Virus record (IMG/VR): IMGVR_UViG_3300043425_001539
Span: 62,001 to 126,000 of that record
Length of the DNA: 64,000 nt
Strand: one strand, 5' to 3'
Position numbers and translations under genes: made by a program
Notes under the pieces: model-generated
Databases searched by the model: none
What the model was told of the DNA's origin: nothing
Seen by the model: only the letters and a program-made list of their open reading frames with translations
Shown: positions 1-64,000 of the stretch, in pieces
How the letters are laid out: every line of letters starts with the position of its first letter
Position numbering within the stretch: the stretch's first letter is position 1

Positions 1-1287
1 ATCTTTTGCCCGTTTCATAAATTCATATACTTCCAATTTATCTTCAATAGACATATCACGTGGTTCCATGTGTGGGAGTAATAAACGAATTCTTTCCATC
101 AGAGTTACGTCGTCTGGGTTTACGTCAACCAAAATTGATCTTGAACGAATTGCGCCATCGGGATCCGCTTTATCTTTTGGTAAATTTGATATAAATACAA
201 CTCGTCCTGCAAACTCAAAATAAGCTGGGATCATACCACCTTCAACAGCATTCCATTCTGCCTCAGGATCATTTTCGTAATCTTTAGGATCAAATACTAT
301 AGATGATTTTTTAAGATATGAAATTCTTCTAACCTTTTTAGTGTCAAGCGCAGCTTTTAGGATGTTACGTCCTGTTTCGTCTCTAAACACAGAATCACAA
401 TCATCAAAAACCAAAACTTTATTGCGGTATTGGAACATCTTCTTATACATCATAATTACTGAAACCGCACCGGAAACAATAATGTAATCTTCATCCTCGA
501 CAAGGCCTTCATCTTTTAATGCACGTTCAACACTGAAAGTTTTACCTGTACCTGCTCTACCAGAAATAAACAATGAATTAAATCCACCTGCAGCAAGTCT
601 TCGCGTAATTTCGTAAATGTCTTCAAGAGTTTCGTCCAACAGTTTTACTTTATCTTCCAATAGCATTTCATTACGCTTTACCGCTGGAATTTTTTCTGTG
701 GTTGATGTTACACCCTTTCTTACCTGCAAGATCATTCCGTATGAAATGCCCATACTTTTTGAAATGTCTGCAGCGCTCTCGCCTTGTTCCAATCTTGATT
801 GGATTTCAGATTGTTCATCAGGTGACAAAGGTTTACGTGCTTCATACAAAGAAGATTCAACCAATTTATCAATTGATTTAGCGTAAGATGGATCATTAAT
901 CAATCTTACAAATTCACTTAACAGAGAAACGATTGGAAAATTTTCACTTGATACAGAAAAATCTGCAACTCCAGAATTAGGCTTTGAAAGATATTCCAAA
1001 GTACCTATAATTCCTCTGCGTCCGCCACCATAAATTTTTACGCATGACAAATCCTTATCACTAAACAACATAACAACTGGTGTGTTATGATCATCATATC
1101 CAATAAACGGAAACAAAACGAATGCTTTGCCTGTCTTTTTGTTTAAAAAGGATTTTATAATTTCCGATGCTTGATTTAATTTAGGTTCTATATCAGTCTG
1201 AGACCTTCCTAAATTTTCGTTCATGCTATCAGAAGAATGCAAATCTCCGGAAATAAATTCCTCGAATAGTTGAATGTAATTCTTCAT
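1..1287 (-). CDS. AAA+ ATPase with a putative HTH segment; runs off the window edge (3' end missing)
   Basis: Not in the ORF track; translated by hand from ATG at 1287 (MKNYIQLFEEFISGD...), open to position 1. Walker A SGRAGTGKT, Walker B VLVFDDCD, sensor-like VVFISN. HTH-like GESAADISKSMGISYGMILQV upstream of the ATPase domain. Confidence 0.85.
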   Translation of the reverse strand, partial: MKNYIQLFEEFISGDLHSSDSMNENLGRSQTDIEPKLNQASEIIKSFLNKKTGKAFVLFPFIGYDDHNTPVVMLFSDKDLSCVKIYGGGRRGIIGTLEYLSKPNSGVADFSVSSENFPIVSLLSEFVRLINDPSYAKSIDKLVESSLYEARKPLSPDEQSEIQSRLEQGESAADISKSMGISYGMILQVRKGVTSTTEKIPAVKRNEMLLEDKVKLLDETLEDIYEITRRLAAGGFNSLFISGRAGTGKTFSVERALKDEGLVEDEDYIIVSGAVSVIMMYKKMFQYRNKVLVFDDCDSVFRDETGRNILKAALDTKKVRRISYLKKSSIVFDPKDYENDPEAEWNAVEGGMIPAYFEFAGRVVFISNLPKDKADPDGAIRSRSILVDVNPDDVTLMERIRLLLPHMEPRDMSIEDKLEVYEFMKRAKD

Positions 1288-1307
1288 TTAATTTTTTTTT
1301 ATTTTTA

Positions 1308-1316
1308 TTATATATT
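1308..1316 (-). promoter_or_regulatory. Candidate phage late-promoter motif AATATATAA
   Basis: Intergenic, about 20 nt upstream of the ATG at 1287; one of 12 RATATATA(R) copies upstream of starts. Confidence 0.55.
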
Positions 1317-1335
1317 TTGATTAAAATTTATTTTT

Positions 1336-1659
1336 TTATTTTTTTGGCTTAAACCCCGCGTCTCTTGCCTCTTTTGCTAAATCAGCATCAGCTTTACCCC
1401 AGGTACCTTCACCGCCAGTTAAAAAACTGTTTACTCGTGCATAACCCCATTGCTCCTGTCCTGCTCCAGGTCTATGCCCGCTTTTCCATGCTGCCATGCC
1501 TCTTCGCATAACTGCTCGAATTATTCCGATAGGAGCGCCTGATTCTTCGCTTTTCTTTTTGAGCGCTTTTTCGATATCGGGATTATCAATAGGACTTCTG
1601 TCAGTTGATTGTTGCTTTTCTTCAAGCAGCCAAGATTCATATGTTTTTGTGTATTCCAA
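1336..1659 (-). CDS. Conserved phage protein (DUF5824-like) with CTS-like leader
   Basis: Motif RAVMRRGMAAWKSGHRPGAGQEQWGYARVNSF recalled as typical of this phage family; TTG start, leader MEYTKTYESWLLEE. Confidence 0.7.
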   Translation of the reverse strand: MEYTKTYESWLLEEKQQSTDRSPIDNPDIEKALKKKSEESGAPIGIIRAVMRRGMAAWKSGHRPGAGQEQWGYARVNSFLTGGEGTWGKADADLAKEARDAGFKPKK

Positions 1660-1673
1660 AACAATTATAATTT

Positions 1674-2300
1674 TTATTTGAATTTATGAATTAATCCTAG
1701 AACACCCGAAACGTAATTTGCAGTATCTCTTATTAATTCCTTTTCATCTTCTGTAAATTCGTGAATATCTTTGACAAATTCAACTCCCATTGCCCCGTGT
1801 AATTTGCCAGTTGGGGTTTTTAAAGAAACTATAAATAAAGATTGACAACCCGTTGACTCAGCTGTATCTCTTAATCCAAAGGATTTTTGATTTTCGTCGC
1901 TTATGTCATTTATACATAATTCCTCATTATCATGAATTTCTTTAAGTGCTCGACTAAAAAAACTTGTTGGCACATTTTGAAATTTATCTCTAATAGTAGA
2001 AATACCAATGTTTACTATCTCAAAGAAAAAACTAAATTTTTTAATTGAAACTCCTGATGAATAATAATGTCCTCCATTATGAAACTGCATTATCCATATT
2101 CTGTCACAATCTATTTCACCTAATAAATATGTTAATTGTTCATTGATTAAAATATCCGACTCCATTTCTTCATACATCGGATCTTTTAAAGATTCTTTTC
2201 TTTTAATGTAGGACCTTACATATTCCAAAACCGCTGGGCCGATAACCGCAGTTATCAAGGCAACAATAATTGTAACAATTAATGATGTTTCCATTCTCAA
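1674..2300 (-). CDS. T4 gp t-like holin candidate (one N-terminal TM plus GAF-like domain)
   Basis: TM segment LIVTIIVALITAVIGPAVL, then DRIWIMQFHNGG...SLFIVSL...GAMGVEF, consistent with a GAF fold. Start is TTG 2300 or ATG 2294. Confidence 0.6.
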   Translation of the reverse strand: MRMETSLIVTIIVALITAVIGPAVLEYVRSYIKRKESLKDPMYEEMESDILINEQLTYLLGEIDCDRIWIMQFHNGGHYYSSGVSIKKFSFFFEIVNIGISTIRDKFQNVPTSFFSRALKEIHDNEELCINDISDENQKSFGLRDTAESTGCQSLFIVSLKTPTGKLHGAMGVEFVKDIHEFTEDEKELIRDTANYVSGVLGLIHKFK

Positions 2301-2361
2301 AAACTCTAATAATGTCTAAGACATTATCTCTTTCTTTTTTCATATTTTTATTTTTTCTTAA

Positions 2362-2907
2362 TTAATTATCTTTGGAGTTTAAGTGTTTTTTAAGCCATTT
2401 TTTATAGTCTGAAAATGACATTAACCCAACTTTACGATTTGGATCATCTTCTTCAGGGTTAAATACATCGCCTGATCCTACAGAATCTGCTGACGGCGGT
2501 GCTGCATTTCCCATACCAGGAACATTCGAAGGACTTGCGGATATACCAGTGCCAAAATCTCCTTCATTAACGTCTTTTCCGCTAATATAATCTATAAATT
2601 GTTGAACAACAGGATCTTGTTTATCGCTTGTCATAGAAACCTTTTGAACACCTGCTTGGCTTGCTTGTGTAAACCAAAAGTATGATCCAGTATAATATGA
2701 TCCTAAACTATATTCATCAATTTTTTTAGTTTTTCTTTCAGGCAAATCCTTATGACTTGTTTCAGCAAAATCTTTAAGCTGCTTTAAAGTCATATTGTCA
2801 GCTAAGTCTTTGACTTCTTGACTTGCTTCACTTCTTGGCATGTCTCCTTTTTTAAGAGCGTATGCCATGCCCATTAGTTTTTGTTGTGCTTTTGAAGATG
2901 CCGGCAT
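2362..2907 (-). CDS. DUF3008-like domain protein with low-complexity C-terminal extension
   Basis: N-terminus MPASSKAQQKLMGMAYALKKG...MTLKQLKDFA matches my recollection of the DUF3008 pattern. Confidence 0.65.
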   Translation of the reverse strand: MPASSKAQQKLMGMAYALKKGDMPRSEASQEVKDLADNMTLKQLKDFAETSHKDLPERKTKKIDEYSLGSYYTGSYFWFTQASQAGVQKVSMTSDKQDPVVQQFIDYISGKDVNEGDFGTGISASPSNVPGMGNAAPPSADSVGSGDVFNPEEDDPNRKVGLMSFSDYKKWLKKHLNSKDN

Positions 2908-2909
2908 AA

Positions 2910-3257
2910 TTACGATATTTGATTCATTATAGCTGAATGCACCCGTGAGCCTAAACCAGATAAACGGTAAGTCTTTGATCCATTCTTTTCAGATATTTTA
3001 AAATATCTAGTGTTTTTATTAATCCATTTTCTGCTGGTGGCCCCACCTGTTTCTTCATTCATACCAGCTATAAATTCCATAAGCTCTTCATGTGTCACTT
3101 CACCTGATTCTTTAACAAATGAAAGAATTTTTTCGCGAATAGGCGCAACTGAAGAAATTTCCATTTTAGGATATTTATCAGTATATCTTCTTTTAATTGT
3201 TAACTTTTCCTCATTAATAAATTCATCAAAAGAAAGCGTATGTCTTTCGTTAGTCAT
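2910..3257 (-). CDS. Hypothetical protein, possible winged helix, with CTS-like leader
   Basis: 115 aa; leader TLSFDEFINEE; helix-helix-strand pattern ending in TYRLSGLG. Confidence 0.6.
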   Translation of the reverse strand: MTNERHTLSFDEFINEEKLTIKRRYTDKYPKMEISSVAPIREKILSFVKESGEVTHEELMEFIAGMNEETGGATSRKWINKNTRYFKISEKNGSKTYRLSGLGSRVHSAIMNQIS

Positions 3258-3280
3258 AAATTAATTTTATTTTTATCTTT

Positions 3281-3289
3281 TTATATATC
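3281..3289 (-). promoter_or_regulatory. Candidate late-promoter motif GATATATAA
   Basis: Intergenic, 23 nt upstream of the ATG at 3257. Confidence 0.6.
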
Positions 3290-3291
3290 AA

Positions 3292-5025
3292 TTAATTATA
3301 AAAAAATTTGTCAAAAGACGATTTAATTTGTGTCCAATAAGGATGTACGCATTCCGGTGTTAAATTCTTAAACTCTTTTAAATTATCTTCAGTTAAACAT
3401 TTTTGCAATTTAGATATTGCTTTATTATTTATTTTTTGAATCTGAACAGGTTTGTTTTCTTTAGAAAAATAAATAGTCTTAAGCCCATCTTGTTCGGATT
3501 TTAGATCATTAAAACTTTGTTCTGTTGCAATGATTACGGGTTCATATTTGGGTCTTAATGAATCCAATATTTTTTTAAAGAAAGGACGATCCATTATTTT
3601 ATAATCTATCAGAAGTTCATCGTTATCTTGTAACAATGAATTAACAATCTTTTCTTTATTGTCTTCATCAGATCCATACATTTTTTCAGCCAAAGAATTG
3701 CTATGTATTAACAAAATTTTGTGGCCATTTAATTTTTTAAGTCTATCAGCTTCCTCAATAACATCTTTTGTCAACAAATTAAAATTTGTTATAATAACAT
3801 TTACCGGTGTTTTTCCAACGGTTTCATTCTTTCTAAGACTAAAAAATCTAGTAAGTAAACTTACAGCTTTAACATAATCCGCAGCCGATTCATCGTTTAA
3901 ATTATTTTCTAAGCTTTCAGTTTTTTCTTCTTTAAGTATTGAAGAAAACTCTAAAAATGAAAAATCGCCTCCAGCTAATTTGTTAATTTCTTCAATTTTT
4001 TCGTTAAAAGAATTTGCTACACTTTCGCTAATTAATCCGCTTTTATATTTAGGCTTTTTAAGATTGGTTAAAAATATAGAATATAAATACTCATAATTTT
4101 TATTATTTTCAAGAATCTCTAAAGTTTTGGGATTTTTAATCCATTTTTTGGATAAATTTCCTGACTTACTTAAAAAATCTGGACGTTTTAATCCAGATTC
4201 TAAAAATTCTTGTCCTTTCTGTACAACATATTCATTAAAAATTTCCGAAACTATTTCAATATAAGATTCATCGGGGTTAGCAGATGAAATTTTAATATTA
4301 TTAATAGGGAATGATTCTAAGTGTTCGCAAATGTTTAATAAAACTACATCAAAAAGATGACTACGAGATTCATTTATAATATCTGTATCCTTGCCTAATT
4401 TGATAAGTTCATTTTCAAATTCAAATATTAATGCTTCAACGTTTCTAAGTTTCTTGTTAAGAAACCCTTGTGTATAAATTTCTGATTCTGTTAATAATAA
4501 ACTGTTATTTCCTATTAAAGAATTAATAGTTTCTTCGGATAATTTTCCTTCAAATACAGGTTTTGCGTAATCAACTTTAAAAAGCTGCGACCATCTTTCA
4601 AAAACCGTAGTATCTTTAACTTCATTAATTACATCAAATTTGTTATTTCTTACAGTAATGTCTGTTAATATTAATCCGTTCTTTGGTGTTTTTTCATATT
4701 CTGTAACCAAAGGCATGTTTGAAGGAAACCAAGAAAACCCAAATCTATGTCTAACAGGTATGGATTTTTTTAATTCGTATGGAAGATTTTCAATATAATC
4801 AATAGCAGACTCATATAAATCACTTATTGTACGATCTATGCGTGATAATGGAACTTTTCCATTTTTTCCGTAAAATTGAAACTTATATGTTTTAGGATTT
4901 TTTTCAAATGAAAACCGAAAAGCATCAAATTTTTCAGTCACGCGCACTTCTTGTGAAAGAATTTGCTTTGCTTTATCCTGACCGTATTTATTTACAAAAG
5001 TGTTAAAATTTTTTATTCCTGCCAT
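3292..5025 (-). CDS. Ligase-like nucleotidyltransferase domain fused to a degenerate HIGH/cytidyltransferase-like domain
   Basis: N-terminal VTEKFDA resembles ligase motif I (KxDG). C-terminal LQKCLTEDNLKEFKNLTPECVHPYWTQIK aligns by eye with VRQALRNDDKALFNELMPKELHKYYDELK of ORF 8495-9076. Confidence 0.6.
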   Translation of the reverse strand: MAGIKNFNTFVNKYGQDKAKQILSQEVRVTEKFDAFRFSFEKNPKTYKFQFYGKNGKVPLSRIDRTISDLYESAIDYIENLPYELKKSIPVRHRFGFSWFPSNMPLVTEYEKTPKNGLILTDITVRNNKFDVINEVKDTTVFERWSQLFKVDYAKPVFEGKLSEETINSLIGNNSLLLTESEIYTQGFLNKKLRNVEALIFEFENELIKLGKDTDIINESRSHLFDVVLLNICEHLESFPINNIKISSANPDESYIEIVSEIFNEYVVQKGQEFLESGLKRPDFLSKSGNLSKKWIKNPKTLEILENNKNYEYLYSIFLTNLKKPKYKSGLISESVANSFNEKIEEINKLAGGDFSFLEFSSILKEEKTESLENNLNDESAADYVKAVSLLTRFFSLRKNETVGKTPVNVIITNFNLLTKDVIEEADRLKKLNGHKILLIHSNSLAEKMYGSDEDNKEKIVNSLLQDNDELLIDYKIMDRPFFKKILDSLRPKYEPVIIATEQSFNDLKSEQDGLKTIYFSKENKPVQIQKINNKAISKLQKCLTEDNLKEFKNLTPECVHPYWTQIKSSFDKFFYN

Positions 5026-5063
5026 TTCTTTTTGGGCTTTTGGTTTTTTCTTTTACCTGTTAT

Positions 5064-5072
5064 CTATATATC
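5064..5072 (-). promoter_or_regulatory. Candidate late-promoter motif GATATATAG
   Basis: Intergenic, 38 nt upstream of the ATG at 5025. Confidence 0.6.
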
Positions 5073-5087
5073 ATATTGAGAAATTCA

Positions 5088-6221
5088 TTAAACTACTTGT
5101 CTAAATTCAATAGATTGTAAATCAAACAACAATGATACATCTGTTGCACTAAATCCAGTGTTCCATATTGCTAAACTATTAAATCGAACAGGCACATATG
5201 TTGTAGCATCCATAATAAAACATTCCTCTGTATTTCCTATTTCAATTGTTTGATATGTAGTACTGCTTTGAAAATCTCCACTTACATATAAAGCATATCC
5301 GTATTCCGAACTATTTGTTAAAACAATATTTGCCCAGTTTACTGGAACCGAACCAAGTTCAGCTGATAGATTAACATTGCCCGCTCCGCCAGGGTTTAAA
5401 TTACAAGAAACGCCTACAATACCTGAACCTTCGTCAGCAAGACTGATTGATATAGCATTACCTACATCATCTAAAAAACTAAATAATTTTGCACCAGCAT
5501 TAATAGCTGCAACTCTTACCCATATACTAATTGTAAAACTTGTACTTGTTTTAAGTAAATCAGTAACTCCAGTATCAATATACCCTCTTTCTTGCGCGTC
5601 AGTACCAAAGTCCAAAAACCAAGGTAATTCAGTAGGTGCGGATGGATGCCATCCATAAAGACCGACAGGTGAACCTGATACTGCTTGCACAAAAGACCAT
5701 GCATAATTATTTAAGCTTAAATCTTTTCCACTTCCGTATATTTGATAGTCGGTTGATAAACTTGGAGGAACACATAACCATTGATTAACGTCAAAAAAAT
5801 AAGATAAGTTTCCTATTTTTGGTATGGTTTTAAATCTATTAGAAATAACCGTGTCAGTTACAGCAGTTGTCATATACCACTGAATAGCATTAGGAACAGT
5901 TGAATATGTTGCACCTGCTAAATCCGTCGTTCTTATAGGAAAAATTTCATTAACGCCTGTGCCTCCGCTAAAAACAACAATTGACGGCCCTTCAGATGCT
6001 TTATATGAATAAATAGCGCATCCTGCAGTTGACCCAAATTCACCAGGCCCACTTCCTCCGCTTGACGGCGGATCAAGAACAGAATAATATCCAGTTACCG
6101 GAGTTTCACCATAGTCTCTGTATCCTACTCCAAAATTAAAACTATTAAAACGTAATGCATTTGCATCTGTCCCAGCCGCAGTTTCACCGCCTGCTACGCC
6201 ATGTATAGGTTTGTCTGGCAT
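5088..6221 (-). CDS. LamG/concanavalin A-like domain virion protein
   Basis: C-terminal SFTISIWVR...WANIVLT...YALYVSG...FNSLAIWNTGFSATDVSLLF is a LamG-type pattern. Confidence 0.7.
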   Translation of the reverse strand: MPDKPIHGVAGGETAAGTDANALRFNSFNFGVGYRDYGETPVTGYYSVLDPPSSGGSGPGEFGSTAGCAIYSYKASEGPSIVVFSGGTGVNEIFPIRTTDLAGATYSTVPNAIQWYMTTAVTDTVISNRFKTIPKIGNLSYFFDVNQWLCVPPSLSTDYQIYGSGKDLSLNNYAWSFVQAVSGSPVGLYGWHPSAPTELPWFLDFGTDAQERGYIDTGVTDLLKTSTSFTISIWVRVAAINAGAKLFSFLDDVGNAISISLADEGSGIVGVSCNLNPGGAGNVNLSAELGSVPVNWANIVLTNSSEYGYALYVSGDFQSSTTYQTIEIGNTEECFIMDATTYVPVRFNSLAIWNTGFSATDVSLLFDLQSIEFRQVV

Positions 6222-6236
6222 ATTTTAAAACTATTT

Positions 6237-6374
6237 TTAGTTATAAATGATAGAAATATAAAAATTATAAGCGTCTTCTTCTTTGCCATAATAATTTTTA
6301 TAATATTCACCATTTTCGGAATATTCAACCCACCAGTTTGAACCGTCAAAATCCATATTCACAAATTTTTTCAT
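6237..6374 (-). CDS. Small 45-aa aromatic/acidic protein missed by the ORF track
   Basis: ATG overlaps the TGA of 6371-7384 (ATGA coupling); MKKFVNMDFDGSNWWVEYSENGEYYKNYYGKEEDAYNFYISIIYN fills the gap. Confidence 0.55.
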   Translation of the reverse strand: MKKFVNMDFDGSNWWVEYSENGEYYKNYYGKEEDAYNFYISIIYN

Positions 6375-7384
6375 AGCCCATAACTATTTTTCATTGCTTC
6401 ATATACCGCAGATATTTCAGCATCTGATAACATTCTATTGTAACATAAAACCGCGCCTATTCCTCCATTTGTACATGTGTTGGTATATCCTGTACCTATA
6501 CGAATTTCACCTGCTGGTACTAATGCAGTATTACTTCGGCATAAAAAATCAGCAACCCAAGGTGTACCGTTTTTACTAGAAAAACCTGTTCTACAAGCAG
6601 TAGTTTTTCCCGTTGATAATTTAACAGCCATCATATTCCAAGCATTAGCTGTTGTTTGTGCAATGGCGCCAGTATCGTAGGTAGGAGTCTTTCTGCTATA
6701 ATAACTAAATGCAGAAGTGGTTTCCCATGTTATAGCAAGTTCTTGTTCATATGAAGCATATATAGTTCCAGCTTTTTCAAAAATAGTCTTTCTTACAGCT
6801 CCTTGTGAACCGTACACCCAAAAAATAACTGTACAGTCTCCACCTAAATCAACAAGATTTGAGTTTGTACTACAATTCCAAAAGCCTGAACCATTAAAAG
6901 CAAATCCTGGATAACCTCCCAAAGATTGAAGCGGAGTTAAAGTATTATTGGAATTAAATTTTAATCCTTGTGCTATATCATACCAAGATGTGCTTCCGCT
7001 ATTATAGCTAATTACATTATGAGGCAATAAACACAAAGTTAATCCATCAGTTATAATAGGTTCTATATTAGCGCCTAAAACCATTTTATCATTTTCGGTG
7101 TTAAAATAATTCATACATTCCGAAAAAGTTGTGAATCCCGCACCTGAAATAGAATTTGTTATTCTAATTAGCTCTTCTTCATTAGAAGCAATTCTTATAG
7201 AAGGGCCACCGGATATCCTATTTTGATATACGGCATAACCGCCAGTAGGAGGATCAATTCCATTCCAAAAATTTGTTAAACTAGTCGGGCCTTTTGCTTG
7301 ATCTCCAGTTCCAATATAAAAGTTGCCTTTTTTTAACGCATTTGTTTCAGCAACTTCAGCGCTATATTTAATGGCATTTGGCAT
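6371..7384 (-). CDS. LamG/concanavalin A-like domain virion protein
   Basis: CTVIFWV...WNMMAV...IGAVLCYNRMLSDAEISAVY LamG-type ending. Confidence 0.7.
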   Translation of the reverse strand: MPNAIKYSAEVAETNALKKGNFYIGTGDQAKGPTSLTNFWNGIDPPTGGYAVYQNRISGGPSIRIASNEEELIRITNSISGAGFTTFSECMNYFNTENDKMVLGANIEPIITDGLTLCLLPHNVISYNSGSTSWYDIAQGLKFNSNNTLTPLQSLGGYPGFAFNGSGFWNCSTNSNLVDLGGDCTVIFWVYGSQGAVRKTIFEKAGTIYASYEQELAITWETTSAFSYYSRKTPTYDTGAIAQTTANAWNMMAVKLSTGKTTACRTGFSSKNGTPWVADFLCRSNTALVPAGEIRIGTGYTNTCTNGGIGAVLCYNRMLSDAEISAVYEAMKNSYGL

Positions 7385-8259
7385 TAACTTGGTAAAGGTA
7401 ATTTTGCATCTTCCAATTTATCAAAAAAATCTTGATAAATTTTTTCTCTTGCTTCAGGATATTTAAAAGCTGTAGAATCAATTAAATCTTTAAGCTTTTC
7501 ATATGTATTAATATCATTAGGCGCGTGTTTACCTGTAAATAGCAATTTAACTACTTCTTCGGGAGTATTTGTTATAAATCTATCATAATCTTTTAAAAGT
7601 TGTGCAGTTTTAAGTAATCCTTTTTTACCTTCAAAACTTTTTCTTACTTGCACTATTCCTTGATTTAACCTAACAACATACGATTGAAATTCTGCAGTCT
7701 CTCCGCTTTCAGATTTTTTAGTTACTTCAAAAAAAGATTTTCCAATTGCAGACATTAACAATAAATTTCTGTAAGCTCCTTTATATCTTGATTCAGCAAT
7801 TCTAAAATCAGGTGAATGATATATGAATCTACTCCAGCTTAAATCAGTAGAAAGCATAAAGTCAACTTGTGCGTATCCTTTTGATACAAATCCGCTAACA
7901 GGCGCTGCTATACTTACTTGATTAAAACCAGGCATCAATTTAGTTTGGTACCCAAGTTTTTTAAGTTCGTCATTTAACGCAAAAAGAGCATTTTGCAAAG
8001 GAACTCCAAAAAAACCTGCAATCTTATCAGCCGATACTGCAATGTCAATATCACCGCTTGTCTGATCAGGAAGTTTTTTACCTGCTGAACCTATAAGAGC
8101 AGCATCTTTATCCAAACCTTCTAATCCTATTTTAGGAAATATTTCTTTTGCTATCCATTTTGCAGTTTCAATTACTTCAGTTTGATTAATAGGGCGAACG
8201 TCGTCAACAGCATTTCCACTTTCTTTGATGTATTGCTCAAAAAGTTTAACATATTTCAT
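7384..8259 (-). CDS. DNA Pol-beta-superfamily nucleotidyltransferase with CTS-like leader
   Basis: LIGSAGKK...SGDIDIAV (GS...DxD) and a third Asp in AQVDFML. Start moved to ATG 8259 (MKYVKLFEQYIKE), just after the upstream stop. Confidence 0.8.
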   Translation of the reverse strand: MKYVKLFEQYIKESGNAVDDVRPINQTEVIETAKWIAKEIFPKIGLEGLDKDAALIGSAGKKLPDQTSGDIDIAVSADKIAGFFGVPLQNALFALNDELKKLGYQTKLMPGFNQVSIAAPVSGFVSKGYAQVDFMLSTDLSWSRFIYHSPDFRIAESRYKGAYRNLLLMSAIGKSFFEVTKKSESGETAEFQSYVVRLNQGIVQVRKSFEGKKGLLKTAQLLKDYDRFITNTPEEVVKLLFTGKHAPNDINTYEKLKDLIDSTAFKYPEAREKIYQDFFDKLEDAKLPLPS

Positions 8260-8261
8260 AT

Positions 8262-8498
8262 TTAAGAATTTGTCTTTATCCATGCTTTAATTGCATCTTC
8301 AGCAGCCTTTCGTAATTTTTCTGTGTCTGCAGGACTAAAATCACCAGATTTTATATCCGAGAAAGAATTAGCAACACTTTCCCAAAAAGCATCAAGAGCA
8401 TCTTCGGCTACTTGACTAATTTTTTGCGAGCTGTAATTAATGCCTTCATCTAATGAGTCCTGATTTAAAAAGTTTTTAAATGTTGTAAAATGTTTCAT
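8262..8498 (-). CDS. Small acidic protein with CTS-like leader
   Basis: 78 aa, MKHFTTFKNFLNQDSLDE; overlaps the upstream stop by 4 nt. Confidence 0.65.
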   Translation of the reverse strand: MKHFTTFKNFLNQDSLDEGINYSSQKISQVAEDALDAFWESVANSFSDIKSGDFSPADTEKLRKAAEDAIKAWIKTNS

Positions 8499-9076
8499 TG
8501 TTTTATGTATTTTTTTAGTTCATCATAATATTTATGCAATTCTTTTGGCATTAATTCATTAAACAAAGCTTTGTCATCATTTCTTAACGCCTGCCTAACT
8601 TTTGTTCCACTTGGTCCATCTCCTTCTCTTGCATCAACCAATCTAACAGAAAAATTAGCATCAACTGGTGTATCAGTTTTAGGACCTGTTATGTATTCAA
8701 CCTGTCTCTGATAATCCTTCATGCGGTCAGCGCCTGCGCCTAATCCTAAAGGTTCATATCCCAATTCTCTGATGTATTGAACCATTAAAGGAATCACAGT
8801 TTTTTTACCTGTAGGATATATTTGAAAATCTTTAATAAAAGAATTGTTACGAACAACATCTCTAGCCATTTTTTGAAGTAAAGTATCAGGAAAAGGCGAT
8901 TCTTCTTTTGCCGATAATATTTGTAATGCAACAACAGGTTTTCCGAAAATTTCTGAAGTTCTCTTTAAGGCGGCTAAATGACCCTTATGAAAAGGCTGAA
9001 ATCTACCAGGAAAAAATACTACCTCATTATTTGAGTTTTCGTTTATAAATGATTCAAATGTTTGAACGTGTCTCAT
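8495..9076 (-). CDS. HIGH-motif nucleotidyltransferase (cytidyltransferase-like/NMNAT-like) with CTS-like leader
   Basis: FPGRFQPFHKGH (HxGH), GAGADR and SGTKVR (KMSKS-equivalent). Confidence 0.85.
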   Translation of the reverse strand: MRHVQTFESFINENSNNEVVFFPGRFQPFHKGHLAALKRTSEIFGKPVVALQILSAKEESPFPDTLLQKMARDVVRNNSFIKDFQIYPTGKKTVIPLMVQYIRELGYEPLGLGAGADRMKDYQRQVEYITGPKTDTPVDANFSVRLVDAREGDGPSGTKVRQALRNDDKALFNELMPKELHKYYDELKKYIKQ

Positions 9077-9092
9077 AATATTTTAAATTTTT

Positions 9093-9644
9093 CTATACAG
9101 ATATTTTTTTTGTATCCGTAGATCCTATAAAATCTTTTTTAACCATAACTGTGATAATGACAAAAATCAAATTACCTGAATCATTTTTTAGAGCACCTAT
9201 TATGTTTAAAAAATTTTTATCGTTTCTTATCCAATACTTTTGTCCTATCTCATCAATTCCTTTTAGTTGATTGTTTGCAATTTTAGGTAATGCTTTATTT
9301 ATTTGATCGACTATATCATTATCTTTTATTTCGTTATCATACCCATGTCTAAACTTTCTTATTTCTGCATGTGTCGTGGTATTTAAAATAACTTTCATAG
9401 GAATTGTACTTTTAATTGCTCCGATATTTCTTTCTATCAATTTTTTATTATCTAATCCATCAATAACCGAAAAACTTAACAATTCTTTATACTGATTTTC
9501 CGCTATTAAATTATTATTACATATTGATTTGATGGTTAGCTTTTCATTATTTATTTCAATAAAATCTTCAACTTGATAATTAGAAAAAAATTCAAATGCT
9601 TCTTGATTTTGGATAAATGATTCAAAAGTTTGAACGTACTCCAT
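9093..9644 (-). CDS. Hypothetical protein with CTS-like leader
   Basis: MEYVQTFESFIQNQE; C-terminal HAEIRKFRH...IITVMVKKDF could be a BECR/RelE-like nuclease fold (weak). Confidence 0.6.
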   Translation of the reverse strand: MEYVQTFESFIQNQEAFEFFSNYQVEDFIEINNEKLTIKSICNNNLIAENQYKELLSFSVIDGLDNKKLIERNIGAIKSTIPMKVILNTTTHAEIRKFRHGYDNEIKDNDIVDQINKALPKIANNQLKGIDEIGQKYWIRNDKNFLNIIGALKNDSGNLIFVIITVMVKKDFIGSTDTKKISV

Positions 9645-9906
9645 AATATTTTTTTATTTTAACTTTAAGATCAGTAGATCCTTTGATAACCCGATGAATT
9701 ATACCAGCGGGTATATGTATTTTTTTATTGATAGGAATAGGTAATTCATTATCAAATTGAAAAAACCAATCATTTTCATTCAAAGGTTCAACGTCTCTGT
9801 CTTCTTCATCCCAATGCCATTTAAGTTCGCTTTCATCAACGTTGGCATCAAAATGACGAACTAATTCATTGCTATTCACTTTAGATTCATCAAAAGGTTT
9901 AATCAT
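9622..9906 (-). CDS. Small cupin-like protein
   Basis: KWHWDEEDR...WFFQFDNELP...IPAGIIHRVIKG cupin pattern. Confidence 0.7.
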   Translation of the reverse strand: MIKPFDESKVNSNELVRHFDANVDESELKWHWDEEDRDVEPLNENDWFFQFDNELPIPINKKIHIPAGIIHRVIKGSTDLKVKIKKYYGVRSNF

Positions 9907-9911
9907 ATATT

Positions 9912-9920
9912 TTATATATC
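9912..9920 (-). promoter_or_regulatory. Candidate late-promoter motif GATATATAA
   Basis: Only 5 nt upstream of the ATG at 9906, immediately after a terminator. Confidence 0.55.
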
Positions 9921-9970
9921 AAATAAAAAATCCTGCCTTACAATGCAAAAATACAAAGTAAAGCAGGATT
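9921..9970 (-). terminator. Rho-independent terminator
   Basis: Minus strand AATCCTGCTTTAC / GTAAGGCAGGATT 13-bp stem (one U.G pair) followed by a U-tract, about 20 nt after the stop of 9992-10183. Confidence 0.75.
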
Positions 9971-9991
9971 TGGATTTTTTAATTGATAAAA

Positions 9992-10183
9992 TTAAGCAGG
10001 AGTTTCTTGCTCACTTTTAATTTTAGCAATCACAGACCAAATGCCACCGATAAGTGTAACAAAAGCGCCTGATAGCTCTTCATAAACTCCATTTTCAACG
10101 TAACCTCTCATTACCAAAATACCGCCGGCAAATGTAAGTACGTGTCTAATGACGCCTAATACTTGTTCTCTTGTGAATTTCAT
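9992..10183 (-). CDS. Small two-TM holin candidate (Pam3-gp28-like)
   Basis: 63 aa; EQVLGVIRHVLTFAGGILV and GAFVTLIGGIWSV hydrophobic segments. Confidence 0.6.
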   Translation of the reverse strand: MKFTREQVLGVIRHVLTFAGGILVMRGYVENGVYEELSGAFVTLIGGIWSVIAKIKSEQETPA

Positions 10184-10199
10184 AGTTTAAAATTTTATT

Positions 10200-10208
10200 T
10201 TATATATT
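10200..10208 (-). promoter_or_regulatory. Candidate late-promoter motif AATATATAA
   Basis: Intergenic, 16 nt upstream of the ATG at 10183. Confidence 0.55.
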
Positions 10209-10219
10209 AAGATTAAAAA

Positions 10220-10759
10220 TTACCAAGGCTCATCACTCTGCAAACCCAATTGCTTGCCAAATAATGAGGGAGCATAACAGCTCCAAAACCCAGGTTTGCT
10301 TGGATCCATTCTGGCCTTTGTGTCACATTGCTGTCTTGCCCAAAAACTTGCAGCTGCTTTTGGGTCATCATTTTTTATGCTTAGTCCGCTGGTATCACCC
10401 CATTCAATTTTTGTAGCTAAGATGTTGCCGTCATCATCTTTTTTCCCACTGTTATGATAAACAAAAAATTTCTTGTCTCCGCCTCTTGTAGGAGTATCAA
10501 GTTCAACATCTAATAGTTTGCCATCATCGGATTTAAACTTTGCCTTTTTTCCTACTTCTAAATTTTTTGTCATCCATGCAGCTTTACCTTTCAATATTAT
10601 GTTGCCTTCATCCCAATATTTTTTGGTTTCCTCAAAAAGATTACGATATGCATCACTTCCTAAACGATACACTGAATTAGTTATATCCAAACCGTTTTCC
10701 ATGTGATACCTAAAGCCTTCACTCACAATAAAATCATTAAAATCTTTAACGTATTTCAT
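10220..10759 (-). CDS. Conserved phage protein with SFWARQQC...FWSC motif and CTS-like leader
   Basis: ATG 10759 gives MKYVKDFNDFIVSE. C-terminal DPKAAASFWARQQC...PGFWSC recalls a widespread phage domain of unknown function. Confidence 0.65.
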   Translation of the reverse strand: MKYVKDFNDFIVSEGFRYHMENGLDITNSVYRLGSDAYRNLFEETKKYWDEGNIILKGKAAWMTKNLEVGKKAKFKSDDGKLLDVELDTPTRGGDKKFFVYHNSGKKDDDGNILATKIEWGDTSGLSIKNDDPKAAASFWARQQCDTKARMDPSKPGFWSCYAPSLFGKQLGLQSDEPW

Positions 10760-10790
10760 TTTGTCATCCAAGTTTGTATTTTTATATTCA

Positions 10791-11243
10791 TCACATTCTT
10801 TCTTTTGTAAATTTTACAAGTTTATTTTTTTCAATGTAATCTTCATACAATTTTGCATTCATTAACGGTTCTTCATATACCATAATGTATCCTTCATCTT
10901 CCCAAAATTGTAAAAATTCTGGTATTTTCTTTTCTAATCCACACGTGAGAGAAAAACTGCTGCTAGGAGGGACTACTCCCAAATCTAAAGCAAGCTGTGT
11001 GCGTTTAAATTTGCCTCTTTCTTCAGTAAAAAGTTTAGGGTAATGCAATTCCATTGGCCACGCAATTGATGAATTGTATTTAAGCTCATTATAAAATGTT
11101 ATTGAACAACTTTCAATATTTCGTTTATCACGAGAATAAAGTTTCCACCAGACGTATTTGGCTTTATTATTTTTTCCTTCATTGATTTCAGCATGTTTTC
11201 CGTTTTCTGCTAAATATTTATCAAAATTATATATGTGTTTCAT
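10791..11243 (-). CDS. Hypothetical protein with CTS-like leader
   Basis: Start moved to ATG 11243 (MKHIYNFDKYLAE), 1 nt after the ferritin stop. Confidence 0.6.
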   Translation of the reverse strand: MKHIYNFDKYLAENGKHAEINEGKNNKAKYVWWKLYSRDKRNIESCSITFYNELKYNSSIAWPMELHYPKLFTEERGKFKRTQLALDLGVVPPSSSFSLTCGLEKKIPEFLQFWEDEGYIMVYEEPLMNAKLYEDYIEKNKLVKFTKERM

Positions 11244-11244
11244 A

Positions 11245-11838
11245 TTAGAAGTATGTTTGTTCAAAGAAAAGTAATTCAAACGGATTTGACGGATTGACTA
11301 ACTCAAGCGCGTTTAAATAGTCTGAATATTCTTCAACTTCGCCATTTTGGATATCAACGTATTGTTGTATGAAATTAAAGGTAGCAGGATCTAAGCTAAC
11401 CAAAAACTTTTGATTTTCGGAATACGCATTTAATAAGGTTTCCTCAATCATATAAGCTTTGTTAATAATATCAACTAAACCCGAAAAATTAATTGTGGTA
11501 TGTACTTGCGGAATAACAGGTAAAGCATTCCATTGAGTAATGTAATCTTGTAAACCTTTTGCGTGACCCAATTCGCCTTCCGCTTCTTTGTTAAAAAAAT
11601 CAGCAGCCTTTTTATAATTTGCATTTTTACACCAGTTTGCGGCATTTCTGTAAAAGAAATATGCTGTATATTCATCGCCCAATCTTTCATTTAATAATTG
11701 TTCAACTTCAGGCAAAAGTTTTTTAGGTTTAATAGGTAAAACTGTTGAAGACATACCTATAGAGTGAAAAGATTCGTTAACGCCTGAATCCGCGGGTTTT
11801 TTAGATTTTGAACTTCTAAAAGATGAAAAATTTTCCAT
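11245..11838 (-). CDS. Non-heme ferritin (FtnA-like) with N-terminal extension
   Basis: Ferroxidase-like residues in GDEYTAYFFY, EAEGELGHA, YMIEE and DIQNGEVEEY, spaced as in bacterial ferritins. Confidence 0.85.
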   Translation of the reverse strand: MENFSSFRSSKSKKPADSGVNESFHSIGMSSTVLPIKPKKLLPEVEQLLNERLGDEYTAYFFYRNAANWCKNANYKKAADFFNKEAEGELGHAKGLQDYITQWNALPVIPQVHTTINFSGLVDIINKAYMIEETLLNAYSENQKFLVSLDPATFNFIQQYVDIQNGEVEEYSDYLNALELVNPSNPFELLFFEQTYF

Positions 11839-11878
11839 TTAAAAAAATTATTTTATGTATTCTTTATACTTATTATAT

Positions 11879-12163
11879 TTAATATATTAAGTTTTCCCAG
11901 TTAAACCCTTCACCAAGAAATTCATCATTAAACTTTGTTGAACTTAAAAGATTTCCTTGACTGTCGTATATGTTCCACATAATTACGCCATGTTCATTGG
12001 TGATTTCAATTTTTCTTTCTCCATATTCGGAAACATATGTGGTTGATGCTACATCAGTTGCGTCGTTATATTTCCACCCTAAACTTTTTAGGTCAAGAAC
12101 AAGATCTTGCCATTCAGTATCGGATTCATTAATAAATGTTTTAAAACTATTAATATAATGCAT
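11879..12163 (-). CDS. Hypothetical protein with CTS-like leader
   Basis: Start moved to ATG 12163 (MHYINSFKTFINES), 1 nt after the upstream stop. Confidence 0.6.
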   Translation of the reverse strand: MHYINSFKTFINESDTEWQDLVLDLKSLGWKYNDATDVASTTYVSEYGERKIEITNEHGVIMWNIYDSQGNLLSSTKFNDEFLGEGFNWENLIY

Positions 12164-12164
12164 A

Positions 12165-12638
12165 CTATTTGTATTTTTTAATCCAATTTTCAAATACTGT
12201 AACAGGAGTCCTGTGCGCCATATTTTCGTAATGAAAAACATTGTTACCATTTCCCATTATTTGCAACCATTGCACTGTTTGAAAAGGTTTAATAACTTGA
12301 TCATTTAAACCCAAAATAATAGTATTGGTTACCTTTTTACCTCCTTTGGGATCAGGCGAAATGTTAACATGTATGCTACGATTATGCAAAGCTGGATTAA
12401 ATAATAAAGTAGGAATATTGGTTTTTGTTGAAATGCAATACGATATCCATCCGCCCATTGAAGACCCAATCAAAAGATCAATCTTTTTTTCTTTAATTTC
12501 TGATATAATTTTATCATAATTAATATTACTTTGGTAGTTCATAGGCGGATCATACACATAATCAAAATATTTGCGCAAAATATCATTTTTCTCTGTGTAA
12601 GGATCGGATTCTAATCCGTGAAAATATGCAACTTTCAT
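12165..12638 (-). CDS. YqiA/YcfP-like alpha/beta hydrolase
   Basis: YFHGLES, LLIGSSMGG (GxSxG), LLFNPAL, Asp in LNDQV and His in MAHR. Confidence 0.85.
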   Translation of the reverse strand: MKVAYFHGLESDPYTEKNDILRKYFDYVYDPPMNYQSNINYDKIISEIKEKKIDLLIGSSMGGWISYCISTKTNIPTLLFNPALHNRSIHVNISPDPKGGKKVTNTIILGLNDQVIKPFQTVQWLQIMGNGNNVFHYENMAHRTPVTVFENWIKKYK

Positions 12639-12643
12639 AATAA

Positions 12644-13237
12644 TTATTTTTTTGGTCTGCCTAACATAATTTTATCGTGAACATGCCCTCCAATCGTTCT
12701 GCTATACCATCCATCACCTGAAGCATTATTTTTGGTTCCTATCCAGTTAATTGGTTTACCTAAAATTTTGGCAACCAATTCAGCATCATCAACAACAGGA
12801 ACGTTATATTTATTCATTAAAATTTCCGCAATTTTGCCCGAAACTTCAATGTAATGTCCTAATTTTTTAAGCTCAGTGCCACGCATCTCTAAATACTTTC
12901 TTTTGGATGCGGCATCGCCGTCGTGTCCTACTCCGGAATATTTTATGCCATGCTTTGTCTTTTCTCCAAAAATAATAATATCAAAGTTATTATCATTATG
13001 AATATCAACCCCTTCCCAATAATTCCAATCAGGATCAGAAAAAACATCTTTAGGCGTTTTTACTTTAACGTGTCCTCCTATCTCAGCATATGCAATGGAA
13101 ATTAATTCATAAAATTCATCAGCCAATTCAGGATGTTTTTTAGGATCAAATGTTATAGCTTTATTTCTAACAGGATTAAAAATTTCTCCTGAAGATTTTT
13201 CATTTAAAAAGCTTTCAAATGTTTGAACATATCTCAT
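12644..13237 (-). CDS. Conserved hypothetical protein with CTS-like leader
   Basis: MRYVQTFESFLNEK leader; 197 aa alpha/beta; no firm family assignment. Confidence 0.6.
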   Translation of the reverse strand: MRYVQTFESFLNEKSSGEIFNPVRNKAITFDPKKHPELADEFYELISIAYAEIGGHVKVKTPKDVFSDPDWNYWEGVDIHNDNNFDIIIFGEKTKHGIKYSGVGHDGDAASKRKYLEMRGTELKKLGHYIEVSGKIAEILMNKYNVPVVDDAELVAKILGKPINWIGTKNNASGDGWYSRTIGGHVHDKIMLGRPKK

Positions 13238-13248
13238 TTTTTTAACAT

Positions 13249-14988
13249 TTATTTATTATATACAAGAATAGAACGAATTTGATGAAGAGCCGCAAAAATT
13301 CCTGTAAATTTATATAATTTTCCTTTGTATAAAAAAGTTATACCTTCGGTAGGCACAATTGATTCTAATCCGCCGGCCGCCGCAACTCTTTCCAATTCAT
13401 ATTCCATTTTTTTAATTGCGTCTTCTCCGCCTTCCTTGCGGATTTTAGCAATAACACTATCAATTTCTTTTTTCATTTCTTCAGCTGCTTTAGTTGGATT
13501 TGCTGATAGAAACGAAGAAACATTTTTCATTACTTCGGTGCCTAATTCCAAAAATATTGATTCAAGCGGAAGATATACTCTTTTTTTTAATTCTTTTTCG
13601 CGAGTCTTTTCTAAATTAATAAACCATTCGGAAACGTTTACTGCTAAATTCTTTTTAATATTAGCAACTGTAAATGACTTATCTATGCCTGCTATCCTCT
13701 TTCCAAGCGCATCTAAATATTCATCAGGTATATCAATATTATCTCTTTTAGCAAGATCCTGTAGCATCCTTTTTGCATTGCCTAAAGCGTATTCTTCAAC
13801 GCTCGAAGAAAGATTAGTACCGCTTTCTTTCATTATTTTATTTAATAAAGAATAGTAGTATGCTTCCCTTGATTTGGTATTAGGCAAAGGTTGTAATGAA
13901 ATATCTTGAGGTCCTCTTACATAAAACATTTCTTGCGCAGCAGCATTTGCATCAGCAATTAATTTACCTAAATCTCTGCCAGCCTGTTTATCTTCGCCAA
14001 TAGGGTTTCCATTTTCATCATATTCAATAACTCCATGAAATACCAACATATTTTGTCCATAAGGTACAGTATTTTGTGTAACTGGAGTTATAATTTCAAC
14101 GCTTGCAAATTTTCTTCCGTTTGCAAAATATTTTTCTTTGATGGCATTGCTTAACGATCCTACAGAAGAATTCAAGTCTTTCATTGCGGCAACAAACGCA
14201 ATTTCTATGTCGCCTCTTCCCGCAAACATATTGGCAATTCCTTTTATTGTCAAAGAATCTTGCCCAAAATTTTTAATATGACTTTTATTACGAGCTGCTC
14301 TAATTTCTCCGTCCTTCCATGATATTGATAGCTGCTGGCCGTCTGTGTTATGAACCAATATGCCATTAGCAAAATATCTATGATTATTACCTACTGTTAA
14401 ATCATAACATTTTTCGGTAGATACAATTTTACGAATTGATTTTACTTTTGATCTTTTGCTTAAATTTTCGGTATCCCGCAAATCTTTTTTCCAGACAGTT
14501 AAAACTTCATCACCTTCTTTTATTTCGTCAGCTCTTAGGTCAAACCCGTTAACATAAATTCTATGATTCGGCGTAGTTCTAATAATTTGTCCGTCTTCGG
14601 TTTCTATTTCAATCCATTCTGTTGCTTCTTCATTTTCAACCCAATCCATAATTGGTTGATATGAAATTTCTCCTAATTCATTGGATGTTAAAATATCATC
14701 TTCAATTTTTGATTCTACTAAATCTTTAATTGAAATTAATCCTTTTGATTTTAAAGAAACGATAGTATCTCCGGACAAACATTTCTCTTGTGTAAAATTT
14801 TCAGGTCCAAAAGAGCCATTCACCGCAGCACTTATCATATCCTTTATATCCTGCATTGATAAATCAATATCCTCAAAAGGATGCGAGAGGTGCCCGTAAG
14901 CACCTCCTTCATTTATTTTATCATTAACATTAAAGTTTGCTATACGGCTTTCTTGAATAAGAAATTCTTTATATTTTAAAAAAGTCAT
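13249..14988 (-). CDS. Ligase-like (KxDG) nucleotidyltransferase-fold protein containing a mini-intein; CTS-like leader
   Basis: After intein removal it reads GGAYGHLSHPFED...FTQEK-TDGQQLSISWKDGEIRAARNK, with ASVEII and LVFHG as further ligase-like motifs; 434 aa when spliced. Confidence 0.75.
   Translation of the reverse strand: MTFLKYKEFLIQESRIANFNVNDKINEGGAYGHLSHPFEDIDLSMQDIKDMISAAVNGSFGPENFTQEKCLSGDTIVSLKSKGLISIKDLVESKIEDDILTSNELGEISYQPIMDWVENEEATEWIEIETEDGQIIRTTPNHRIYVNGFDLRADEIKEGDEVLTVWKKDLRDTENLSKRSKVKSIRKIVSTEKCYDLTVGNNHRYFANGILVHNTDGQQLSISWKDGEIRAARNKSHIKNFGQDSLTIKGIANMFAGRGDIEIAFVAAMKDLNSSVGSLSNAIKEKYFANGRKFASVEIITPVTQNTVPYGQNMLVFHGVIEYDENGNPIGEDKQAGRDLGKLIADANAAAQEMFYVRGPQDISLQPLPNTKSREAYYYSLLNKIMKESGTNLSSSVEEYALGNAKRMLQDLAKRDNIDIPDEYLDALGKRIAGIDKSFTVANIKKNLAVNVSEWFINLEKTREKELKKRVYLPLESIFLELGTEVMKNVSSFLSANPTKAAEEMKKEIDSVIAKIRKEGGEDAIKKMEYELERVAAAGGLESIVPTEGITFLYKGKLYKFTGIFAALHQIRSILVYNK
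14347..14781 (-). mobile_element. Mini-intein, 145 aa, no homing endonuclease
   Basis: Block A CLSGDT, block B TTPNH, block F CYDLTV, block G YFANGILVHN followed by Thr as the +1 nucleophile. Confidence 0.92.
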
Positions 14989-15002
14989 TAGATTTTGTTT
15001 TT

Positions 15003-15686
15003 TTATCCAAGTCCTGCTGTCAAAATTCCTACTGCAGCGCCTAAATCGCCTTTAGCTTTTTTAAGAATACCATCAATTGTTTTTTCAGCTTTATTTTCAT
15101 CATAATCATTTTTATGCGCCTTCTTTAGAAGGTTTTGTGCATATTCTTTAAATTCTTCCTCGGTTTTAATTTTTGCTTCATTCAAGAATAAACCATACAA
15201 AAATTCAGCTTCGTCTATTACTAACTCTAAGTCTCTATCTTTATTTGCAATTAATTTGTTTAACTCTTTTTCAAGTTCTTTTTTCTTGGCGGTAAGAGCT
15301 TTTAATGTATTAAGTACTTTATCTTTTTCAGCGCCTGTTGCAGTTTTCCAAACTTTAGCAAGTTCAGCCATTTCTTTAGTTACTTTGCCCCATTCGTCAT
15401 GCACCTTTTCGATTGATTTAGCCTCATACATTTTAGCAGATTCTTTAACGCCGTGTTTTTCAATATCTTTTTCCCCCGCTTCGGTTGCTCCTTTGCCTTT
15501 ATCCCAATCGGTTTTTAAATCATTAAAAAACTCTTTTTTCTTTGCGTCGTCCAAATCAGCTGGTGATTTTGCTCCATATTTTGCTAATTTAGCGCCAAAA
15601 TAATCACGCCAATTTTTTTGCAAATCTGACAAAGCTTTTTCCTCTGCTTCGCGTATAAGTGGTGTATAAACCGATAGTTTTTTCAT
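15003..15686 (-). CDS. Lys/Glu-rich helical protein, probable prohead core/internal protein
   Basis: Highly charged; three helical modules separated by hydrophobic-x-E sites. Confidence 0.55.
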   Translation of the reverse strand: MKKLSVYTPLIREAEEKALSDLQKNWRDYFGAKLAKYGAKSPADLDDAKKKEFFNDLKTDWDKGKGATEAGEKDIEKHGVKESAKMYEAKSIEKVHDEWGKVTKEMAELAKVWKTATGAEKDKVLNTLKALTAKKKELEKELNKLIANKDRDLELVIDEAEFLYGLFLNEAKIKTEEEFKEYAQNLLKKAHKNDYDENKAEKTIDGILKKAKGDLGAAVGILTAGLG

Positions 15687-15704
15687 TCTTTTGGATTTTA
15701 TTTT

Positions 15705-16073
15705 TTATGCAGTTGTTCCGTAATGATTATCTTCATTTCCGAAATATTTTTTGGTTTCTTCTGTTAATGTTTTAATTGTTTCCTTAACTGTTTCGCCGAC
15801 AGAATCAGCAAGCATTTCAACAATATCTGAACTTATTCGCAATTTTTTATCAAGAGCATACACATACGTGGAAATACATTTATTAATTGTATTTCTTGCT
15901 TGTTTGTCATCGGTTTTGGCAAAATATACATCAAGTAATTTCCGCCTAAACCCTTCAACCGTTTCATCAGAATGGTTAACCGAAACTTCTTGTGGGCTAT
16001 TAGTTTTCATAACCCGACCAGACAAGTTTGTGCCTTTTTTTCCTTCAGCCAAAAAATCTTTATATAGTAACAT
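15705..16073 (-). CDS. Hypothetical protein with CTS-like leader
   Basis: MLLYKDFLAEG, very close to the T4 IPII/IPIII leader MKTYQEFIAE. Confidence 0.65.
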   Translation of the reverse strand: MLLYKDFLAEGKKGTNLSGRVMKTNSPQEVSVNHSDETVEGFRRKLLDVYFAKTDDKQARNTINKCISTYVYALDKKLRISSDIVEMLADSVGETVKETIKTLTEETKKYFGNEDNHYGTTA

Positions 16074-16076
16074 AAT

Positions 16077-16085
16077 TTATATATC
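16077..16085 (-). promoter_or_regulatory. Candidate late-promoter motif GATATATAA
   Basis: 3 nt upstream of the ATG at 16073, at the boundary between replication genes and the leader-bearing block. Confidence 0.55.
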
Positions 16086-16101
16086 ATATGCGTTTATGAT
16101 A

Positions 16102-17619
16102 TTAAATGTTAATTCTGTATTCTTTATATGGAAATCCTTGCTGTTTGTATATCTTCATTCTTTCTTCACCATGCTTTAATAAATAATTCTTATTTCCTCC
16201 GTTCATTGAAAAGTCATCTACAAAATCTATAATGTTAACTCTTTCCTTGCCGTCTTTTAAACGCATACCTCGCCCAATAGATTGCCTAACAATTTTTTCG
16301 GATTTATAGGATTCCACAAAAAACACATTATGAATATTATTAATACTAATTCCTGTTGAAAAAGTACCAAAACTTGCAATTAGTATTTTATCATCGCCTT
16401 CTTCCATTCGATTAATATAATCATCTCGCAAATTAATAGGAGTGTTGCCGTCTACATAAAATATCGTCTTATCACTTGTATATTCTCGCAAATAGTCATA
16501 AATTTGTTTTCCATATTGGTCTTTAACATTTTGAAATAATACTAAGCTATTTTTTGTTGATTTGGAAATAAAATCACACACAAATAAAAATCTAGGGCGA
16601 TTTTCAACAACCAATCTCTTTTCTATTTCTAATAGTTTGCTACCGTCAATTTCCGCTTTTCTGCTTCTTAGCTCTTCTAATTTTTCCCTGGAATCGGCAT
16701 CTAAATAATTGAGCTTTATTACTTTAATAAAAATTTTTGTGGCATAAGAATTTGCTTGCAAAAATGCGGCAGATATATTGTTTACCTGCGGACCTAAATA
16801 TGCTTGAATTGTTAATGCTTCGGTGCTACCATTTTGCAACATAGTACCCGACAACCCAAATGCATATTTGGTATTTAAACAATTTCCAATAATTTTTTTG
16901 ATGGAACTTGCTTGAGTGTGATGCGCTTCATCAACACAAATAGTAAAAATATCATCAAACCATTCTTTTTCACGTTTAACTAAAGTTTGATATGTTCCTA
17001 TAATAACATCAACGTCTTTTTTAGTTTTATCTGTTCCTCCGTGAACCATTTGTAATAAATAACGTAATTTACCATTATTATAAACTTCCCAATCCTCGTT
17101 GGTTTGAATAATTAGATTGGTGTTAGGAACAACCATTAAAAACTTTCCAGCTTTTTTACGGTCATATAAATAGGCAAAAATCATAAAAATGATTAGAGTT
17201 TTACCAGCCGAAGTGGCAATTTCAGATATGCTTCTACGGTATTTTAAAATTGGAATGCAAGCATCTATCTGATAATCTCTGGGTTTAATTTTTGGATGAT
17301 CGGAAAAAAACTCGTTTACCCAGCTTCTAAAATCTTCTTCATCAAAATTATAATCAATAACTTCTTCAATTCCTTCGATATCAAGTTTAAATTCGTATGT
17401 TTTACAAACATTACTTAATTCATTCCACAATCCAATAGGTATTCTTTGATATTTATCAATAAATGTTATGTACCCATCCCAAAGTTTTTTCTTTACGAGT
17501 GGGTGAAACCTCCAATTAGTGATTCTTTTTTTGAAAGAATATTGTATTTGTTCTAACTCTGTACTATTGCCTTCAATAATCTGTATAAATCTTCCATCAG
17601 GAGTTACTCGTGCTTTCAT
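16102..17619 (-). CDS. uvsW: UvsW-like SF2 DNA helicase
   Basis: PRDYQ, ATSAGKT, VDEAH, GLSGT, ASFGTFSTGISI, RQSIGRGMR motifs in T4 UvsW arrangement. Confidence 0.92.
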   Translation of the reverse strand: MKARVTPDGRFIQIIEGNSTELEQIQYSFKKRITNWRFHPLVKKKLWDGYITFIDKYQRIPIGLWNELSNVCKTYEFKLDIEGIEEVIDYNFDEEDFRSWVNEFFSDHPKIKPRDYQIDACIPILKYRRSISEIATSAGKTLIIFMIFAYLYDRKKAGKFLMVVPNTNLIIQTNEDWEVYNNGKLRYLLQMVHGGTDKTKKDVDVIIGTYQTLVKREKEWFDDIFTICVDEAHHTQASSIKKIIGNCLNTKYAFGLSGTMLQNGSTEALTIQAYLGPQVNNISAAFLQANSYATKIFIKVIKLNYLDADSREKLEELRSRKAEIDGSKLLEIEKRLVVENRPRFLFVCDFISKSTKNSLVLFQNVKDQYGKQIYDYLREYTSDKTIFYVDGNTPINLRDDYINRMEEGDDKILIASFGTFSTGISINNIHNVFFVESYKSEKIVRQSIGRGMRLKDGKERVNIIDFVDDFSMNGGNKNYLLKHGEERMKIYKQQGFPYKEYRINI

Positions 17620-18388
17620 TATCTTTATTTATTTCATAATAATATTCTTTAAACGGTAAAGAGTTCCAATTTGCATGAAAATCTTTACTTAATTCAATAA
17701 ATTCTTTTTTCTTTTTGTCCAATTCTTCGCCTGCAAGAACTTCAAGTTGCATTCCTCCTGGGTGTGATATCCAAACTTGAACTTCATCAATAGGTTTTTT
17801 AAAAAGTTCTTCAAAAGAAAGGGCATATGCAGCACCTTGTTTTTTATATTTATTCATCACATCAATCCCACGTATTCCTGAAGCACTTTTAAAATCTGTG
17901 ATAATTCTTTTGCCGTTAATATGTTCAAATCCAAAATCGGCTGTTCCAGCAAATAAATTTTGCAAAGACCACAAAAACTTTTCAGTAAAAATTACTCTTT
18001 TGATGTTGTCAAATACATTTTCATGTATAAAATTATAAAATAAATCTCTGCCGTAAGAAATTTTATCTTCAGCCATCCCATCTTCTCTTAAATCAGCAGG
18101 TGTCTTCTTTTGCGTGTATAATAAACACATATCAGAATTACCTCCATTTTTGATACATATCATATAATTCTCCAAAAACCGATGCATAGCCGTACCTCTG
18201 CCTGCTGCACGTTCTCCTATTTCTTGAAGCTTTTCTTTTCCGATTGCATCTTCTAAATCTTGAAGATACTTTGAAGGTTCATATGAAAGAATAGTGGTAA
18301 CAGAAGGCATAAATATCGGCTCTGCATCATTTTCTTTATAAACATAAACTCTCCCGTGTGGTGTTTCAAATCTTTTAACTTTTGACAT
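17597..18388 (-). CDS. PD-(D/E)xK exonuclease (phage type)
   Basis: PSVTTIL, RGTAMH, FAGTAD, ITDFKS and Q-x-x-AY motifs. Confidence 0.85.
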   Translation of the reverse strand: MSKVKRFETPHGRVYVYKENDAEPIFMPSVTTILSYEPSKYLQDLEDAIGKEKLQEIGERAAGRGTAMHRFLENYMICIKNGGNSDMCLLYTQKKTPADLREDGMAEDKISYGRDLFYNFIHENVFDNIKRVIFTEKFLWSLQNLFAGTADFGFEHINGKRIITDFKSASGIRGIDVMNKYKKQGAAYALSFEELFKKPIDEVQVWISHPGGMQLEVLAGEELDKKKKEFIELSKDFHANWNSLPFKEYYYEINKDNESTSNS

Positions 18389-18389
18389 A

Positions 18390-18860
18390 TTATCCTCTTC
18401 TATATTCTTCTAATTGAATTCTGTGTTTAATACCGAAAGAAATTGTATCAATTGTTTTAACAGTTTCTTTCATATAATCTAAGTGATTTTGTAATAATTC
18501 TTTTCTTTCGTTAATATCAGCAATATCTACATATATATGTAATTCCTTTGGCTCTTTATCCATTCGTAAATCATAATTTCTGGTATAATGTTCCCACTTT
18601 TCAATTTTCTTTGCTCTAAAAATTTGATTTACTTTAGATAAATGAACCATTAAAGTATGACAATATTCAACAGCAATTTGCCTATACGAATAAATGTCAA
18701 CCTGCAAATCAGCAATTTTGTAAATATCCCTTAATCTTTCGGACATATCTTTAATCCTATCCGTCCACTCGTTTCTTTCAGTTTTAAATCTTGCAATTAA
18801 TTGCTCATTAATTTCACTAGAAGAGGTTTGAGGATTTGTGTTTGTGTTTTCTTGTGTCAC
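18390..18860 (-). CDS. uvsY: UvsY-like recombination mediator
   Basis: Helical 156 aa ending ETVKTIDTISFGIKHRIQLEEYRRG, next to uvsW; GTG start. Confidence 0.65.
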   Translation of the reverse strand: MTQENTNTNPQTSSSEINEQLIARFKTERNEWTDRIKDMSERLRDIYKIADLQVDIYSYRQIAVEYCHTLMVHLSKVNQIFRAKKIEKWEHYTRNYDLRMDKEPKELHIYVDIADINERKELLQNHLDYMKETVKTIDTISFGIKHRIQLEEYRRG

Positions 18861-19008
18861 GTATTTCAGATTTAATAATTAACTTTTTCTTGACAGATGA
18901 TACTTGAATTTCAGAAAAATCAGGTTTTTCAAAATTAAAAGAAAACTCGACATTTCCTTTAAACCTCACTTCTTCGTCTAAACCTATTTCATTAGATCCA
19001 GTATGCAT
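18817..19008 (-). CDS. Possible small 63-aa protein bridging primase and uvsY
   Basis: ATG 19008 (MHTGSNEIGLDEEVRFKGNVEFSFNFEKPDFSE...) fills a 130-nt gap and overlaps both neighbours. Confidence 0.4.
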   Translation of the reverse strand: MHTGSNEIGLDEEVRFKGNVEFSFNFEKPDFSEIQVSSVKKKLIIKSEIRDTRKHKHKSSNLF

Positions 19009-20113
19009 CGTATTTATCGTTGGAAAAATAGTTTGCCAATCTTGGTATTGAGATGTTTTTTCTTTTTGCCAAGACGACAAGGTCTGTGAGGTCCATTTTT
19101 TTATTTGTCGGTTCATCGATATTTGCTTCTTTAAAAAATTTCTTCCATAAAAATACAGGCTTGCCTTCTTTTAGGCGTTTAATTGAGGCTTCTTTACCCG
19201 CTTTATCAAAATCATACAAATATCTTAAAGATGATAAATCAATCGGAACATCAATATTTGACGAACAAGTAGCTATCGAATTTTTATATAAAAAAGAATC
19301 TAAAGGTCCTTCAAACACCGTAATAGGCAATGATAAATCCACATTAAGTAAACCAAAAATAGTTGACATTGGATCAACTTCTTCTACTTCATGTGTTACA
19401 GTTTTTCCAAAAATTTCGTATATTTTGCTTAATCTAAATGTCATATACTTAGGATATGTTTTAAAATTTCTAATCTGAAAACCTAAAACTTGATTGGTAT
19501 TAGGAATCAGATTAAAAATGTAAAGTTGTTCTTTTTCTTTACTCCAAGAAAAAATATCCATGTTTGGCTGCAACCTTTTAATTAAATAAGTTGCTATTGG
19601 AGATTTATCAATTCTTTTTAATTTAAACTTGTCCTCAATTATATTCCTATCAACAGCTAAAGTTTTTAATTTTTCTATGTCAAATAAGTAAGAAGGGTCT
19701 AATTGAATAATTTCCTTTTTTGTACTTTCCTCAGCATCTTTGATGTAAAGCATCTCATCAACGCTAAACACATCTTTTTTGAAGTCCTTTAAGAATTTAT
19801 AAACATCAGTGTATTTTCCACAATTATAACACTTAAAATATAATTTATCAATATAAATATTTCCGCGTTTTTTATGTGTATCAACGCTACTGTCTCCACA
19901 ATAAGGACATGCAAAATTTAAACGCCCAGCTTTATTATAAATTATTCTCTTTTCACTGTGTGCATGGTTGCTGTTTAAAATTTCCTGTAAAGAAACTTTA
20001 ATCTTTTCAATAATTTGTTGAGGATTAACAGCAACTGAATCTTTATCATAAGAAAAAGAGAATGAGGTTTTACCCCCATTCTCTCCGTTTTCATTTGAAT
20101 TAAAGTGATGCAT
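18992..20113 (-). CDS. gp61: DNA primase (T4 gp61-like)
   Basis: Zn finger CPYCGDS...CYNCG, Toprim VFEGPLDS and YDFD. Start moved to ATG 20113 because the longer ORF lies inside gp32. Confidence 0.88.
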   Translation of the reverse strand: MHHFNSNENGENGGKTSFSFSYDKDSVAVNPQQIIEKIKVSLQEILNSNHAHSEKRIIYNKAGRLNFACPYCGDSSVDTHKKRGNIYIDKLYFKCYNCGKYTDVYKFLKDFKKDVFSVDEMLYIKDAEESTKKEIIQLDPSYLFDIEKLKTLAVDRNIIEDKFKLKRIDKSPIATYLIKRLQPNMDIFSWSKEKEQLYIFNLIPNTNQVLGFQIRNFKTYPKYMTFRLSKIYEIFGKTVTHEVEEVDPMSTIFGLLNVDLSLPITVFEGPLDSFLYKNSIATCSSNIDVPIDLSSLRYLYDFDKAGKEASIKRLKEGKPVFLWKKFFKEANIDEPTNKKMDLTDLVVLAKRKNISIPRLANYFSNDKYDAYWI

Positions 20114-21035
20114 AAAGGTCATCATCAAAAGAATTTGGGTCAAAATCATCAGAATCATCGAGTATTGATGATGTTTCAACAGCCGCAGGTTTTGGTTTAG
20201 TCGGCGCGGACGGCAAAACAAAATCATCATTGCTTTCAGAGATTGCTGATGTAGTTTTTCGATTGTTTTTTTCCACGGATTCAATCATACGGCCACCTGG
20301 GACAGTGTTTCTGATAACTTGATTGACAAAATCTTCGGTTGCTTGATCCCAATCTTGATAATCATAAGCACTTAGATCAGGAGATTCGTCAAGATATGAT
20401 TTAATTTTATTAAAGCATTCTTGAGTTTTTTCCATTTTTTCTCCATCTATGGTAAGCGGCATTTTTTCATCCAAAAAACGACAATTATCATAGTTATTAT
20501 AACCTGCTACTTGCGTAATGTGAACAAGAAATGGCTTTCCTTCAAAAAGATCAAAAGGAATGTGTGGTTTTCCAAATTCTGGCTTCATTTCAGCCTGTAA
20601 TTTGTTGTAAATTTTGACTCCATAAGGCCACACCATAATTTTACCAACCATTTCAGGATTGTTGTCATCTTTGATGATTTGAACCAATGAAGCAAATCGT
20701 TGCCTGCGAGAAAAATTTTCGGCTAATTTTTGTTCAGCAACAGAATCAGACTTTTTAAATTTCCAATAAAAATCTTGGATAATTGACTTTTTACCAACAG
20801 TGGAAGGGCAGTCAACCATTTTTCCTTCATTATTAGCTGGATCAACCAACCAACATGACCATTTTTTCATTACCGATTTTTTTGCATCCTTATGCCAAGG
20901 AATAAATCGAACTACTGCTTTGTAAACTCCATCTTTACCAGATTTTGAATCAGGTTTAAAAATTAAAGATTGTTTACGTTCGGGCTCTTTGAAGTCATCG
21001 AGCGAAAGATTAAAGATGTCATTAAGATTCTCCAT
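20100..21035 (-). CDS. gp32: Single-stranded DNA-binding protein (T4 gp32-like)
   Basis: YKAVVRFIP, IIKDDNNPEMVGKIMVWPYGVKIY, FDLFEGKPF, GYNNYD and an acidic C-tail. Confidence 0.9.
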   Translation of the reverse strand: MENLNDIFNLSLDDFKEPERKQSLIFKPDSKSGKDGVYKAVVRFIPWHKDAKKSVMKKWSCWLVDPANNEGKMVDCPSTVGKKSIIQDFYWKFKKSDSVAEQKLAENFSRRQRFASLVQIIKDDNNPEMVGKIMVWPYGVKIYNKLQAEMKPEFGKPHIPFDLFEGKPFLVHITQVAGYNNYDNCRFLDEKMPLTIDGEKMEKTQECFNKIKSYLDESPDLSAYDYQDWDQATEDFVNQVIRNTVPGGRMIESVEKNNRKTTSAISESNDDFVLPSAPTKPKPAAVETSSILDDSDDFDPNSFDDDLYASL

Positions 21036-21098
21036 TTTACTTTAGATTTATTTTAGTTTGTTTTAAGTTTACATTAAGACGCCTTAAGTGAATTCAAT

Positions 21099-21107
21099 TT
21101 ATATATT
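21099..21107 (-). promoter_or_regulatory. Candidate promoter motif AATATATAA
   Basis: Intergenic, 63 nt upstream of the gp32 ATG. Confidence 0.5.
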
Positions 21108-21120
21108 CACGAACAAAACA

Positions 21121-21441
21121 TTAGTTTTGTACTTCATTAATATTTTTTTGTACTTCTTCTAAGACTAAATTTTTTGCTTCCTCTAAAGAGATATTTAAAC
21201 GTTCACTTAAGTCTTTATAAAAATTATTTTCTTGCTGTGTTACATATTGCATTTTTGCAACAATGATATTCATATCATCTTCGGCATTTCTAATTTGAGC
21301 ACCTACTTTACTTGCCTCGGCATAAATTTTTCTTAGTTGCTCAAGTAATTCGGATATTTTTTGAATTTCATCCTGCGACAGCTTAGAAGATTTGTAATTT
21401 ATCATTGGCTCAGGTGTAATTAAATCTTTATTAGTTTCCAT
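21121..21441 (-). CDS. Coiled-coil hypothetical protein
   Basis: Start moved to ATG 21441 (METNKDL) to avoid overlap; heptad pattern. Confidence 0.6.
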   Translation of the reverse strand: METNKDLITPEPMINYKSSKLSQDEIQKISELLEQLRKIYAEASKVGAQIRNAEDDMNIIVAKMQYVTQQENNFYKDLSERLNISLEEAKNLVLEEVQKNINEVQN

Positions 21442-21467
21442 ATTATACTTATTATATACAAATTGTT

Positions 21468-22106
21468 TTAAATAGTTTTGTGATGCGCTTCGATTGTTTT
21501 TAATACCCAATATGAATCAACGATATCATCAAGAGGTTTAAGCCAGGCACCTTTTTTATTTTGAAATTTTTCAGGATTTTCTTTTAAAGATTTATGTAAA
21601 GATGTATTAATCAAGAATGCATCGGTAGAATTAATAAATGCTTCTATCATATTTTCTTTTTTAAAGTTTCCTTTGCCAGCTGTTGATTTAACGGTCATAG
21701 GCGAATATACATTAAAATTCTCAATATCCAAACCATTTTTAATTAACTCCCATCGCAAAACCCATTGATATCCACTTATTTGTGCAAGACGGTTTCCAGT
21801 GGATGCAAAAGAGAATCCTTCTATACCCCATTCTTTAATAGGTATTCCTGCAAAACAATTTGTTATTTGTGGAATTAATAATAAAGCATCTTTTACAGAT
21901 GTTCGTTCTCTTTCACCTATTGAAGCTTTTTTATGCGGAGCAGCTTCTTCGTCTGATTCAAATAATAAAACCTCCGCATCTAAAAATGCTTGTTTATCTT
22001 TTTCTTTAATTATGCCATTTCTTGCATAAGAATAAAAATTATAAGAATTTTCGGTTTTGAGAGTTGCGGCTGCTGATTTGATTGAAAAGTCAATCCCTAA
22101 AATCAT
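21468..22106 (-). CDS. RuvC-like (RNase H fold) Holliday junction resolvase
   Basis: MILGIDFS, WGIEGFSF, K-x-x-AGKGN-x-K and DDIVDSY acidic motifs. Confidence 0.8.
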   Translation of the reverse strand: MILGIDFSIKSAAATLKTENSYNFYSYARNGIIKEKDKQAFLDAEVLLFESDEEAAPHKKASIGERERTSVKDALLLIPQITNCFAGIPIKEWGIEGFSFASTGNRLAQISGYQWVLRWELIKNGLDIENFNVYSPMTVKSTAGKGNFKKENMIEAFINSTDAFLINTSLHKSLKENPEKFQNKKGAWLKPLDDIVDSYWVLKTIEAHHKTI

Positions 22107-22435
22107 TTATTCATATTGTTTTGTATAGCATTGCCTAATGCGGCTGATACCAAGCGTGATGTAAACATATCATATAAAATTCCTTTTTCAATACCTAGTG
22201 CTCTTGCAACAACCCTACCTATTGAAGGCCCTACTAAATACCCTAACGCTGCACCAAAAATACCTTCACTTATTGCTTTCTCTAATCCGGGTATTCCTTC
22301 TTTGTCAACAATTTCATTTAATTTTTTTTCAAAATTGCCAACCTCTATGATTTGATCTTCATCAAGTTCATAAATTTCGATTTGTTCAATCTTTGGAGGG
22401 TTTCTAAATTCTTTAAAACTTTTCATTTTAATCAA
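22103..22435 (-). CDS. Hypothetical protein with CTS-like leader and Gly-rich hydrophobic helices
   Basis: MKSFKEF start; GIFGAALGYLVGPSIG segment. Confidence 0.6.
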   Translation of the reverse strand: MIKMKSFKEFRNPPKIEQIEIYELDEDQIIEVGNFEKKLNEIVDKEGIPGLEKAISEGIFGAALGYLVGPSIGRVVARALGIEKGILYDMFTSRLVSAALGNAIQNNMNK

Positions 22436-22973
22436 ATCTTTTCTTAATGTTTACGTAGTTATACTTAAAATTAGCAGTAAAATTCTTAAAATCCGCTGTG
22501 TTTGATGAATAATCAAGTTCAAGTTCAGATAAACTAGTATATACTATTTGTGAAAGTTCAACTGCAACAAATTCAAATCCTGATTGGTCCAAAAAGGAAA
22601 TGGTTACATCTCCTAAATATTTATTTTTTTGGTCCAAATCATAATATTCAAAAAACATATCAAACATTACCCAATAATTTATATATCCTTCATAAGATTT
22701 AAAAGTTATAGTAAAATTGCGGTCCAACCAATATATAGGTCGCAAGCCAGCCTTTGCAGTTACAGGATCTTCATATAATGTCTGTTCAACCGTTTCTGCG
22801 GTTAATGAAGGAAATGAGATTGATTGTATGCCCGCTGTCATATAATCATGCAAATTTTCATATGGCAGAGGTAATCTTTTAATGTACGTTTCGTATTTAT
22901 TAACAATTTCTGGGTAGAAAAAGTTTTTTTGAAGCCGTACAATAAAATTGGTATTTTTGCTATTTAAAATCAT
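22428..22973 (-). CDS. Tail completion/tube-fold protein (T4 gp3/gp19-like)
   Basis: QSISFPSL...FTITF...NYW...VTISFLD...SLSELELDY...FTANFKY pattern. Confidence 0.6.
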   Translation of the reverse strand: MILNSKNTNFIVRLQKNFFYPEIVNKYETYIKRLPLPYENLHDYMTAGIQSISFPSLTAETVEQTLYEDPVTAKAGLRPIYWLDRNFTITFKSYEGYINYWVMFDMFFEYYDLDQKNKYLGDVTISFLDQSGFEFVAVELSQIVYTSLSELELDYSSNTADFKNFTANFKYNYVNIKKRFD

Positions 22974-22978
22974 AAAGT

Positions 22979-25123
22979 TTATCTAAATTCAAAATTTGTT
23001 GTGCCATCAGCATTAACACTTGAAACAATTCCTTCTTCGCGTTTTTCGTTATTAATAGGAATCGTTTGTCCAGATGGATTTTTAACAACAGGTGCTGTTG
23101 CTGCCCAATTGTTTGATTCCATATTGGGAGTTAACCCAGGAATTTCAGGTATGTTTAATGTACTTGCTGTGCTATTATTTGCATTTGCTAATGCATAATT
23201 CACTGCGGCGGATTGTGATGTTGCAGTAACTATTCCTTTGGTTGTGCTAACAGCATTATTGGCAATTTGCGCTTGTGCTATTGAATTAGCGGGGGATGAA
23301 GATGTGCTTGTTACGCCTGAAGTTGCAACAGCTGTGCCTGTTCCTGTAGTTACATTTAATGTTAATGCTTTAAGTTTTTGTTTAAGTTGAGTAATTTCCT
23401 CGTCTTTTTGCAATAAGGCAGCAGATATCGAAGTCTTAAATTCAATATTTTCAAATTCTCCTGTGTATATTAAAACGTCATCACCTTCTACATTTTTATT
23501 AACCAAATAATAATTTCTTGTTGTCCCTCCTAAAAGTTTAACCGCGGTTTCACTGTCTATTTTAAATAAAATTTCACCTGCCCCAGGATTTGCTGCTTCA
23601 ATATTTTGAACAGGATCTATAAATATTTGTGAATTATCACTGAACACAAAACTTAATTTTACATTCATCCCGTTACTTGCAAGATCCAATGTAACATTTT
23701 GTTTTTTATCCTTTGATTTTGTAAAAATTTTGAATTTTACAAAATTATCAAACGGATTCATATAAAAAATATTTGTTCCTTGTGGATATACAACTTGTCC
23801 TAAATCAGCCGAATCTATTTCGGTTGTTGAGGCAACAGAAATAAAATTAACATCATAATAATTATTAACATAGCTGTATTGAGTTATTATTCTAGGTGTT
23901 CCAAATGAAACACTTGGAGCAGGAGTATCATCGGTTTTAACAATTTTATTGTAAACTTTAATTGGTCTAAATCCTTCTAAAGCATTAATCTTTTCTAATT
24001 GATAACCGTATTTTTTTGCGTCTGTTGAAGAAAACGTTGATCTTCTAACTATTTCTTTGTTACTTACTTTATTTACTAAACGCATAATATATTCAATATT
24101 ATAAGAATATATTGCAGCAGCATTTCTTAATACTGGCCTATAAATTGACGGCTGGTCAAAATTATCTTCTTGCAAAATTGTCACATCAGACGTTTTAATA
24201 AAGTTGGTTCCTATTTGTTCGTATACCGTTAATTGGTTGATAACAACCCATTGACCTGATTCGTTCAATAGATTAATGTAATCTTCAATAAACCCTCCTT
24301 GAAAAGTAGGGTAATATTCTATAAAATCAAATTCTGCATTTTCTTTAATCACTGCGCCAACAAAAGAGTACTCATCTTGCTGATTGACAGAGCTATTCCA
24401 TGTAGTTCCAATATTAAGATATCTATTTCCATTGGTTTCTGTAATTGAATTTATTTCATACAGATTAATGCTTATTTGTGAAGACTGTGAAAAACCTACA
24501 TTACCAAAAGTGTATTGATATCCTACTGAATTTGTTGCCGCAGGAGAAGTCCAGAAATCTAAATTTACATTATATAAAGAAGGAACTTTAAATTCTATGT
24601 ATCTATCAAAATATCTATCAGCAATAAAAATAGGATCGGGAGAAAATGTTACATCAGGTTCACTTCTTAAATAAACATTAGCAGCAGCGGTAAAAGGACG
24701 TTGATTTGTCCCGTTTGCAGTCCATTCATTAAATGCTATTTCTGTGATTACACCATCTAATCCAGGAAATGTGAATCCAGCTAAAAAATGAACACGAACA
24801 GTATCATATTTTTGATTTGATAATAAACTTGCGGTAACATCAGTTAAAACAAAATTATTATCTCGTTGGATAATAGGAACAGGTGTATCTATGTCATGAT
24901 ATGCCCAAACTTTTGAATCTAATCCTAGTTTGCTAGCTGATTTATCAAGAATGTTGCCAGTTCTTTTGTATGCCTGAGCATTATTTAAAAACTGATACGT
25001 ATTAGTGTATCTATTCTGCAAACGTAAACATCTTGCTTGTGATGTTGTAATTGTTTCATTAGAATAGATGTATTCTACTAATGCATAATTTGTTATTTGT
25101 ATGTACTGTGAAGTAGCAGACAT
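22979..25123 (-). CDS. Virion structural protein with Ala/Thr/Ser-rich C-terminus
   Basis: 714 aa, beta-rich, within the structural block. Confidence 0.55.
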   Translation of the reverse strand: MSATSQYIQITNYALVEYIYSNETITTSQARCLRLQNRYTNTYQFLNNAQAYKRTGNILDKSASKLGLDSKVWAYHDIDTPVPIIQRDNNFVLTDVTASLLSNQKYDTVRVHFLAGFTFPGLDGVITEIAFNEWTANGTNQRPFTAAANVYLRSEPDVTFSPDPIFIADRYFDRYIEFKVPSLYNVNLDFWTSPAATNSVGYQYTFGNVGFSQSSQISINLYEINSITETNGNRYLNIGTTWNSSVNQQDEYSFVGAVIKENAEFDFIEYYPTFQGGFIEDYINLLNESGQWVVINQLTVYEQIGTNFIKTSDVTILQEDNFDQPSIYRPVLRNAAAIYSYNIEYIMRLVNKVSNKEIVRRSTFSSTDAKKYGYQLEKINALEGFRPIKVYNKIVKTDDTPAPSVSFGTPRIITQYSYVNNYYDVNFISVASTTEIDSADLGQVVYPQGTNIFYMNPFDNFVKFKIFTKSKDKKQNVTLDLASNGMNVKLSFVFSDNSQIFIDPVQNIEAANPGAGEILFKIDSETAVKLLGGTTRNYYLVNKNVEGDDVLIYTGEFENIEFKTSISAALLQKDEEITQLKQKLKALTLNVTTGTGTAVATSGVTSTSSSPANSIAQAQIANNAVSTTKGIVTATSQSAAVNYALANANNSTASTLNIPEIPGLTPNMESNNWAATAPVVKNPSGQTIPINNEKREEGIVSSVNADGTTNFEFR

Positions 25124-25133
25124 TTTAAAAAAT

Positions 25134-25634
25134 TTATTTTATTGCTATTATTCCCAAGATTAAACCAATTAAGGATATGCCGCTGATTGAACCGCCTACT
25201 AGCATTTTAGTTTTTAAACTATGTATTTCTTTTTGATAGATATCTTCAATTTCTTTAGACTTATCTAATTGTGATTCCAATGTTACAATTGCTTCCTCCC
25301 TGTTTATTATCATTTCTTTAAGTTCAGAAATTTGTGTATTTTTATAATCCACAGCTTCTTTTAGGATATTTATTTGAACATACTGTTCCATGATTAATTT
25401 ATCTTTTGATGATATTATCTTTAAACAAATACTATCATATTCGGCTACTTCTAAATTTAATTTTTCAAACCAAAAAAGTAGGTCAGTTAAATTATCAAGT
25501 TTTTGAGCTTGTTCAACCGTCATTATAATTACATCATTGCCCGAAGAATCTTTTTCAAAAATAGGATAATTTGTCTGACCTAACAAAGAAAAAGAAAAAG
25601 AAATACATAATATTAATAGAATACTTTTAATCAT
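25134..25634 (-). CDS. Signal peptide plus coiled coil plus C-terminal TM protein (spanin-like?)
   Basis: MIKSILLILCISFSFSLLG; heptads; C-terminal GGSISGISLIGLILGIIAIK. Confidence 0.5.
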   Translation of the reverse strand: MIKSILLILCISFSFSLLGQTNYPIFEKDSSGNDVIIMTVEQAQKLDNLTDLLFWFEKLNLEVAEYDSICLKIISSKDKLIMEQYVQINILKEAVDYKNTQISELKEMIINREEAIVTLESQLDKSKEIEDIYQKEIHSLKTKMLVGGSISGISLIGLILGIIAIK

Positions 25635-26041
25635 ATCTCCAACTTAATTTTTAAAGAGTTAAGTAAATCTTCATTTGTTCTATTATTGGGATTTCTTTTT
25701 AACTCGTCAATCTTTTTTTGGGTTTCAGCTAATTCTTTTTTAATTAAAAATAACTCTCTTTGTGATCTATACAAGTTTCTTTGTAAAATTTCAATTTCTT
25801 TATCAGAATTTTTAATTTTGTCAACAAGAGTTAATTCTTTTTTTTCCAAAACTTGATAATCATATTTTAGGCGACGAAATTCTTCATTTAGAATTTCATA
25901 TTCTTTGTATAATTCCTGTTTCTTTGCCTCAAGTGTTGCTATCTTTTCTTTATATCCACTATTACTTGTATACCACATTGATCCCAATACACCGCAACAT
26001 ATAAGTAAGATAATAATTATAATATTTCTACTGTCTTTCAT
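25631..26041 (-). CDS. N-terminal TM plus coiled-coil protein (i-spanin-like?)
   Basis: IIIIILLICCGVLGSMWY then a long Lys/Glu heptad; 4-nt overlap with the downstream gene. Confidence 0.5.
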   Translation of the reverse strand: MKDSRNIIIIILLICCGVLGSMWYTSNSGYKEKIATLEAKKQELYKEYEILNEEFRRLKYDYQVLEKKELTLVDKIKNSDKEIEILQRNLYRSQRELFLIKKELAETQKKIDELKRNPNNRTNEDLLNSLKIKLEI

Positions 26042-26053
26042 ATTTGTGATTTT

Positions 26054-29000
26054 TTATTCATCTTCAGCAGGAAATTCGGGAGGAGTTGTCCAACTGCGAG
26101 TGTAATTGTTAGAATACCTAATAATTGACTGTCCGCTTACGGTCAAGTATTTATAATATGTACCTGTGCCTGTGCCTGTTATCGATGATTCGTTAAACAT
26201 TGCATCTCTTAACGGTATATCATGGTGCATAATCGGATCGTCAAACATAATTTCTAATGCAAATGAATTACGGTTAACTGAACCTGATTCTGTAGGAACA
26301 ATACCTCCATTATCCGCATAATAATTACCAAATTGAGGAACAATTCTCCAAGCACAAGAACGGTTTCTGCTAAATGCACGGTTGCCCATAAGTTGGAATG
26401 TTGCACCTAAATAAGTTTGAAAATATGCTTGACGTAAATCAGCAGCACCATCTATTTCATTTACCATATTAACGGACTGGGAATACACAAATTTGTTTGA
26501 TGCCTTTTTTGTGTCAATCCATGTGTAAGTTTTTGCAGTTCCTTCGATCCCTAATGATGTTGAGGCAGATTGTCTAGGCTGCCATAATATTGATGATTGG
26601 TCATTTGCAAAATAATAACTCATACCGTAATTGATAACATTGCCATTCCAACGGTTGAAATAATTTGAAGCTGTTGCGCCTGACGATTGATTTAACATAT
26701 AAAACGAATCGCCAGTATTAGATGTTGATAAAGTGCCTGCGGAAGTATCATCGCCAACAACAGCCCATCCAGAGTTCCAATTTTTATAAGAACTCCAATT
26801 TGCAAAACCTAAACCATTTCCAAATAAATCATATAAAAACAAATTGCGCTGATAGTGATCATCGGTCAAATCGGTAGCAGATGGGAAGTATTTTAATCTG
26901 ATAAATTGTGTCCATCTTGGTGAACCTCTGTCAATTAATTCAGATTGGTTACCTGATACCGAAGAATCACCAACTTCACCGGGCGCAATTCCAGTGTTTA
27001 GGTTGGGATTTCTAACAGCAACCGTAACATTAAAATCAATTAAAGCAAACTCACTGTTAATACGTTTGAATCTAAATTCGGATGCTTTATTTTCATAGTT
27101 TGGATCACCCCATCCTCCATCATAATTGCCTGTTGAGCCATCAAAAATATTATAAAATTTATCAATATTTCGTATCATGGTGGATGCTGTTCCACCACCT
27201 GTCATTCCCGTAGTATCATTACCATCTGGCCAACTAATATAACTTCTTCCATTGGGCATCGACGGTCCAATTGCATACATTTTAGCATATTGGTCACTTG
27301 TAAACAATTCTTTATAATCGCTTGCAAGAGGACCGGTATAACCTGCTGTAGGCCACACATCATCAAGCATTCTGCGATTTGTGTATATTACATGCGAAGG
27401 CCAATATCCTGTGCCTCCATTATTTCCTATTACGTCTGTTCCGCCTGAAACCACGCCGTACGTGGTAGTTCCATAATTTGATGTTGCACCTGTTACCGCA
27501 GCAACTCCTACAACTCCAGCTGTTGCAGTATATCCATAAATAAATTCCAATGTAACAACTTCCTCTAATAAGAAATTGTCCATATTTACCGTAACATTAT
27601 CAAACCCGCTATTCTTTTCTTTTTGCCCATAATGATCGGTAAATACCATAAACGTTCCGCCTGTATTATCCGTTTTAGGAATCCAATATTCGCGCAAAGA
27701 AGATTCATTTTGCGCTGATGCAACAACAGTATTGACTTTGCGATAAGCTGATGATGAAGTTATTGGTCTTGATGTTGAAGTATCACCCGGGATTTTTGTT
27801 GCGTCAGCCTCAAGGAATGTAAATACCAATTTTGGTGATTGCTGTCTTGCTTCTTTAACAGCAACAGCATCGCCCGAATTTTCATTCGCACCTGATAATC
27901 CAAGTCCTTCACCGGCAACAAAATTGTTTAGTCTTATGTTTCCTAATATCAAAGGGTCTTGTTCAAATGTAAGACGGAATCCCATTCCTGAACCTATGGT
28001 GCCGTTCCATGTAACATTTTCGCCATCCCAAGCTGCGGCAACTGCGCCTACGGGTGCTTCATATGATCCAACATAAGAATCAAGTGGAGCACCACTTTCA
28101 AATTCTGTTGGGTGAGGAATCATTATTGCTTCCAACCAAGTAGAAGGAGGAGTACCGCCGGTTATTCCAAAGCCGCCAGTTTGTCCAGCAAAAAATATAG
28201 TACAAGATGTTACTCTTCCTTCCCAATCAGTTTGTAAATTTAATGCATTAACATATGACGTATTTGGCGCTTGATTATACGGACTTTTTAATACTATATA
28301 CTTTAATGCATCAGCATTGGTAATGTTTATTGTTGAAGAAGGCGGATATCCCCAACCTCCGTTCTGTAAAGTACGTCCTGGTCTACCGTGTAATTTTTCT
28401 GCGGCAAATTCTGCTCTGAAAGTATCAGAAATGGTTGCGTTTGAATTTATTAATGCTGCATTACTTGTGGAAGAATTTTCAATAAAGCTTCCTGAAACAC
28501 CTGTATATAATACTAATCCATAAGCGCCAGACGCGCTATAATATGCTATGTTGTGATTGGGCGATGCGCCAGCCGTTGAAGGCGAAGCAGTTAATCCGTT
28601 TGCAACCGCTGGTCTTGGAACATAGTTTAAGAAGCCAGTTGTGATATTTCTTTCGGTTGAAGCATATGCATTTTCATCAAAACCAGCGGCGTTACCAAAT
28701 CCAACACTGCCATCTTTTTTGACTATAAGCTTGATATTGTTTAGTACATCTCGCGTACTCAATCGTTGTTCCCAAAATCTATAAGATTTTCCGCCATTAC
28801 GTCCAGACTTTATTGATGATATTGCAAGATCACCATCACCGTTTGTTAAAATTACTGAGCCTCCATTTTCAGTGCCTCCATTTGTGCCAGATATCCAAGT
28901 AATTGTTTCATCTTTAACATCTCCTTTATTCATCAAGTCTCTAAACAGATTAAATCCTTGATAATGAACAGGTTTAAATAAAGCATTCTCTATTCCTCCG

Positions 29001-31774
29001 TGTCTGAATGCATTATTAAATGCTCCGGTAGAAGCAGTAATACCAGACATATCATCTTTGTAAAAAGCTGCATACAAAGAACCGCTGTCTCCTGTATTAC
29101 CGTAAGGTATAATATGTCTAGTTGGTGATAGAATTTCTTTGAAAGGAAAGTTTGCGGCATTTGTTGAATATGCACCTAAACTTCCTGTACCTACTCCTGC
29201 CGTTGGTGATCCTCCTAATGTTGTATATGGATATTCCAAAATACCCGTTGGATATAAATATGAATCTCCTATAAAATCGGTAATTACTTGCGTATTTGAA
29301 CGATAATTTGGCTGATAATAAGGATACGTTGATGATAAACTTCCTTGCGCGGCATAAGCATATCCAGCATATACTGCATCATTATCAGTTATTCCTCTAT
29401 CAGTTTCATTATACTTATTTTTCCCGTAAATATGAAAACGCGTTCTTGGCCACAAATTATGAACACCAAATCCTGTAATTGCTGTTCCCGTATTGCTGAC
29501 TTCAGTTGCATTTGCATTTAATGGATGTAAAGCAACTTGAAACTCATTTCGATAATTATCAAGAATTTCACCGATATTTGTTCCTGTTGCTGCTGGCTGA
29601 ACGCCTAATCTAAATGAATCAAATCCTTCATTTGCATACCATCCTTCTCTTCTAAAACCTATTCTAAAATTACCTGTTGCCGAAGTAATAGGAGATGTTC
29701 CAGATCCGTAAGGGTTTGCACTTTCATATGAACTTTCAACAGTTCTTCCCAAATAAAAATCAATAAAACCTTGATTATTTGCAGAAGACGTTGATGAAGT
29801 AAATGCTGCAACTTTGCTGAGTTGTGTATTAATGTCTAACTTATTTGCAATATTGCCAAATTGCATCCACACGTTTGTAGGATCATTTCCATCATTAGAA
29901 AGAACGGATGGATTGATATGTATATGCATTTTAGCAAGAGGCTCCCAGACGCCGTTGTCGTCACTTGTAAATGTACCTATACCTATATTTCTAAAAGGAG
30001 ATACATATAATGAAGGCAAACTTCTTTGTTCATTTATAGAAGCGTCAATATCTTGACTTGACACGGCATGATCAGCACCCGCAACCGAACCGTCTAATTT
30101 ATACTGTGAAGTATAGAATATAAGTTCACTTAAAAAATAAGTATCATCATTTGTTGTGTTCCAAGTACGCTTTCCTCTTTCAGCCATACCTGCAAGACGA
30201 GCGTATCCTTCTGATAAAGGATCCGATGAATTAGTTGACCAAGAAGAAACATCATCAAATCTAAATCCTGAACCATACCAAGAACGTCTTGTTTGGTTGC
30301 CTAATAAAGGTGTATCATTGAATAGACCGCTGCTTGCAATTCCTGCGCCGTAGTCTATAAAATTTGCAAGAGAAACTTGCCCACCTACATTTTTGCCGTT
30401 TGCTGCGGATATAAATCCTTGAAACACTCTATAAGCGTATGGGCTTGAACTTTCGCGATATGTTTCATCACCAGAATTAACATAATCTGATGATAAAACT
30501 AAATCTTGAGGCAAAGCACATATTATTTGATTTGAAGTTGTTAATGATTTAACATCAAGAACTAGTTCAGCCAAATTTATTGTTCTTGCATTGGAAATTC
30601 CAGCGCCAGCAGACATTGCATCGTAATCTTCAGGAGACGGAGCCAATCTTGTTGACAATAAAAACATTGATTTTGTTTCCTTTGGAAAGATTGAACCTGC
30701 TGTTGAACCTGCGGTTATACCAGCGCCACCACCGTACGGAGTTGCTAATGTAGCGGTATATTGATAAAGTCCTAATGTACTAAAACGTTCTTCGCCAATT
30801 CCGCTATCTGGCCTTAATTCTGACCAAAAGAAAAGAGGAGTATAATCATCAAGAGGTGTGTCATACATCGGTTTAACCCAATATCCATCACCTGACAAAG
30901 GAACGATTCCTACTCTTGGGTAGGACGTGTCCTCTGCATTTGCAGGTTGATCCAATAAAGTGGTAGACCTTGCATTAATTATACTATGATATGGTAAAGA
31001 ATCTAAACTAAATTTAAACAGTAAACGATCAACCCCTGCATTCCATCTACCAGGTTGAGGAAACGGCAATGCAGCATCTCCGTAATCTTGCCCCCAACTT
31101 TCAATCGATGGTGTATTATAATCTTGAGATCCTGTTGCTCCTGAATTGCCTGCACTTACCCAAATTGTTCCATATTTGCTGTTAAAACGTGCATTTGGTA
31201 TCTTAAGAGGAGAAGAAGATGTATCAAATGGTCCTGTTGCATAAGGAGGGTTTGTAAAATATGTAGAATAATCATATGTCCAAACATTACTCAAATCTTG
31301 TGTTTCAGGTTGAGGGTAAAAATACCACCCAGGCCCTCCGTAATATCCTGTGCCAGTTGGCGGATATGTTGGTCCAATATTTGCATATTGCCCTTCCGAA
31401 TCAGCGGATGTTAAATACATCCAATAACCACGATTATAGTGATCTATATAAATATCTCCTTGTCCACCTGTTCCTATAGTTATGTCTAAATAATCAAGAG
31501 ATGCAATAGGCCAAGGACCTGCTATTGATGATGGACCAGTTGTTCCGCTAACTCCATCAGCAAAAGGAATCATATATGCACTTAATCCAGTAGGTCCAAC
31601 TGGACCTTGCGCCCCCGTTTCTCCTTTTCTACCCGGTAAACCCGGTAATCCTTGATTACCTCGGATTCCTTGAGGCCCTCCACCCGCGAGTGATATTACT
31701 TGAAAGTTATTATTAAGTTTAGCAATTATTGTTGATAAACTGTCGCTTTCAAGAAGATTTTGTAATGTTATCAT
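26054..31774 (-). CDS. Giant fibre/baseplate-attached virion protein with a short collagen-like segment
   Basis: 1906 aa, Gly/Ser/Thr-rich; (Gxy)n run GPQGIRGNQGLPGLPGRKGETGAQGPVGPTG near the N-terminus. Confidence 0.7.
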   Translation of the reverse strand: MITLQNLLESDSLSTIIAKLNNNFQVISLAGGGPQGIRGNQGLPGLPGRKGETGAQGPVGPTGLSAYMIPFADGVSGTTGPSSIAGPWPIASLDYLDITIGTGGQGDIYIDHYNRGYWMYLTSADSEGQYANIGPTYPPTGTGYYGGPGWYFYPQPETQDLSNVWTYDYSTYFTNPPYATGPFDTSSSPLKIPNARFNSKYGTIWVSAGNSGATGSQDYNTPSIESWGQDYGDAALPFPQPGRWNAGVDRLLFKFSLDSLPYHSIINARSTTLLDQPANAEDTSYPRVGIVPLSGDGYWVKPMYDTPLDDYTPLFFWSELRPDSGIGEERFSTLGLYQYTATLATPYGGGAGITAGSTAGSIFPKETKSMFLLSTRLAPSPEDYDAMSAGAGISNARTINLAELVLDVKSLTTSNQIICALPQDLVLSSDYVNSGDETYRESSSPYAYRVFQGFISAANGKNVGGQVSLANFIDYGAGIASSGLFNDTPLLGNQTRRSWYGSGFRFDDVSSWSTNSSDPLSEGYARLAGMAERGKRTWNTTNDDTYFLSELIFYTSQYKLDGSVAGADHAVSSQDIDASINEQRSLPSLYVSPFRNIGIGTFTSDDNGVWEPLAKMHIHINPSVLSNDGNDPTNVWMQFGNIANKLDINTQLSKVAAFTSSTSSANNQGFIDFYLGRTVESSYESANPYGSGTSPITSATGNFRIGFRREGWYANEGFDSFRLGVQPAATGTNIGEILDNYRNEFQVALHPLNANATEVSNTGTAITGFGVHNLWPRTRFHIYGKNKYNETDRGITDNDAVYAGYAYAAQGSLSSTYPYYQPNYRSNTQVITDFIGDSYLYPTGILEYPYTTLGGSPTAGVGTGSLGAYSTNAANFPFKEILSPTRHIIPYGNTGDSGSLYAAFYKDDMSGITASTGAFNNAFRHGGIENALFKPVHYQGFNLFRDLMNKGDVKDETITWISGTNGGTENGGSVILTNGDGDLAISSIKSGRNGGKSYRFWEQRLSTRDVLNNIKLIVKKDGSVGFGNAAGFDENAYASTERNITTGFLNYVPRPAVANGLTASPSTAGASPNHNIAYYSASGAYGLVLYTGVSGSFIENSSTSNAALINSNATISDTFRAEFAAEKLHGRPGRTLQNGGWGYPPSSTINITNADALKYIVLKSPYNQAPNTSYVNALNLQTDWEGRVTSCTIFFAGQTGGFGITGGTPPSTWLEAIMIPHPTEFESGAPLDSYVGSYEAPVGAVAAAWDGENVTWNGTIGSGMGFRLTFEQDPLILGNIRLNNFVAGEGLGLSGANENSGDAVAVKEARQQSPKLVFTFLEADATKIPGDTSTSRPITSSSAYRKVNTVVASAQNESSLREYWIPKTDNTGGTFMVFTDHYGQKEKNSGFDNVTVNMDNFLLEEVVTLEFIYGYTATAGVVGVAAVTGATSNYGTTTYGVVSGGTDVIGNNGGTGYWPSHVIYTNRRMLDDVWPTAGYTGPLASDYKELFTSDQYAKMYAIGPSMPNGRSYISWPDGNDTTGMTGGGTASTMIRNIDKFYNIFDGSTGNYDGGWGDPNYENKASEFRFKRINSEFALIDFNVTVAVRNPNLNTGIAPGEVGDSSVSGNQSELIDRGSPRWTQFIRLKYFPSATDLTDDHYQRNLFLYDLFGNGLGFANWSSYKNWNSGWAVVGDDTSAGTLSTSNTGDSFYMLNQSSGATASNYFNRWNGNVINYGMSYYFANDQSSILWQPRQSASTSLGIEGTAKTYTWIDTKKASNKFVYSQSVNMVNEIDGAADLRQAYFQTYLGATFQLMGNRAFSRNRSCAWRIVPQFGNYYADNGGIVPTESGSVNRNSFALEIMFDDPIMHHDIPLRDAMFNESSITGTGTGTYYKYLTVSGQSIIRYSNNYTRSWTTPPEFPAEDE

Positions 31775-31798
31775 TTTTGATCTTTTTCTTCCTTTTTT

Positions 31799-31807
31799 CT
31801 ATATATC
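31799..31807 (-). promoter_or_regulatory. Candidate late-promoter motif GATATATAG
   Basis: Intergenic, 24 nt upstream of the ATG at 31774. Confidence 0.6.
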
Positions 31808-34800
31808 TTAGACTCTTTTGAGAGTGACTGACACAGTATATCCATAAGATTTTTTGGTATCTAAAGTTTTGGTGACTGTGTAATTAAATTTGGATAATTG
31901 GGAAACTTGACAATCTTTATCAACTCTATATCCATTTGTTGTTTTTTCAGACTCAGATAAATTGCTCACAAAAACAGGAACATCATCTCTTTGAACAGAA
32001 TATAAAAATATGTTATTTACTTCATATAATGCAAGCAAATTTTCCCTTATGTAAATATCTTTAAGTGTATCTAATTCGCTTTCAGTAAGATTTAATCCTA
32101 AATTTGTGTTTAACCAATTAAATTCATCAAAATTACTATAACTTATATTTTCCTTAATAAATCTTATTAATCTTTCTTGTAGTGCTAATTCAATAAATAA
32201 TCTAGGCCTAGATACATTAATTTGTGCAGTTAAACCATTACTAATTGCAGGCTGTAATACAGTAAAAGTAATTTCATTAGGCAAAAATGTTTGAACATCT
32301 AAGCTTTTTGGTATTATCATAGCCTTAGATGCCATAAATGTTTTAAATTCTTTCATTTCATTATATCCGTCAATATCTACATAATTGTTTAAATCTATAT
32401 ACTTTCTAAAATATTTTGCATCCCAAGAACTGTTTAAAACATTAATATTTTTACGGTCAACCGCAACTTCATGTATAAATTCATAAACACTTTTATATGC
32501 AGAGTTAACAGGTATTTTTAAAATTTCTTCATCAGCTACTTTATTTATTCCATAGTTTCTAATTACACCAGAATATGTAGGTAAACTACTAATTCGGGTA
32601 TTTGCCAATAAGAAATCTTTTTCAAAATGATTTGTAACCGATTCATCTTCGCGAACCCAAAAAGATATAATATCCATTGATTTAGGCTCATAATATCCTC
32701 TGTGCCTAATAACAACTTCGTTTTGATTTGTATTAACAATATTATATCCAATTACATTTACGTTTGCGTATTGCGGCGGCCTGTCTTGATCTACTATATA
32801 ATTTAAAACACCTTTTTTAATTATCTGATCTGCTGCAATAATTGTAAGTTTAAAATCTTGTGCTTCTACTTTGCCATTATCTGTTACTTTGTAATATTTA
32901 ACAAGAGGGCTGGAATCATTAATATTTTTTTTAATATTAGCAAATGTAAATAAATTTTTTGTATTTTGATAAAAACCTATTCCACCTCCTATATTAAATG
33001 TTTCAAGTGTTAAAAAAGGATAAGAATTGTTTGGGTAAGTAAAAGTATTTAAACCTTCGCTGTTTCCAAATGATGTGATTGAATTTTTAAAATATTGATA
33101 TCTTAAAGGCGAAGATATTCCTAAGCTGTTTATTAAAATTGTATCTGAAGACTTTCTTGTATCAGTAAAGTCATATGTAAAATATGTGGATGTACTGTCA
33201 GAAAAGCCAGTTGATATAAATTTATTTAAAAACCCTTCAAATGAAAAACTATTTGGCACAATTCTTGTTGAAGCTATATCATAAATAAAAGGATATGATG
33301 AGTCTAAACTAATTGGGTATTTATTAATAAAAGGATTTACTTCATCAGATACCGAAAAAGGATAATATGTATCTGAAGAATTTAAAAAGAATGTTAAATA
33401 ATCGGATGTAGAATTATATGATGGCAAAACATTTGAAGTATCAATGACCCCACTTAATTTAGGATCACCTTCTTGTATGTACCCTCCACCAAAAAATAAT
33501 TGTCTTGGCCTATATGCTGCTTGCGCATCATAGCTGCTTCCTGTTACGCCGTAAGGAGCAACAGTCGAAATATTGGAACCAATTGCAGACGATATATTAA
33601 ATTGCTGTTGATTATTATTTTTTAAATTATCCAACGCAGAATAATTAAATACATAATCTTGCAACCCTGATTGTGTTCTATAGTCGTGTGTTCTTTTGGT
33701 AATAATAATTAAAATTGACTTAAATTTATCATTTTTAATTATTTCTATTTCTAAAGGAGACTGTGTTTCATAAAAATTATATGGAACGGTTCTTTGTATT
33801 GCAGCAAATTTATATTCATTATATTTAACAGAATTAGCTATTTCGGGCAAATCTATTTTGGAATCATCTATGTCAATAACCTGTATTTTGGCGCCTCTAA
33901 ACAAAGTTTGTGGTCTTGGTATGCCTGGGTTAAGGGTTAAAAATGTAAATCTTTCTTCCCTGGGTTTAGGAATTAAATTGCCATAATAATCCTGTTCAGA
34001 CGGATAACCCACTGAAAAATATTTCAAAAACCAATCATTGCTATTATCCGTCATAATTAAATCATACCAAGACTTGTTATCATAAGCAATGTCGGACAAC
34101 TTCGCAAACATATACGACCTTGAAGATCCTAAAGATTCTTCTGGATAATCTTTAGGAACAGTGTCCAAATAAGGAAATTCATGTGATAATATGATGGGTT
34201 CAGCAAAATCCACGCTGTCATCAGGAGAAAAATTTGTTCTTCCAAATGCTCTTGACGTATTTAATCGATAATAATTATCTCTTGCATCCGTGCCTTCTTG
34301 CACCCATTTATTTATAAAAGGCACAACTCTTGACAATGTAGCAAAATCTTTGTTATAATTTTCTCTTAAACGATCATATTCACTTAATAATTGTTGACGC
34401 AAAAATGCTTCTACATATTTTCCTTCATCTTTTAATCTTGTTATTTCTTGTTGGTCATTAATATTTAAAATGTCAGTTATGCCGACAAATCCTCCAAATT
34501 CTTTGATATCATTATCCTTTGAATAATCAGATTTTTGAATATTAAGATACGGTAAACCAGCTCCACCTAAATATCTAATTCTAAATTTTTTAACATCAAT
34601 AGTAGTTATACTGTTATCAGGATTTTTATTTGAAACTAATGACCTTTCAAAATTTCTATAACCCGATCCTCTTATTAAATACTCACTACCATCATCATAT
34701 TTTTGCGGATGCTCATATGTGTCATAGTGATAAAAAGGTGTATAAGTATTAATTAAAAAGCCTGTTTCGGATGAAACCGAAGTAACTGAAACGGTTGATA

Positions 34801-37800
34801 AGTTATCCCATGTAGATGTTATTTCATTAAAACCTTCAAAAGAAAATTGATATGAACCAAATGATGGCATTTTTTTAATTCCACCAGGATCTGACGGATC
34901 AATGATTTGAGGTAAAAGAACATAATTTTCATCCGAAGATAACTCTAAATATTCATTTTCACCAATTGATTCATTCAAAAAATATCTAAAAGTTTCAAGA
35001 ATAGGTGAATATGAATAATCTGATAAAAAGAAGTCAAAATCAAATTCTTTAATAGGAAACATCGAAAATAAACCTATTGTAGGTCTATACATTTCATATG
35101 CCACTATTCTTTTTTCATCCGATAGATAAAATTCTTGTGATGCGTCATTTATCTCTATTATAGAATAAGTGTTTTTTTCATTAAATGCACTTATTAAATT
35201 TTTATTATCAAATATAGGCTCGTCTAAATACGGTAATGAATAAACGTATTTTCCTTGAACGTTCCAAGGTAATAAACGTGAATACTGACTTTTTGCTGTT
35301 TGGAACCATTGTTGCAAAAATAATTCATTATTTAATATAGAAAGGTTCCCAAATGATAAATTAAAGTTTCCAGTTTCTGTTGCTGTATTATTTATTGTTA
35401 CAGACTTCGTATTTTGATTAATTTGTAAAACATAGCTATTTACAGGTATGCCTGTTCCTGAAACTGCTCCTCCTACATATATTCCTTCTGTTGTACTAAC
35501 ATTAATTATATTGCTACCAAGTGAAATTCCTGTTAAAATTTCACTTTTATTGTTTTGAAAATATCTTTCCCCATCCAATTTTGCAATTCTTGCTCTAGAC
35601 CTCCTTCTTTGTGCACCTCCAATAAATAATTGCGAAGCATTGGTGTCAACTGTTAATTTAATAACAAAATTTTGATACGAGCCTAAAGAAATGTTACTCG
35701 TATCTATTGAAAACGGAATTGTGGTATCGGAAAAATTACTATTAGTTGTAAAGAAAGAATAGTAAGTACCTGTATTTTGTATTGTGCTGACATTAAGAGC
35801 ATTAACATCTGATCTTATAATTATATTTGCTCCTGATGAAGTTTTTAATATTTTAACAAAATAAAAAGTATCGCCTGCAATGTTAGGATTATTAACAATA
35901 TTTAATCCTATACTTTCATTAGACGTTAATCCAGCATAAGATACTGTGGAAATATTAGTTGCTACTTTTACGTTTCCATTTTCATAAAAACCTAAATTAT
36001 TTATATAGCTTTTTCCGCTAATCATATGCCTTTTAAACTCTATGGTATTGCCATCTAATGGTTTAAGTTTAGATTTTAAAATTATTTTATTGTCTTCAGC
36101 TAATGCATATGCAGGTGAATTATCAAATGAATTTATACAATTAGATATTGCTTTTGCAATGTCATTAACATTTCCATCATTGCTGAAGTTTGATATCCAA
36201 TCATATCCGTTTGGATCTTGTACAGGAAATGCCCAAGATTTACCTTTTTGCAATCCCGTAGGATTTGCAAACATTTTCCATCTAAACTGTTTAAACTGTT
36301 CCTTTATTATTACGTTAAGTCCTGATGATCCATTTAAAACTGATAATGTGTATTTAGGGTATTCTATTATAATTTCGTAAGAATCCAATAAAGCATAATT
36401 TGAGCTATTTCCTGAATATCCTTGTTCTAAATCTAAAGATATGTTTGTATCAATATCCAATTTATAGCTTAAAGCAGTGTATGCATACGTTGCAATTCCA
36501 GTAGGATAAGAACCTACTAACGCATTTGCATTAATGGTTGTTCCTTGTGCAGAATTTTCAGGATTACCTAAATTTTTAATTTCAGCTGATGTAGAAGAAA
36601 TTAAATTAACTATTTTATAAAAACCTCCTGATACAATAAAAATTGTTTCATTTTCAACTAAATCTTGTGTGCTATCAAATGAAGCTGTTACGTTTTCACC
36701 AACATTTGGTTGAACAAACGAAGATGATAATGAAGTTACAGATTGATCTTGGAAAAAAGTAAATGAAGTTGCCGTTCCTCCTACAGCAGAAACTTGAAAA
36801 TAATATTGTGAATTTTTGTCTGTGTTATTATAATTCTTAACATTTATTTCTAAACATTCGTCATCAGCAATTATACTTCCATTATTTCCTTGATCTATCA
36901 GATTAATAATCAATTGTGACTGTCCTTCGTTTAGCAACAAGGCATCATTTTGTGAGATCATTTGTATAGGTCCTCCATATTTACTGATGTCTTCTTGTGT
37001 GTCAAAGAGTTTGACTTGTGTTACTCTTTTATAATCGGTAGTCCCAGTAAAACCGTAATCAACTTCAGACAAAGAAATTGCTCTTTTAAAAACATCATCT
37101 CTATCTTTAATATAAAAGATCCTTAAAGGATCATCAACCATTGCAGGTAAAGGAAACTTTCCTATTACATTTCCTTGATAAAAAGGAATTGATGATGTAT
37201 TGTTATTAAAAGAAGTGTTATGGTAATATTCAATAGGTAATTGTATTCCGTTTGGATTAGATTGAACAAAACTTCTTGTTGAATATGGCTCACCGTCAAC
37301 ACCAGGTTTTGGTGGTGGAGACTGATTAGGTATTTTTCCTAACACTGACGAAGCTAATTCAAATTCAGCTAATTGAATTTCAGATACATATAATCCAAAA
37401 TATCTATTAATTGAATAAATATTTGCCTCAGGATCATCAAATAAAAATTCTAAATTAATTAAATTTGTGCTAATTATGCCATTTCGTTCAAATCCGTTGG
37501 TGATAAAATTTTCAAATTCTTTAATCGGTTTATCCGTTGTCCAAAAATCATTTAACAATTCTCCTTTTCCAGCAATAGTTCCGCTTTTATAAACTATACC
37601 ATTCCATACAGTTGAAGCGTCTTCATCAAAACTTACTTCGATAGGACGTTCGATAAATCTTGGATCATTAACAATTTTTCTAATGTATTTACCTAATTTA
37701 GAGGTATCTCGCATATCAAATGTTTTAATTATACGAGCATCTTTAAATACATCTTTAAACAAATCATCAACGCTACCTTCATTATACGTTACTAAAGATA

Positions 37801-39280
37801 GCGGATGTTCTACTCTAAAAATTACAAAATAATCAGGCAAAACTTTTCTCATCCACAAAGGAGCTAAGAAAGACAAATCTTCGTCATAAAATTTACTTCC
37901 TAATTGTTCTACGCCATAATTATAAAAATTATCATATTGCTGAAATAAAGATGTTTTTGTACTTTGATAATCTTCATCAGCTTGAAATAAATCAAAAACA
38001 ACCTCTTCAGGTGTGTCTTTAAAAAATGTATATAAATCTTTTTGATATGTAGATTCAGGACTAATAGTGAATCTTTTATATCGGCTATCTGATAATTGAG
38101 AGTTTGCATCAAACGAATTTAATGAAAGTTCTCCTTTAGAATCAACTGTCAGTTTAACATTTCCTGATAATTTAGGATTTGACTTTAATAAAGCATAAGA
38201 GCTTCTATCATCATATACGGTATTGGATGTATTTTTATTATTTTGATATGTTGTTCTTGAAGTTCTTACAGTAGTTTCGGCATATCCAAATATATGGAGT
38301 TCTTGATAATCAATGTTATCAGAGAACTCAGTAGGAATCATAGAAACATTTCCAGATTTTAATCCTAAAAATTCTGAAGCAAAACTATTAGGGTTATTTG
38401 GTCCTGTTATACTTTCAGGCATTATCACAGGAAATGCTTGTGATAACGGGCCAAAACTAGGATTATACCTAAAAATAAGAATATTTAATTTAAGATGACT
38501 GTCATTATTGCCTTCATAATCTATTCTTACAGTAATACCTCTATTTTTATCAAGTTCGGGTGATGATGAAATAATTTTTGATGAGCTGAAGCCCAATAAA
38601 TCCCTGGAAACAAAGCCTGTTCCAGTAAATCCACCAACAGAACTTCCTGTTGGATTATATGCTGTGCCATCAAACGGATTTATAACTGAACTATAATCAA
38701 TAGCTGTACCTGTTGCTGGAACACTATACACTAAATTTTCAAGTTCGCCTAATGAAACTGTGTTAAATTTCCAATTTTCTTTATCAACTTCAGAATAAAA
38801 TCCTACATTAATGTTTTTACTTGACAAAGATCCAGTTGCACCAACAAATGGTTCAGAACCACCAGTTGGTCCTGTCAAAGAAACTTTTGTTACAATACCG
38901 GATAATGTATTTAGGTATTCAACTTTTTCAATTATAACAGGCCCTTCGCTATTAGGTAAAAAATCTTGAGTATTTTTAACATATAATCCAGGGCCTATAT
39001 TATTAAAACCAAGAGTATTAACAGTTGATAAATCTTGATCAATAAAACCTTGTGATGTTAGGTTGCATTGCCCTCCTATTGCAGAAGTTTGAGAAATTTC
39101 AAATGTTCCTACACTTTCAAATGTACGAGTATTTGGATAAAAAAGGACATAAAGTGTTTCATCTTGTGCAAGTACGTCATCATTTCTATTAATAGTTAAA
39201 AATGTTGACGATTTTCCTTGCATTACAACTTCACGTTCAAAATCTATGTTGTAAAAATTAGGACCGTTTATATTACTCAT
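31808..39280 (-). CDS. Giant virion structural protein
   Basis: 2490 aa uninterrupted, Asn/Ser/Tyr/Phe-rich, in the structural block. Confidence 0.65.
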   Translation of the reverse strand: MSNINGPNFYNIDFEREVVMQGKSSTFLTINRNDDVLAQDETLYVLFYPNTRTFESVGTFEISQTSAIGGQCNLTSQGFIDQDLSTVNTLGFNNIGPGLYVKNTQDFLPNSEGPVIIEKVEYLNTLSGIVTKVSLTGPTGGSEPFVGATGSLSSKNINVGFYSEVDKENWKFNTVSLGELENLVYSVPATGTAIDYSSVINPFDGTAYNPTGSSVGGFTGTGFVSRDLLGFSSSKIISSSPELDKNRGITVRIDYEGNNDSHLKLNILIFRYNPSFGPLSQAFPVIMPESITGPNNPNSFASEFLGLKSGNVSMIPTEFSDNIDYQELHIFGYAETTVRTSRTTYQNNKNTSNTVYDDRSSYALLKSNPKLSGNVKLTVDSKGELSLNSFDANSQLSDSRYKRFTISPESTYQKDLYTFFKDTPEEVVFDLFQADEDYQSTKTSLFQQYDNFYNYGVEQLGSKFYDEDLSFLAPLWMRKVLPDYFVIFRVEHPLSLVTYNEGSVDDLFKDVFKDARIIKTFDMRDTSKLGKYIRKIVNDPRFIERPIEVSFDEDASTVWNGIVYKSGTIAGKGELLNDFWTTDKPIKEFENFITNGFERNGIISTNLINLEFLFDDPEANIYSINRYFGLYVSEIQLAEFELASSVLGKIPNQSPPPKPGVDGEPYSTRSFVQSNPNGIQLPIEYYHNTSFNNNTSSIPFYQGNVIGKFPLPAMVDDPLRIFYIKDRDDVFKRAISLSEVDYGFTGTTDYKRVTQVKLFDTQEDISKYGGPIQMISQNDALLLNEGQSQLIINLIDQGNNGSIIADDECLEINVKNYNNTDKNSQYYFQVSAVGGTATSFTFFQDQSVTSLSSSFVQPNVGENVTASFDSTQDLVENETIFIVSGGFYKIVNLISSTSAEIKNLGNPENSAQGTTINANALVGSYPTGIATYAYTALSYKLDIDTNISLDLEQGYSGNSSNYALLDSYEIIIEYPKYTLSVLNGSSGLNVIIKEQFKQFRWKMFANPTGLQKGKSWAFPVQDPNGYDWISNFSNDGNVNDIAKAISNCINSFDNSPAYALAEDNKIILKSKLKPLDGNTIEFKRHMISGKSYINNLGFYENGNVKVATNISTVSYAGLTSNESIGLNIVNNPNIAGDTFYFVKILKTSSGANIIIRSDVNALNVSTIQNTGTYYSFFTTNSNFSDTTIPFSIDTSNISLGSYQNFVIKLTVDTNASQLFIGGAQRRRSRARIAKLDGERYFQNNKSEILTGISLGSNIINVSTTEGIYVGGAVSGTGIPVNSYVLQINQNTKSVTINNTATETGNFNLSFGNLSILNNELFLQQWFQTAKSQYSRLLPWNVQGKYVYSLPYLDEPIFDNKNLISAFNEKNTYSIIEINDASQEFYLSDEKRIVAYEMYRPTIGLFSMFPIKEFDFDFFLSDYSYSPILETFRYFLNESIGENEYLELSSDENYVLLPQIIDPSDPGGIKKMPSFGSYQFSFEGFNEITSTWDNLSTVSVTSVSSETGFLINTYTPFYHYDTYEHPQKYDDGSEYLIRGSGYRNFERSLVSNKNPDNSITTIDVKKFRIRYLGGAGLPYLNIQKSDYSKDNDIKEFGGFVGITDILNINDQQEITRLKDEGKYVEAFLRQQLLSEYDRLRENYNKDFATLSRVVPFINKWVQEGTDARDNYYRLNTSRAFGRTNFSPDDSVDFAEPIILSHEFPYLDTVPKDYPEESLGSSRSYMFAKLSDIAYDNKSWYDLIMTDNSNDWFLKYFSVGYPSEQDYYGNLIPKPREERFTFLTLNPGIPRPQTLFRGAKIQVIDIDDSKIDLPEIANSVKYNEYKFAAIQRTVPYNFYETQSPLEIEIIKNDKFKSILIIITKRTHDYRTQSGLQDYVFNYSALDNLKNNNQQQFNISSAIGSNISTVAPYGVTGSSYDAQAAYRPRQLFFGGGYIQEGDPKLSGVIDTSNVLPSYNSTSDYLTFFLNSSDTYYPFSVSDEVNPFINKYPISLDSSYPFIYDIASTRIVPNSFSFEGFLNKFISTGFSDSTSTYFTYDFTDTRKSSDTILINSLGISSPLRYQYFKNSITSFGNSEGLNTFTYPNNSYPFLTLETFNIGGGIGFYQNTKNLFTFANIKKNINDSSPLVKYYKVTDNGKVEAQDFKLTIIAADQIIKKGVLNYIVDQDRPPQYANVNVIGYNIVNTNQNEVVIRHRGYYEPKSMDIISFWVREDESVTNHFEKDFLLANTRISSLPTYSGVIRNYGINKVADEEILKIPVNSAYKSVYEFIHEVAVDRKNINVLNSSWDAKYFRKYIDLNNYVDIDGYNEMKEFKTFMASKAMIIPKSLDVQTFLPNEITFTVLQPAISNGLTAQINVSRPRLFIELALQERLIRFIKENISYSNFDEFNWLNTNLGLNLTESELDTLKDIYIRENLLALYEVNNIFLYSVQRDDVPVFVSNLSESEKTTNGYRVDKDCQVSQLSKFNYTVTKTLDTKKSYGYTVSVTLKRV

Positions 39281-39293
39281 TATACATTAATTT

Positions 39294-42200
39294 TTATACA
39301 TTTGAGCGGAAAAGCGATTGAACACTTTCTTTTGTAAATGATATGTTTTCGACCACTTGTGCCACTTCAGGAACTGATTGTGCATCAACAAGAGCAATGC
39401 TGTCTTTTTTGTATGTTGAAGTCACTTGAACATCAAACGAAAATACAGGTTCATCTTGCTGGTAAATGTCAATACCTATTTTCTTAGTGTATGATAAATT
39501 TCGCAATGTTCCAACCCTTTGAGGATCATATCCTCCAAGTATTCCTAAACCGCCAGCAATTACACTTGTAACTGTTGAAGATATCCAAGGTCCAAAATAA
39601 TCAGTCATTCTGTATTGAAACACAATCGGAACAACTATTGCATTATCTGACCCAGGCTGAACGCTCTTATATGATCTTGCATCAACTCCATTAACCAACA
39701 ATTGATTAAATTGTGCAGGTCCTACAAAAAGATATGCTCCTACTGTTTGTGAACCTATTAAATATCTATCGTTATCAATAAATCCAAATTTGTTAGGCAA
39801 TTCATCAACAGATGATGGTGTGTAGGTTGATGGGAAAGGCGCTGATCCTGTTATATTAAGATTATTATCTTTGTAGCTAAGCTGTAAAGGCAAATATGAT
39901 GATAATCTTGCTGGTGCAGGTTCGTTAAAATAATTTGAATGTATAAACTCTGAAACAATCTCAGGCGCCTGCGGTAAACCAGTATTTGTGTTTAGATTAA
40001 CAGTAGGTAATTGGAGATTACTCATTGCTACTGTTGTGCCAACATTGTTAATAGCAGGATGCTGAATATGTACACAAAAATTTGTTAAATACCCATTTCC
40101 TGCTGCAGTATTTCCAGGAGTTACAGGAGAAACAACGTCCCACACCCACGGAGCGGTTGTTCCAAAAATACCCGATGCGGTTGTTCCAGGAATAGCAGTA
40201 ATTCCCGTGTCACCAAGATCGGGAATGAAACTTCTTGTTGCTGTTTGTCCATAAATAGGATTAGTTAAACCTACATCGGTATATCTACTATATAAAAATT
40301 GACCTAATAATTGTCCACTTTGATAAAATGAAGCAGATAATGTATTATCATTATTTGTATCTGTTGTATTTATACCTAAATTAACAATAGGAACATAATC
40401 ATATTTTCTATAATTATTATAATCTTGATCATTTACAGTAAATGATCCTCCTGTTGCTCCTGTTCCGCTGTAAGGAACCATTTGCCCAAATCCTCCTGGG
40501 AATCTTGATATTAATTTAAGAGGAGAAGCACTATCATTTTGCAGATATAAATAATATGTTTTAGTTAATATTGCGCCTCTTTGCTGCGCTGTTGGCAAAG
40601 AAGCAACTTGGTCTGCATAATATCCTGCAAATAAATTAACAGTAGAACCGTTTTGTACAGGTAATTTAGTATTGCTTTGATCATCAACCAAAAATATAGA
40701 TATTGGAGTAACCACTTCGTTTAAGCGATTTTCAAGATCTTGTATACGCAACTGCATTTCCTGTAACTTTTGATACAAAGATATAACGTTGCCGTCGGGT
40801 GTATAAAAATTTGAAGCAATTACATCCGCACTGTGAGCAAAATATTGTTCATTTGCTGTAAAAGAGGATGATAGGTGTTGATCCAAACCTTGTGCAGCTA
40901 AATCAGATTCAATGTCAACTTTTACCTTTTCTTGTGCCGCCTGCTGTAATGCAATTGTAGCTTCGTCTTCGGTAACCAAATCATTAGGAAATTCAAACGA
41001 TATTGTATTTGACGGCGAAGACAGAATTGGATTATTTGGCCATCCTGCCTCAGACACAGACACTACATAAAATTCAACTTTTTCTCCTTTAGATATAGGA
41101 ATATCTATTTGATTAATATTGATAACATCAGGATTAGTTATATCCTCATTTGCCCAAACGTATTTTCCTGTATTGCCATCATATATTTTTTTACGAACCG
41201 GTGATTTATACTCGTTTAAAGCTGAAAATGATGCTCTTTGTTTTGATCCATTAGGATCGGTATAATCGAATTGCTTAATATCAGTTGCACTGCCGTCAGG
41301 CCTAACATATCTATAATAAGTTATAAATTGAATTACATTCTGCGCACCTGTTTTTTGACTGATAACAGGATTTGGTATTTGAAAAAATCCACGTAATCTA
41401 TATTTAGGCGTATCTAATGCAGCTGGTGCATTTTGTGCAGCAGAATTTAGATCAGCAACAATGGACGCATATAAAGATGATTGTGAAGTTTTTTGCTTAA
41501 TTGCTCTGTCTAACTTATTTATATCAGACTTTCTTTCATTCTCATTTGCATATTTTTTGGAATTAATTTTAGATTTTAGAAAATCAATCGATTTTTCCAA
41601 TTCATTAATTGTTTGCTGAACTTGTATTTTATCAGATTGTTTTTTTCTGATTGCTTCAATTTCTGCTTGATCTAACTTATGATCATTTATTTGAACAACT
41701 TGAAAATTATTAATGTCAAGCACAGGAGCATTTGGAACTAATCCATCAAACGTAGAAATTGATCCATCTCTTGCGCTTGTTAATAAATAATTACCAAAAT
41801 CTAAAACAGAAGACTGATAAAAATCTTTGAGATTTGTGGTTCCAGTTGTTAATGAAATGTTTAAATCATTTGTAAAAAATCCAATGCCTGGTGACCAAGT
41901 TGTTGATAATAAATTTGCTTCATCGTTAATTGTTCTAAAAAATACAACAGTGTACTCATTATATCCTATCCCAACATTAATTAATTTAGGCGAAAATGTT
42001 TCTGAATAAAATTGAACATTTTCGCCAATAACTATCGGTTCGTATCCGCTTATTCTTGTCACTCTCACGTATCTTGTTGAGCTATCAATTTCAGCTATTT
42101 CATAAATAGTTTCGCCTTTAATTAATTTATCGCCGACCTTTAAAGTCATAGAATCTACAGATAATGATAAATTATCAGTATAAGTTAATTTATCAAACAG

Positions 42201-42911
42201 ATAAAATCTTTTTGTTGAAGTGGTGCCATCGGAATTAGTGTATGTTCTATCTTCATAATTAACAGGCAAAAAAGATCCTGTATAACGAACAACTGATAAC
42301 GGCAAATCATTTACGCCTTCATCTAAAAAATATGTTATACCTTGTTTTTGTAAGTCAACCAATAAGTTAACATAATTTATATTATTTTTTCCTTGGATGT
42401 TATTTTGAAAATACTCAAGTTGTGTTTGATTGCTAATGTTTAGAATCATCCTTTTCACAAACACCTTGGATTCTTCTTGCGGAATATAACGTGTTACATC
42501 AAAACTTACTTTTAACGCAGGACTCATCAGGTTTTCAAAAAACCAATTATTCTCTGAAATAAAAGTTGATGGAACAGCAACTTCTCCGATTGGAGAAGGA
42601 TTAACAGGAGTTTTTGCTTGATAGATTTTTTTATAAGTGCCATCAGGTTGTCTTATAAAAGCATCACTGCCGTCAAACCCCAACATTTTTGATATCGTGT
42701 TGTCAATCCTGTCTATGCTGGATTTAAGATATCCAAAAGAAGGTATTGAGTACGTTGATGTTGTTCCGTCATTTTCTTTGACCGAAATTTGAACTGTTTC
42801 AGAAACAGAAACAGTTGCTTGTTGCAACTGTTGCAATGTTTCTAATGAATTATTTTGCAGTCTAACAAAATCAGCAAGAACTGAGGATAAACTATTATTT
42901 GTGTCAGCCAT
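39294..42911 (-). CDS. Large virion structural protein with coiled-coil segments
   Basis: 1205 aa; heptads at IQVQQTINELEKSIDFLKSKI and LYQKLQEMQLRIQDLENRL. Confidence 0.6.
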   Translation of the reverse strand: MADTNNSLSSVLADFVRLQNNSLETLQQLQQATVSVSETVQISVKENDGTTSTYSIPSFGYLKSSIDRIDNTISKMLGFDGSDAFIRQPDGTYKKIYQAKTPVNPSPIGEVAVPSTFISENNWFFENLMSPALKVSFDVTRYIPQEESKVFVKRMILNISNQTQLEYFQNNIQGKNNINYVNLLVDLQKQGITYFLDEGVNDLPLSVVRYTGSFLPVNYEDRTYTNSDGTTSTKRFYLFDKLTYTDNLSLSVDSMTLKVGDKLIKGETIYEIAEIDSSTRYVRVTRISGYEPIVIGENVQFYSETFSPKLINVGIGYNEYTVVFFRTINDEANLLSTTWSPGIGFFTNDLNISLTTGTTNLKDFYQSSVLDFGNYLLTSARDGSISTFDGLVPNAPVLDINNFQVVQINDHKLDQAEIEAIRKKQSDKIQVQQTINELEKSIDFLKSKINSKKYANENERKSDINKLDRAIKQKTSQSSLYASIVADLNSAAQNAPAALDTPKYRLRGFFQIPNPVISQKTGAQNVIQFITYYRYVRPDGSATDIKQFDYTDPNGSKQRASFSALNEYKSPVRKKIYDGNTGKYVWANEDITNPDVININQIDIPISKGEKVEFYVVSVSEAGWPNNPILSSPSNTISFEFPNDLVTEDEATIALQQAAQEKVKVDIESDLAAQGLDQHLSSSFTANEQYFAHSADVIASNFYTPDGNVISLYQKLQEMQLRIQDLENRLNEVVTPISIFLVDDQSNTKLPVQNGSTVNLFAGYYADQVASLPTAQQRGAILTKTYYLYLQNDSASPLKLISRFPGGFGQMVPYSGTGATGGSFTVNDQDYNNYRKYDYVPIVNLGINTTDTNNDNTLSASFYQSGQLLGQFLYSRYTDVGLTNPIYGQTATRSFIPDLGDTGITAIPGTTASGIFGTTAPWVWDVVSPVTPGNTAAGNGYLTNFCVHIQHPAINNVGTTVAMSNLQLPTVNLNTNTGLPQAPEIVSEFIHSNYFNEPAPARLSSYLPLQLSYKDNNLNITGSAPFPSTYTPSSVDELPNKFGFIDNDRYLIGSQTVGAYLFVGPAQFNQLLVNGVDARSYKSVQPGSDNAIVVPIVFQYRMTDYFGPWISSTVTSVIAGGLGILGGYDPQRVGTLRNLSYTKKIGIDIYQQDEPVFSFDVQVTSTYKKDSIALVDAQSVPEVAQVVENISFTKESVQSLFRSNV

Positions 42912-42930
42912 TTTTTAAATTTTTATTCTT

Positions 42931-45084
42931 TTAGAATATGTCGTATGTAAATACATAATTTACAGGGTCCAAGCATACAATTTCAATAATTGGCTTATCA
43001 CCTTTTTCAGCAAATTCAAGATATGTTATAAATGCAGCTTCAGCTTCATAAGCAAATCCTGTATTTAATCTGTCTATAGCATCAGTGTAAACAATCAGAT
43101 TAAAATTACCGTTATTATTTGACATATCTATGCCATTTTTAAATGATATTCTATATGTCTGACCTTTTTTCCAAACTTGATCCGTATCATCTATTCTAAT
43201 AACAATGTCTCTATCTATTACATAAGGAACGCCTAATGTCCCATCTGTAATTTTTAAATAATTGGAAAAAGGCAACAATTTATCCGTGTATTGATATGTA
43301 TTTGGAAAAATTGTAAAATCATTTGTAATTGAAACTAAAGGTTTCGGGCCTAAATTAAATTCTTGATTGGAATTAACAATTTTTATTTGGTTTTCTTGTG
43401 TCTTATCCAAAAATATTCCTTCTCCGCTTGATATAACATCTAAATTATAAGAAACTTGAATTGACGAAGTATTGTTATATATGTTGACAATATCTTCATA
43501 ATTCTTTTGGATTAAAGCAAGTAAACTATTATTATTGGCAAATATTGCTTTATTATCATTTACAAGTTGTTCTAACGAATTTATTCTTTGAGATAATACT
43601 TCAGAATTTTGTGAATCTACAATTAAATTAACTAAAGAATTTACTTGATTTTGTAAATTATTGACTAATTGATTATTTTTATTCATTAGAGTAACAGATG
43701 CCATCATTTCGTTTAGGACATCCATATAAAGCTCAAGAGAATAAGGATTATAATCATTTATTGAAGTTTCAACTGCCGTATCTTCTGTGTTGACATCAAA
43801 CTTTAAGTTGATTCTGAAAGAATATGAATTGCCATTAACACCTGTAATGCTATTTGGCTTATATTTGGTTAACCGTGGAATATAGCCTCCGCCTGATGGA
43901 AGAGGATCAACGTTATCAAGAAAGAGAACACCAAATAAATTTGAGGTTGAATTTTCAAGAGTTGCAGGATCATATAAGTCATAATAAATAAGAATTGCAT
44001 TAAATTCAAACGTCTGAGCGGCTGCTGTTTCATTAAACTTGCCAAAATCAGTTATTCCTACATTGCCCATACCGCTATATGTAGCCGTGTCAAATTCAAG
44101 AGTTATACCGTCAAGGCGACTTCTTTTAAATTCAACAGATTTATTAACACTCTCAATTTTAAAAGTATCATTTGTTGGATCCAAAAATGTAGCAGGTTCA
44201 GTAAAAAACGTATTTGGCACAGGATTGGCAAACCACCATTGAAACCCTGGATTTCCTTGCTGAATATAAGATGCCGTTAACGCATCATAATAATAAAAAT
44301 CCGCTGTTGCTCCAAAAGGATCGGGAGTTGTAAATGTAAATGTATCACTGTCAAAAAATGCACGTGTGCTTAATCCTGCAGGATGCGCTGATATTGCCGA
44401 TCTTCCATAAATATATTCAGCATTTAATGGATCAGCTGGATCATTTGTGAAAACCATACCTGGTGAATAATTTACATCATCCACACATTTAAACATTACG
44501 GTAGGTGTATTGCCATGTGATGTTGGTATATAAACATAAACTTCGGTAAAAGCATTTGCATTATTTTTTACCGTATTTAAAATTCCAATATCTCCAATGT
44601 ATTTAATTACCTTTTCATATGATAAGCTGTTGTCTTCTTCAACATAATGTATACCAAACGAAGAATTAGATTGTTCTGTTCCAACAACTGCTTCTCTAAA
44701 TCGTATTGCACCTAATTCTTTTAGCCATTTGAAGAAAACCCTCTCAGAAACTGTTCTAAAAACGTTTTGGTCATAATCTTGTGATGAAGAAATCATTGAT
44801 TCAAGATTAAGACAATAATTTTGAAAAGATTCCGCTAAATAATCATTTTGAGTTTTACTTCCGTCAATCTCCTCATAAGCTCCAGGCGAATTTGAAAGTC
44901 CGATATAGTTTTCAAAATTAGTACTTGGATTTTCGATATTTGGTATATTTAGTAACGCAAATTTAGAAAATCTAAATTTTTTATCTGAACTATTGAATGA
45001 AAGACCTAAATCTTCAGAAGCTGAAGAAAAGGTGTAAAAGGTACCTCCCGCTAATCGAATAGGCCTAATTAATGGTGCTATCAT
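42931..45084 (-). CDS. Virion structural protein (probably tail/baseplate)
   Basis: 717 aa with an internal coiled coil; in the structural block. Confidence 0.55.
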   Translation of the reverse strand: MIAPLIRPIRLAGGTFYTFSSASEDLGLSFNSSDKKFRFSKFALLNIPNIENPSTNFENYIGLSNSPGAYEEIDGSKTQNDYLAESFQNYCLNLESMISSSQDYDQNVFRTVSERVFFKWLKELGAIRFREAVVGTEQSNSSFGIHYVEEDNSLSYEKVIKYIGDIGILNTVKNNANAFTEVYVYIPTSHGNTPTVMFKCVDDVNYSPGMVFTNDPADPLNAEYIYGRSAISAHPAGLSTRAFFDSDTFTFTTPDPFGATADFYYYDALTASYIQQGNPGFQWWFANPVPNTFFTEPATFLDPTNDTFKIESVNKSVEFKRSRLDGITLEFDTATYSGMGNVGITDFGKFNETAAAQTFEFNAILIYYDLYDPATLENSTSNLFGVLFLDNVDPLPSGGGYIPRLTKYKPNSITGVNGNSYSFRINLKFDVNTEDTAVETSINDYNPYSLELYMDVLNEMMASVTLMNKNNQLVNNLQNQVNSLVNLIVDSQNSEVLSQRINSLEQLVNDNKAIFANNNSLLALIQKNYEDIVNIYNNTSSIQVSYNLDVISSGEGIFLDKTQENQIKIVNSNQEFNLGPKPLVSITNDFTIFPNTYQYTDKLLPFSNYLKITDGTLGVPYVIDRDIVIRIDDTDQVWKKGQTYRISFKNGIDMSNNNGNFNLIVYTDAIDRLNTGFAYEAEAAFITYLEFAEKGDKPIIEIVCLDPVNYVFTYDIF

Positions 45085-45100
45085 TTAATTATTTTTTTTA

Positions 45101-45958
45101 TTAATATGCAACATACGGAGTGCTATTAAGTACTCTCCAACCGTTTCCTACTTGAGTATCAGCATAAAGAGTTATTGCCGCTTTTCTCAATTCATAGCTA
45201 TCACTATCAACAAAAGTTGCAGTAATTCCACTCATTAAAATGTCTTGATTGTATCCTGATGCAAGATTAACACTGCTAATACCAAATTGTGCACCAGTTG
45301 TTCCTGTTGCTGCAGGCTGATCTATAATAACCGTTATAATTTGTCCAGGAGTTACGTTTGCTGAAGATACGGCGGGCAATTGTATTTTAGTGCAACTTGT
45401 TGCCGCTAACGCAGGATCATACGTTGAATAATTTAAACGAATAACACTAATCTTAGGAAAATTTGAACCTGCTGTAATTTCTCTTACGGAAGAAGACGGA
45501 GTTTGTGCAAGGGTTTGTGGGTTTAGCAAATAAGCATTAGAAGCGCTTTGACCATCCAATTGCGGTGAAGAAAGAGCTGCATCAAGGTCAAATGGCAATT
45601 CACTCACAAAACTACTTCCATTAGTTGCAGTATCATCAAACACAACATTTCCACTAACCAATAAATCTAATCCAACATTTAATGCTTCAGTTATTGAAGT
45701 AGTTTTGGAAACGTTTAAATTTCCTTGAAATAAAGCTGATGCCTCACATGTAAAAATTTGTGAAGTGACTGGATTGGTATATCTTTTGATTAAAGCATTT
45801 CCTACATTTAAAGATCCGCCAGGTGTAAATGATGTATCTAAACGGGTCTCTATGTTATTAATAGCTGTTGCTAATGTAGAAAAATTTGAATTGATTGTAA
45901 TTCTTGAGCCTGCTATATTATCGCTGCCTAGAATTTCTGTAATTGATACGGTTGCCAT
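45101..45958 (-). CDS. Virion structural protein with gp9/gp10-like N-terminal motif
   Basis: MATVSITEILGSDNIAGSRITINSNFSTL resembles the N-terminus of ORF 26054-31774. Confidence 0.55.
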   Translation of the reverse strand: MATVSITEILGSDNIAGSRITINSNFSTLATAINNIETRLDTSFTPGGSLNVGNALIKRYTNPVTSQIFTCEASALFQGNLNVSKTTSITEALNVGLDLLVSGNVVFDDTATNGSSFVSELPFDLDAALSSPQLDGQSASNAYLLNPQTLAQTPSSSVREITAGSNFPKISVIRLNYSTYDPALAATSCTKIQLPAVSSANVTPGQIITVIIDQPAATGTTGAQFGISSVNLASGYNQDILMSGITATFVDSDSYELRKAAITLYADTQVGNGWRVLNSTPYVAY

Positions 45959-45962
45959 ATTT

Positions 45963-46014
45963 AATGTATTTTTTCTGCCTTTTTTCTATATATCAAAGGC
46001 AGAAAAAATACATT
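45963..46014. repeat. Perfect 20-bp inverted repeat with a 12-nt loop
   Basis: aatgtattttttctgccttt (45963-45982) and aaaggcagaaaaaatacatt (45995-46014) are exact reverse complements. Confidence 0.95.
45986..45994 (-). promoter_or_regulatory. Candidate late-promoter motif GATATATAG in the hairpin loop
   Basis: 27 nt upstream of the ATG at 45958. Confidence 0.65.
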
Positions 46015-46019
46015 GTGTT

Positions 46020-46859
46020 TTAACTATTTTTAATATAATTGGCTGGTAAATACTTTTCCCATTGCGGATCATACCAAAATCTTCTACCTGTTTTATCAAC
46101 AATTGATGCGCCTTTATTGTAGCATAGCATCCATTCTTTGAAAGTTTTTCCTTCAGTACCGTTTGGGTTAACCCAATCTTTAAGTTCACCTCCTCCTAAT
46201 TTGTAAGCATCTCTACAGCACAAATGAATGAATTTAATTAATGAATCCACTTCCAGTTGTGTCAACTTATTTGCTGGTTGAAAAGGATTAATATTCATTC
46301 TATAAAGAATTTCAGCTCTTAAATAATTGCCAACGCCATTAAATAGTGATTGATTCATAAGAATCTCGTTAAGCGGAGTATTAAAAACTTTTTGTTTATA
46401 CCAATTATGTCTTAAGTATTCCGAAAATTCATTAAATTCTGTAAGCGGGCAATAACCTCTATTTTTCGCCCACCCGTCAACCCATTTCCATTTAGCAAAT
46501 CTTCTAACGTCGTGCAAAAATAAATAATTTCCTTCTATTGTTTTGAATCTCAAATGAGCATGCTTCATAATTTTATCAAAATGCTCTGAGTTCTTTTTAA
46601 TATAAGCAAAATTCCCACTCATACCTAAAGTAACTGATAAACTCTTTTTAGGTAAACCATCACCTAACGGTATTAAATCAATAATCATTTCCTTGCCTCG
46701 AGTTTTTGCTTGCATTTTAAACACAACATCATCAAAACTGTCTAACGGAGTTTTAACTTTTGAAACTTCTGACTTTTCAACTTTATTAAAAAATGTTTCT
46801 TTGGATGAAACATAATTAATAAAATCTCCCATGATTTTAACTTCAGCTATTTCAGGCAT
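46020..46859 (-). CDS. nei: Fpg/Nei family DNA glycosylase (NEIL1-like, no four-Cys zinc finger)
   Basis: N-terminal MPE, RGKEM, LGMSG, DVRRFAKW, H2TH LMNQSLFNGVGNYLRAEILY, C-terminal GRRFWY. Confidence 0.88.
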   Translation of the reverse strand: MPEIAEVKIMGDFINYVSSKETFFNKVEKSEVSKVKTPLDSFDDVVFKMQAKTRGKEMIIDLIPLGDGLPKKSLSVTLGMSGNFAYIKKNSEHFDKIMKHAHLRFKTIEGNYLFLHDVRRFAKWKWVDGWAKNRGYCPLTEFNEFSEYLRHNWYKQKVFNTPLNEILMNQSLFNGVGNYLRAEILYRMNINPFQPANKLTQLEVDSLIKFIHLCCRDAYKLGGGELKDWVNPNGTEGKTFKEWMLCYNKGASIVDKTGRRFWYDPQWEKYLPANYIKNS

Positions 46860-46865
46860 AATATT

Positions 46866-47549
46866 TTAAATAGATTTGTTTGAATTTTTATATACAGCCT
46901 CACACATTTTAATCATAGCCGTTACATCTTTTTCGCAATATGTAATAATACGGTCAATTTCTCCATTCCAATACGTTGTATGAACCATTGAGCCGTCAAT
47001 GTCGTCTTTGGGTGATGGAATACCCATTTCATATACTGCTTCTTCAAATGAAACATCTAAACTTGAAAATGCCTTCCACCAATCTTTCATATCAAAAATT
47101 GAAATTTCCCAAGGTTTTTTATCAAAAGTATTTAAACATTCAGGAACATTATACCCATAAGACATAAGTTTACGATAAATCCATGCAATATCAAAATTTT
47201 TAATATTCCATCCAGTAGGCGTCATACCGTTTGCGCTTGCTTTTACAAAGAGCGCGTATACCGATTTTATTAGTTCAGCTTCGTTTTCATTTGAAATAGT
47301 ATTAACTTTAATTTCACCTTCTTTCCAAACACCAAAAGATAAACATGCAATTTTTCCAAATTCAGGAAATAATGAAACTTTATCTAAGTATGCTTGGTTA
47401 ACATCACCTAAGCTAAGGCGTTCAGCTTTTTTCTTGAAAATAGCTGCGCCAACTGGGTCTTTACTTTTAAATTCTTCATAGTTGCGGTATTCTCCGCAGG
47501 TTTCAATGTCAAAAAATAAAAAGCGGGAAAATTTTTCTTTAGAAAACAT
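46866..47549 (-). CDS. Stand-alone PolB-type DEDD 3'-5' exonuclease
   Basis: FFDIET, GWNIKNFDIAW and YCEKDV Exo I-III motifs; KPWE motif. Confidence 0.85.
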   Translation of the reverse strand: MFSKEKFSRFLFFDIETCGEYRNYEEFKSKDPVGAAIFKKKAERLSLGDVNQAYLDKVSLFPEFGKIACLSFGVWKEGEIKVNTISNENEAELIKSVYALFVKASANGMTPTGWNIKNFDIAWIYRKLMSYGYNVPECLNTFDKKPWEISIFDMKDWWKAFSSLDVSFEEAVYEMGIPSPKDDIDGSMVHTTYWNGEIDRIITYCEKDVTAMIKMCEAVYKNSNKSI

Positions 47550-47564
47550 AATTTTTTTATGGTT

Positions 47565-47593
47565 TATATACCAAGTCTAATTAATAGTTTCAA
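47565..47593 (-). promoter_or_regulatory. Possible sigma70-like promoter TTGAAA-N17-TATATA with TGn extension
   Basis: Read directly in the divergent intergenic region upstream of 47549; could be chance in AT-rich DNA. Confidence 0.3.
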
Positions 47594-47624
47594 GAACTTT
47601 TTTTAAAAGTGTTATATAATTTAT

Positions 47625-47885
47625 ATGGAAAACCAACAAAGAATGAAGATAGATATCTCAGATGCCCCTTGGGCTGAGTGCTGTGGAGAACCTCAACTGT
47701 TTGAGACAGCTTTTATGTTTAAAAGAATTTCTCCTATAGTGAGTCCTTCAGGAAAAGAGGAACATGTTCCTATAGAAATTGTTATTTGTAAAAAATGTGG
47801 TAAAGTTCCACAATTCATACTTAAAAATTATCCTGACTTACCTGATTCACTTAAAGCTAATTCATCAAAATTAATCAATGAATAA
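47625..47885 (+). CDS. Small zinc-ribbon-like protein
   Basis: ECCG and CKKCG Cys clusters; 86 aa. Confidence 0.7.
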   Translation: MENQQRMKIDISDAPWAECCGEPQLFETAFMFKRISPIVSPSGKEEHVPIEIVICKKCGKVPQFILKNYPDLPDSLKANSSKLINE

Positions 47886-48306
47886 TTCCCCGTTTATACT
47901 ATCATCTTTGTATATTGATTGGGTTAATGAAATTAATGGATGGGGCATTTTTACCAAAGAGGATATCAAAGAAAAAACTGTTGTTGAGGTGTCACCTGTC
48001 ATTGTTTACCCTGAAGAAATATTAAAAATTGCTTCTTGGCAAACACAAGGTGATAAAAATGCGTATGCATCATTAGGTTTTACTCTGTATAGCCTTAACT
48101 GGAATGAAAACTATGCCGCCATACCTTTAGGATATGGCGGCATTTATAATCATAGTGACAATAATAATTGTCAATTTATGAATGATATGGATAACGGTTT
48201 ACTTTATATCATCACATTAAAAAATATTAATGCTGGTGAGCAATTATTGGTTAATTACGGAAATGACTGGTTTGATAGCAAGCCATTTCCAAAAATTGAT
48301 TTATAG
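47878..48306 (+). CDS. SET-domain protein (putative lysine methyltransferase)
   Basis: GWGIFTKEDI, YNHS and AGEQLLVNYG...WF SET motifs. Confidence 0.88.
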   Translation: MNNSPFILSSLYIDWVNEINGWGIFTKEDIKEKTVVEVSPVIVYPEEILKIASWQTQGDKNAYASLGFTLYSLNWNENYAAIPLGYGGIYNHSDNNNCQFMNDMDNGLLYIITLKNINAGEQLLVNYGNDWFDSKPFPKIDL

Positions 48307-49020
48307 CTATGTGTTTTGTATATGATCCAAAAATTTAGTTATTAGAGGATTTCTAACGATATCTGACCGTTCAAAACGCATAGTTCCAAATTCTTCTAAA
48401 TCTGTTACCGAATTAAAAAACCAACTTAAACCACTGGATTCTTTTTTCTTTAAATCAATTTGGTCTTCATCGGCTAAAAATATCATTTTGGAATTTTCTC
48501 CTATACGTGTAACAGTACTTATTAGGTGATGTTTAGGCATATTTTGTGCCTCGTCAACTATAATTATTGCATTATCTATACTTCTTCCTCGGATGTAGGC
48601 AAGAGGCATTATTTCTATCAATTCTTGCGCCTCTAAATTTTTGGATAATTCTTTACCAATTAATTTATAAAAATTATCCATAAAGGAAATCATATAAGGA
48701 TCCATTTTTTCTTTCATAGTACCTTTAAGAAAACCTATTTCCTCTCCTTCCAATACTGTAACCGATTTTACAATGATTATTTTTTTGTAAATATCTGATT
48801 TTTTTGCTAATAATTTTAATGCTTCAGCACAAGCAACATAAGTTTTTCCTGTTCCAGCTGGTCCCGCGCAGATTACTATGTCTTTAGAATCAATTAATCT
48901 TACAAATTGTTTTTGTCTTTCATTTTTGCATTTTAAATCAAAATTAACTTTTGTCAATGCAAGCTGTGCTGGTGATAACCATTTTTCTATGTTTTCTTCC
49001 TGTACGTACTTTCTTCTCAT
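48307..49020 (-). CDS. phoH: PhoH-like ATPase
   Basis: GPAGTGKT, LAYIRGRSID, IVDEAQN, DEDQID, DIVRNPL. Confidence 0.92.
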   Translation of the reverse strand: MRRKYVQEENIEKWLSPAQLALTKVNFDLKCKNERQKQFVRLIDSKDIVICAGPAGTGKTYVACAEALKLLAKKSDIYKKIIIVKSVTVLEGEEIGFLKGTMKEKMDPYMISFMDNFYKLIGKELSKNLEAQELIEIMPLAYIRGRSIDNAIIIVDEAQNMPKHHLISTVTRIGENSKMIFLADEDQIDLKKKESSGLSWFFNSVTDLEEFGTMRFERSDIVRNPLITKFLDHIQNT

Positions 49021-49047
49021 ATATAGTTTTTTTGTGAATTGTTAAAG

Positions 49048-49602
49048 CTAAACTTTAACCGTTTTAACTGTCACCCCTTTTTCTTTTTCGACTTCTTTTG
49101 CTAATTTTAAGTTATCATCATTATCATCAAAAAATATAAAATTTTTATACCCAGTTTCAACTAAACGATGCAATGCTTCTTTTTTTCTTTCGGCGATGCT
49201 ACCTTTAAAGCCATGTTTAGGATCGTTAACAGCAATTACTAAATCCTGATGTATATCTATGCCATTATGTAAGAAAAATTCGCGTATCATTGCAGAATTT
49301 GATCTTGCAGTCACAATTGCAACGTGAGTGCCTGATTTATAAAAATTCTTTAATTCGTCAAGAATGTGTGAAATGAATGTAGATTGTTTTAAAATATCAA
49401 AATCTTCAAATTCAGAAAAAGATAACGTGTGATTTTTATTGGGTTTAAAAAAATTAAATTCAGTAGGAGATAAAGTTTTTATTATCTTATGTGTTTTTGA
49501 ATCTAGTACATGTATTTTTGCTGTTGATAAAATTAACGTCTCGTCCAAGTCGAATACGGCAAGTGTGCTGGATATTTTTCCTTTTATATTTACTTCATTC
49601 AT
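49048..49602 (-). CDS. HAD-superfamily phosphatase (phage type)
   Basis: VFDLDETL (DxD), IVTARS, K in ERKK, FFDDNDDN. Confidence 0.85.
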   Translation of the reverse strand: MNEVNIKGKISSTLAVFDLDETLILSTAKIHVLDSKTHKIIKTLSPTEFNFFKPNKNHTLSFSEFEDFDILKQSTFISHILDELKNFYKSGTHVAIVTARSNSAMIREFFLHNGIDIHQDLVIAVNDPKHGFKGSIAERKKEALHRLVETGYKNFIFFDDNDDNLKLAKEVEKEKGVTVKTVKV

Positions 49603-50210
49603 TTTTGTTTCATTAAAGTATTTTTTCGTATTTCTCTACTTCTTTTTCTTTTTTCTTCTAAAAAAAATTCTTTTGTATAAGTTTCTTTGTTTTTGTATAA
49701 TATCCAATTTTTGTGCCGATTGCGTCTTCCGTTAATAACCGCATTTATATGACATGAAAGTGAACCTATTTTATTTGCAAGATCAAACTTAGTTCCTACA
49801 TATTCTTCAAAAGTTTCTATATTAAAAAAATGATAAATTGTTTTATCATACCTTGGATTTTTTTCACCTTTTCTTGCGGTGGGATTTTCTTTTAAAAATT
49901 TTTTTAATGTTTCTGACTTTTTTTTATTTGCATATTCACCAAGATTTCCGCCCTGTCCACCGTCTACTAAATTATAACCTATATCAGGATTTGTTGAATT
50001 AAGTTCTTTTATCCAAAATTTTTCTTTGCTATTAAGCTCTTCTTTTGAAGAACAAGATTCTAAAATATCTTTTTTAAAATTTTCTGAACCATATTTTTTA
50101 ATAGCCCTGCGTAATTTGAAACCCGAACCTAAATATTTAGGATTGTTAAATTTATCTTGTCCAACATAAATTTTTCCATTAATAAGATTTGTGATTTTGT
50201 ATATGACCAT
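49599..50210 (-). mobile_element. Free-standing GIY-YIG homing endonuclease (Seg-like)
   Basis: VIYKITNLINGKIYVGQ, YLGSG, EKFWIKELNS, GYNLVDGG, then a basic DNA-binding region. Confidence 0.9.
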
Positions 50211-50222
50211 AAAAGTTTTTTA

Positions 50223-50231
50223 ATATATATC
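50223..50231 (-). promoter_or_regulatory. Candidate late-promoter motif GATATATAT
   Basis: 12 nt upstream of the endonuclease ATG. Confidence 0.5.
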
Positions 50232-50266
50232 ATTAAAAAAAACTTATTAATGTATCATCTAAGATA

Positions 50267-50311
50267 TTAGATTGTGTTGGATATTTTACCTTTAATTTTT
50301 GCTTCGTTCAT
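50267..50311 (-). pseudogene. Orphaned 14-codon duplicate of the HAD gene 5' end
   Basis: MNEAKIKGKISNTI* versus HAD MNEVNIKGKISSTL: 10/14 aa and 34/42 nt identical by hand count. Confidence 0.85.
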
Positions 50312-50312
50312 A

Positions 50313-51665
50313 TTATTCTATTTTGATATATGTTTCAGGTGTCCATTCAGAATAAATTTTATCATTAAGATTAAAAATGCTACATACCGACCAAAAATAT
50401 TCTCCATCAGATAATGTACCCGAAGGTATAACATATATATCTTCATTTGAATACATTTTAATTTCCGTGTATGCTATTTTTCTGTAATTATTGCCACCTG
50501 ACAAAACATTAACGCCTGAGTGAACAATAATATTTTTATCTATAATAGAATCTGCAAATGAAGAAGAAAATGTAAAATCTGCGCCGTTAAATTGCGCTAA
50601 TGTTATTTCCCAATTTCTATTTCCTAAATCAGTTTTTGATTTAATAAAAAGATCCTTTGATATATTTTCAACATAAGAGGAAATTTCAGGCACAAATGTA
50701 TGATTTTTAGCCTGTATTCTTAAAATTCCTGATGTATAATCAGCATAATAAATTCGATACAAATCTTTTTGCAATGATCCATCATTTCCAAGCAAGCAAG
50801 ATACGTTTGCGCCTGTTCCAGTGCCTACAACATTTACAAGTGGATTAACTGAATAGCTGCTCCCTGCATTTTCAATTTTTACCGTGGTAATTTTTCTTTC
50901 ATATGCGCCTGTGGTACCTATAAAAGGTTTTAAAAGAATATCATTATTTCCATTTGCTCTTGTCCCAGTTACGTCAAAATAATTAATATTACCGCCGTCA
51001 GAAACATTTTTTTCTCTAACTCTTAAATTATACTTAAATACATTATTTGTAGGATCTTCCCATCTAAAATATATTCCATCGTTTCTTATGGTTGATAATA
51101 AATTAATAGGATACTCTTTAATTTTTTCATTTGTTATGTCTGTATAAATTTTTCTTTTCCAAACAAAATTATCATTTATTTCCATTAATAAAGGATCCCC
51201 GTCATTAATATTACATAATAAATTATATTCATATGTATATATGTCGGCAAAAGGACCGCTGACTGCCACATCCAATATATCTATGACGGCACCTTTTATA
51301 TAGCTATGATTATCATTTATTGAAGTTACAGTAAAAAAATCTCCTTTTTTAATTAAATTTGACCCATACAATCCTGGAGTGTTTGCGGTGGGCGCTTCTT
51401 TTACTGTGTATTCAACTACAATTTCATATACAAAACCTACATTAGTTTGAGTTCTTCTTGAATTAAATGAAAGAATCGGAGAAGAATATTCAGTATCATA
51501 ATAATCATTATCTATACTTTCAGAAGTATAGATATACCCTTGATTTAATGCATTAGAAGGCGTATTACCATCTTCTATTGGAGGTACCGATATAAATCTG
51601 TTCAAATCATTTGTTGATAAAAAAACAGATTTTTCTTTAATTTGTCTGCGATCCAAAGTTTTCAT
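50313..51665 (-). CDS. Virion structural protein
   Basis: 450 aa, beta-rich; the ENAGSSYSVNPLVNVVGTGTGA motif is shared with the adjacent baseplate protein. Confidence 0.55.
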   Translation of the reverse strand: MKTLDRRQIKEKSVFLSTNDLNRFISVPPIEDGNTPSNALNQGYIYTSESIDNDYYDTEYSSPILSFNSRRTQTNVGFVYEIVVEYTVKEAPTANTPGLYGSNLIKKGDFFTVTSINDNHSYIKGAVIDILDVAVSGPFADIYTYEYNLLCNINDGDPLLMEINDNFVWKRKIYTDITNEKIKEYPINLLSTIRNDGIYFRWEDPTNNVFKYNLRVREKNVSDGGNINYFDVTGTRANGNNDILLKPFIGTTGAYERKITTVKIENAGSSYSVNPLVNVVGTGTGANVSCLLGNDGSLQKDLYRIYYADYTSGILRIQAKNHTFVPEISSYVENISKDLFIKSKTDLGNRNWEITLAQFNGADFTFSSSFADSIIDKNIIVHSGVNVLSGGNNYRKIAYTEIKMYSNEDIYVIPSGTLSDGEYFWSVCSIFNLNDKIYSEWTPETYIKIE

Positions 51666-54600
51666 CTATTTCAATAAAAGTATTCTTTTTAATTGTTGCA
51701 GAATTTCCGTTTGTGTCCTCTATTAAAAGTTCAACTCCAAATATTCCTGGGTAAGTAAATGTCCACATTATTTTCGAATCAGATGTTTCTACTAAAGTTT
51801 CTTCATTTTCTTTAATCTTCCATAAATATTTAGATTTACCTGATATTTTAGAAGTATCTGATGTAAATAATATAGAAACACCTATTGGAAATTTTCCATT
51901 TTTATTGTTGGCCCAAGTTTCCTCCCATGTTAATGCTCCGCCGATTGATCTTTCATAAGGTAATCTTTGTGAATCAGATTCAGCCAGGCTAGAATTACTA
52001 AAATAAGGCGATGATATGTATGAATATGTAGAAGGTAAATCACTTGCTGGGTACCAACCTTTATATCCAAAAGGACTTAATCCTTCAAATAAATATGTTT
52101 GAATGTTTCTGTAATTTATAACAAAATCATTTAACCCAGTCAAAAAACTTCCTACTTTATTTTCACCAAATCCCAGCCAAGAATAATAATTGCCAACAGG
52201 AAACGAGTGGGATAGCGAAGAAATATTACCATCGGGTGCTTCAAATGTTAACCCACCTTCACCTGTAAGATACCCTAAACAGTCTACGCTTGGTGTTTTT
52301 GCCTGCGCAATTATTTTAAAGTTGGCAGCAATATCACCGGATAAAACCTGTGTTGAAATAACTCCAGTATTCCATTCAGCATAAAAGGATAAAGAATTTC
52401 CACTTCCGGTGAAAGGAGAAGATAAAGTTATTTCACGAATAACACCTTGCTGTACAAAAATATTTGTAACTGTTGCAGGCGCTGTTGGGTACAATGGCAA
52501 GTAGTCTGATGTCAGAATATCACCAGGAGCTATCTGATTTTCTAATAGACCTGCAACATTTTTAATTTTATAGTCACCTACTATACAGTCACCTATAAAA
52601 GTAGCTTTCTTTTTGATATCTTTATCTAATGTTACAGTAGTTCCTGTAATTCCCAATACGGTTGAAACTTTTTCAAAAGGTTCGCCATATATTACATCTC
52701 CCACATTAATAGCTGAAGAAGTAAAAAATGAATTGGGATCAGAATAAGTGTTAATGTTTATAAAGATTGGAGATACATATTGTTCTGATATTGGATAATA
52801 ATAAAATTTGTTTAATCCTTGAGATGTTAAGTTATTTAATTCATAAAGAGCTTGAGCATAAATTTGCGCCGTACTCATTCCTCCTACAATTCCAGTAAAA
52901 TTATAAGTATCGTCTTCATTAAAAGTTAATCCACTATTTTGTACCAAATCATTAATGATAAAATTACACCAATATGAATTTGAAAAGTCTAATGTATTCC
53001 AAGATAATGCACAAGATTCTTGCCAAATTACATCTTTGTAATTTTGCCATGTAATAATATTAGAACCTAATTTTCTTTCAGCGCTATCTTCATCAAAATT
53101 TCTTTGACACACCTGAAATGAAGAAGAAATTTTAAGTAAATCATTTTCTTGATCAGATACAGATAAAATTGTGCCTACACCATTTTTCCAATTACCTATT
53201 TGTGTAACTTGCAAAGAAAAATCTCCGTACAAAATTCCGTTATCAAAGTACCAATTTGTATGATTAGCTATTGCGGTAGAATCAAATTCAGATGAAGGCG
53301 CATTATTAAAATCTCCTGACGAAGGATACATATTAAAATCAAAATAAATATTTGCAGCACCTCCTACATTTTCTCCATAGTAAATTCTTGTAGGAAATTC
53401 TTGATATTCGTATTCTAAATAAACATTTTCAATTCCTTCTGCTGCTAAATTAATTAAATAAGAATTTAATTCATCAATAGGTCCACCGTTTATTCCTGCA
53501 ATATCTATTACATATATTTCAGATTCAGACCAAATATCATAAATGGATCCAACATTACTTGTGTCCAAGTAAACGTGCGTTGTTCTAAAATCTTGCGTGT
53601 ATTTTAGTTCATTATCTAAATATGCATACAGTTTAATTTGCGTAAATCCTGGCCGTATTTCATCAAGAGGATTACATGTGACGGCGGATTTTTTAATATA
53701 AATTTTACCTAAATGATCACGCTTTTCAGGGATATTTGAATTTACTGATTCAATTACCCAAGCAGAAGATGAAATTATAGGATTCCAATTCAAATCACCA
53801 TTCAAAGGTTCACCGTCTCTAACTTTATAGATTTTTCCAATTTCTCCTTTTTTAAGTAAAGATAAATCATTGCCTTCTCCATTAAGTATTATATTTGAAG
53901 GTTGTCCGCTATACGTATTTTTTCCATTAATAGGTATACGTTTTCTTATTGGCGAATTGTTTCTTTGTACCGCTTTTATAAACTTTCCTACACTTATGCC
54001 TGATGGATTAGTATCTTCATTGTAAATTTTATTTCCGTTTAAGGTAATAGTTCCACCTATTTCACGCAAAACTTCCCATGTTGCAGGAGAAGCCTTAAAA
54101 GCTTCAGGCGGTTCAGAAAAAAGCTCAATATATGTATATTCAGGATTTGAATAATCCGAACCTAATACATTAAGTTGATACACAGTTTCATCTCTTCTTA
54201 TAAATATCCATTCGTCATCAGGATTATATAACGGGTCTATCGGCGGATAAAGTCTTTGCCCTTGAACAATAATTGTAGGATTAACCGCTGGCGGATTTGT
54301 GGTAGAATCTTGATACCCAATAACAGGTCCTTCTAAATTATCTTCAGGCGATATTTCAACAATCGGAAATTCTTCACAATAAGGAAAGCTATAATTATTA
54401 ATATCAGAAATATCTGAAATATCAAGATTATCCCATCTAAAATCAAAAGATTCCCAAATAGAATTATTAAATATGGGATTTATCCATCTACCGGTAGAAT
54501 TATCCCAATTAAAATCTATGTATCTATTATTTTCAATTTCTTGCTGCGTTTGATTTTGCTGTGTATTAGGTAATTGCTTTAATGAATCCCATGTATTAAC

Positions 54601-57600
54601 ACAGCCATTTAAAAATTTTGCAATATAAGAAAAATCAGACTCTGCCATATAAACTTCTATGCAGTTCTTTTTTATTAAATTTGCAAAATTATTATCTGTA
54701 TTATAAACAATTAATTCAACCGTGTATTTTCCAACATAAGGAAGAACGACTGTGTGATCTATAAGTAAATCTATGGGTTGAACTCCGCTATCATAATTAA
54801 ATTGATTTGTTGGTTTTTCAGGTTCTGATAAAACCACTTTCCATTGCATTTGATAAAATTCGCCTCTTCCTAAATCATTCCATGTAAATATTGATCTAGT
54901 GTGTCCACTATTCACATTAACTTCTGGCGTGGATATGTATCCTGTACCTGCATTAGTAACTTCCACTCCTTGATGGACAAAGATTTTATCACCAGATTGA
55001 ACAGTTGTTGATGCTGGCGTTAAATCATAATTTTCTACCGTAATGGTTGATGTTCCAAGACCTACTGTTACATTTGATGTTAGTACAATATTTGATATAT
55101 TGTCTCCTGTAACAAGTCTGTTAGAAGTAACATTAAATGACCCTGCGGGCGCAATTTCAGGGCTAACGTTAAAAACATTATTTGTGCCACCTCCTGTTGA
55201 ACCAACAGAAACAACAGTATATTCAAGTAAATTAAGTTGTCCTTTTCTTAAAGAAGCTGATAATGTAGCATTTGCGCCTTCTTGACTTACAACCTTTAAT
55301 GTTGGTGTAAATTTATATTCGGTGCCTGGATTAATAATTTCAGCGGCTATAACTTCACCTGTTCCGTTTGGAAGAGGATCTACGTGAACAATAACATTGG
55401 CATTTGTACTTCCTCCTAATTCATACCAAGTATATGGAACTTCATCCCAAGTAATCGGAAATTCAGTTGACAAAGAAGCAACAGCTCCTACAGGTATATT
55501 AGGTGCATCATTCCACGCGGGAGTTCTAGTTCCGTTATTAATATTTCCTACTGGGGTGCCGTCATAAATTTTTAAATTTAATTCTGTAACCGTACCTAAA
55601 TTAGGTGTAAAATTTGCAACTGGGTATGTTGAGTACCCTAATCCTTTATTTAAAAACCAAACATCTTCAACTTCAAATCCTAAATCTGACGGTGCTGCAG
55701 TAAATCCTGATCTATTTACAACTTCATATTGTGTTCCAACAGGAGAAACTACCAAAGATTGGCCAAAAGCTTGAGGAAACGAAGAATATCCTGAACCTTG
55801 TAAAGACCCTTCTTGAATTATTACATCAGTTACCACACCCAATCCTGTAACACCTGATACTATCAATCTTAACGGAGATTCATATGTTCCGCCATTAAGA
55901 GTTATTATATCCCCCACAATAAAATCTGTACCAGCAGGATTTGCTAATGAATATGATCCAGTATACCCTTTCATTTTAACATATCCTGTTGCTTGTTGAT
56001 TTGAAGTTCCTGGAAATGTTACATTAGGTATACTTGTATATGGGCCGCCTGGCGAAGTTATTGAAATATCTAAAATATCATACCTATTCATAAAAGACTG
56101 TAAAGTCTTTTCTAAAGTAGGACTTAAATATGCATCTGATGTATATGGACGTAAATCCTGAATAATTGCTCTGTCTTCACATGTAAAATTAATAGGGCGC
56201 GTTAATTCTAAAACTCTTCGTTCATCAACATTTCGCCAAGAATTAATTGCATATCTTTCATAATAAACGCCTTCACCTGTTATATCAGTTATTTGACTGT
56301 TAAGAGGCAGAAATTTTTCTTTAAGATATTTTTTAAGAGCAAAGAATTTAATTAAGGCTTCCTCATTTGTAAATTCAAATGCATCAGTTGTTATAGGTAT
56401 GCCATTTTCATCAAAATTCCCTGAATCTTTAACCAAATCATAAAAAAGCCCAAACATACTGGTTTTTTTATAGTGCTTGCTTGGAACTAAATTTAATGAT
56501 TCTCCACTTTGTTTTTTGTCTTTTAACTGAAAAGCAATAGGTACTTGTCTATACGTTCCAAATTCGGTATCTAAGCTATTTACATTTAAAAAGTATTCTT
56601 TAAGTCTGATATCATAATAACCAAACCAATTTATAATATTAACCAATCCTTTATATGATCCAACGTAAGGCCAGATTTGATCTCCTTGTAGGAGCATTTC
56701 ACGTCTTTTTTGGTTTAATAAAATATAGTCAACATTAGATTCATCTACATCTGAATCTCTAAGTATTAATTCCTGTTCAAGATCAACATCTCTACCTATA
56801 TTTGATAATAATATTCCTAGTCTTTCATCTTCAGCTTCAGTTTCAGCTCTATAAACTCCGTACATTAATAATCCAGGATTTGATGCAAATGTTATATCAA
56901 GAATCCTAAAAATCGTTATAAATACTCCTTCTACATTTGACTGATGTCCTATGTTTATCGTTAAAGGAGTTTTTTGAATATTTTCATAAACTGTTCTTTG
57001 ATATAACTGATTATTTGCAGGTCCTCCAATTGGCGACGACGGTATGGTGTCGGATGATGCAGCTTGTGTAAATTCAAATTCCAATGAAGCCGATTTGGTA
57101 ATTGTAGGATAATCTTCATTGTAATTTACATCAAATAAAAAGAAAGAATCATCGCCTTCTACATAAGCTTTAAATTTAGGAACTACTTGATATGTTATTC
57201 CCGCACCCGGTGTAGTGCCAACGGTTAAAGACGTATCAAAATATAAGTTAAAAGTATCAACTTTAGTTAAAACATACGGCCCTCCATCAAGAGCACCTCC
57301 GTCTATAAATATTTTTGATCCAGCCTGTAAATCATGTGGAAAATATGCAGTAAAATTTATTTCTCCTAAAGATGTACCGGGTATTGGATTAGTTAAAGTA
57401 ATTGATTGTGAACTTGTGTTAATATCAAAAATAAAAGTGTTTTCAGGTATGCCTGTACCACTAATATTCATTCCTACAACAAGATTTGCAATTGTAGCTG
57501 CTGGTATTCTTGCAACAACATTTGCATCATACTCTCTAACAAGTCCCGTAAAGGTAAATGATTCAATTTCAATTTTAGCACTACTGCCGTTTGCTGAAAA

Positions 57601-58101
57601 AGAATTTATATTAAACGGTCCATAATTTTCAATTCTTGGAAATGTATATGTACTTTTTCCATTGGAATCAAAAATATTTTCCAATATGTAAATTTGGTCA
57701 ACTGATATTAAGTCAGTAGATACACGTTCTAAACTATAATCTATTATGTAATCTGTCGACGGAGTAGGAAAATCATTATTATTAATTGAGTTGGGAATAA
57801 TGATTGATTGAAAAGAACCGTTAGAATCAAAAGTTATATTAGAATTTGGTATAGTGAAAACAATATTGTCATTATCTATACTTCTTATTTCAATATAAGT
57901 ATTAGGCCCGTAATTTGTTCCTCCATCTAAAATTTCAATGTATATTACCTGGCCGCTAAAATTTGTATATGCATTAATAATTGCACCTATCCCAGGAAAT
58001 TGGGCATCATCAATTATTGAGACATATGTGGCATATCTCTTTTGAGGGTTTAAATTATCACCTTTTTTATTAAAAAACGCAAATCTATTAGTTAATAACA
58101 T
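51637..58101 (-). CDS. Large baseplate wedge protein (gp7-like) with PKD-like domains
   Basis: 2154 aa; YVGSYKGLVNIINWFGY wedge-type motif; C-terminal WTFTYPGIFGVELLIEDTNGN; downstream of gp25/gp6 homologues. Confidence 0.65.
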   Translation of the reverse strand: MLLTNRFAFFNKKGDNLNPQKRYATYVSIIDDAQFPGIGAIINAYTNFSGQVIYIEILDGGTNYGPNTYIEIRSIDNDNIVFTIPNSNITFDSNGSFQSIIIPNSINNNDFPTPSTDYIIDYSLERVSTDLISVDQIYILENIFDSNGKSTYTFPRIENYGPFNINSFSANGSSAKIEIESFTFTGLVREYDANVVARIPAATIANLVVGMNISGTGIPENTFIFDINTSSQSITLTNPIPGTSLGEINFTAYFPHDLQAGSKIFIDGGALDGGPYVLTKVDTFNLYFDTSLTVGTTPGAGITYQVVPKFKAYVEGDDSFFLFDVNYNEDYPTITKSASLEFEFTQAASSDTIPSSPIGGPANNQLYQRTVYENIQKTPLTINIGHQSNVEGVFITIFRILDITFASNPGLLMYGVYRAETEAEDERLGILLSNIGRDVDLEQELILRDSDVDESNVDYILLNQKRREMLLQGDQIWPYVGSYKGLVNIINWFGYYDIRLKEYFLNVNSLDTEFGTYRQVPIAFQLKDKKQSGESLNLVPSKHYKKTSMFGLFYDLVKDSGNFDENGIPITTDAFEFTNEEALIKFFALKKYLKEKFLPLNSQITDITGEGVYYERYAINSWRNVDERRVLELTRPINFTCEDRAIIQDLRPYTSDAYLSPTLEKTLQSFMNRYDILDISITSPGGPYTSIPNVTFPGTSNQQATGYVKMKGYTGSYSLANPAGTDFIVGDIITLNGGTYESPLRLIVSGVTGLGVVTDVIIQEGSLQGSGYSSFPQAFGQSLVVSPVGTQYEVVNRSGFTAAPSDLGFEVEDVWFLNKGLGYSTYPVANFTPNLGTVTELNLKIYDGTPVGNINNGTRTPAWNDAPNIPVGAVASLSTEFPITWDEVPYTWYELGGSTNANVIVHVDPLPNGTGEVIAAEIINPGTEYKFTPTLKVVSQEGANATLSASLRKGQLNLLEYTVVSVGSTGGGTNNVFNVSPEIAPAGSFNVTSNRLVTGDNISNIVLTSNVTVGLGTSTITVENYDLTPASTTVQSGDKIFVHQGVEVTNAGTGYISTPEVNVNSGHTRSIFTWNDLGRGEFYQMQWKVVLSEPEKPTNQFNYDSGVQPIDLLIDHTVVLPYVGKYTVELIVYNTDNNFANLIKKNCIEVYMAESDFSYIAKFLNGCVNTWDSLKQLPNTQQNQTQQEIENNRYIDFNWDNSTGRWINPIFNNSIWESFDFRWDNLDISDISDINNYSFPYCEEFPIVEISPEDNLEGPVIGYQDSTTNPPAVNPTIIVQGQRLYPPIDPLYNPDDEWIFIRRDETVYQLNVLGSDYSNPEYTYIELFSEPPEAFKASPATWEVLREIGGTITLNGNKIYNEDTNPSGISVGKFIKAVQRNNSPIRKRIPINGKNTYSGQPSNIILNGEGNDLSLLKKGEIGKIYKVRDGEPLNGDLNWNPIISSSAWVIESVNSNIPEKRDHLGKIYIKKSAVTCNPLDEIRPGFTQIKLYAYLDNELKYTQDFRTTHVYLDTSNVGSIYDIWSESEIYVIDIAGINGGPIDELNSYLINLAAEGIENVYLEYEYQEFPTRIYYGENVGGAANIYFDFNMYPSSGDFNNAPSSEFDSTAIANHTNWYFDNGILYGDFSLQVTQIGNWKNGVGTILSVSDQENDLLKISSSFQVCQRNFDEDSAERKLGSNIITWQNYKDVIWQESCALSWNTLDFSNSYWCNFIINDLVQNSGLTFNEDDTYNFTGIVGGMSTAQIYAQALYELNNLTSQGLNKFYYYPISEQYVSPIFININTYSDPNSFFTSSAINVGDVIYGEPFEKVSTVLGITGTTVTLDKDIKKKATFIGDCIVGDYKIKNVAGLLENQIAPGDILTSDYLPLYPTAPATVTNIFVQQGVIREITLSSPFTGSGNSLSFYAEWNTGVISTQVLSGDIAANFKIIAQAKTPSVDCLGYLTGEGGLTFEAPDGNISSLSHSFPVGNYYSWLGFGENKVGSFLTGLNDFVINYRNIQTYLFEGLSPFGYKGWYPASDLPSTYSYISSPYFSNSSLAESDSQRLPYERSIGGALTWEETWANNKNGKFPIGVSILFTSDTSKISGKSKYLWKIKENEETLVETSDSKIMWTFTYPGIFGVELLIEDTNGNSATIKKNTFIEIDENFGSQTN

Positions 58102-58418
58102 TAAGATATGTATTTGTATTTTTTATCTACTGCATAATTAATCGATTTTCTGATTTGCTGAATTGTATCAACTATATAAGTTAAAAGTTTATTATATTGA
58201 GTCACTACCGCATCAACATCTTCATTTGCAAGAATATAATTAGACAAAGATTTTTTCATAAGATTAGGTCTCCAGTCATACCCTACATTTTTTAAATCAT
58301 CTTGACGATGGATCATTGCTTCATAAAAGCTTTGTCTTGTTAAATACGCACCCATTTTTATTTCTTCATTGGGATCTTCGTAAGTTTTTTCAATTATATT
58401 TACTTCTCTATTAGCCAT
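58101..58418 (-). CDS. Small baseplate-associated protein
   Basis: 105 aa, translationally coupled between gp6-like and gp7-like genes. Confidence 0.55.
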   Translation of the reverse strand: MANREVNIIEKTYEDPNEEIKMGAYLTRQSFYEAMIHRQDDLKNVGYDWRPNLMKKSLSNYILANEDVDAVVTQYNKLLTYIVDTIQQIRKSINYAVDKKYKYIS

Positions 58419-60111
58419 TTTTTATACTATCTATATTAATGCGATGTAAATCTATGTTTAAAGATTTTATGGTATCTTTACCAAAAGAGATATTAATTGT
58501 ACTTGGTTTTGATTGGCTTGTGCTGTCTTCAATAAAAACTCCGTTTCTATCGGGCCAACCTCCTCTTATTAATGCAAGTTCGCCTCTTCCTATAACAATA
58601 TCGCCAAATTCGTCTAATCCTATTTCTAAGGTGGAATCAGCATTTTCAGGTATTGCATGAAACGCTTCATTTTCTTCAGACATAAACCAAATATTTACAC
58701 TATCTACGCCTTCAACAGATTCAACGATTGAAACCAAATCCGAAGTAGGAATTTTGTCTCTTCTTCTATTTTTTAAGAAATAGTCTGAAGTTTTTGATAT
58801 AATGTTTTGGCGTATAATATCTTTGCTATACCCTTCAAAAGCCCTAACATTTAAGTTGATAACGTATTTTTTAACTATCGGATCAACTATCTTGACAATT
58901 GTATTAAGAGTTTTTTGACCGCTCTCTTCTATAACATCATAAATCTTTTGTTTTTCATTGTCAGATAACAAAAATAAATTTTCTGGGATTGTATAATAAT
59001 TTGAATTACTTGGTTTTCTCTTGTTAACGTCAGGAATTAAAAATAAATAAACCACATTATCATCAGATACATCATTATCGTCAAAAGTGCTAAATGCATC
59101 AACTACAGCAAAAAAATTATATTTTTCCAAAAAGTAAACATAAGAATTGGCATTTGCCAATACATACGATCTTGAAGTTTTTGGCGCTAAAATGCGAGTT
59201 AAAAATATCGGCTCAGCATCTGATCCAAATATAATAGGTTTTCCTACACCGATATTTATAATTGCATTTAGATCAACGCTATTTCCTGCTAGATCAAATC
59301 CATCATCTTCCCATTGAAAATTAGGCATTTCATCCATCAATATATTGCCAGCATCGCCTGCGCTAATTAAATACTCTACTCTTATAACAGAACCAGCGGG
59401 CGGAATTTTTCCAAAATACAAGTTGCCAAAAAAGATATCTATACCTGTGTCTAAACCTGTTTTAACAATTACGCCAGGTGCATCATAAGGTATATCATAT
59501 AAAGAATCATAATTTTTCCACAATTCATTATTTACATATATTCTATAAATAAAATTATCAATCTGAGTACCTTTTCTTGGTTTAATGTTGTACGATTGCA
59601 ATGGATATCCTGTACCCGTGATTGTTTGCACCTCAAAGCTTCCTTGCGTAACTTTAACTTCAACTACTTGCTTTCCCGATAAATTAATTCTTACTTCCTC
59701 GGTATTTGTTGTTATTACGTAAGAAAGACCAGTTGCTTGGTCAACTAATTTTGAATAATTAGGAATAATCACGGTGTTTCCATACATATCCACCGTAGAT
59801 CCATTATATCCAAGCAAAACAGTACCAGAAGCTGAAATTGCTCTTGTGGGATTATGTCCCGCTAATCTTGCAAGACCAATTATTGATTGGTCTCTACCAG
59901 CGGTCATTATATTAAGTTCAGTAATGCTGTCTTCAATGTAATAAAACATCAAGCGAGCTAAATCCAATATAACATAGAGTAATTGTCCGTATGCACTTGC
60001 CGGAGAAAAAACTTCTCCTACCTGTAAGAATTTTGTTGTCATAAAATTTCTTACATCTCCGTACAGCTGGTCAAATCTAATTCTATTGTATTTGAATATT
60101 TGAAGAGCCAT
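58411..60111 (-). CDS. Baseplate wedge protein (T4 gp6-like)
   Basis: SAYGQLLYVIL, IGLARLAGHNPTRAISASG, VTQG, IFFGNLYFGKIP, VEYLISAGDAGN, GSDAE. Confidence 0.82.
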   Translation of the reverse strand: MALQIFKYNRIRFDQLYGDVRNFMTTKFLQVGEVFSPASAYGQLLYVILDLARLMFYYIEDSITELNIMTAGRDQSIIGLARLAGHNPTRAISASGTVLLGYNGSTVDMYGNTVIIPNYSKLVDQATGLSYVITTNTEEVRINLSGKQVVEVKVTQGSFEVQTITGTGYPLQSYNIKPRKGTQIDNFIYRIYVNNELWKNYDSLYDIPYDAPGVIVKTGLDTGIDIFFGNLYFGKIPPAGSVIRVEYLISAGDAGNILMDEMPNFQWEDDGFDLAGNSVDLNAIINIGVGKPIIFGSDAEPIFLTRILAPKTSRSYVLANANSYVYFLEKYNFFAVVDAFSTFDDNDVSDDNVVYLFLIPDVNKRKPSNSNYYTIPENLFLLSDNEKQKIYDVIEESGQKTLNTIVKIVDPIVKKYVINLNVRAFEGYSKDIIRQNIISKTSDYFLKNRRRDKIPTSDLVSIVESVEGVDSVNIWFMSEENEAFHAIPENADSTLEIGLDEFGDIVIGRGELALIRGGWPDRNGVFIEDSTSQSKPSTINISFGKDTIKSLNIDLHRINIDSIKNG

Positions 60112-60126
60112 TAAGGTAAAAATTAT

Positions 60127-60489
60127 TTAAGTTGCCTCGACACCAAGATATTTTTTGCCGTCTATGTATATATCAATATAGCAAATATCTCTTACCGTTC
60201 CTTGGGTAAAAGATACTTTAATTTCGATTGGCATGTTTGCTGTATCAGGTACATAAAAACCTAATTGTCCGTAAAAGCTTTCAGAAATCTGTCTTTCATT
60301 TGCATTTATTTCAAATAACATTTGTTCTAAACTCAATCCAAAGTTGGGATCGCCTAAAACCTCTCCTTTATTTGTAAAAATAATCATTCTTATTTTTGTT
60401 AAAAGAGCTTCGTAAGGCGATCCTGTCTCAAGTATTCCAGGTAAATAACCTGGATCAGATTCATTTCTACAATATATTTCTTTAAGCAT
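60127..60489 (-). CDS. Baseplate protein, gp25-like
   Basis: IIFTNKGEVLGDPNFGLSLEQMLFE motif; start moved to ATG 60489. Confidence 0.85.
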   Translation of the reverse strand: MLKEIYCRNESDPGYLPGILETGSPYEALLTKIRMIIFTNKGEVLGDPNFGLSLEQMLFEINANERQISESFYGQLGFYVPDTANMPIEIKVSFTQGTVRDICYIDIYIDGKKYLGVEAT

Positions 60490-60514
60490 GTTTAAAATAT
60501 TGATTTTCAACAAT

Positions 60515-60523
60515 TTATATATT
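60515..60523 (-). promoter_or_regulatory. Candidate late-promoter motif AATATATAA
   Basis: 25 nt upstream of the gp25-like ATG. Confidence 0.55.
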
Positions 60524-61253
60524 AATGAAATAGCATGAACCAATCTGGGCTGTTCTCATCATCAATTTTTTGCAATATTGAATTGAGCTCTTCTTGTCCT
60601 TCGTCTTTAATTGCGCTCGCGTCAACTTGTATGCCACCAGGCAAATTAAATGTAAAAGTTCCTAAAAGTCTACCTAATGATATTTTTGCTTGTGCCGTAA
60701 TATATCTTTGAAAAAACCAATCATCATACAACTTGTAGTCTTCAATCTTGGTATAAGTTAAAATATAAACGTTCTTTTTTGGATCTCTACCTAAAATTTT
60801 CAATCTTTTTGTGTTTCTGTTAAAATCAAACGCATATCTTTCAAGCATAAAACTTTTAGTTAAATCCCAATAAGAATATTGGGCTGTTCTTAATACCAAA
60901 TCGTCAGATTGAAAAGGTGATAAAAATAACTCAGCTGCTATTAAACGATTATCTGCAAAATCCTGGTCAACTGTTCCTAATATACCTCCTCCTGTAAAAT
61001 CCCTAACATCTTGTATAGAAATTACACAATCAGGAAGTAAAACACTTCTTGTTGCTTTCCATTCACTTTGTGCAAAAAGTTTTCTGGGCAATACATAATA
61101 TGTAGTCTCAACAGCAGGACCGTAGTTTACGTAAAACCAATTTTCAGCTTGACCTATAATTCTTTCCATTTCTTTTTGCGGAATAGAATAAGGTAAAGAA
61201 CCAGATACAGTAATCTCGTCGTTAACAAGCTGTATTAATTCGTCTTTCGTCAT
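60522..61253 (-). CDS. Neck/head-completion protein (T4 gp13-like)
   Basis: WFFQRYITAQAKISLGRLLGTFTFNLPGGIQVD...GQEE motif. Confidence 0.8.
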   Translation of the reverse strand: MTKDELIQLVNDEITVSGSLPYSIPQKEMERIIGQAENWFYVNYGPAVETTYYVLPRKLFAQSEWKATRSVLLPDCVISIQDVRDFTGGGILGTVDQDFADNRLIAAELFLSPFQSDDLVLRTAQYSYWDLTKSFMLERYAFDFNRNTKRLKILGRDPKKNVYILTYTKIEDYKLYDDWFFQRYITAQAKISLGRLLGTFTFNLPGGIQVDASAIKDEGQEELNSILQKIDDENSPDWFMLFH

Positions 61254-61284
61254 TTTATTACTTTAATTTTTGAAAACAAATTAT

Positions 61285-62688
61285 TTATTTGTTTTTCTTT
61301 TTATCGGCATTTTTTGCACCTTTATTTGGATCTTTATAGCTGCCGGGAGATTCAGCAGGTTCAATAAGTTCAACAATTAAAGTTTCTTTTGAAATATTTG
61401 CAAGCTTTCCTATTTCTCCGTTTCTAATGACTCCGCCTACAACTTTACAATTAATAGGAAATCTTTTGTTTTCAATAAAGCAATCTTCGCAAGAATTTGA
61501 AATATGTAAAGGCGATTCAGCAACTTTACAAGAAATGAAACTATTTTCTTTGACTGGTTTGCATTCAGCAACTCTTGAATTTTTAATTTCACACCCATAA
61601 AATGTACATCTGTTAAAAACACCTTCCAATTCACAATTAACAAATTCAATATCATGCGCTACACAATTTTTAATTTTTGTGTCCTTTACTTGTAAAACCG
61701 ATAAATCTGTATCAAAATTAAATATGCCTTTAGTAATACCACTAGACAACAATAACTTAAATAGAGGTTCTTTAATTACATGCCAATATGATTCCAATAT
61801 CTGATCATCATTTCGCATATCTATTCCTACCTCTATTTTAGGAAAGTTTTTCTTGAACGTAGAATATTTAACAAACCCTTCATAAAGTTTGGTTTGTTTT
61901 TCCATTAACTTTTTAAAATAGGCACGGTCACTTTGGCTGAAATTGCCATCAAAATTTAATACTTCATATAAATTTAATATGTAATAATTTATAAGATCTA
62001 AAATTTTACGAGTTTTTCTTTCATAATCAGCCCCGCCCATATAACGGTATTCAAGATAACCTTTTTCAGCTTTTAAGAAATTCACCCCATAATATTTTTC
62101 TGACGGAACTTTAAGAACATTTTTGCTAATATCAGTTTCCGTCGTATAAAATAATATTGCATTGGGGTGAATTTCTTTGATGCTTCTTGCATAAACTGAA
62201 TCCCTTCTTTTTGGGAATATATCATAAACTTTTTCTTCATCAAATCCCAAAATGAATTTTACAATATTCATTTGCGGAATTTCAACTCTTGTTGGAATCT
62301 TATTTGGGTCTATACTGATGTTTGCGTGAATTGAACATCTTTCATTTGTGTATCCGTTTGACTGAATCCATTCAAATACTTTAATGATAACGTTTCTTGC
62401 TTCTGAATAATTTAAAGGCCCAGTAACCAATTCACACATTTTTTTGCCGCCTGAATAATCAGGCTCCAACTTAAAAACAGATGATGATGGCTGTACTGGC
62501 GAGTGATACAAAGGCTTAGGTTCTTGAATATTACTTAATGCCATTGGAACTACCACTCTTTTTTTCAGAAATGCAGAAAGAGAACGTGCTGTTTCAATAA
62601 TATCCATTGATGAATAAAATTCAAATTCCACCCCGATCCTGCTACCTGCAAGAATTTCATCTTCAGTATAAACCTTTTTGGTTTTCAT
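61285..62688 (-). CDS. Amidoligase (COOH-NH2 ligase type) with C-terminal beta-helix-like repeats
   Basis: IGVEFEF, EPD, CELVTGP, CSIHANIS, KYYGVNF, LEYRYMGG; C-terminal Cys-rich short repeats. Confidence 0.78.
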   Translation of the reverse strand: MKTKKVYTEDEILAGSRIGVEFEFYSSMDIIETARSLSAFLKKRVVVPMALSNIQEPKPLYHSPVQPSSSVFKLEPDYSGGKKMCELVTGPLNYSEARNVIIKVFEWIQSNGYTNERCSIHANISIDPNKIPTRVEIPQMNIVKFILGFDEEKVYDIFPKRRDSVYARSIKEIHPNAILFYTTETDISKNVLKVPSEKYYGVNFLKAEKGYLEYRYMGGADYERKTRKILDLINYYILNLYEVLNFDGNFSQSDRAYFKKLMEKQTKLYEGFVKYSTFKKNFPKIEVGIDMRNDDQILESYWHVIKEPLFKLLLSSGITKGIFNFDTDLSVLQVKDTKIKNCVAHDIEFVNCELEGVFNRCTFYGCEIKNSRVAECKPVKENSFISCKVAESPLHISNSCEDCFIENKRFPINCKVVGGVIRNGEIGKLANISKETLIVELIEPAESPGSYKDPNKGAKNADKKKNK

Positions 62689-62703
62689 TTTTTTAAGGTA
62701 TTT

Positions 62704-63900
62704 TTATGCTTCATTTGGTATAGTCAAGTAGATTTTATCATTAATCACTTTATCTACTGTAACCATAATTTTTTCACCAACGTTATATTTCTTTTTCTTA
62801 GTCTTGACTTCTTTTTGAGATATCATTCCTATAATATCTTTTTGCAATTTAACTAATACTCCAAAAGATTGAATTGAAATAATTTCCCCTGTTTTAACGG
62901 TTCCCAAATTAGCATTTTTAAATTCTGTAATTTCTTTTAATCTAATTGCAGGATCTTCGTCAGTCAATATAATTTTTTTGTCATTGGTCACCTCTTTAAT
63001 CCAAAAAGAAATTTTATCACCTGGCCTAACTCGCCCTTCTTTAAATTTCTCTTTTAATTCGGGTGTCATTTTACTTGCGTGTATAAGTCCAGTAAATATA
63101 TCGTCAAACTCAATAAATATGCCATATTTTGCCGCACCTGTAATTGTTCCAGAATATTTCTTTTCTCTATCTAATTCATCAATTTTTTGCGGCAATATTT
63201 TAGAAATGTATTTTTTATATGAAAAAACAAATGTTGAACTTTCTTCTAAATAATCTTCAACCATAACTGGTACCTCTTTGCCTATCATTTCATCAAAATC
63301 TCTAACAATATTTGCTGCAGCAAGCGAACCTGGCAAAAAACCATCTACTCCTTGAACGTTAATAATAAATCCGCCATGATTTTTTCCAATTATTTTTCCA
63401 TAATAAGCGGTTTCATTTGCGGATATTTGTTCCATAAATTCATTCCGCGTCTTTTCGGTTTGCCCTGCATATAATGATGCTCGAGTATACGGATTAATAC
63501 CTTCAATTTTTACATGATAACCTTGATTTAAAAAAGATCTTTTCCAAGATTCATTTTTTGCATTTTCAATAAATTCTTCCTGCGTTAAACCAAGCATAGA
63601 GAAAAACTTACGTTCGCTATCCAGCTTAATTGTTGCGTCGATCATTCCTTCTAATGTAATTGCCATCTCTTTTTCGGAAACTCCGTAGATGTCAACCATT
63701 TTCATAATCATACCTTCATTAATTTCTTTACTGACTACATCAGATGCTACCATTAATTTACATAACTCTTCGGCATAAGGCTCGTGACAAAAAACTTTTC
63801 CTCCATATTTTTTGGATAGTTTTTTGTTTACAACTCGTCTTTCTGTAAGACTTAAAATTTCCCAATCAAATGCTGGGGACTGTTTTTTTTCTAAATTCAT
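62704..63900 (-). CDS. rpsA: Phage-encoded ribosomal protein S1 homologue (three clear plus one degenerate S1 domains)
   Basis: GKIIGKNHGGFIINVQGVDGFLPGS, GTITGAAKYGIFIEFDDIFTGLIHASKM, GEIISIQSFGVLVKL...GMI. Confidence 0.85.
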   Translation of the reverse strand: MNLEKKQSPAFDWEILSLTERRVVNKKLSKKYGGKVFCHEPYAEELCKLMVASDVVSKEINEGMIMKMVDIYGVSEKEMAITLEGMIDATIKLDSERKFFSMLGLTQEEFIENAKNESWKRSFLNQGYHVKIEGINPYTRASLYAGQTEKTRNEFMEQISANETAYYGKIIGKNHGGFIINVQGVDGFLPGSLAAANIVRDFDEMIGKEVPVMVEDYLEESSTFVFSYKKYISKILPQKIDELDREKKYSGTITGAAKYGIFIEFDDIFTGLIHASKMTPELKEKFKEGRVRPGDKISFWIKEVTNDKKIILTDEDPAIRLKEITEFKNANLGTVKTGEIISIQSFGVLVKLQKDIIGMISQKEVKTKKKKYNVGEKIMVTVDKVINDKIYLTIPNEA

Positions 63901-63922
63901 ATTTTTTTAATTGGTCTATAAG

Positions 63923-63931
63923 TTATATATC
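63923..63931 (-). promoter_or_regulatory. Candidate promoter motif GATATATAA
   Basis: 22 nt upstream of the S1 ATG. Confidence 0.55.
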
Positions 63932-63950
63932 TGTATTTGAAATGAATATG

Positions 63951-64000
63951 TTATGATATTATAGCAGCAGGTGAAGGAGCAACGGTTGCGCCTGTTTGAG
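63951..64000 (-). CDS. Probable 3' end of an upstream gene, truncated by the window
   Basis: Open frame ...QTGATVAPSPAAIIS* ending at TAA 63951. Confidence 0.35.
   Translation of the reverse strand, partial: QTGATVAPSPAAIIS

What the first reader, a model, noticed from the sequence alone, without database searches (positions are those of the whole stretch)
45963..46014. Perfect 20-bp hairpin with the late-promoter motif in its loop, gating the giant structural operon
Seen: exact inverted repeat whose 12-nt loop holds GATATATAG; the 3' arm covers about -5 to -24 of the ATG at 45958, at the junction of repair genes and the structural block. Known: in T4 genes e, soc, 49 and I-TevI, early read-through RNA folds to hide the initiation region while late transcripts starting within the hairpin are translated. 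Inference: the same temporal switch, here in an SD-less context and unusually long. Alternatives are a terminator or a DNA cruciform promoter.
Basis: partly seen in the sequence, partly recalled or inferred. Interest (0 to 1): 0.7.

Follow-up and report, generated by a model that had tools for sequence, protein, structure and literature searches.

The report
Late-promoter hairpin gating a tail-fibre gene
A perfect 20-bp hairpin in a freshwater jumbo phage encloses a phage late-promoter motif and covers the leader of a tail-fibre-like gene, most likely a copy of the phage T4 trick that lets only late transcripts be translated, here in a host that uses no Shine-Dalgarno sequences; no transcript data exist.

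Summary
Arms 45963-45982 and 45995-46014 pair perfectly over 20 bp. The 12-nt loop reads GATATATAGAAA on the coding (-) strand, and the 3' arm covers -24 to -5 of the ATG at 45958. This is the longest perfect hairpin in the 238-kb genome; window shuffles reach 14 bp at most.

GATATATA behaves like a T4-type late promoter:
- It is strongly biased to the coding strand and sits just upstream of start codons.
- It is invariant at this gene junction in 12 related sequences.
- It heads the capsid operon.
- The phage encodes a gp55-like late sigma factor.

Read-through RNA folds at -28.8 kcal/mol. RNA starting just after the motif is unstructured.

The same design, with the promoter inside a hairpin that occludes the start region, recurs at a few other genes. 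These include both GIY-YIG homing endonucleases found in six related records and a third homing endonuclease, the gene class T4 controls this way.

Limits:
- There is no TSS or translation evidence.
- The 20-bp form is lineage-specific and shows no covariation.
- Only about 8% of motif-bearing genes are gated.
- The hairpin can directly gate only the first gene, not the whole giant operon.

Verdict: a probable new member of a known mechanism, of moderate interest.

The parts
45995..46014 (-). 5' arm of the hairpin (AATGTATTTTTTCTGCCTTT on the coding strand). It would be present only on transcripts that start upstream, i.e. read-through from the exonuclease-Fpg unit.
45983..45994 (-). 12-nt loop GATATATAGAAA. 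The candidate late-promoter element GATATATAG lies at 45986-45994.
45963..45982 (-). 3' arm (AAAGGCAGAAAAAATACATT), the A-rich leader of the downstream gene, covering -24 to -5. By analogy with -10-type promoters the inferred transcription start is at about 45979-45981. This start is not mapped.
   Evidence: TSS position is inference
45101..45958 (-). Gated gene, 285 aa, MATVSITEILG.... The start codon at 45956-45958 is conserved in all orthologues. It is a tail-fibre or tailspike-adaptor-like protein on weak evidence.
46020..46859 (-). Upstream gene, an Fpg/Nei-type DNA glycosylase. Its stop codon lies 5 nt before the 5' arm.
46866..47549 (-). 3'-5' exonuclease, the first gene of the upstream transcription unit. 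It has its own TATATAA-type promoter region at 47550-47624.
31775..31807 (-). Second copy of the same promoter-plus-leader module (GATATATAGAAAAAAGGAAGAAAAA), ahead of the 1906-aa gene. It has no complementary 5' arm, which shows that the leader is older than the hairpin.
50213..50245 (-). Sister example: a 9-bp hairpin (AAGTTTTTT / AAAAAACTT) with GATATATA in its 15-nt loop. It ends 2 nt before the ATG of a GIY-YIG homing endonuclease gene (49599-50210).

Best explanation
The hairpin is a cis-acting mRNA switch of the T4 type. It ties translation of the 285-aa tail-fibre-like gene to the promoter from which the mRNA was made.

1. Transcripts that begin upstream, in the exonuclease-Fpg unit, run through the 61-nt spacer without a terminator.
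2. They contain both arms and fold into a 20-bp stem of -28.8 kcal/mol. The stem buries the A-rich leader (-24 to -5) that an SD-less, Bacteroidota-type ribosome needs single-stranded, so the gene is poorly translated.
3. Once the phage's gp55-like late sigma is made, host RNA polymerase starts at the GATATATAG element in the loop, about 5-8 nt downstream of it.
4. These transcripts begin inside the 3' arm, lack the 5' arm, have an open leader and are translated.

Shown: the hairpin, the motif family and its conservation, the late sigma gene, the folding difference between long and short forms, and the recurrence of the design at homing endonuclease genes.

Inferred: that the motif is a late promoter, where transcription starts, that upstream transcripts read through, and that the stem blocks initiation.
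For: (1) Anatomy. A perfect 20-bp stem fills the spacer, with the motif in the loop and the 3' arm at -24..-5. The long form folds at -28.8 kcal/mol, z = -6.95. Forms starting at 45981 or 45986 fold at -3.9 kcal/mol, no different from shuffles. The unpaired probability of the start region falls from 0.65 to 0.28, below all 100 shuffles of the upstream part.

(2) The motif behaves as a promoter.
- GATATATA occurs 32 times on the coding strand and 2 times on the other.
- 21 of the 32 lie 12-60 nt upstream of a called ATG, a zone that is 5.8% of the genome (p = 8e-19).
- The consensus is G-A-TATATA-a/g with no -35-like element.
- In relative G001 (40% GC) the counts are 20 versus 2, often directly after strong intrinsic terminators.
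- GATATATA is invariant at this junction in 12 related sequences.
- It heads the operon holding the gp23-like major capsid gene.

(3) Machinery. The phage encodes a gp55-like late sigma (phrog_234, E 1.6e-13) and a second ECF-like sigma behind a host-type promoter. Relatives are placed in T4-related jumbo subgroup 2.2 (PMC7824862).

(4) Recurrence. Start-region occlusion at the <=0.01 level by sequence 5' of the motif is seen in 5 of 64 motif-bearing genes against 8 of 509 controls over six genomes (Fisher p = 0.009). The gated genes include:
- both phrog_314 GIY-YIG homing endonucleases found in the six records: window 50210 (9-bp stem; weaker, 0.09 in the occlusion test) and G001 72572 (19-bp stem containing motif and ATG);
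- a phrog_3339 homing endonuclease (G000 39149, 13-15-bp stem containing the ATG).

(5) Precedent. T4 genes e, soc, 49, I-TevI, I-TevII/III, segB and Aeh1 mobE use exactly this arrangement (PMC3014915 section 29; PMC2988022 section 12).

(6) In Flavobacterium johnsoniae, initiation is tuned by mRNA structure and upstream A residues, not by SD (PMC6847099).

(7) The paralogous promoter at 31775-31807 sits inside the presumed late operon, where read-through is itself late. It has no 5' arm, as the model predicts.
Against: - No RNA evidence at all. No RNA run could be listed for the gene, and the one RNA run holding the phage had no contig at the hairpin.
- The stem ends at -5 and leaves the AUG free. 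PMC2988022 notes for Aeromonas phage 25 seg43 that a hairpin just upstream of the RBS is of unproven effect.
- The 20-bp helix is confined to the window's lineage. Across 12 orthologous junctions only 43% of cells pair, no better than shuffles or slid controls, and there is no compensatory change.
- Three orthologous junctions (L011, L012, L016) have no hairpin at all.
- Four further relatives show no enrichment of occluding stems (0 of 24), so gating is the exception.
- All 20 pairs are Watson-Crick with no G-U. This fits a recent DNA-templated origin as well as selection on RNA.
- The temporal class of the upstream exonuclease-Fpg promoter is unknown, and it also carries a TATATAA element.
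- The Fpg stop codon is 5 nt from the stem, so terminating ribosomes would partly open it.
Confidence: 0.5

Rival explanations
1. The hairpin marks an RNA 3' end or a processing site. It would end, protect or separate the upstream exonuclease-Fpg message. It could do so as a stable 3' stem against exonucleases, as a non-canonical pause or terminator, or as a substrate for host RNase III (a 20-bp perfect duplex is about two helical turns). The promoter would sit in the loop only because the spacer is short.
For: The stem begins 5 nt after the Fpg stop codon and fills the spacer. It is long enough for RNase III (established knowledge). In relatives the same junction or other late promoters are preceded by separate hairpins or terminators (G001 sites 174343, 36806 and 25645; L006/L007 carry a small stem right after the stop codon). 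A boundary between the two units therefore seems to be wanted.
Against: There is no U-tract after the stem on either strand. The T-run is in the 5' arm and the A-run in the 3' arm, and the loop is 12 nt. The terminator scan does not call it. The phage's clear terminators have 3-5-nt loops with A-runs before and T-runs after. The phage has no RNase III gene, and the host enzyme is untested. This model does not explain why sister hairpins contain the start codon of the downstream gene.
Confidence: 0.17
2. The hairpin is a translational coupling device. On polycistronic RNA the stem keeps the 285-aa start closed unless a ribosome finishing Fpg, 5 nt upstream, melts the lower stem. Expression from read-through RNA would then be tied to Fpg translation rather than shut off.
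For: [quoted passage not shown] A terminating ribosome covers roughly a dozen downstream nucleotides (established knowledge). Those nucleotides are the partners of -5..-14.
Against: The upper 10 bp, including the GC core, would stay closed over -15..-24. The sister hairpins are not all next to stop codons. This model does not explain why the promoter sits in the loop.
Confidence: 0.1
3. The palindrome is a by-product with no function. It would be a recent templated (quasi-palindrome or strand-switch) mutation that perfected an older imperfect inverted repeat, tolerated but not selected.
For: All 20 pairs are Watson-Crick with no G-U. The L006-like clade carries an imperfect 10-bp version with a bulge, TTTTTCT(T)GCC / GGCAGAAAAA. 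The perfect form is seen only in near-identical strains. No covariation was found.
Against: The perfect form persists in several independent metagenomes. A 20-bp stem over a late gene's leader would be costly if it served no purpose. Several orthologous junctions have independently different stems that occlude the leader or the start codon (L006/L007 outer TTGCCA/TGGCAA, L008-10 ATGATATAT/ATATATCAT). The design recurs at homing endonuclease genes.
Confidence: 0.13
4. The element acts at the DNA level. The inverted repeat would extrude as a cruciform, presenting the promoter element single-stranded in the loop (a pre-melted or N4-like hairpin promoter), or it would bind a dimeric regulator.
For: Either DNA strand can form the hairpin at about -19 kcal/mol. 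The perfect symmetry of the arms fits a DNA-level role.
Against: Most copies of the promoter motif have no flanking inverted repeat. Where stems exist, loop size (12-34 nt) and motif position vary, and in some cases the motif is in the stem, unlike the fixed geometry of N4 promoters. A 12-nt loop disfavours extrusion. The arm sequence is unique in the genome, so no shared operator exists.
Confidence: 0.07

Closest known systems
Phage T4 late-promoter-within-hairpin translational control (genes e, soc, 49, I-TevI, I-TevII/III, segB; mobE of phage Aeh1)
   Same: A late promoter made of a single A/T-rich -10-type element lies inside the DNA that encodes an RNA hairpin. Upstream-initiated transcripts fold and hide the initiation region, while late transcripts lack the 5' arm. 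A gp55-like late sigma is present. The design is used on homing endonuclease genes and on structural late genes (PMC3014915, PMC2988022).
   Different: The promoter consensus is GATATATA(G/A), not TATAAATA. There is no Shine-Dalgarno sequence to hide. The stem covers an A-rich leader (-24..-5) and leaves the AUG free. The stem is perfect and, by my recollection, longer than the T4 examples. The host is probably a Bacteroidota bacterium. Nothing has been tested experimentally.
seg43(25) hairpin of Aeromonas phage 25
   Same: A very stable hairpin lies immediately upstream of the initiation region without including it (PMC2988022 section 12).
   Different: That case has an SD-type RBS just below the stem, and its regulatory effect is also unproven.
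Rho-independent (intrinsic) terminators, including the phage's own
   Same: It is a stable stem-loop at the end of a gene.
   Different: The loop is 12 nt, there is no downstream U-tract and the A/T runs have the reverse polarity. The phage's clear terminators have 3-5-nt loops and T-runs.
RNase III processing hairpins of phage polycistronic mRNAs (for example T7)
   Same: It is an intercistronic stem about two helical turns long.
   Different: The stem is perfect and has no internal loop. The phage has no RNase III gene, and cleavage is untested.

Membership tests
T4-type promoter-in-hairpin translational gate | A stable RNA structure on upstream-initiated transcripts sequesters the translation initiation region (SD and/or AUG). 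| tested here: inconclusive
   The predicted stem is -28.8 kcal/mol, z = -6.95, and covers -24..-5. Unpaired probability of the start region drops from 0.65 to 0.28. However, the AUG is outside the stem, there is no SD in this system, and no structure probing or toeprint exists.
T4-type promoter-in-hairpin translational gate | A late promoter is positioned so that late transcripts lack the 5' strand of the structure. | tested here: inconclusive
   GATATATAG lies in the loop. The motif's strand bias, position, conservation and association with the capsid operon support a promoter. The transcription start is inferred, not mapped.
T4-type promoter-in-hairpin translational gate | The gene lies on a longer transcript from an upstream, earlier promoter, with no terminator in between. 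| tested here: inconclusive
   No terminator-like site lies between 46020 and 47549 on the - strand, and the spacer is filled by the hairpin. The temporal class of the upstream promoter (47550-47624) is unknown, and read-through has not been observed.
T4-type promoter-in-hairpin translational gate | A phage late sigma (gp55 type) directs host RNA polymerase to a -10-only late promoter. | tested here: met
   A 114-aa ORF at G000 27473-27817 matches phrog_234 'late sigma transcription factor', E 1.6e-13. The motif logo has no -35 element.
T4-type promoter-in-hairpin translational gate | Long and short transcripts are translated differently. | not testable with these tools
   This needs reporters or ribosome profiling. 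No RNA run could be listed for the gene, and the only RNA run holding the phage has no contig at the hairpin.
Intrinsic terminator | A G+C-rich stem, a short loop (3-8 nt) and a run of U directly after the stem. | tested here: not met
   The loop is 12 nt. The stem is followed by AAAUAUG on the - strand and GUGUUUUA on the + strand. The terminator scan does not list it.
N4-type DNA hairpin promoter | A short stem (5-7 bp) and a 3-nt loop of fixed geometry, required at every promoter of the class, recognised by a virion RNA polymerase. | tested here: not met
   Most motif copies have no inverted repeat, and loop size and motif position vary where one exists.
Known RNA families (Rfam 15) | A score at or above a family's gathering threshold. 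| tested here: not met
   Only generic hairpin matches to miRNA precursor models were found, at 17-24 bits against thresholds of 50-144.

The most novel reading that the evidence does not exclude
Promoter-in-hairpin gating would be an ancient, transferable module of the T4 supergroup, kept in phages of SD-less Bacteroidota. There it works by hiding an A-rich, S1/Kozak-like leader rather than an SD or AUG. The perfect 20-bp version would in addition make read-through RNA a substrate for host RNase III, so that early read-through copies are both silenced and destroyed. Less likely, the loop promoter is activated by cruciform extrusion that presents the -10-like element already melted to the gp55-like sigma.
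Probability: 0.15. Interest if true: 0.65.

Novelty: new member of a known kind. Interest (0 to 1): 0.42.

Why it matters
If confirmed, a classic T4 post-transcriptional timing device would extend to a distant clade of uncultured freshwater jumbo phages (relatives of PAU, PTm1 and the Lak phages), whose hosts start translation without Shine-Dalgarno pairing. That would give a natural, compact test case for how leader structure alone controls initiation in Bacteroidota. It also gives a working late-promoter consensus (GATATATA[G/A]) and a candidate late sigma for this clade, which helps to annotate temporal classes in metagenomic jumbo phage genomes. The parallel use on homing endonuclease genes suggests that selection repeatedly restricts these genes to late expression. 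The practical value is modest until a host or reporter system is available.

Tried and rejected
- RNA evidence. Sequencing-run searches and read laying found only DNA runs, plus one RNA run with no coverage at the hairpin. No TSS information was obtained.
- Intermediates. Exact-pattern scans of the viral and metagenome collections for the promoter-leader core returned only the window lineage and the L006-like clade. No stepwise intermediates of the arms turned up.
- Covariation. Alignment of 12 orthologous junctions and pair counting gave none; the helix is lineage-specific.
- Orthologues of other gated genes. Searches in five related records for G000 39149 and 57055 found nothing.
- A general rule. 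The idea that all promoters of this class are hairpin-enclosed was tested and rejected: 3 of 22, 2 of 18 and 0 of 24 genes at the 1% level.
- Terminator reading: rejected on loop size and the missing U-tract.
- Known RNA family: rejected.
- Phage-encoded RNase III: absent.
- Megablast against GenBank phages: no near relative.
- Divergent-promoter origin of the palindrome, as in G001 165.6 kb: rejected, because the + strand here carries no motif copy.
- Fold of the 285-aa protein: only the C-terminal half is confident, and fold matches to tailspike N-terminal parts have low TM. 'Structural' remains a lead.

Full report
WHAT IS THERE

The window is bases 62001-126000 of a 238,475-bp IMG/VR phage record. 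It has about 31% G+C, and nearly all genes are on the - strand. Its large proteins are distantly related (26-33% identity) to proteins of Sphingomonas phage PAU, Tenacibaculum phages PTm1, PTm5 and pT24, Chryseobacterium and Flavobacterium jumbo phages, and the Lak megaphages. Iyer et al. place PTm1 and Lak in the T4-related jumbo subgroup 2.2 (PMC7824862).

The reported inverted repeat is exact. Arms 45963-45982 and 45995-46014 are 20 nt each and 100% complementary, with 12 nt between them. On the coding strand the spacer reads TAA-aacac-[AATGTATTTTTTCTGCCTTT]-GATATATAGAAA-[AAAGGCAGAAAAAATACATT]-aaat-ATG.

It is the longest perfect hairpin in the genome. Sixty dinucleotide shuffles of the window gave at most 14 bp. 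As RNA it folds at -28.8 kcal/mol with z = -6.95.

The same sequence occurs in an independent viral contig. Contigs from two other metagenomes span it without differences, so it is not an assembly artefact.

SURROUNDINGS

- Upstream lie a 3'-5' exonuclease (46866-47549) and an Fpg/Nei glycosylase (46020-46859). They form a unit that starts at a divergent intergenic region, 47550-47624.
- No terminator-like site lies between that unit and the hairpin.
- Downstream is a 285-aa gene. Its orthologues all start at the same ATGGCA.
- Then come genes of 717, 1205 and 2490 aa, separated by 13-19 nt. A 1906-aa gene follows, with its own promoter copy.
- Language-model features and weak fold matches to the N-terminal, gp10-like part of the CBA120 tailspike TSP4 suggest that the 285-aa protein is a tail-fibre or tailspike adaptor.
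- A gp6-like baseplate wedge gene lies at 58411-60111.
- The picture of a repair island next to tail genes is thus reasonable, but the giant ORFs themselves have no assigned family.

THE LOOP MOTIF IS A REAL PROMOTER-LIKE ELEMENT

- GATATATA occurs 32 times on the coding strand and twice on the other.
- Of the 32, 21 lie 12-60 nt upstream of a called ATG, a zone that makes up 5.8% of the genome (p = 8e-19).
- The logo is G-A-TATATA-(a/g), with nothing conserved at -35. This is the architecture of the T4 late promoter TATAAATA (PMC3014915).
- In relative G001 (202 kb, 40% G+C, 57% Fpg identity) GATATATA occurs 20 times on the coding strand against 2, and 18 of those 20 read GATATATAG. Several copies sit right after strong terminators.
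- At the orthologous Fpg-to-fibre junction GATATATA is invariant in 12 related sequences, while its flanks diverge.
- The motif heads the operon that contains the gp23-like major capsid gene.
- The phage encodes a gp55-like 'late sigma' (phrog_234, E 1.6e-13). It also encodes an ECF-like sigma whose own gene has a different, host-type promoter.
- That second promoter class is a repeat of about 45 nt, TTG-N19-TATATTTG-TATATAA, with at least 12 copies. To my knowledge it fits the Flavobacterium sigma-A consensus.
- Only 2 of 285 genes have a GGAG-like element, and leaders are about 60% A. This fits a Bacteroidota host, where initiation is tuned by mRNA structure and upstream A residues rather than by SD pairing (PMC6847099).

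LONG VERSUS SHORT RNA

If transcription starts 5-8 nt after the TATATA, as at -10-type promoters (an inference), the start falls at about 45979-45981. That is inside the first bases of the 3' arm.

- Such RNAs fold at only -3.9 kcal/mol, no different from shuffles.
- In the read-through form the mean unpaired probability of -20..+12 falls from 0.65 to 0.28. This is lower than with any of 100 shuffles of the sequence 5' of the presumed start.

IS THE DESIGN RECURRENT?

I applied the same test to every gene with the motif 12-60 nt upstream, and to control genes. The table counts genes at or below the 1% level.

| Genome(s) | Motif-bearing genes | Control genes | Calls |
|---|---|---|---|
| This genome (G000) | 3 of 22 | 4 of 262 | 37, 38 |
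| G001 | 2 of 18 | 3 of 110 | 51 |
| Four further relatives (G002-G005) | 0 of 24 | 1 of 137 | 76 |
| Pooled | 5 of 64 | 8 of 509 | 99 (Fisher p = 0.009) |

Gating is therefore the exception, but the positive cases are striking.

- G000 39149: a 13-15-bp stem with the motif in the loop and the ATG inside the 3' arm.
- G000 177851: a stem holding the ATG.
- G000 57055: GTGTTCATGAC / GTCATGAACAC around GAATATATAA, at -22.5 kcal/mol.
- Window 50210: a 9-bp stem ending 2 nt before the ATG. It scores only 0.09 in the occlusion test, so it is a weaker case and is not among the five.
- G001 72572: a 19-bp stem at -28.4 kcal/mol, with the motif in the 5' arm and the ATG in the 3' arm.

Three of these genes are homing endonucleases: 39149 (phrog_3339), window 50210 and G001 72572 (both GIY-YIG, phrog_314). 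The two phrog_314 genes are the only ones found in the six records. A further weak phrog_3339 match (G000 40420-41559) also has an occluding stem around a TATATATA element (2% level).

Homing endonuclease genes are the very class that T4 and Aeh1 regulate by a late promoter inside an RBS-sequestering hairpin: I-TevI, I-TevII, I-TevIII, segB and mobE (PMC2988022 section 12). T4 also regulates e, soc and 49 this way (PMC3014915 section 29).

EVOLUTION OF THIS HAIRPIN

The 3' arm is older than the hairpin.

- The 26-nt module GATATATAGAAAAAAGG(C/A)AGAAAAA also precedes the 1906-aa gene at 31775-31807, without any complementary 5' arm.
- The same module is shared with the L006-like clade at both genes.
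- In that clade (80% Fpg identity) the junction has a shorter inner stem with a bulge, TTTTTCT(T)GCC / GGCAGAAAAA. It also has an outer TTGCCA/TGGCAA pairing that covers the start codon.
- In L008-L010 a different 9-bp stem, ATGATATAT/ATATATCAT, pairs the motif itself with -13..-5.
- L011, L012 and L016 have no stem.
- Formal pair counting on the 12-sequence alignment shows 43% of cells paired, equal to shuffled and slid controls, with no compensatory change.
- Pattern scans found no intermediates.

The 20-bp version is thus a lineage-specific elaboration. It may have been produced in one step by a templated (quasi-palindrome) mutation, since all 20 pairs are Watson-Crick. Its persistence in several samples argues that it is at least tolerated. 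Selection on the full length is not shown.

RIVALS

- Canonical terminator: excluded on form (12-nt loop, no U-tract, A/T runs in the reverse polarity). The phage's clear terminators look quite different.
- A role as 3'-end protector or RNase III target of the upstream message: cannot be excluded, and could coexist with gating. The phage has no RNase III of its own.
- Translational coupling: the Fpg stop codon is 5 nt from the stem, so a terminating ribosome would open the lower stem. This is a real alternative for the read-through RNA.
- A DNA-level cruciform or hairpin promoter: unlikely. Most promoters of the class have no repeat, and the geometry varies where one exists.
- No Rfam family matches.

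A leader hairpin can directly silence only the first gene. The following giant genes have their own start regions, and one has its own promoter, so the hairpin does not gate the whole operon unless translation is tightly coupled. That was not examined. 'Late' for the motif and 'early' for the upstream unit are inferences.

VERDICT

It is the most economical reading, and recurrence at homing endonuclease genes and a gp55-like sigma now back it. No transcript or translation data support it yet. It is best filed as a probable new member of the T4-type promoter-in-hairpin control, in a new phage clade and an SD-less setting. Interest is moderate.

Noticed in passing
window 49599-50245 (-): A GIY-YIG (SegE-like, phrog_314) homing endonuclease gene sits between a 450-aa gene and the PNK/PhoH genes. 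It has its own promoter-in-hairpin: 9-bp arms at 50237-50245 and 50213-50221, with GATATATA in the loop.
   Followed up: yes
G000 193,000-230,000 (outside the window); related form at window ~21458: At least 12 copies of a ~45-nt conserved promoter, TTGCCAGGTCGCGAAAAGTTTGTATATTTGTATATAA..., i.e. TTG-N19-TAnnTTTG. This fits a Flavobacterium-type host sigma-A promoter and is probably the early class. It also precedes the ECF-like sigma gene.
   Followed up: partly
G000 27473-27817 (-) and 5640-6251 (-), outside the window: Two phage sigma factors: a 114-aa gp55-like late sigma (phrog_234) and a 203-aa ECF-like sigma (Sigma70_r2 + r4_2).
   Followed up: partly
window 31775-31807 (-): A near-identical 26-nt promoter-plus-leader module (GATATATAGAAAAAAGGAAGAAAAA) starts directly after the stop codon of the 2490-aa gene. 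The same module stands at both orthologous genes in relative G004. The conserved A-rich leader with a GG(C/A)AG core may have a function of its own.
   Followed up: partly
G000 41463-41512 (outside the window): A 16-bp perfect hairpin with an 18-nt loop lies inside the coding sequence (codons ~16-32) of a homing-endonuclease-like gene. The + strand loop reads TTGATATAATC. It is unexplained.
   Followed up: no
window 13249-14988 (-): A 579-aa ORF carries an intein/Hint splicing domain (PF14890, PF01079). The host protein was not identified.
   Followed up: no
window 26054-42911 and 51637-58101 (-): Giant ORFs of 1906, 2490, 1205 and 2154 aa match no Pfam family and only PHROGs of unknown function. 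A gp6-like baseplate wedge gene lies at 58411-60111, and there is a weak Rz-like spanin hit at 25631-26041.
   Followed up: partly
G001 (locus L043) about 165,610-165,690: Two divergent GATATATAGAAAAAA promoters face away from each other and so form a 15-bp inverted repeat. This is a different way for the motif to end up in a palindrome.
   Followed up: partly
window 45984/45985: One short contig in a wastewater metagenome (X7) matches only the core of the hairpin and has an extra G in the loop, downstream of the motif. It probably comes from a more distant relative.
   Followed up: no
G000 177555-177851 (outside the window): A 98-aa hydrophobic protein is among the strongly gated genes, with its start codon inside the 3' arm. 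A membrane or lysis role would echo the gating of T4 gene e, but this is speculation.
   Followed up: no

What the first reader, a model, noticed from the sequence alone, without database searches (positions are those of the whole stretch)
49561..50311. Homing endonuclease captured mid-gene with a rebuilt host-gene start: fossil of the insertion event
Seen: an orphan MNEAKIKGKISNTI* (50311-50267) precedes the GIY-YIG gene, and the HAD gene after it restarts with MNEVNIKGKISSTL (34/42 nt identical), its ATG overlapping the endonuclease stop. There is no room for a group I intron core. Inference: the endonuclease inserted near codon 14 of the HAD gene and the cassette carries a diverged replacement 5' end, restoring the gene without splicing. 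The uninterrupted allele should be the cleavage target.
Basis: partly seen in the sequence, partly recalled or inferred. Interest (0 to 1): 0.7.

Follow-up and report, generated by a model that had tools for sequence, protein, structure and literature searches.

The report
Homing endonuclease carrying replacement gene start
A selfish endonuclease gene in an uncultivated freshwater phage sits inside the start of a phosphatase gene and keeps that gene working by carrying its own copy of the first 69 bases, and public metagenomes show the identical element in two different phage lineages.

Summary

**Layout (minus strand).** A 450-aa gene is followed by a dead HAD 5' remnant (50311-50244). Then come a short spacer, a free-standing Seg-like GIY-YIG endonuclease (HEG, 50210-49599) and a complete HAD phosphatase gene (49602-49048) whose ATG overlaps the HEG stop.

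**Relatives.** Twenty HEG-less relatives have the two flanking genes adjacent and no duplicate.

**The empty site.** One HEG-less contig (L019) is 99.7% identical upstream.
- Its HAD start matches the remnant.
- It differs from the window's HAD at 21 of the first 69 nt, but at only 2 of the next 1034.

**The imported start.** The working 5' end is the type of another lineage (L017).
- Wastewater runs hold a contig with the identical HEG plus that 5' end, joined to an L017-type gene body.
- The tract that moved is about 750 bp. Crossovers lie at remnant nt 24-30 and HAD nt 69-81.

**Refinements.**
- The junction is at about codon 24, in catalytic motif I, not codon 14.
- The remnant is itself a mosaic.
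- A second lineage repeats the pattern with the same right boundary.

**Limits.** Cleavage, its exact site and immunity through motif I changes (DLDET, DLDDC) are inferred. No intron signal was found. No usable RNA data exist.

The nearest described analogues are fungal mitochondrial endonuclease ORFs that carry replacement gene ends.

The parts
50313..51665 (-). Upstream 450-aa gene of unknown function. It is the conserved left neighbour of HAD and the left homology arm for homing.
   Evidence: ORF, with no Pfam or PHROG family. Homologues end immediately before HAD in 11 IMG/VR loci and in L017-L019. It is 99.67% identical to L019 over 1506 nt.
50285..50311 (-). Remnant part 1: the recipient's own HAD nt 1-27, still at the native position 2 nt after the upstream stop. 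The left crossover lies between nt 24 and nt 30 (50288-50282).
   Evidence: It carries the L019-type base at all five sites that tell the two types apart (nt 6, 11, 15, 18, 24).
50244..50284 (-). Remnant part 2, brought in with the cassette. It holds donor-type HAD nt 28-41, then an odd 9 nt (50272-50264) that contain the TAA stop at 50269-50267, then a relic of codons ~19-24 (LDDTLI) in another frame.
   Evidence: It has donor-type bases at nt 30, 33, 36, 38 and 39. A 264-nt contig from wastewater run X5 is identical to window 50024-50287. The frame-2 translation reads LDDTLIS.
50238..50263 (-). 26-nt conserved core, CTTAGATGATACATTAATAAGTTTTT. It is a relic of the target site at the cassette's left edge. 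It overlaps the end of the remnant and the start of the spacer.
   Evidence: 25 of 26 positions are invariant in three cassette lineages whose endonuclease genes are only 72-75% identical in DNA. It occurs once in the window.
50211..50243 (-). Spacer with a promoter-like GATATATA motif (50231-50224), 14 nt before the endonuclease ATG.
   Evidence: The motif occurs 11 times in the window, always on the minus strand. Eight copies lie 5-40 nt upstream of ORF starts (binomial P 8e-10). The hairpin fold here is not better than shuffles (z -0.76).
49599..50210 (-). Free-standing Seg-like GIY-YIG homing endonuclease gene (203 aa).
   Evidence: Pfam GIY-YIG and SegE_GIY-YIG. PHROG 'homing endonuclease'. 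I-TevI catalytic domain by sequence (E 6e-7) and by fold (TM 0.73 by target). It is the only GIY-YIG gene in the 238-kb record. It is absent from 20 related loci.
49534..49602 (-). Imported working 5' end of HAD (nt 1-69), including the altered motif I (DLDET). Its ATG overlaps the endonuclease stop. The right crossover lies between nt 69 and nt 81 (49534-49522).
   Evidence: It has 21 differences from L019 within nt 6-69, against 2 in the next 1034 nt. It has only 4 differences from L017 in nt 1-80 (Fisher P 5e-25). It is identical in the wastewater contig that has an L017-type gene body.
49048..49533 (-). Native remainder of the HAD-superfamily phosphatase gene (recipient type).
   Evidence: Only 1 substitution and 1 homopolymer indel separate it from L019. 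Pfam HAD families match below their cut-offs. PHROG 415 'polynucleotide kinase', E 8e-13. 206 homologues were found.
48307..49020 (-). PhoH-like gene, the conserved right neighbour and part of the right homology arm.
   Evidence: Pfam PhoH, E 2e-61. It is syntenic in all related loci.

Best explanation
This is a mobile cassette of about 750 bp. It consists of a free-standing Seg-like GIY-YIG homing endonuclease gene with its own promoter-like motif, a degenerate relic of the target on its left, and a working replacement copy of the first ~69 nt of a HAD phosphatase gene on its right.

**Shown**
- The window's lineage was, very recently, an endonuclease-less genome like L019.
- It acquired a tract running from remnant nt 24-30 to HAD nt 69-81.
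- That tract came from a phage of another lineage (L017-like) in which the identical cassette is found.
- The recipient's own first ~27 nt stayed behind as a dead 14-codon ORF.
- HAD is now read from the cassette-borne start, which overlaps the endonuclease stop, so no splicing is needed.
- A second lineage (L020) shows the same mosaic with the same right boundary. A third (L024) has the same layout and the same left-edge relic.

**Inferred**
- The enzyme cuts endonuclease-less alleles near HAD nt ~66-80, in or just after the codons for catalytic motif I (DLDDTLI).
- The break is repaired from a co-infecting cassette-bearing genome. The upstream gene and remnant pair on the left, and the HAD body pairs on the right.
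- Cassette-bearing alleles escape cutting through changes at HAD nt 63-66 (DLDDT to DLDET or DLDDC).
- The arrangement first arose when an endonuclease gene sitting directly upstream of HAD, as in the distant locus L026, entered a genome with a different upstream gene. That entry would have been a one-sided, illegitimate repair event that left the recipient's 5' end stranded.
For: **Anatomy**
- Searches give the layout. One search finds no intron.
- The endonuclease has an I-TevI-like catalytic domain, and the catalytic Tyr, Tyr, Glu and Asn positions are invariant in 20 homologues.

**The empty site**
- Twenty endonuclease-less loci have the flanking genes adjacent and no duplicate.

**Sister genome L019**
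- It is 99.67% identical over 1506 nt upstream.
- HAD nt 70-1103 differ at only 2 positions, while nt 6-69 differ at 21 (Fisher P 5e-25).
- The remnant matches L019 at all 5 informative sites in nt 1-24.

**Foreign origin of the working start**
- It has 4 differences from L017 in nt 1-80, against 163 in nt 81-1103.

**The same cassette in the donor background**
- A 944-nt contig from run X4 has no difference from the window over 49523-50240.
- From nt 81 onward it carries 35 of 35 L017-type differences.
- Fragments in runs X5 and X6 of the same study agree. One of them is identical through remnant nt 25-68.

**Co-occurrence**
- Run X3 holds both the endonuclease-less contig and a contig identical to the endonuclease.

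**Replication in other lineages**
- L020 against its nearest endonuclease-less relative L008: 33% divergence in nt 1-69 against 7% afterwards. The last difference of the dense cluster is at nt 69.
- The L020 remnant matches L008 at 39 of 42 positions.
- L024 has its own-type remnant, the same 26-nt core, the endonuclease and HAD.

**Motif I**
- All three cassette lineages have DLDET or DLDDC.
- 107 of 118 homologues with a readable motif have DLDDT.
- In the L017 background, alleles with and without the cassette differ within nt 1-273 only at nt 45, 51, 60, 63 and 100.
Against: **No activity data**
- Endonuclease activity, the cleavage site and immunity are all untested.

**Motif variants are not specific to the cassette**
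- DLDDC and DLDET are not confined to cassette-bearing alleles. Five alleles with them, on six contigs, lack the endonuclease.
- The variants could therefore simply be native to the cassette's home lineages.
- Two of the four window-specific changes (nt 51 and 60) fall within ordinary synonymous variation among endonuclease-less alleles.

**Gaps in the donor evidence**
- The donor's full left flank was not recovered.
- The wastewater evidence comes from short contigs of one study.
- Co-occurrence in run X3 does not prove that both alleles belong to one phage population.

**Unexplained features**
- The 9 nt at 50272-50264 have no explanation.
- Nothing explains why both the remnant and the working copy are of the same type in the donor lineage.
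Confidence: 0.8

Rival explanations
1. The cassette moves, but not through its own endonuclease. The enzyme would be inactive or domesticated, and the mosaic would come from ordinary homologous recombination between co-infecting phages.
For: - No cleavage data exist.
- Large phages recombine freely.
- Motif I variants also occur in alleles without the endonuclease.
Against: - The catalytic residues are intact and invariant among 20 homologues.
- The gene is 100% identical in two backgrounds whose flanks differ by 16-25%.
- The imported tract ends at the same point (nt 69) in two independent lineages, right next to the relic of the target.
- The tract is very short on both sides, as expected from repair of a local break.
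Confidence: 0.1
2. Loss rather than gain. L019 would descend from a cassette-bearing ancestor by deletion, making the window's state the older one.
For: - Direct repeats flanking the endonuclease could mediate deletion.
- Endonuclease-less alleles with cassette-like motifs exist.
Against: - Deletion between the two copies would leave a chimera of remnant and working copy. L019 nt 28-69 match neither.
- The remnant at the native position is L019-type, so L019-type is the lineage's own start.
- The working start is L017-type, and it is found with the endonuclease in an L017-type gene.
Confidence: 0.05
3. A local tandem duplication was made at insertion, and the two copies then diverged in place. 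No foreign 5' end would have been imported.
For: The two copies are collinear and 81% identical over 42 nt.
Against: - The two copies carry the diagnostic bases of two different extant lineages.
- About 30% divergence is packed into 69 nt of a genome otherwise 99.7-99.8% identical to L019.
- The working copy is identical in another background.
Confidence: 0.03
4. The endonuclease lies in an intron, an intein or a translational bypass element, and HAD is expressed from the upstream ATG through RNA or protein processing.
For: - Many GIY-YIG endonucleases are encoded in introns.
- Database names for homologues say 'group I intron endonuclease'.
Against: - No Rfam family matches in 48000-52000.
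- Only 33 nt and 0 nt flank the ORF.
- The remnant is frameshifted and stopped.
- HAD has a complete N-terminus of normal length with its own ATG.
Confidence: 0.02
5. The arrangement is an assembly chimera of two strains.
For: Both alleles occur in one sample, run X3, and that can confuse assemblers.
Against: - The same arrangement appears with no differences in two IMG/VR contigs and in 93-kb and 57-kb contigs of two runs.
- Two other lineages have the same layout on several independent contigs.
Confidence: 0.01

Closest known systems
Free-standing Seg/Mob-type GIY-YIG homing endonucleases of T4-like phages ('intronless homing', marker exclusion)
   Same: - The ORF is free-standing and has an I-TevI-like GIY-YIG catalytic domain. 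Its best matches in cultured phages are annotated as Seg-like.
- Presence varies between close relatives, and flanking sequence is co-converted. The T4 review describes both features (PMC2988022).
   Different: - The Seg and Mob genes described there lie between genes, or split a gene into two working pieces (nrdA in Aeh1, gene 39/60 in T4; PMC2988022).
- Here the element sits inside the 5' end of a gene and carries a replacement start, leaving a dead remnant.
- Identity to any cultured-phage endonuclease is at most about 43%.
Mobile endonuclease ORFs (mORFs) of fungal mitochondria that carry a replacement gene end (Allomyces macrogynus atp6; Glomus atp6, atp9, cox2, nad3)
   Same: - An endonuclease ORF is inserted in a protein gene together with a foreign copy of the displaced gene end.
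- The native end is left beside it and matches the closest element-free relative.
- The result is a hybrid gene (PMC3630166).
   Different: - Those elements replace the 3' (C-terminal) end and are often fused in frame to the host gene. Most encode LAGLIDADG enzymes, and they live in mitochondria.
- Here the 5' end is replaced and the ORF is separate, with only a 4-nt overlap. The enzyme is GIY-YIG and the host is a bacteriophage.
[quoted passage not shown]
   Same: A mobile element carries a duplicated N-terminal part of the host gene, and this leads to partial replacement of the gene by foreign sequence (PMC7315562).
   Different: Those are described as introns in a fungal mitochondrion. Here no intron is detectable and the gene is restored by a new start codon alone.
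I-TevI operator and homing-site duality
   Same: A sequence resembling the homing site lies next to the endonuclease's own promoter-like element. In T4 such a site serves as an operator that is bound but not cut (PMC2988022).
   Different: This is only an analogy. Binding of this enzyme to the 26-nt core has not been tested, and the promoter assignment rests on a recurring motif.

Membership tests
GIY-YIG homing endonucleases (I-TevI / Seg type) | GIY-YIG catalytic domain, by sequence and by fold | tested here: met
   Pfam PF01541 at 30.8 bits (cut-off 22.6) and SegE_GIY-YIG at 26.4 bits (cut-off 25). PDB 1LN0 and 1MK0, the I-TevI catalytic domain, match at E 6e-7. An AlphaFold model (mean pLDDT 89.8) matches 1MK0 with TM 0.73 by target and E 8e-5.
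GIY-YIG homing endonucleases (I-TevI / Seg type) | Catalytic residues present (Tyr of GIY, Tyr of YIG, Arg, Glu, Asn) | tested here: met
   The alignment to I-TevI places Y4, Y15, R35, E63 and N80 at I-TevI positions Y6, Y17, R27, E75 and N90. Y4, Y15, E63 and N80 are invariant in 20 homologues. R35 is the majority residue but is not in the invariant list.
GIY-YIG homing endonucleases (I-TevI / Seg type) | Separate C-terminal DNA-binding domain joined by a linker | tested here: inconclusive
   The model shows a long helix (residues 91-108), a confident alpha/beta module (126-171) and a terminal helix. No solved DNA-binding domain matches significantly. The best is I-HmuI at E 0.41.
GIY-YIG homing endonucleases (I-TevI / Seg type) | Site-specific double-strand cleavage of the allele that lacks the element | not testable with these tools
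   This needs an enzyme assay. Only indirect support exists, from the conversion tract boundaries.
Homing element (any class) | Present or absent at one site among close relatives, with co-conversion of flanking markers | tested here: met
   L019 is the empty site at 99.7% flank identity. The imported tract is sharply bounded. The identical element is found in a second background.
Group I intron-encoded endonuclease | ORF embedded in a self-splicing intron core that interrupts the host reading frame | tested here: not met
   An Rfam scan of 48000-52000 at E up to 1 finds no intron family. Only 33 nt precede the ORF and none follow it. The host reading frame is complete downstream.
Fungal mitochondrial mORF elements with a replacement gene end | Endonuclease ORF plus a foreign copy of the displaced gene end, with the native end left as a remnant that matches element-free relatives | tested here: met
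   Here the end concerned is the 5' end, whereas the described cases concern the 3' end (PMC3630166).
Fungal mitochondrial mORF elements with a replacement gene end | ORF fused in frame with the host gene, in a mitochondrial setting | tested here: not met
   The ORF is separate and in a different frame from HAD, sharing only ATGA. The genome is a 238-kb virus record.
HAD-superfamily phosphatase (the host gene) | Motif I DxDx(T/V), plus the Thr/Ser, Lys and acidic motifs in order | tested here: inconclusive
   The sequence shows DLDET at residues 18-22, IVTARS, and FFDDNDDN. Seven Pfam HAD families match, but all below their cut-offs (best E 1.7e-4). PHROG 415 'polynucleotide kinase' matches at E 8e-13. 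No solved relative is found by sequence.

The most novel reading that the evidence does not exclude
The cassette may act as a two-edged selfish element that reshapes a catalytic motif and spreads immunity faster than it spreads itself.

**Immunity without the endonuclease**
- The cassette carries an intact, cut-resistant copy of the whole target, continuous with the rest of HAD.
- A broken recipient can therefore be repaired from that copy on both sides of the break without copying the endonuclease.
- This would seed endonuclease-less but resistant alleles (DLDDC, DLDET) across lineages.
- Five such alleles were found. Some have cassette-like 5' ends.

**The relic as a control element**
- The 26-nt relic of the sensitive target is nearly invariant.
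- It lies 10-11 nt upstream of the endonuclease's promoter-like motif.
- It may have been kept as an operator that the enzyme binds but cannot cut, as with I-TevI.
Probability: 0.3. Interest if true: 0.75.

Novelty: new variant of a known kind. Interest (0 to 1): 0.6.

Why it matters
**A third way for a free-standing endonuclease to sit in a phage gene**
- Free-standing homing endonucleases in phages are described either between genes or as insertions that split a gene into two working pieces.
- This locus shows another solution in a phage. The element lands inside a conserved catalytic motif and brings the displaced gene start with it.
- The described counterparts are in fungal mitochondria, where the 3' end is replaced.

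**An unusually complete natural record**
- The empty site, the filled site, the donor background and both crossover intervals can all be read from public metagenomes. The crossover intervals are 7 and 13 nt wide.
- This gives a ready set of substrates for testing target choice, immunity and conversion tract length of an uncultivated phage's endonuclease.

**Practical consequences**
- Annotators should know that a short orphan ORF upstream of a phage endonuclease can be the stranded start of the next gene.
- The first codons of a phage gene can have a different ancestry from the rest of it.
- If the motif I variants prove to be resistance alleles, this would be a case of a selfish nuclease driving change at an enzyme's active site.

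Tried and rejected
- **DNA search of cultured phages:** blastn of the locus against 50,697 phage records gave nothing relevant. A protein search with HAD found one uncultured phage at 32%. No cultured relative exists to name the group.
- **Scanning for more cassettes with the core:** the 20-mer in IMG/VR found only the window's near-identical contig. The 19-mer in JGI metagenomes gave 67 hits, none next to a related endonuclease or HAD, so these are chance or unrelated matches.
- **Prediction that non-consensus motif I marks cassette-bearing alleles:** rejected as a strict rule. All five non-consensus alleles checked, on six contigs, lack the endonuclease.
- **Hairpin or terminator between remnant and endonuclease:** the fold is no better than shuffles (z -0.76). 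The sigma-70-type promoter scan is at chance level (9 sites found, 10 expected).
- **RNA evidence:** the only metatranscriptome with any signal has one 262-nt contig, outside the junctions.
- **Recovering the donor's left flank:** the wastewater contigs stop at or within the remnant. Loci from contig look-ups cannot be used as references for laying reads.
- **Phage precedent in the literature:** four full-text searches found none. Absence from this library is not proof of absence.
- **Predicting the enzyme-DNA complex:** considered and not run, because such models do not reliably discriminate sequence specificity.
Full report
**1. What is in the sequence**

All genes of the region lie on the minus strand.
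- A 450-aa gene of unknown function (51665-50313) ends with TAA.
- Two bases later an ATG opens a 14-codon ORF, MNEAKIKGKISNTI-stop (50311-50267).
- After a short AT-rich stretch comes a 203-aa GIY-YIG gene (50210-49599).
- Its stop shares the tetranucleotide ATGA with the start of a 184-aa HAD-superfamily gene (49602-49048), which begins MNEVNIKGKISSTL.
- A PhoH-like gene follows (49020-48307).

Supporting results:
- Pfam confirms GIY-YIG, SegE-type GIY-YIG and PhoH. The HAD families match only below their cut-offs.
- PHROGs call the two central genes 'homing endonuclease' and 'polynucleotide kinase', the latter presumably through its phosphatase part.
- The two 5' copies align over 42 columns with a score of 49. 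In 2000 shuffles the mean was 21.9, sd 3.5 and the maximum 39.
- Rfam finds no intron or any other family here.

The window is part of a 238,475-bp IMG/VR virus record, estimated 84% complete. Its G+C content is 32%. There are no cultured relatives.

**2.

Beyond its stop codon, and in another frame, the remnant continues with a stretch that translates as LDDTLI.
- In the HAD family this is the catalytic motif I region. It reads FDLDDTLI in nearly all homologues.
- The remnant therefore spans about codons 1-24 (50311 to about 50244) with an internal frameshifting loss.
- The structural junction is at about nt 70 of HAD, inside the most conserved part of the gene, not at codon 14.

**3. Relatives without the endonuclease**

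Searches with the HAD protein gave:
- twelve IMG/VR loci;
- several contigs from public assemblies.

In 20 loci that lack the endonuclease, the upstream gene is directly followed by HAD. In the older arrangement it overlaps HAD. None of them has a second copy of the HAD 5' end.

**4. The empty site of the window's own lineage**

Contig L019 (2573 nt) is 99.67% identical to the window over 1506 nt of the upstream gene.
- Its HAD gene starts with exactly the bases of the window's remnant.
- Downstream it differs from the window's HAD at 21 positions within nt 6-69, then at only 2 positions in the next 1034 nt. One of those two is a homopolymer indel.
- This concentration of differences gives Fisher P 5e-25.

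The window and L019 are thus the same phage lineage except for one sharply bounded foreign tract.

L019 cannot be a deletion derivative of the window type. Its nt 28-69 match neither the remnant nor the working copy.

**5. Where the foreign tract comes from**

Contigs L017 and L018 also lack the endonuclease. They belong to another lineage, 75% identical in the upstream gene and 84% downstream.
- Their HAD nt 1-80 differ from the window's working copy at only four positions (nt 45, 51, 60, 63).
- In nt 81-1103 they differ at 163 positions.

Laying public runs on the window then showed the following.
- In wastewater run X4, a 944-nt contig has no difference from the window from 50240 down to 49523. 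That stretch is the spacer, the endonuclease and HAD nt 1-80.
- From HAD nt 81 onward the same contig carries 35 of 35 L017-type differences, plus one private change.
- Runs X5 and X6 of the same study hold consistent fragments.
  - One is identical to window 50024-50287, so remnant nt 25-68 travel with the cassette.
  - Another covers the whole remnant with 5 differences. Five is also the number of sites at which the two lineage types differ in nt 1-24. Which sites differ was not listed.

The same cassette, at 100% identity, therefore sits in two phage backgrounds that differ by 16-25% around it.
- In the window's lineage the left crossover lies between remnant nt 24 and 30 (50288-50282).
- The right crossover lies between HAD nt 69 and 81 (49534-49522).
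- The tract is about 750 bp, in agreement with the 749-nt skip of the endonuclease-less contig.

Freshwater run X3 holds both the endonuclease-less contig and a 646-nt contig identical to the endonuclease. This shows co-occurrence in one sample. It does not prove that both belong to one population.

**6. The pattern repeats in other lineages**

Two further lineages carry a related endonuclease at the same place: L020-L023 at 72% protein identity and L024-L025 at 65%. Each has, in order:
- a remnant of its own lineage's type;
- the same 26-nt core (CTTAGATGATACATTAATAA, then G or A, then TTTTT);
- a promoter-like motif;
- the endonuclease;
- a complete HAD gene whose start overlaps the endonuclease's end.

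For L020 the nearest endonuclease-less relative is L008.
- HAD nt 1-69 differ at 23 positions (33%), and nt 70-555 at 35 positions (7%).
- The last difference of the dense cluster is again at nt 69.
- The L020 remnant matches L008 at 39 of 42 positions.

A more distant endonuclease (56% identity, L026) lies directly upstream of a distant HAD homologue in an unrelated gene neighbourhood, with no evident remnant. This is a plausible picture of the ancestral, intergenic state.

**7. How it most likely works**

*Shown*
- The element is gained as a unit together with a replacement gene start.
- The recipient's own start is stranded and decays.
- HAD needs no splicing.

*Inferred from established knowledge of homing* (double-strand break, resection, and repair from the element-bearing genome with co-conversion; PMC2988022)
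- The enzyme cuts endonuclease-less alleles.
- The break is repaired using the upstream gene and remnant as the left arm and the HAD body as the right arm.

*Inferred: the break lies at about nt 66-80.* Three observations point there.
- The ancestral relic ends at about nt 72.
- Two independent conversion tracts end at nt 69, within 12 nt and 33 nt of resolution respectively.

*Immunity*
- The working copy restores a continuous target, so cassette-bearing genomes must be resistant.
- All three cassette lineages have a changed motif I: DLDET in the window, DLDDC in L020 and L024.
- 107 of 118 homologues with a readable motif have DLDDT.
- In the L017 background, alleles with and without the cassette differ in nt 1-273 only at nt 45, 51, 60, 63 and 100.
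- This fits resistance changes around nt 63-66 but does not prove them.
  - Five alleles with DLDDC or DLDET, on six contigs, lack the endonuclease.
  - The changes at nt 51 and 60 fall within ordinary synonymous variation.

*Origin*
- The T4 literature describes one-sided, illegitimate repair at microhomologies as a route to new sites.
- An endonuclease gene sitting next to HAD and entering a genome with a different upstream gene would give exactly this architecture.

**8. The enzyme**

- The N-terminal 85 residues align to the I-TevI catalytic domain (E 6e-7).
- An AlphaFold model (mean pLDDT 89.8) matches it structurally (TM 0.73 by target).
- The positions equivalent to I-TevI Y6, Y17, E75 and N90 are invariant in 20 homologues.
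- The C-terminal half folds confidently but matches no solved DNA-binding domain.
- It is the only GIY-YIG gene in the 238-kb record.
- Its nearest cultured-phage matches are Seg-like genes at 32-43% identity.

**9. Expression signals**

- GATATATA lies 14 nt before the endonuclease ATG.
- The motif occurs 11 times in the window, always on the coding strand. Eight copies lie 5-40 nt before ORF starts (P 8e-10).
- Related motifs precede the endonuclease in L020, L024 and L026.
- The 26-nt core sits 10-11 nt upstream of the motif. It is 25 of 26 invariant, although the endonuclease genes are only 72-75% identical in DNA.
- The reason for this conservation is unknown.
- An operator role like that of the I-TevI operator is an attractive but untested idea.

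**10. Comparison with what is known**

- The enzyme is a member of the Seg-type free-standing GIY-YIG homing endonucleases, by domain and by behaviour.
- The architecture differs from the phage cases reviewed, which are intergenic or gene-splitting.
- Functionally it mirrors the fungal mitochondrial mobile ORFs that bring a foreign C-terminal gene end and strand the native one: Allomyces atp6, and Glomus atp6, atp9, cox2 and nad3 (PMC3630166).
- It also resembles the Tremella introns with N-terminal duplications (PMC7315562).
- It is not a member of those groups. The ORF is not fused to the host gene, there is no intron, and the host is a phage.
- I found no phage description of this arrangement in four full-text searches. 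This does not exclude one.

**11. Verdict**

It is a new variant of a known kind. Its particular value is that the empty site, the filled site, the donor background and both crossover intervals are all visible in public data. What remains unproven is enzyme activity, the exact cut site, the basis of immunity and the role of the conserved core.

Noticed in passing
window 3282-63931, minus strand (for example 50224-50231, 45987-45994, 31800-31807): GATATATA occurs 11 times, always on the coding strand. Eight copies lie 5-40 nt upstream of ORF starts. It is probably this phage's promoter motif, reminiscent of the T4 late promoter TATAAATA.
   Followed up: partly
window 50238-50263: The 26-nt relic of the target site is 25 of 26 invariant across three cassette lineages whose endonuclease genes are 72-75% identical in DNA. 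The constraint on it is unexplained.
   Followed up: partly
window 50264-50272: Nine bases (ATCTAATAT) lie between the donor-type part of the remnant and the core. They resemble codons 10-13 of the L019-type start. They may be a layer left by an earlier homing round.
   Followed up: no
L095:3001-3579, L097:1081-1665, L098:1233-1826, L099:562-1131, L100:1039-1602: These HAD alleles lack the endonuclease but carry DLDDC or DLDET instead of DLDDT. They could be resistant alleles, products of endonuclease loss, or the cassette's home lineages.
   Followed up: partly
L099:562-600: The HAD N-terminus MKGYRV... resembles, in DNA, the 3' end of the L020 and L024 endonuclease genes (...KKGYYDK and ...NGYYSK). 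It may be a scar of endonuclease loss, but the similarity is weak.
   Followed up: no
L003-L013 around 5971-6001; window 50311: In most relatives HAD starts about 10 codons further upstream and overlaps the end of the upstream gene (194-aa proteins). The window's lineage and L017-L019 use a newer ATG just after the upstream stop (184 aa).
   Followed up: partly
L019:1472-1912 (corresponds to window ~49180): The endonuclease-less sister contig has a 1-nt deletion in an A-run that truncates HAD to 146 aa. This is either a low-coverage assembly error or a sign that HAD is dispensable.
   Followed up: no
window 47878-48306 (+): A SET-domain protein gene (Pfam E 4e-14) lies on the opposite strand. 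It is conserved at this position in all related phage loci.
   Followed up: partly
window 46020-46859 and 46866-47549 (-): An Fpg/Nei-family DNA glycosylase and a PolB-exonuclease-like 3'-5' exonuclease lie next to each other, and they are syntenic in relatives.
   Followed up: partly
window 51637-58101, 31808-39280, 26054-31774, 39294-42911 (-): Four very large ORFs (2154, 2490, 1906 and 1205 aa). The two smaller ORFs tested from the window's other genes (714 and 579 aa) also had no PHROG match. The C-terminus of the 2154-aa protein is the direct upstream neighbour of HAD in some relatives (L099, L100).
   Followed up: no
L026:4001-5624: A 56%-identical endonuclease lies directly upstream of a 294-aa HAD homologue with an extra C-terminal region, next to a NUDIX gene. 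A NUDIX-HAD fusion (P0118, 321 aa) also appears among the homologues.
   Followed up: no

What the first reader, a model, noticed from the sequence alone, without database searches (positions are those of the whole stretch)
62704..63931. Shortened phage S1 ribosomal protein in a genome without Shine-Dalgarno leaders
Seen: about four S1 domains instead of six plus a novel N-extension, preceded by the putative late promoter; leaders throughout the window are A-runs without GGAGG where I checked. Known: S1 recruits A/U-rich leaders, Bacteroidota largely lack SD, and S1 homologues have been reported in huge phages. Inference: replacement of host S1 to bias ribosomes towards A-rich late phage mRNAs.
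Basis: partly seen in the sequence, partly recalled or inferred. Interest (0 to 1): 0.6.

Follow-up and report, generated by a model that had tools for sequence, protein, structure and literature searches.

The report
Shortened S1-like protein of a jumbo phage
A 238-kb freshwater jumbo phage with no Shine-Dalgarno sites encodes a four-domain protein derived from ribosomal protein S1; such phage S1 genes have been reported before, and their role in translation is plausible but untested.

Summary
The gene is real: window 62704-63900, minus strand, 398 aa. Pfam finds three S1 domains. An AlphaFold2 model adds a fourth, diverged S1-like barrel (aa 63-142) behind a 60-residue N-terminal tail.

It derives from bS1 but is not an rpsA equivalog (84 bits against cut-offs of 368-918). 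Its second domain matches only bS1 domain 2 and keeps the two phenylalanines that hold mRNA at the ribosome's exit channel. The tail carries an FDW motif that resembles the FNW helix anchoring Flavobacterium johnsoniae bS1 to uS2/uS8. That resemblance is suggestive, not significant.

The genome-wide claims hold. GGAG occurs in 0.3% of leaders, and A reaches 55-62% at -16..-10. A strand-specific GATATATA motif lies 31 nt before the start codon: 23 intergenic copies against 0.6 expected.

The protein belongs to a large phage-only family of about 400 aa (at least 285 clusters, with relatives in Lak and other huge phages). In four relatives from jumbo and huge phage contigs the gene has the same neighbours, inside the baseplate gene block.

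Al-Shayeb et al. (2020) already linked possible phage rpS1 genes to SD-poor genomes. Ribosome binding, replacement of host S1 and preference for late phage mRNAs remain untested. This is a new member of a known kind, of moderate interest.

The parts
62704..63900 (-). S1-like gene, 398 aa (P0001), stop codon included
   Evidence: ORF list and translation. Pfam S1 74.5 bits. The start is supported by full-length alignment with 81 homologues.
63721..63900 (-). N-terminal tail, aa 1-60: short helices, FDW motif (aa 11-13, W13 invariant), conserved HEPYAEEL (aa 39-46)
   Evidence: AF2 models and alignments A1/A2. The motif resembles the F. johnsoniae bS1 helix FLANFNWHNF that contacts uS8/uS2 (PMC13000457). 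Tests are suggestive only.
63475..63714 (-). First OB barrel, aa 63-142: diverged S1-like fold with a helical insert (aa 93-125)
   Evidence: AF2 pLDDT about 90. Weak Foldseek hits are almost all S1-type OB folds. No sequence similarity to any E. coli S1 domain.
63220..63405 (-). Second OB barrel, aa 166-227: bS1 domain-2 type (GGF...GFLPGS)
   Evidence: Domain profile scores 37 bits to E. coli D2 and 8.5 or less to the other five domains, and 33.7 bits to Flavobacterium D2. F178 and F188 align with the E. coli F120/F130 mRNA pocket (PMC10123108). This is the most conserved part of the superfamily.
62962..63159 (-). Third OB barrel, aa 248-313: canonical RNA-binding S1 domain
   Evidence: Best Pfam stretch is aa 247-312. 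Scores 36 bits to E. coli D4 and 24 to D5. Y259, F262 and H274 are conserved.
62722..62898 (-). Fourth OB barrel, aa 335-393: S1 domain
   Evidence: PF00575 scores 32.5 bits, over its cut-off. AF2 model. Weakly D4/D5-like.
63924..63931 (-). GATATATA promoter-like motif, 31 nt before the ATG
   Evidence: 23 intergenic sense copies against 0.61 expected, strand-specific, at a fixed distance from start codons.
63901..63923 (-). SD-less, A-rich leader (ACTTATAGACCAATTAAAAAAAT)
   Evidence: Sequence. Leader statistics.
61285..62688 (-). Conserved downstream partner gene, 467 aa, 15 nt after the S1-like stop; probably co-transcribed
   Evidence: Adjacent in the window and in four relatives. Weak Amidoligase_2 and Pentapeptide_4 hits. 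No terminator-like site between the two genes.

Best explanation
The gene encodes a phage-specific, shortened derivative of ribosomal protein bS1. It has a short N-terminal tail, a diverged first OB domain, a bS1-type second OB domain and two RNA-binding S1 domains.

Shown: the domain structure, the bS1 ancestry, the large phage-only family, the SD-less A-rich leaders, and the position among baseplate genes behind a phage promoter-like motif.

Inferred: it is made together with virion proteins. It helps ribosomes of a Bacteroidota host start on the phage's A-rich, SD-less leaders, either docked at the bS1 site on the 30S platform or as a free mRNA-binding helper. Docking would use the FDW tail and the first two OB domains. 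The last two S1 domains would hold the A-tract at about -10 to -16. The simplest purpose is to add to a loosely bound, limiting host bS1 when demand for structural proteins peaks. A selective bias towards phage mRNAs is possible but has no support here.
For: bS1 ancestry:
- All top NCBIfam models are rpsA.
- Best PDB sequence hits are bS1, aligned in order with E. coli residues 66-241 and beyond.
- Foldseek's best hit is E. coli bS1 in a 30S mRNA delivery complex, E 4.7e-20 over 391 columns.
- Domain 2 is specific: 37 bits against 8.5 or less for the other domains.
- F178 and F188 match the OB2 mRNA pocket F120/F130 (PMC10123108). F188 is invariant and F178 is invariant in A1.

Anchor:
- W13 is invariant in the 82 sequences of A1.
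- 31 of 63 superfamily representatives carry F[DN]W..[FY], and 14 carry F[DN]W..[FY]E.G, the form of FNWHNFEEG in Flavobacterium bS1.
- That pattern is absent from 348,000 residues of background ORFs.
- That helix binds uS8/uS2 (PMC13000457).
- hhalign gives a same-order alignment with P 0.004.

Context:
- No SD, and A peaks at -16..-10 and -3. [quoted passage not shown]
- Bacteroidota-type promoters occur in the presumed early region.
- The family has at least 285 clusters at 90% identity with 50-99% identity over the full length, which indicates purifying selection.
- Al-Shayeb 2020 saw the same link between possible rpS1 and SD-poor genomes.
Against: - Scores are far below every rpsA equivalog cut-off.
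- The first OB domain has no sequence similarity to bS1 domain 1, which is the main uS2 anchor in E. coli.
- The N-terminal profile finds no bacterial bS1 among 1.84 billion proteins. By HMMER it scores real bS1 N-termini no better than shuffles. In this phage's own subfamily the motif is degenerate (FDWEIL).
- The family is no closer to Flavobacterium bS1 than to E. coli S1: 84-88 against 90.5 bits.
- The gene's position inside the baseplate block is stable across very distant phages. That is not what one expects of a translation factor.
- There is no expression evidence. The metatranscriptome run held only a 151-nt contig in the neighbouring gene.
Confidence: 0.55

Rival explanations
1. It is an RNA-binding protein that works off the ribosome. 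It could be an RNA chaperone, a protector or regulator of late phage mRNAs, or a cofactor of another phage enzyme, as host S1 is for T4 RegB and Q-beta replicase. It has kept S1 domains but lost ribosome docking.
For: - The first OB domain is unlike bS1 domain 1.
- The N-terminal module is family-specific.
- It fails all rpsA cut-offs.
- It is always paired with the 467-aa amidoligase/pentapeptide-like protein, which could be its partner.
- The Lak version has only two canonical S1 domains and lies in a replication-type context.
- Al-Shayeb 2020 left 'off the ribosome' open.
Against: - The best conserved part is the bS1 domain-2 type barrel, with the exit-channel phenylalanines.
- The FDW/FNW motif resembles the Bacteroidia anchor.
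- The published link with SD-less genomes points to initiation.
Confidence: 0.25
2. It is a virion-associated protein. It could be a baseplate or tail assembly component built from OB folds, or a cargo protein packed into the particle and delivered with the DNA.
For: The order hub / variable gene / S1-like / 467 aa / gp13-like / gp25-like / baseplate J-like is kept in contigs of 202, 317, 425 and 462 kb, down to 27-35% identity. The gene follows the same promoter-like motif as the head protease and a head-closure gene.
Against: - Canonical RNA-binding S1 signatures and the domain-2 pocket are conserved.
- No PHROG structural family matches.
- In Lak phages the homologue is not among tail genes.
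- Gene position alone is weak evidence.
Confidence: 0.1
3. It is a decaying fragment of a captured host rpsA gene with no function.
For: It is shorter than host bS1 (398 aa against about 590) and scores below the rpsA cut-offs.
Against: - The frame is intact.
- At least 285 clusters share one length and 50-99% identity, with many invariant residues.
- 106 diverse clusters share the N-terminal module.
- Near-identical copies occur in independent freshwater and subsurface studies.
Confidence: 0.02

Closest known systems
Bacterial ribosomal protein bS1 (rpsA), e.g. E. coli (557 aa, 6 OB domains) and Flavobacterium johnsoniae (591 aa)
   Same: - Tandem S1/OB domains on flexible linkers.
- The second domain is bS1 D2 type, with the F120/F130 equivalents.
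- The later domains are of the RNA-binding D3-D5 type.
- An aromatic N-terminal helix motif resembles FNW of Bacteroidia bS1.
- The expected substrate is A/U-rich, SD-less leaders.
   Different: - Four domains, not six.
- The first domain is unrecognisable by sequence and carries a helical insert.
- About 12 extra residues lie between the FDW helix and the second helix.
- Scores of 50-85 bits fall far below the curated cut-offs of 368-918.
- Found only on phage-like contigs.
'Possible rpS1' proteins of huge phages (Al-Shayeb et al. 2020, PMC7162821) and of Lak megaphages
   Same: Direct homologues: 27-37% identity to ORFs in LR756500-LR756504 and LR745206, and 31% to Lak phages, including the N-terminal module. 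The genomes lack SD sites. LR756500 has the same gene neighbourhood.
   Different: This genome is smaller (238 kb) and uses the standard code. Domain number varies: the Lak version has two canonical S1 domains plus an acidic tail, and the paper mentions proteins with up to six. No earlier domain-by-domain dissection or anchor comparison was found in the papers read.
Phage-encoded bS21 of freshwater Bacteroidota phages (Chen et al. 2022, PMC9723584)
   Same: A phage copy of a 30S platform protein involved in initiation. Freshwater huge phages of Bacteroidota. Expression is linked to late replication in that study.
   Different: A different protein. No bS21 gene was found in this record, which is 84% complete.
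Short S1 proteins of Bacillota (four domains) and of cyanobacteria and chloroplasts (three domains)
   Same: Similar length and a reduced number of domains. PRK06676 (391 positions) aligns over aa 145-389.
   Different: 74 bits against a cut-off of 368. The N-terminal module is unrelated.

Membership tests
bS1 / rpsA equivalog (TIGR00717, NF0049xx, NF005208) | Whole-protein score above the curated cut-off | tested here: not met
   Best is 84.5 bits against a cut-off of 524. TIGR00717 scores 81.7 against 577 and PRK06676 scores 74 against 368.
bS1 / rpsA | Four to six tandem S1/OB domains | tested here: met
   Three Pfam S1 stretches and four OB barrels in the AF2 model. Foldseek's top hit is full-length bS1, E 4.7e-20.
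bS1 / rpsA | Domain 2 signature (GGF..V..G..AFLPGS) with the OB2 mRNA-pocket phenylalanines | tested here: met
   The domain profile scores 37 bits to E. coli D2 and 8.5 or less to the other domains, and 33.7 bits to Flavobacterium D2. F178 and F188 are conserved.
bS1 / rpsA | Domain 1 that docks on uS2 (E. coli K43 loop, F79) | tested here: not met
   The profile of the first barrel scores 4.4 bits or less to every E. coli domain, and -0.9 to D1. Only the fold is S1-like.
bS1 / rpsA (Bacteroidia type) | N-terminal aromatic anchor helix (F. johnsoniae residues 11-20, FLANFNWHNF) bound to uS8/uS2 | tested here: inconclusive
   FDWEIL lies at aa 11-16 and W13 is invariant. 14 of 63 superfamily representatives carry F[DN]W..[FY]E.G, as in FNWHNFEEG. 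hhalign gives P 0.004 with probability 8.6%, and HMMER does no better than shuffles.
bS1 / rpsA | Physical association with the 30S subunit | not testable with these tools
   The complex prediction with B. thetaiotaomicron uS2 gave 'no answer', which is evidence neither way.
Huge-phage 'possible rpS1' group (Al-Shayeb 2020) | Multi-S1-domain ORF on a huge or jumbo phage genome that lacks SD sites, homologous to the LR7565xx ORFs | tested here: met
   tblastn gives E 2e-18 to 4e-26 to LR756500, LR756502 and LR756504 (weaker, 7e-17, to LR756501/LR756503), and 4e-39 to Lak. SD sites are absent. The genome is a single 238,475-bp viral contig.
Single-domain S1 regulators (CvfD/GSP13/YabR) | One S1 domain, about 120-140 aa | tested here: not met
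   Only domain-level hits of 33-49 bits against cut-offs of 117-183. The architecture has four domains.

The most novel reading that the evidence does not exclude
The S1-like protein and its constant 467-aa neighbour (amidoligase-like plus pentapeptide repeats) form a two-gene unit kept inside the baseplate block because the S1-like protein is packed into the virion and injected. It would then occupy the bS1 site of Bacteroidota ribosomes, through the FDW helix, from the first minutes of infection. That would be a delivered ribosome-reprogramming subunit rather than a late helper.
Probability: 0.07. Interest if true: 0.8.

Novelty: new member of a known kind. Interest (0 to 1): 0.4.

Why it matters
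How ribosomes of Bacteroidota pick start codons without Shine-Dalgarno pairing is still open. bS1 contacts with upstream adenines are the leading idea, but they have not been seen in structures (PMC13000457).

A compact, abundant, naturally minimised bS1 derivative from phages of such hosts could be a convenient tool for that question. It would show which domains suffice for docking and which for capturing A-tracts.

It would also test the long-standing but unproven claim that phage-encoded ribosomal proteins redirect host ribosomes.

As a genome finding alone it repeats a published observation.

Tried and rejected
- Complex prediction of aa 1-235 with Bacteroides thetaiotaomicron uS2 returned 'no answer' (score 0.00, controls not run). 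It counts neither for nor against binding.
- PHROGs gave no family for the protein.
- The ESM Atlas feature search of aa 1-165 gave only sub-threshold leads, 0.77 or less.
- PDB sequence searches with the N-terminal profile, and with a 75-aa N-terminus, found no S1.
- The genome-contig scan found no bacterial relative. Its only hit was a 425-kb contig filed as a Pacearchaeota MAG, which looks like a phage.
- 'Relatives' cannot be drawn for a virus record, so no host genomes could be searched directly. Flavobacterium-type bS1 genes were fetched instead, using a DNA pattern back-translated from the peptide quoted in PMC13000457.
- A global-mode hhalign run gave meaningless end-to-end alignments and was replaced by local mode.
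- Reads: the only metatranscriptome holder had a 151-nt contig in the neighbouring gene. A second 'RNA?' run is probably DNA. Expression is therefore undecided.
- The sigma-70 consensus scan was at chance level and no terminator was found near the gene.
- Host assignment from the S1 sequence failed. The family profile scores E. coli and Flavobacterium bS1 equally.
- TAG=Q was used only to list ORFs of the Lak-A1 locus. Lak phages are known to recode TAG (my own knowledge). The Lak S1-like ORF itself contains no recoded codon. The window is read with table 11 throughout.

Full report
**What is there**

The finding covers one ORF on the minus strand, window 62704-63900, with an ATG start and 398 aa. 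The window is part of a single viral contig of 238,475 bp. It has 32% G+C, is about 93% coding under the standard code, has 283 of 299 ORFs on one strand and 12 tRNA genes, and is rated 84% complete. Near-identical DNA occurs in freshwater, subsurface and wastewater metagenomes from eight studies. This is therefore a jumbo phage of freshwater habitats.

**Domain structure**

Pfam finds S1 (PF00575, 74.5 bits) in three stretches. An AlphaFold2 model built on 82 homologues (mean pLDDT 80.6) shows four five-stranded OB barrels, at aa 63-142, 166-227, 248-313 and 335-393. They follow a poorly ordered tail of 60 residues with three short helices.

Foldseek's best PDB match is full-length E. coli bS1 in a 30S mRNA delivery complex (E 4.7e-20, 391 columns). 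Other bS1 structures follow.

Modelled alone, the N-terminal 165 residues give only weak matches (E 5e-3 to 5e-2). Nearly all of them are S1-type OB folds, such as PNPase KH-S1, eIF2-alpha, Spt6 S1, YabR and GSP13.

**Is it bS1?**

The top eleven NCBIfam hits, and twelve of the first thirteen, are rpsA models. They score 44-85 bits against curated cut-offs of 368-918. The family profile aligns in order with E. coli S1 residues 66-241 and onward.

I built a profile for each phage domain and scored it against the six E. coli domains:
- The second phage domain is specifically domain 2: 37 bits, against 8.5 or less for the others. It scores 33.7 bits to Flavobacterium D2.
- The third is of the RNA-binding D4/D5/D3 type (36, 24 and 12 bits).
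- The fourth is weakly D4/D5-like.
- The first matches nothing.

In E. coli, OB2 sits at the mRNA exit channel, and K117, F120 and F130 form a pocket for mRNA (PMC10123108). From the alignment, F120 and F130 correspond to F178 and F188. F188 is invariant across the superfamily and F178 is invariant in A1, the closer family. The domain-2 barrel is the best conserved part of the whole superfamily.

The protein is thus derived from bS1 and keeps a bS1-specific functional domain. It is not an rpsA equivalog.

**The N-terminal tail**

The profile of residues 1-165 finds no PDB sequence. In a scan of 1.84 billion representative proteins it finds 106 clusters. All are 501 aa or shorter, with the match always at the N-terminus, and none is a bacterial bS1 of about 590 aa. 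Of 63 diverse members, 57 carry Pfam S1. Source names are automatic ('ribosomal protein S1', 'S1 RNA-binding domain-containing protein [Bacteroidales bacterium]'). The module is therefore family-specific and widespread, not peculiar to this phage.

One feature stands out. W13 is invariant, and the motif F/I-D/N-W-x-x-L/F/Y lies at residues 11-16. A 2026 cryo-EM study of F. johnsoniae 30S subunits placed bS1 residues 4-40 on uS2 and uS8. It identified a helix with the aromatic run FLANFNWHNF at positions 11-20 (PMC13000457).

I fetched Flavobacterium-type rpsA genes from metagenomes with a DNA pattern for that peptide. They begin MSEQ.KSQEEFLANFNWHNFEEGIDAVDEKNL.EFEELVSKTF. The comparison gave these results:
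- In the phage superfamily, 31 of 63 representatives have F[DN]W..[FY].
- 14 have F[DN]W..[FY]E.G, the exact form of FNWHNFEEG.
- The pattern occurs nowhere else in 348,000 residues of background ORFs.
- Only this gene, among 299 ORFs of the phage, has F[DN]W near its N-terminus.
- A local profile-profile alignment keeps the same order: FDW on FNW, then the second helix, then the first strand of OB1. Its P is 0.004 and its probability only 8.6%.
- HMMER scores real bS1 N-termini no better than shuffles.
- In this phage's own subfamily the motif is degenerate (FDWEIL).

I treat this as a suggestive lead that the tail is a retained or mimicked Bacteroidia-type anchor. It is not a demonstration.

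**Translation signals**

For 297 ORFs, GGAGG and AGGAG never occur at -18..-4. GGAG occurs in 0.3% of these windows, against 2.5% of coding windows. G falls to 4-10%. A rises to 55-62% at -16..-10 and 56% at -3, and T is 51% at -1.

This matches Bacteroidia, which ignore SD sequences and use adenines at -3, -6, -12 and -13. [quoted passage not shown]

A Bacteroidota host is also indicated by about ten copies of TTTGCCAGGTCGC.AAAAGTATGTATATTTG. This has the -33 TTTG and -7 TAnnTTTG elements and is confined to genome 207-229 kb, a region of small genes.

Leaders there are slightly less A-rich than in the structural region (0.48 against 0.54, p 0.015). That difference is too small to argue for a separate class of late leaders.

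**The promoter-like motif**

GATATATA occurs 32 times on the gene strand and twice on the other. Of these, 23 copies are intergenic, against 0.61 +/- 0.72 in dinucleotide shuffles, and most lie 28-36 nt before a start codon. One lies at window 63924-63931, 31 nt before this gene's ATG.

Genes behind the motif include a head maturation protease, a head-closure-like protein, glycosyltransferases, a homing endonuclease and many unknowns. That is compatible with a middle or late class, but 'late' is not shown. The sigma-70 consensus scan is at chance level, and there is no terminator between this gene and the next.

**Gene neighbourhood**

- Upstream lie a baseplate hub (Phage_base_V OB domain) and a 96-aa ORF.
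- Downstream lie a 467-aa ORF (15-nt gap), a T4 gp13-like protein, a gp25-like wedge protein, a baseplate J-like protein and a 2154-aa ORF.
- The same order is kept in contigs of 317 kb (57% identity, with a NUMOD3 endonuclease inserted), 202 kb, 425 kb (35%) and 462 kb (LR756500, 27%).
- In Lak megaphages the homologue (31% identity over aa 8-314, two canonical S1 domains and an acidic tail) lies next to replication-type genes instead.

The stable pairing with the 467-aa protein and the position within the baseplate block are unexplained. They are the basis of the rival readings. The 467-aa protein has weak Amidoligase_2 and Pentapeptide_4 hits.

**What is known already**

Al-Shayeb et al. 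(2020) listed S1 among the ribosomal proteins of huge phages. [quoted passage not shown] They cautioned that true rpS1 is hard to confirm (PMC7162821). Mizuno et al. (2019) set the S1 domain aside for the same reason. Chen et al. (2022) linked phage bS21 in freshwater Bacteroidota phages to late replication.

This analysis adds:
- the domain-by-domain assignment;
- the conserved OB2 pocket;
- the possible Bacteroidia-type anchor;
- the size and phage-only range of the family;
- the conserved placement in the baseplate block.

**Verdict**

The most likely function is help with translation initiation on A-rich leaders, at or near the bS1 site (confidence about 0.55). Rivals are an off-ribosome RNA-binding role (0.25), a virion-associated role (0.1) and a decaying captured host rpsA fragment (0.02).

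Novelty: a new member of a known kind. Interest: 0.4.

Noticed in passing
window 61285-62688 (-): A 467-aa protein with a weak Amidoligase_2 hit (aa 17-131), a Cys-rich pentapeptide-repeat region (aa 346-392) and a basic tail. It is always the next conserved gene after the S1-like gene in distant jumbo and huge phages. Its function is unknown and it may be a partner of the S1-like protein.
   Followed up: partly
genome 207,000-229,500 (outside the window; window = genome 62001-126000): About ten copies of TTTGCCAGGTCGC.AAAAGTATGTATATTTG. This is a Bacteroidota-type promoter (-33 TTTG, -7 TAnnTTTG), clustered in a region of small genes. It is probably the early region read by host RNA polymerase, and it is a clue to the host.
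   Followed up: partly
window-wide, e.g. 63924-63931, 31800-31807, 45987-45994 (-): GATATATA is a strand-specific intergenic motif lying 28-36 nt before start codons, with 23 intergenic copies against 0.6 expected. It precedes the head protease, a head-closure-like gene, glycosyltransferases and many unknowns. No phage sigma factor or RNA polymerase was looked for.
   Followed up: partly
L007 (JBBACR010000001.1, 425,361 bp): A contig filed as a 'Candidatus Pacearchaeota archaeon' MAG carries the phage block of baseplate hub, S1-like, 473-aa partner and gp13-like genes. It is probably a huge phage genome binned as an archaeon.
   Followed up: partly
L002 7226-7978: In the 317-kb relative, a 250-aa NUMOD3 (homing endonuclease-like) gene is inserted exactly between the S1-like gene and its 468-aa partner.
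   Followed up: no
L003 5893-7002 (Lak-A1): The Lak megaphage homologue keeps the N-terminal module (SFNWTPYEDGWNG) and two canonical S1 domains. It ends in an acidic tail and lies beside a DnaB-like helicase, not among tail genes.
   Followed up: partly
window 26054-31774, 31808-39280, 39294-42911, 51637-58101 (-): Four very large ORFs (1906, 2490, 1205 and 2154 aa). Of these only the 2154-aa ORF was scanned: no Pfam match, and PHROG matches only to families of unknown function. The other three were not scanned. I guess they are tail or fibre components.
   Followed up: no
genome 171,263-174,010 and scattered sites: Twelve tRNA genes, seven of them in one cluster: Gly, Trp, Gln, Lys, Thr, Pro and Met. 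No bS21 gene was found in the 84%-complete record.
   Followed up: partly
all start codons of the genome: The start context has T at -1 in 51% of genes and A at -3 in 56%. TTG accounts for 15% of the longest-ORF starts, though some of these may be miscalled starts.
   Followed up: no
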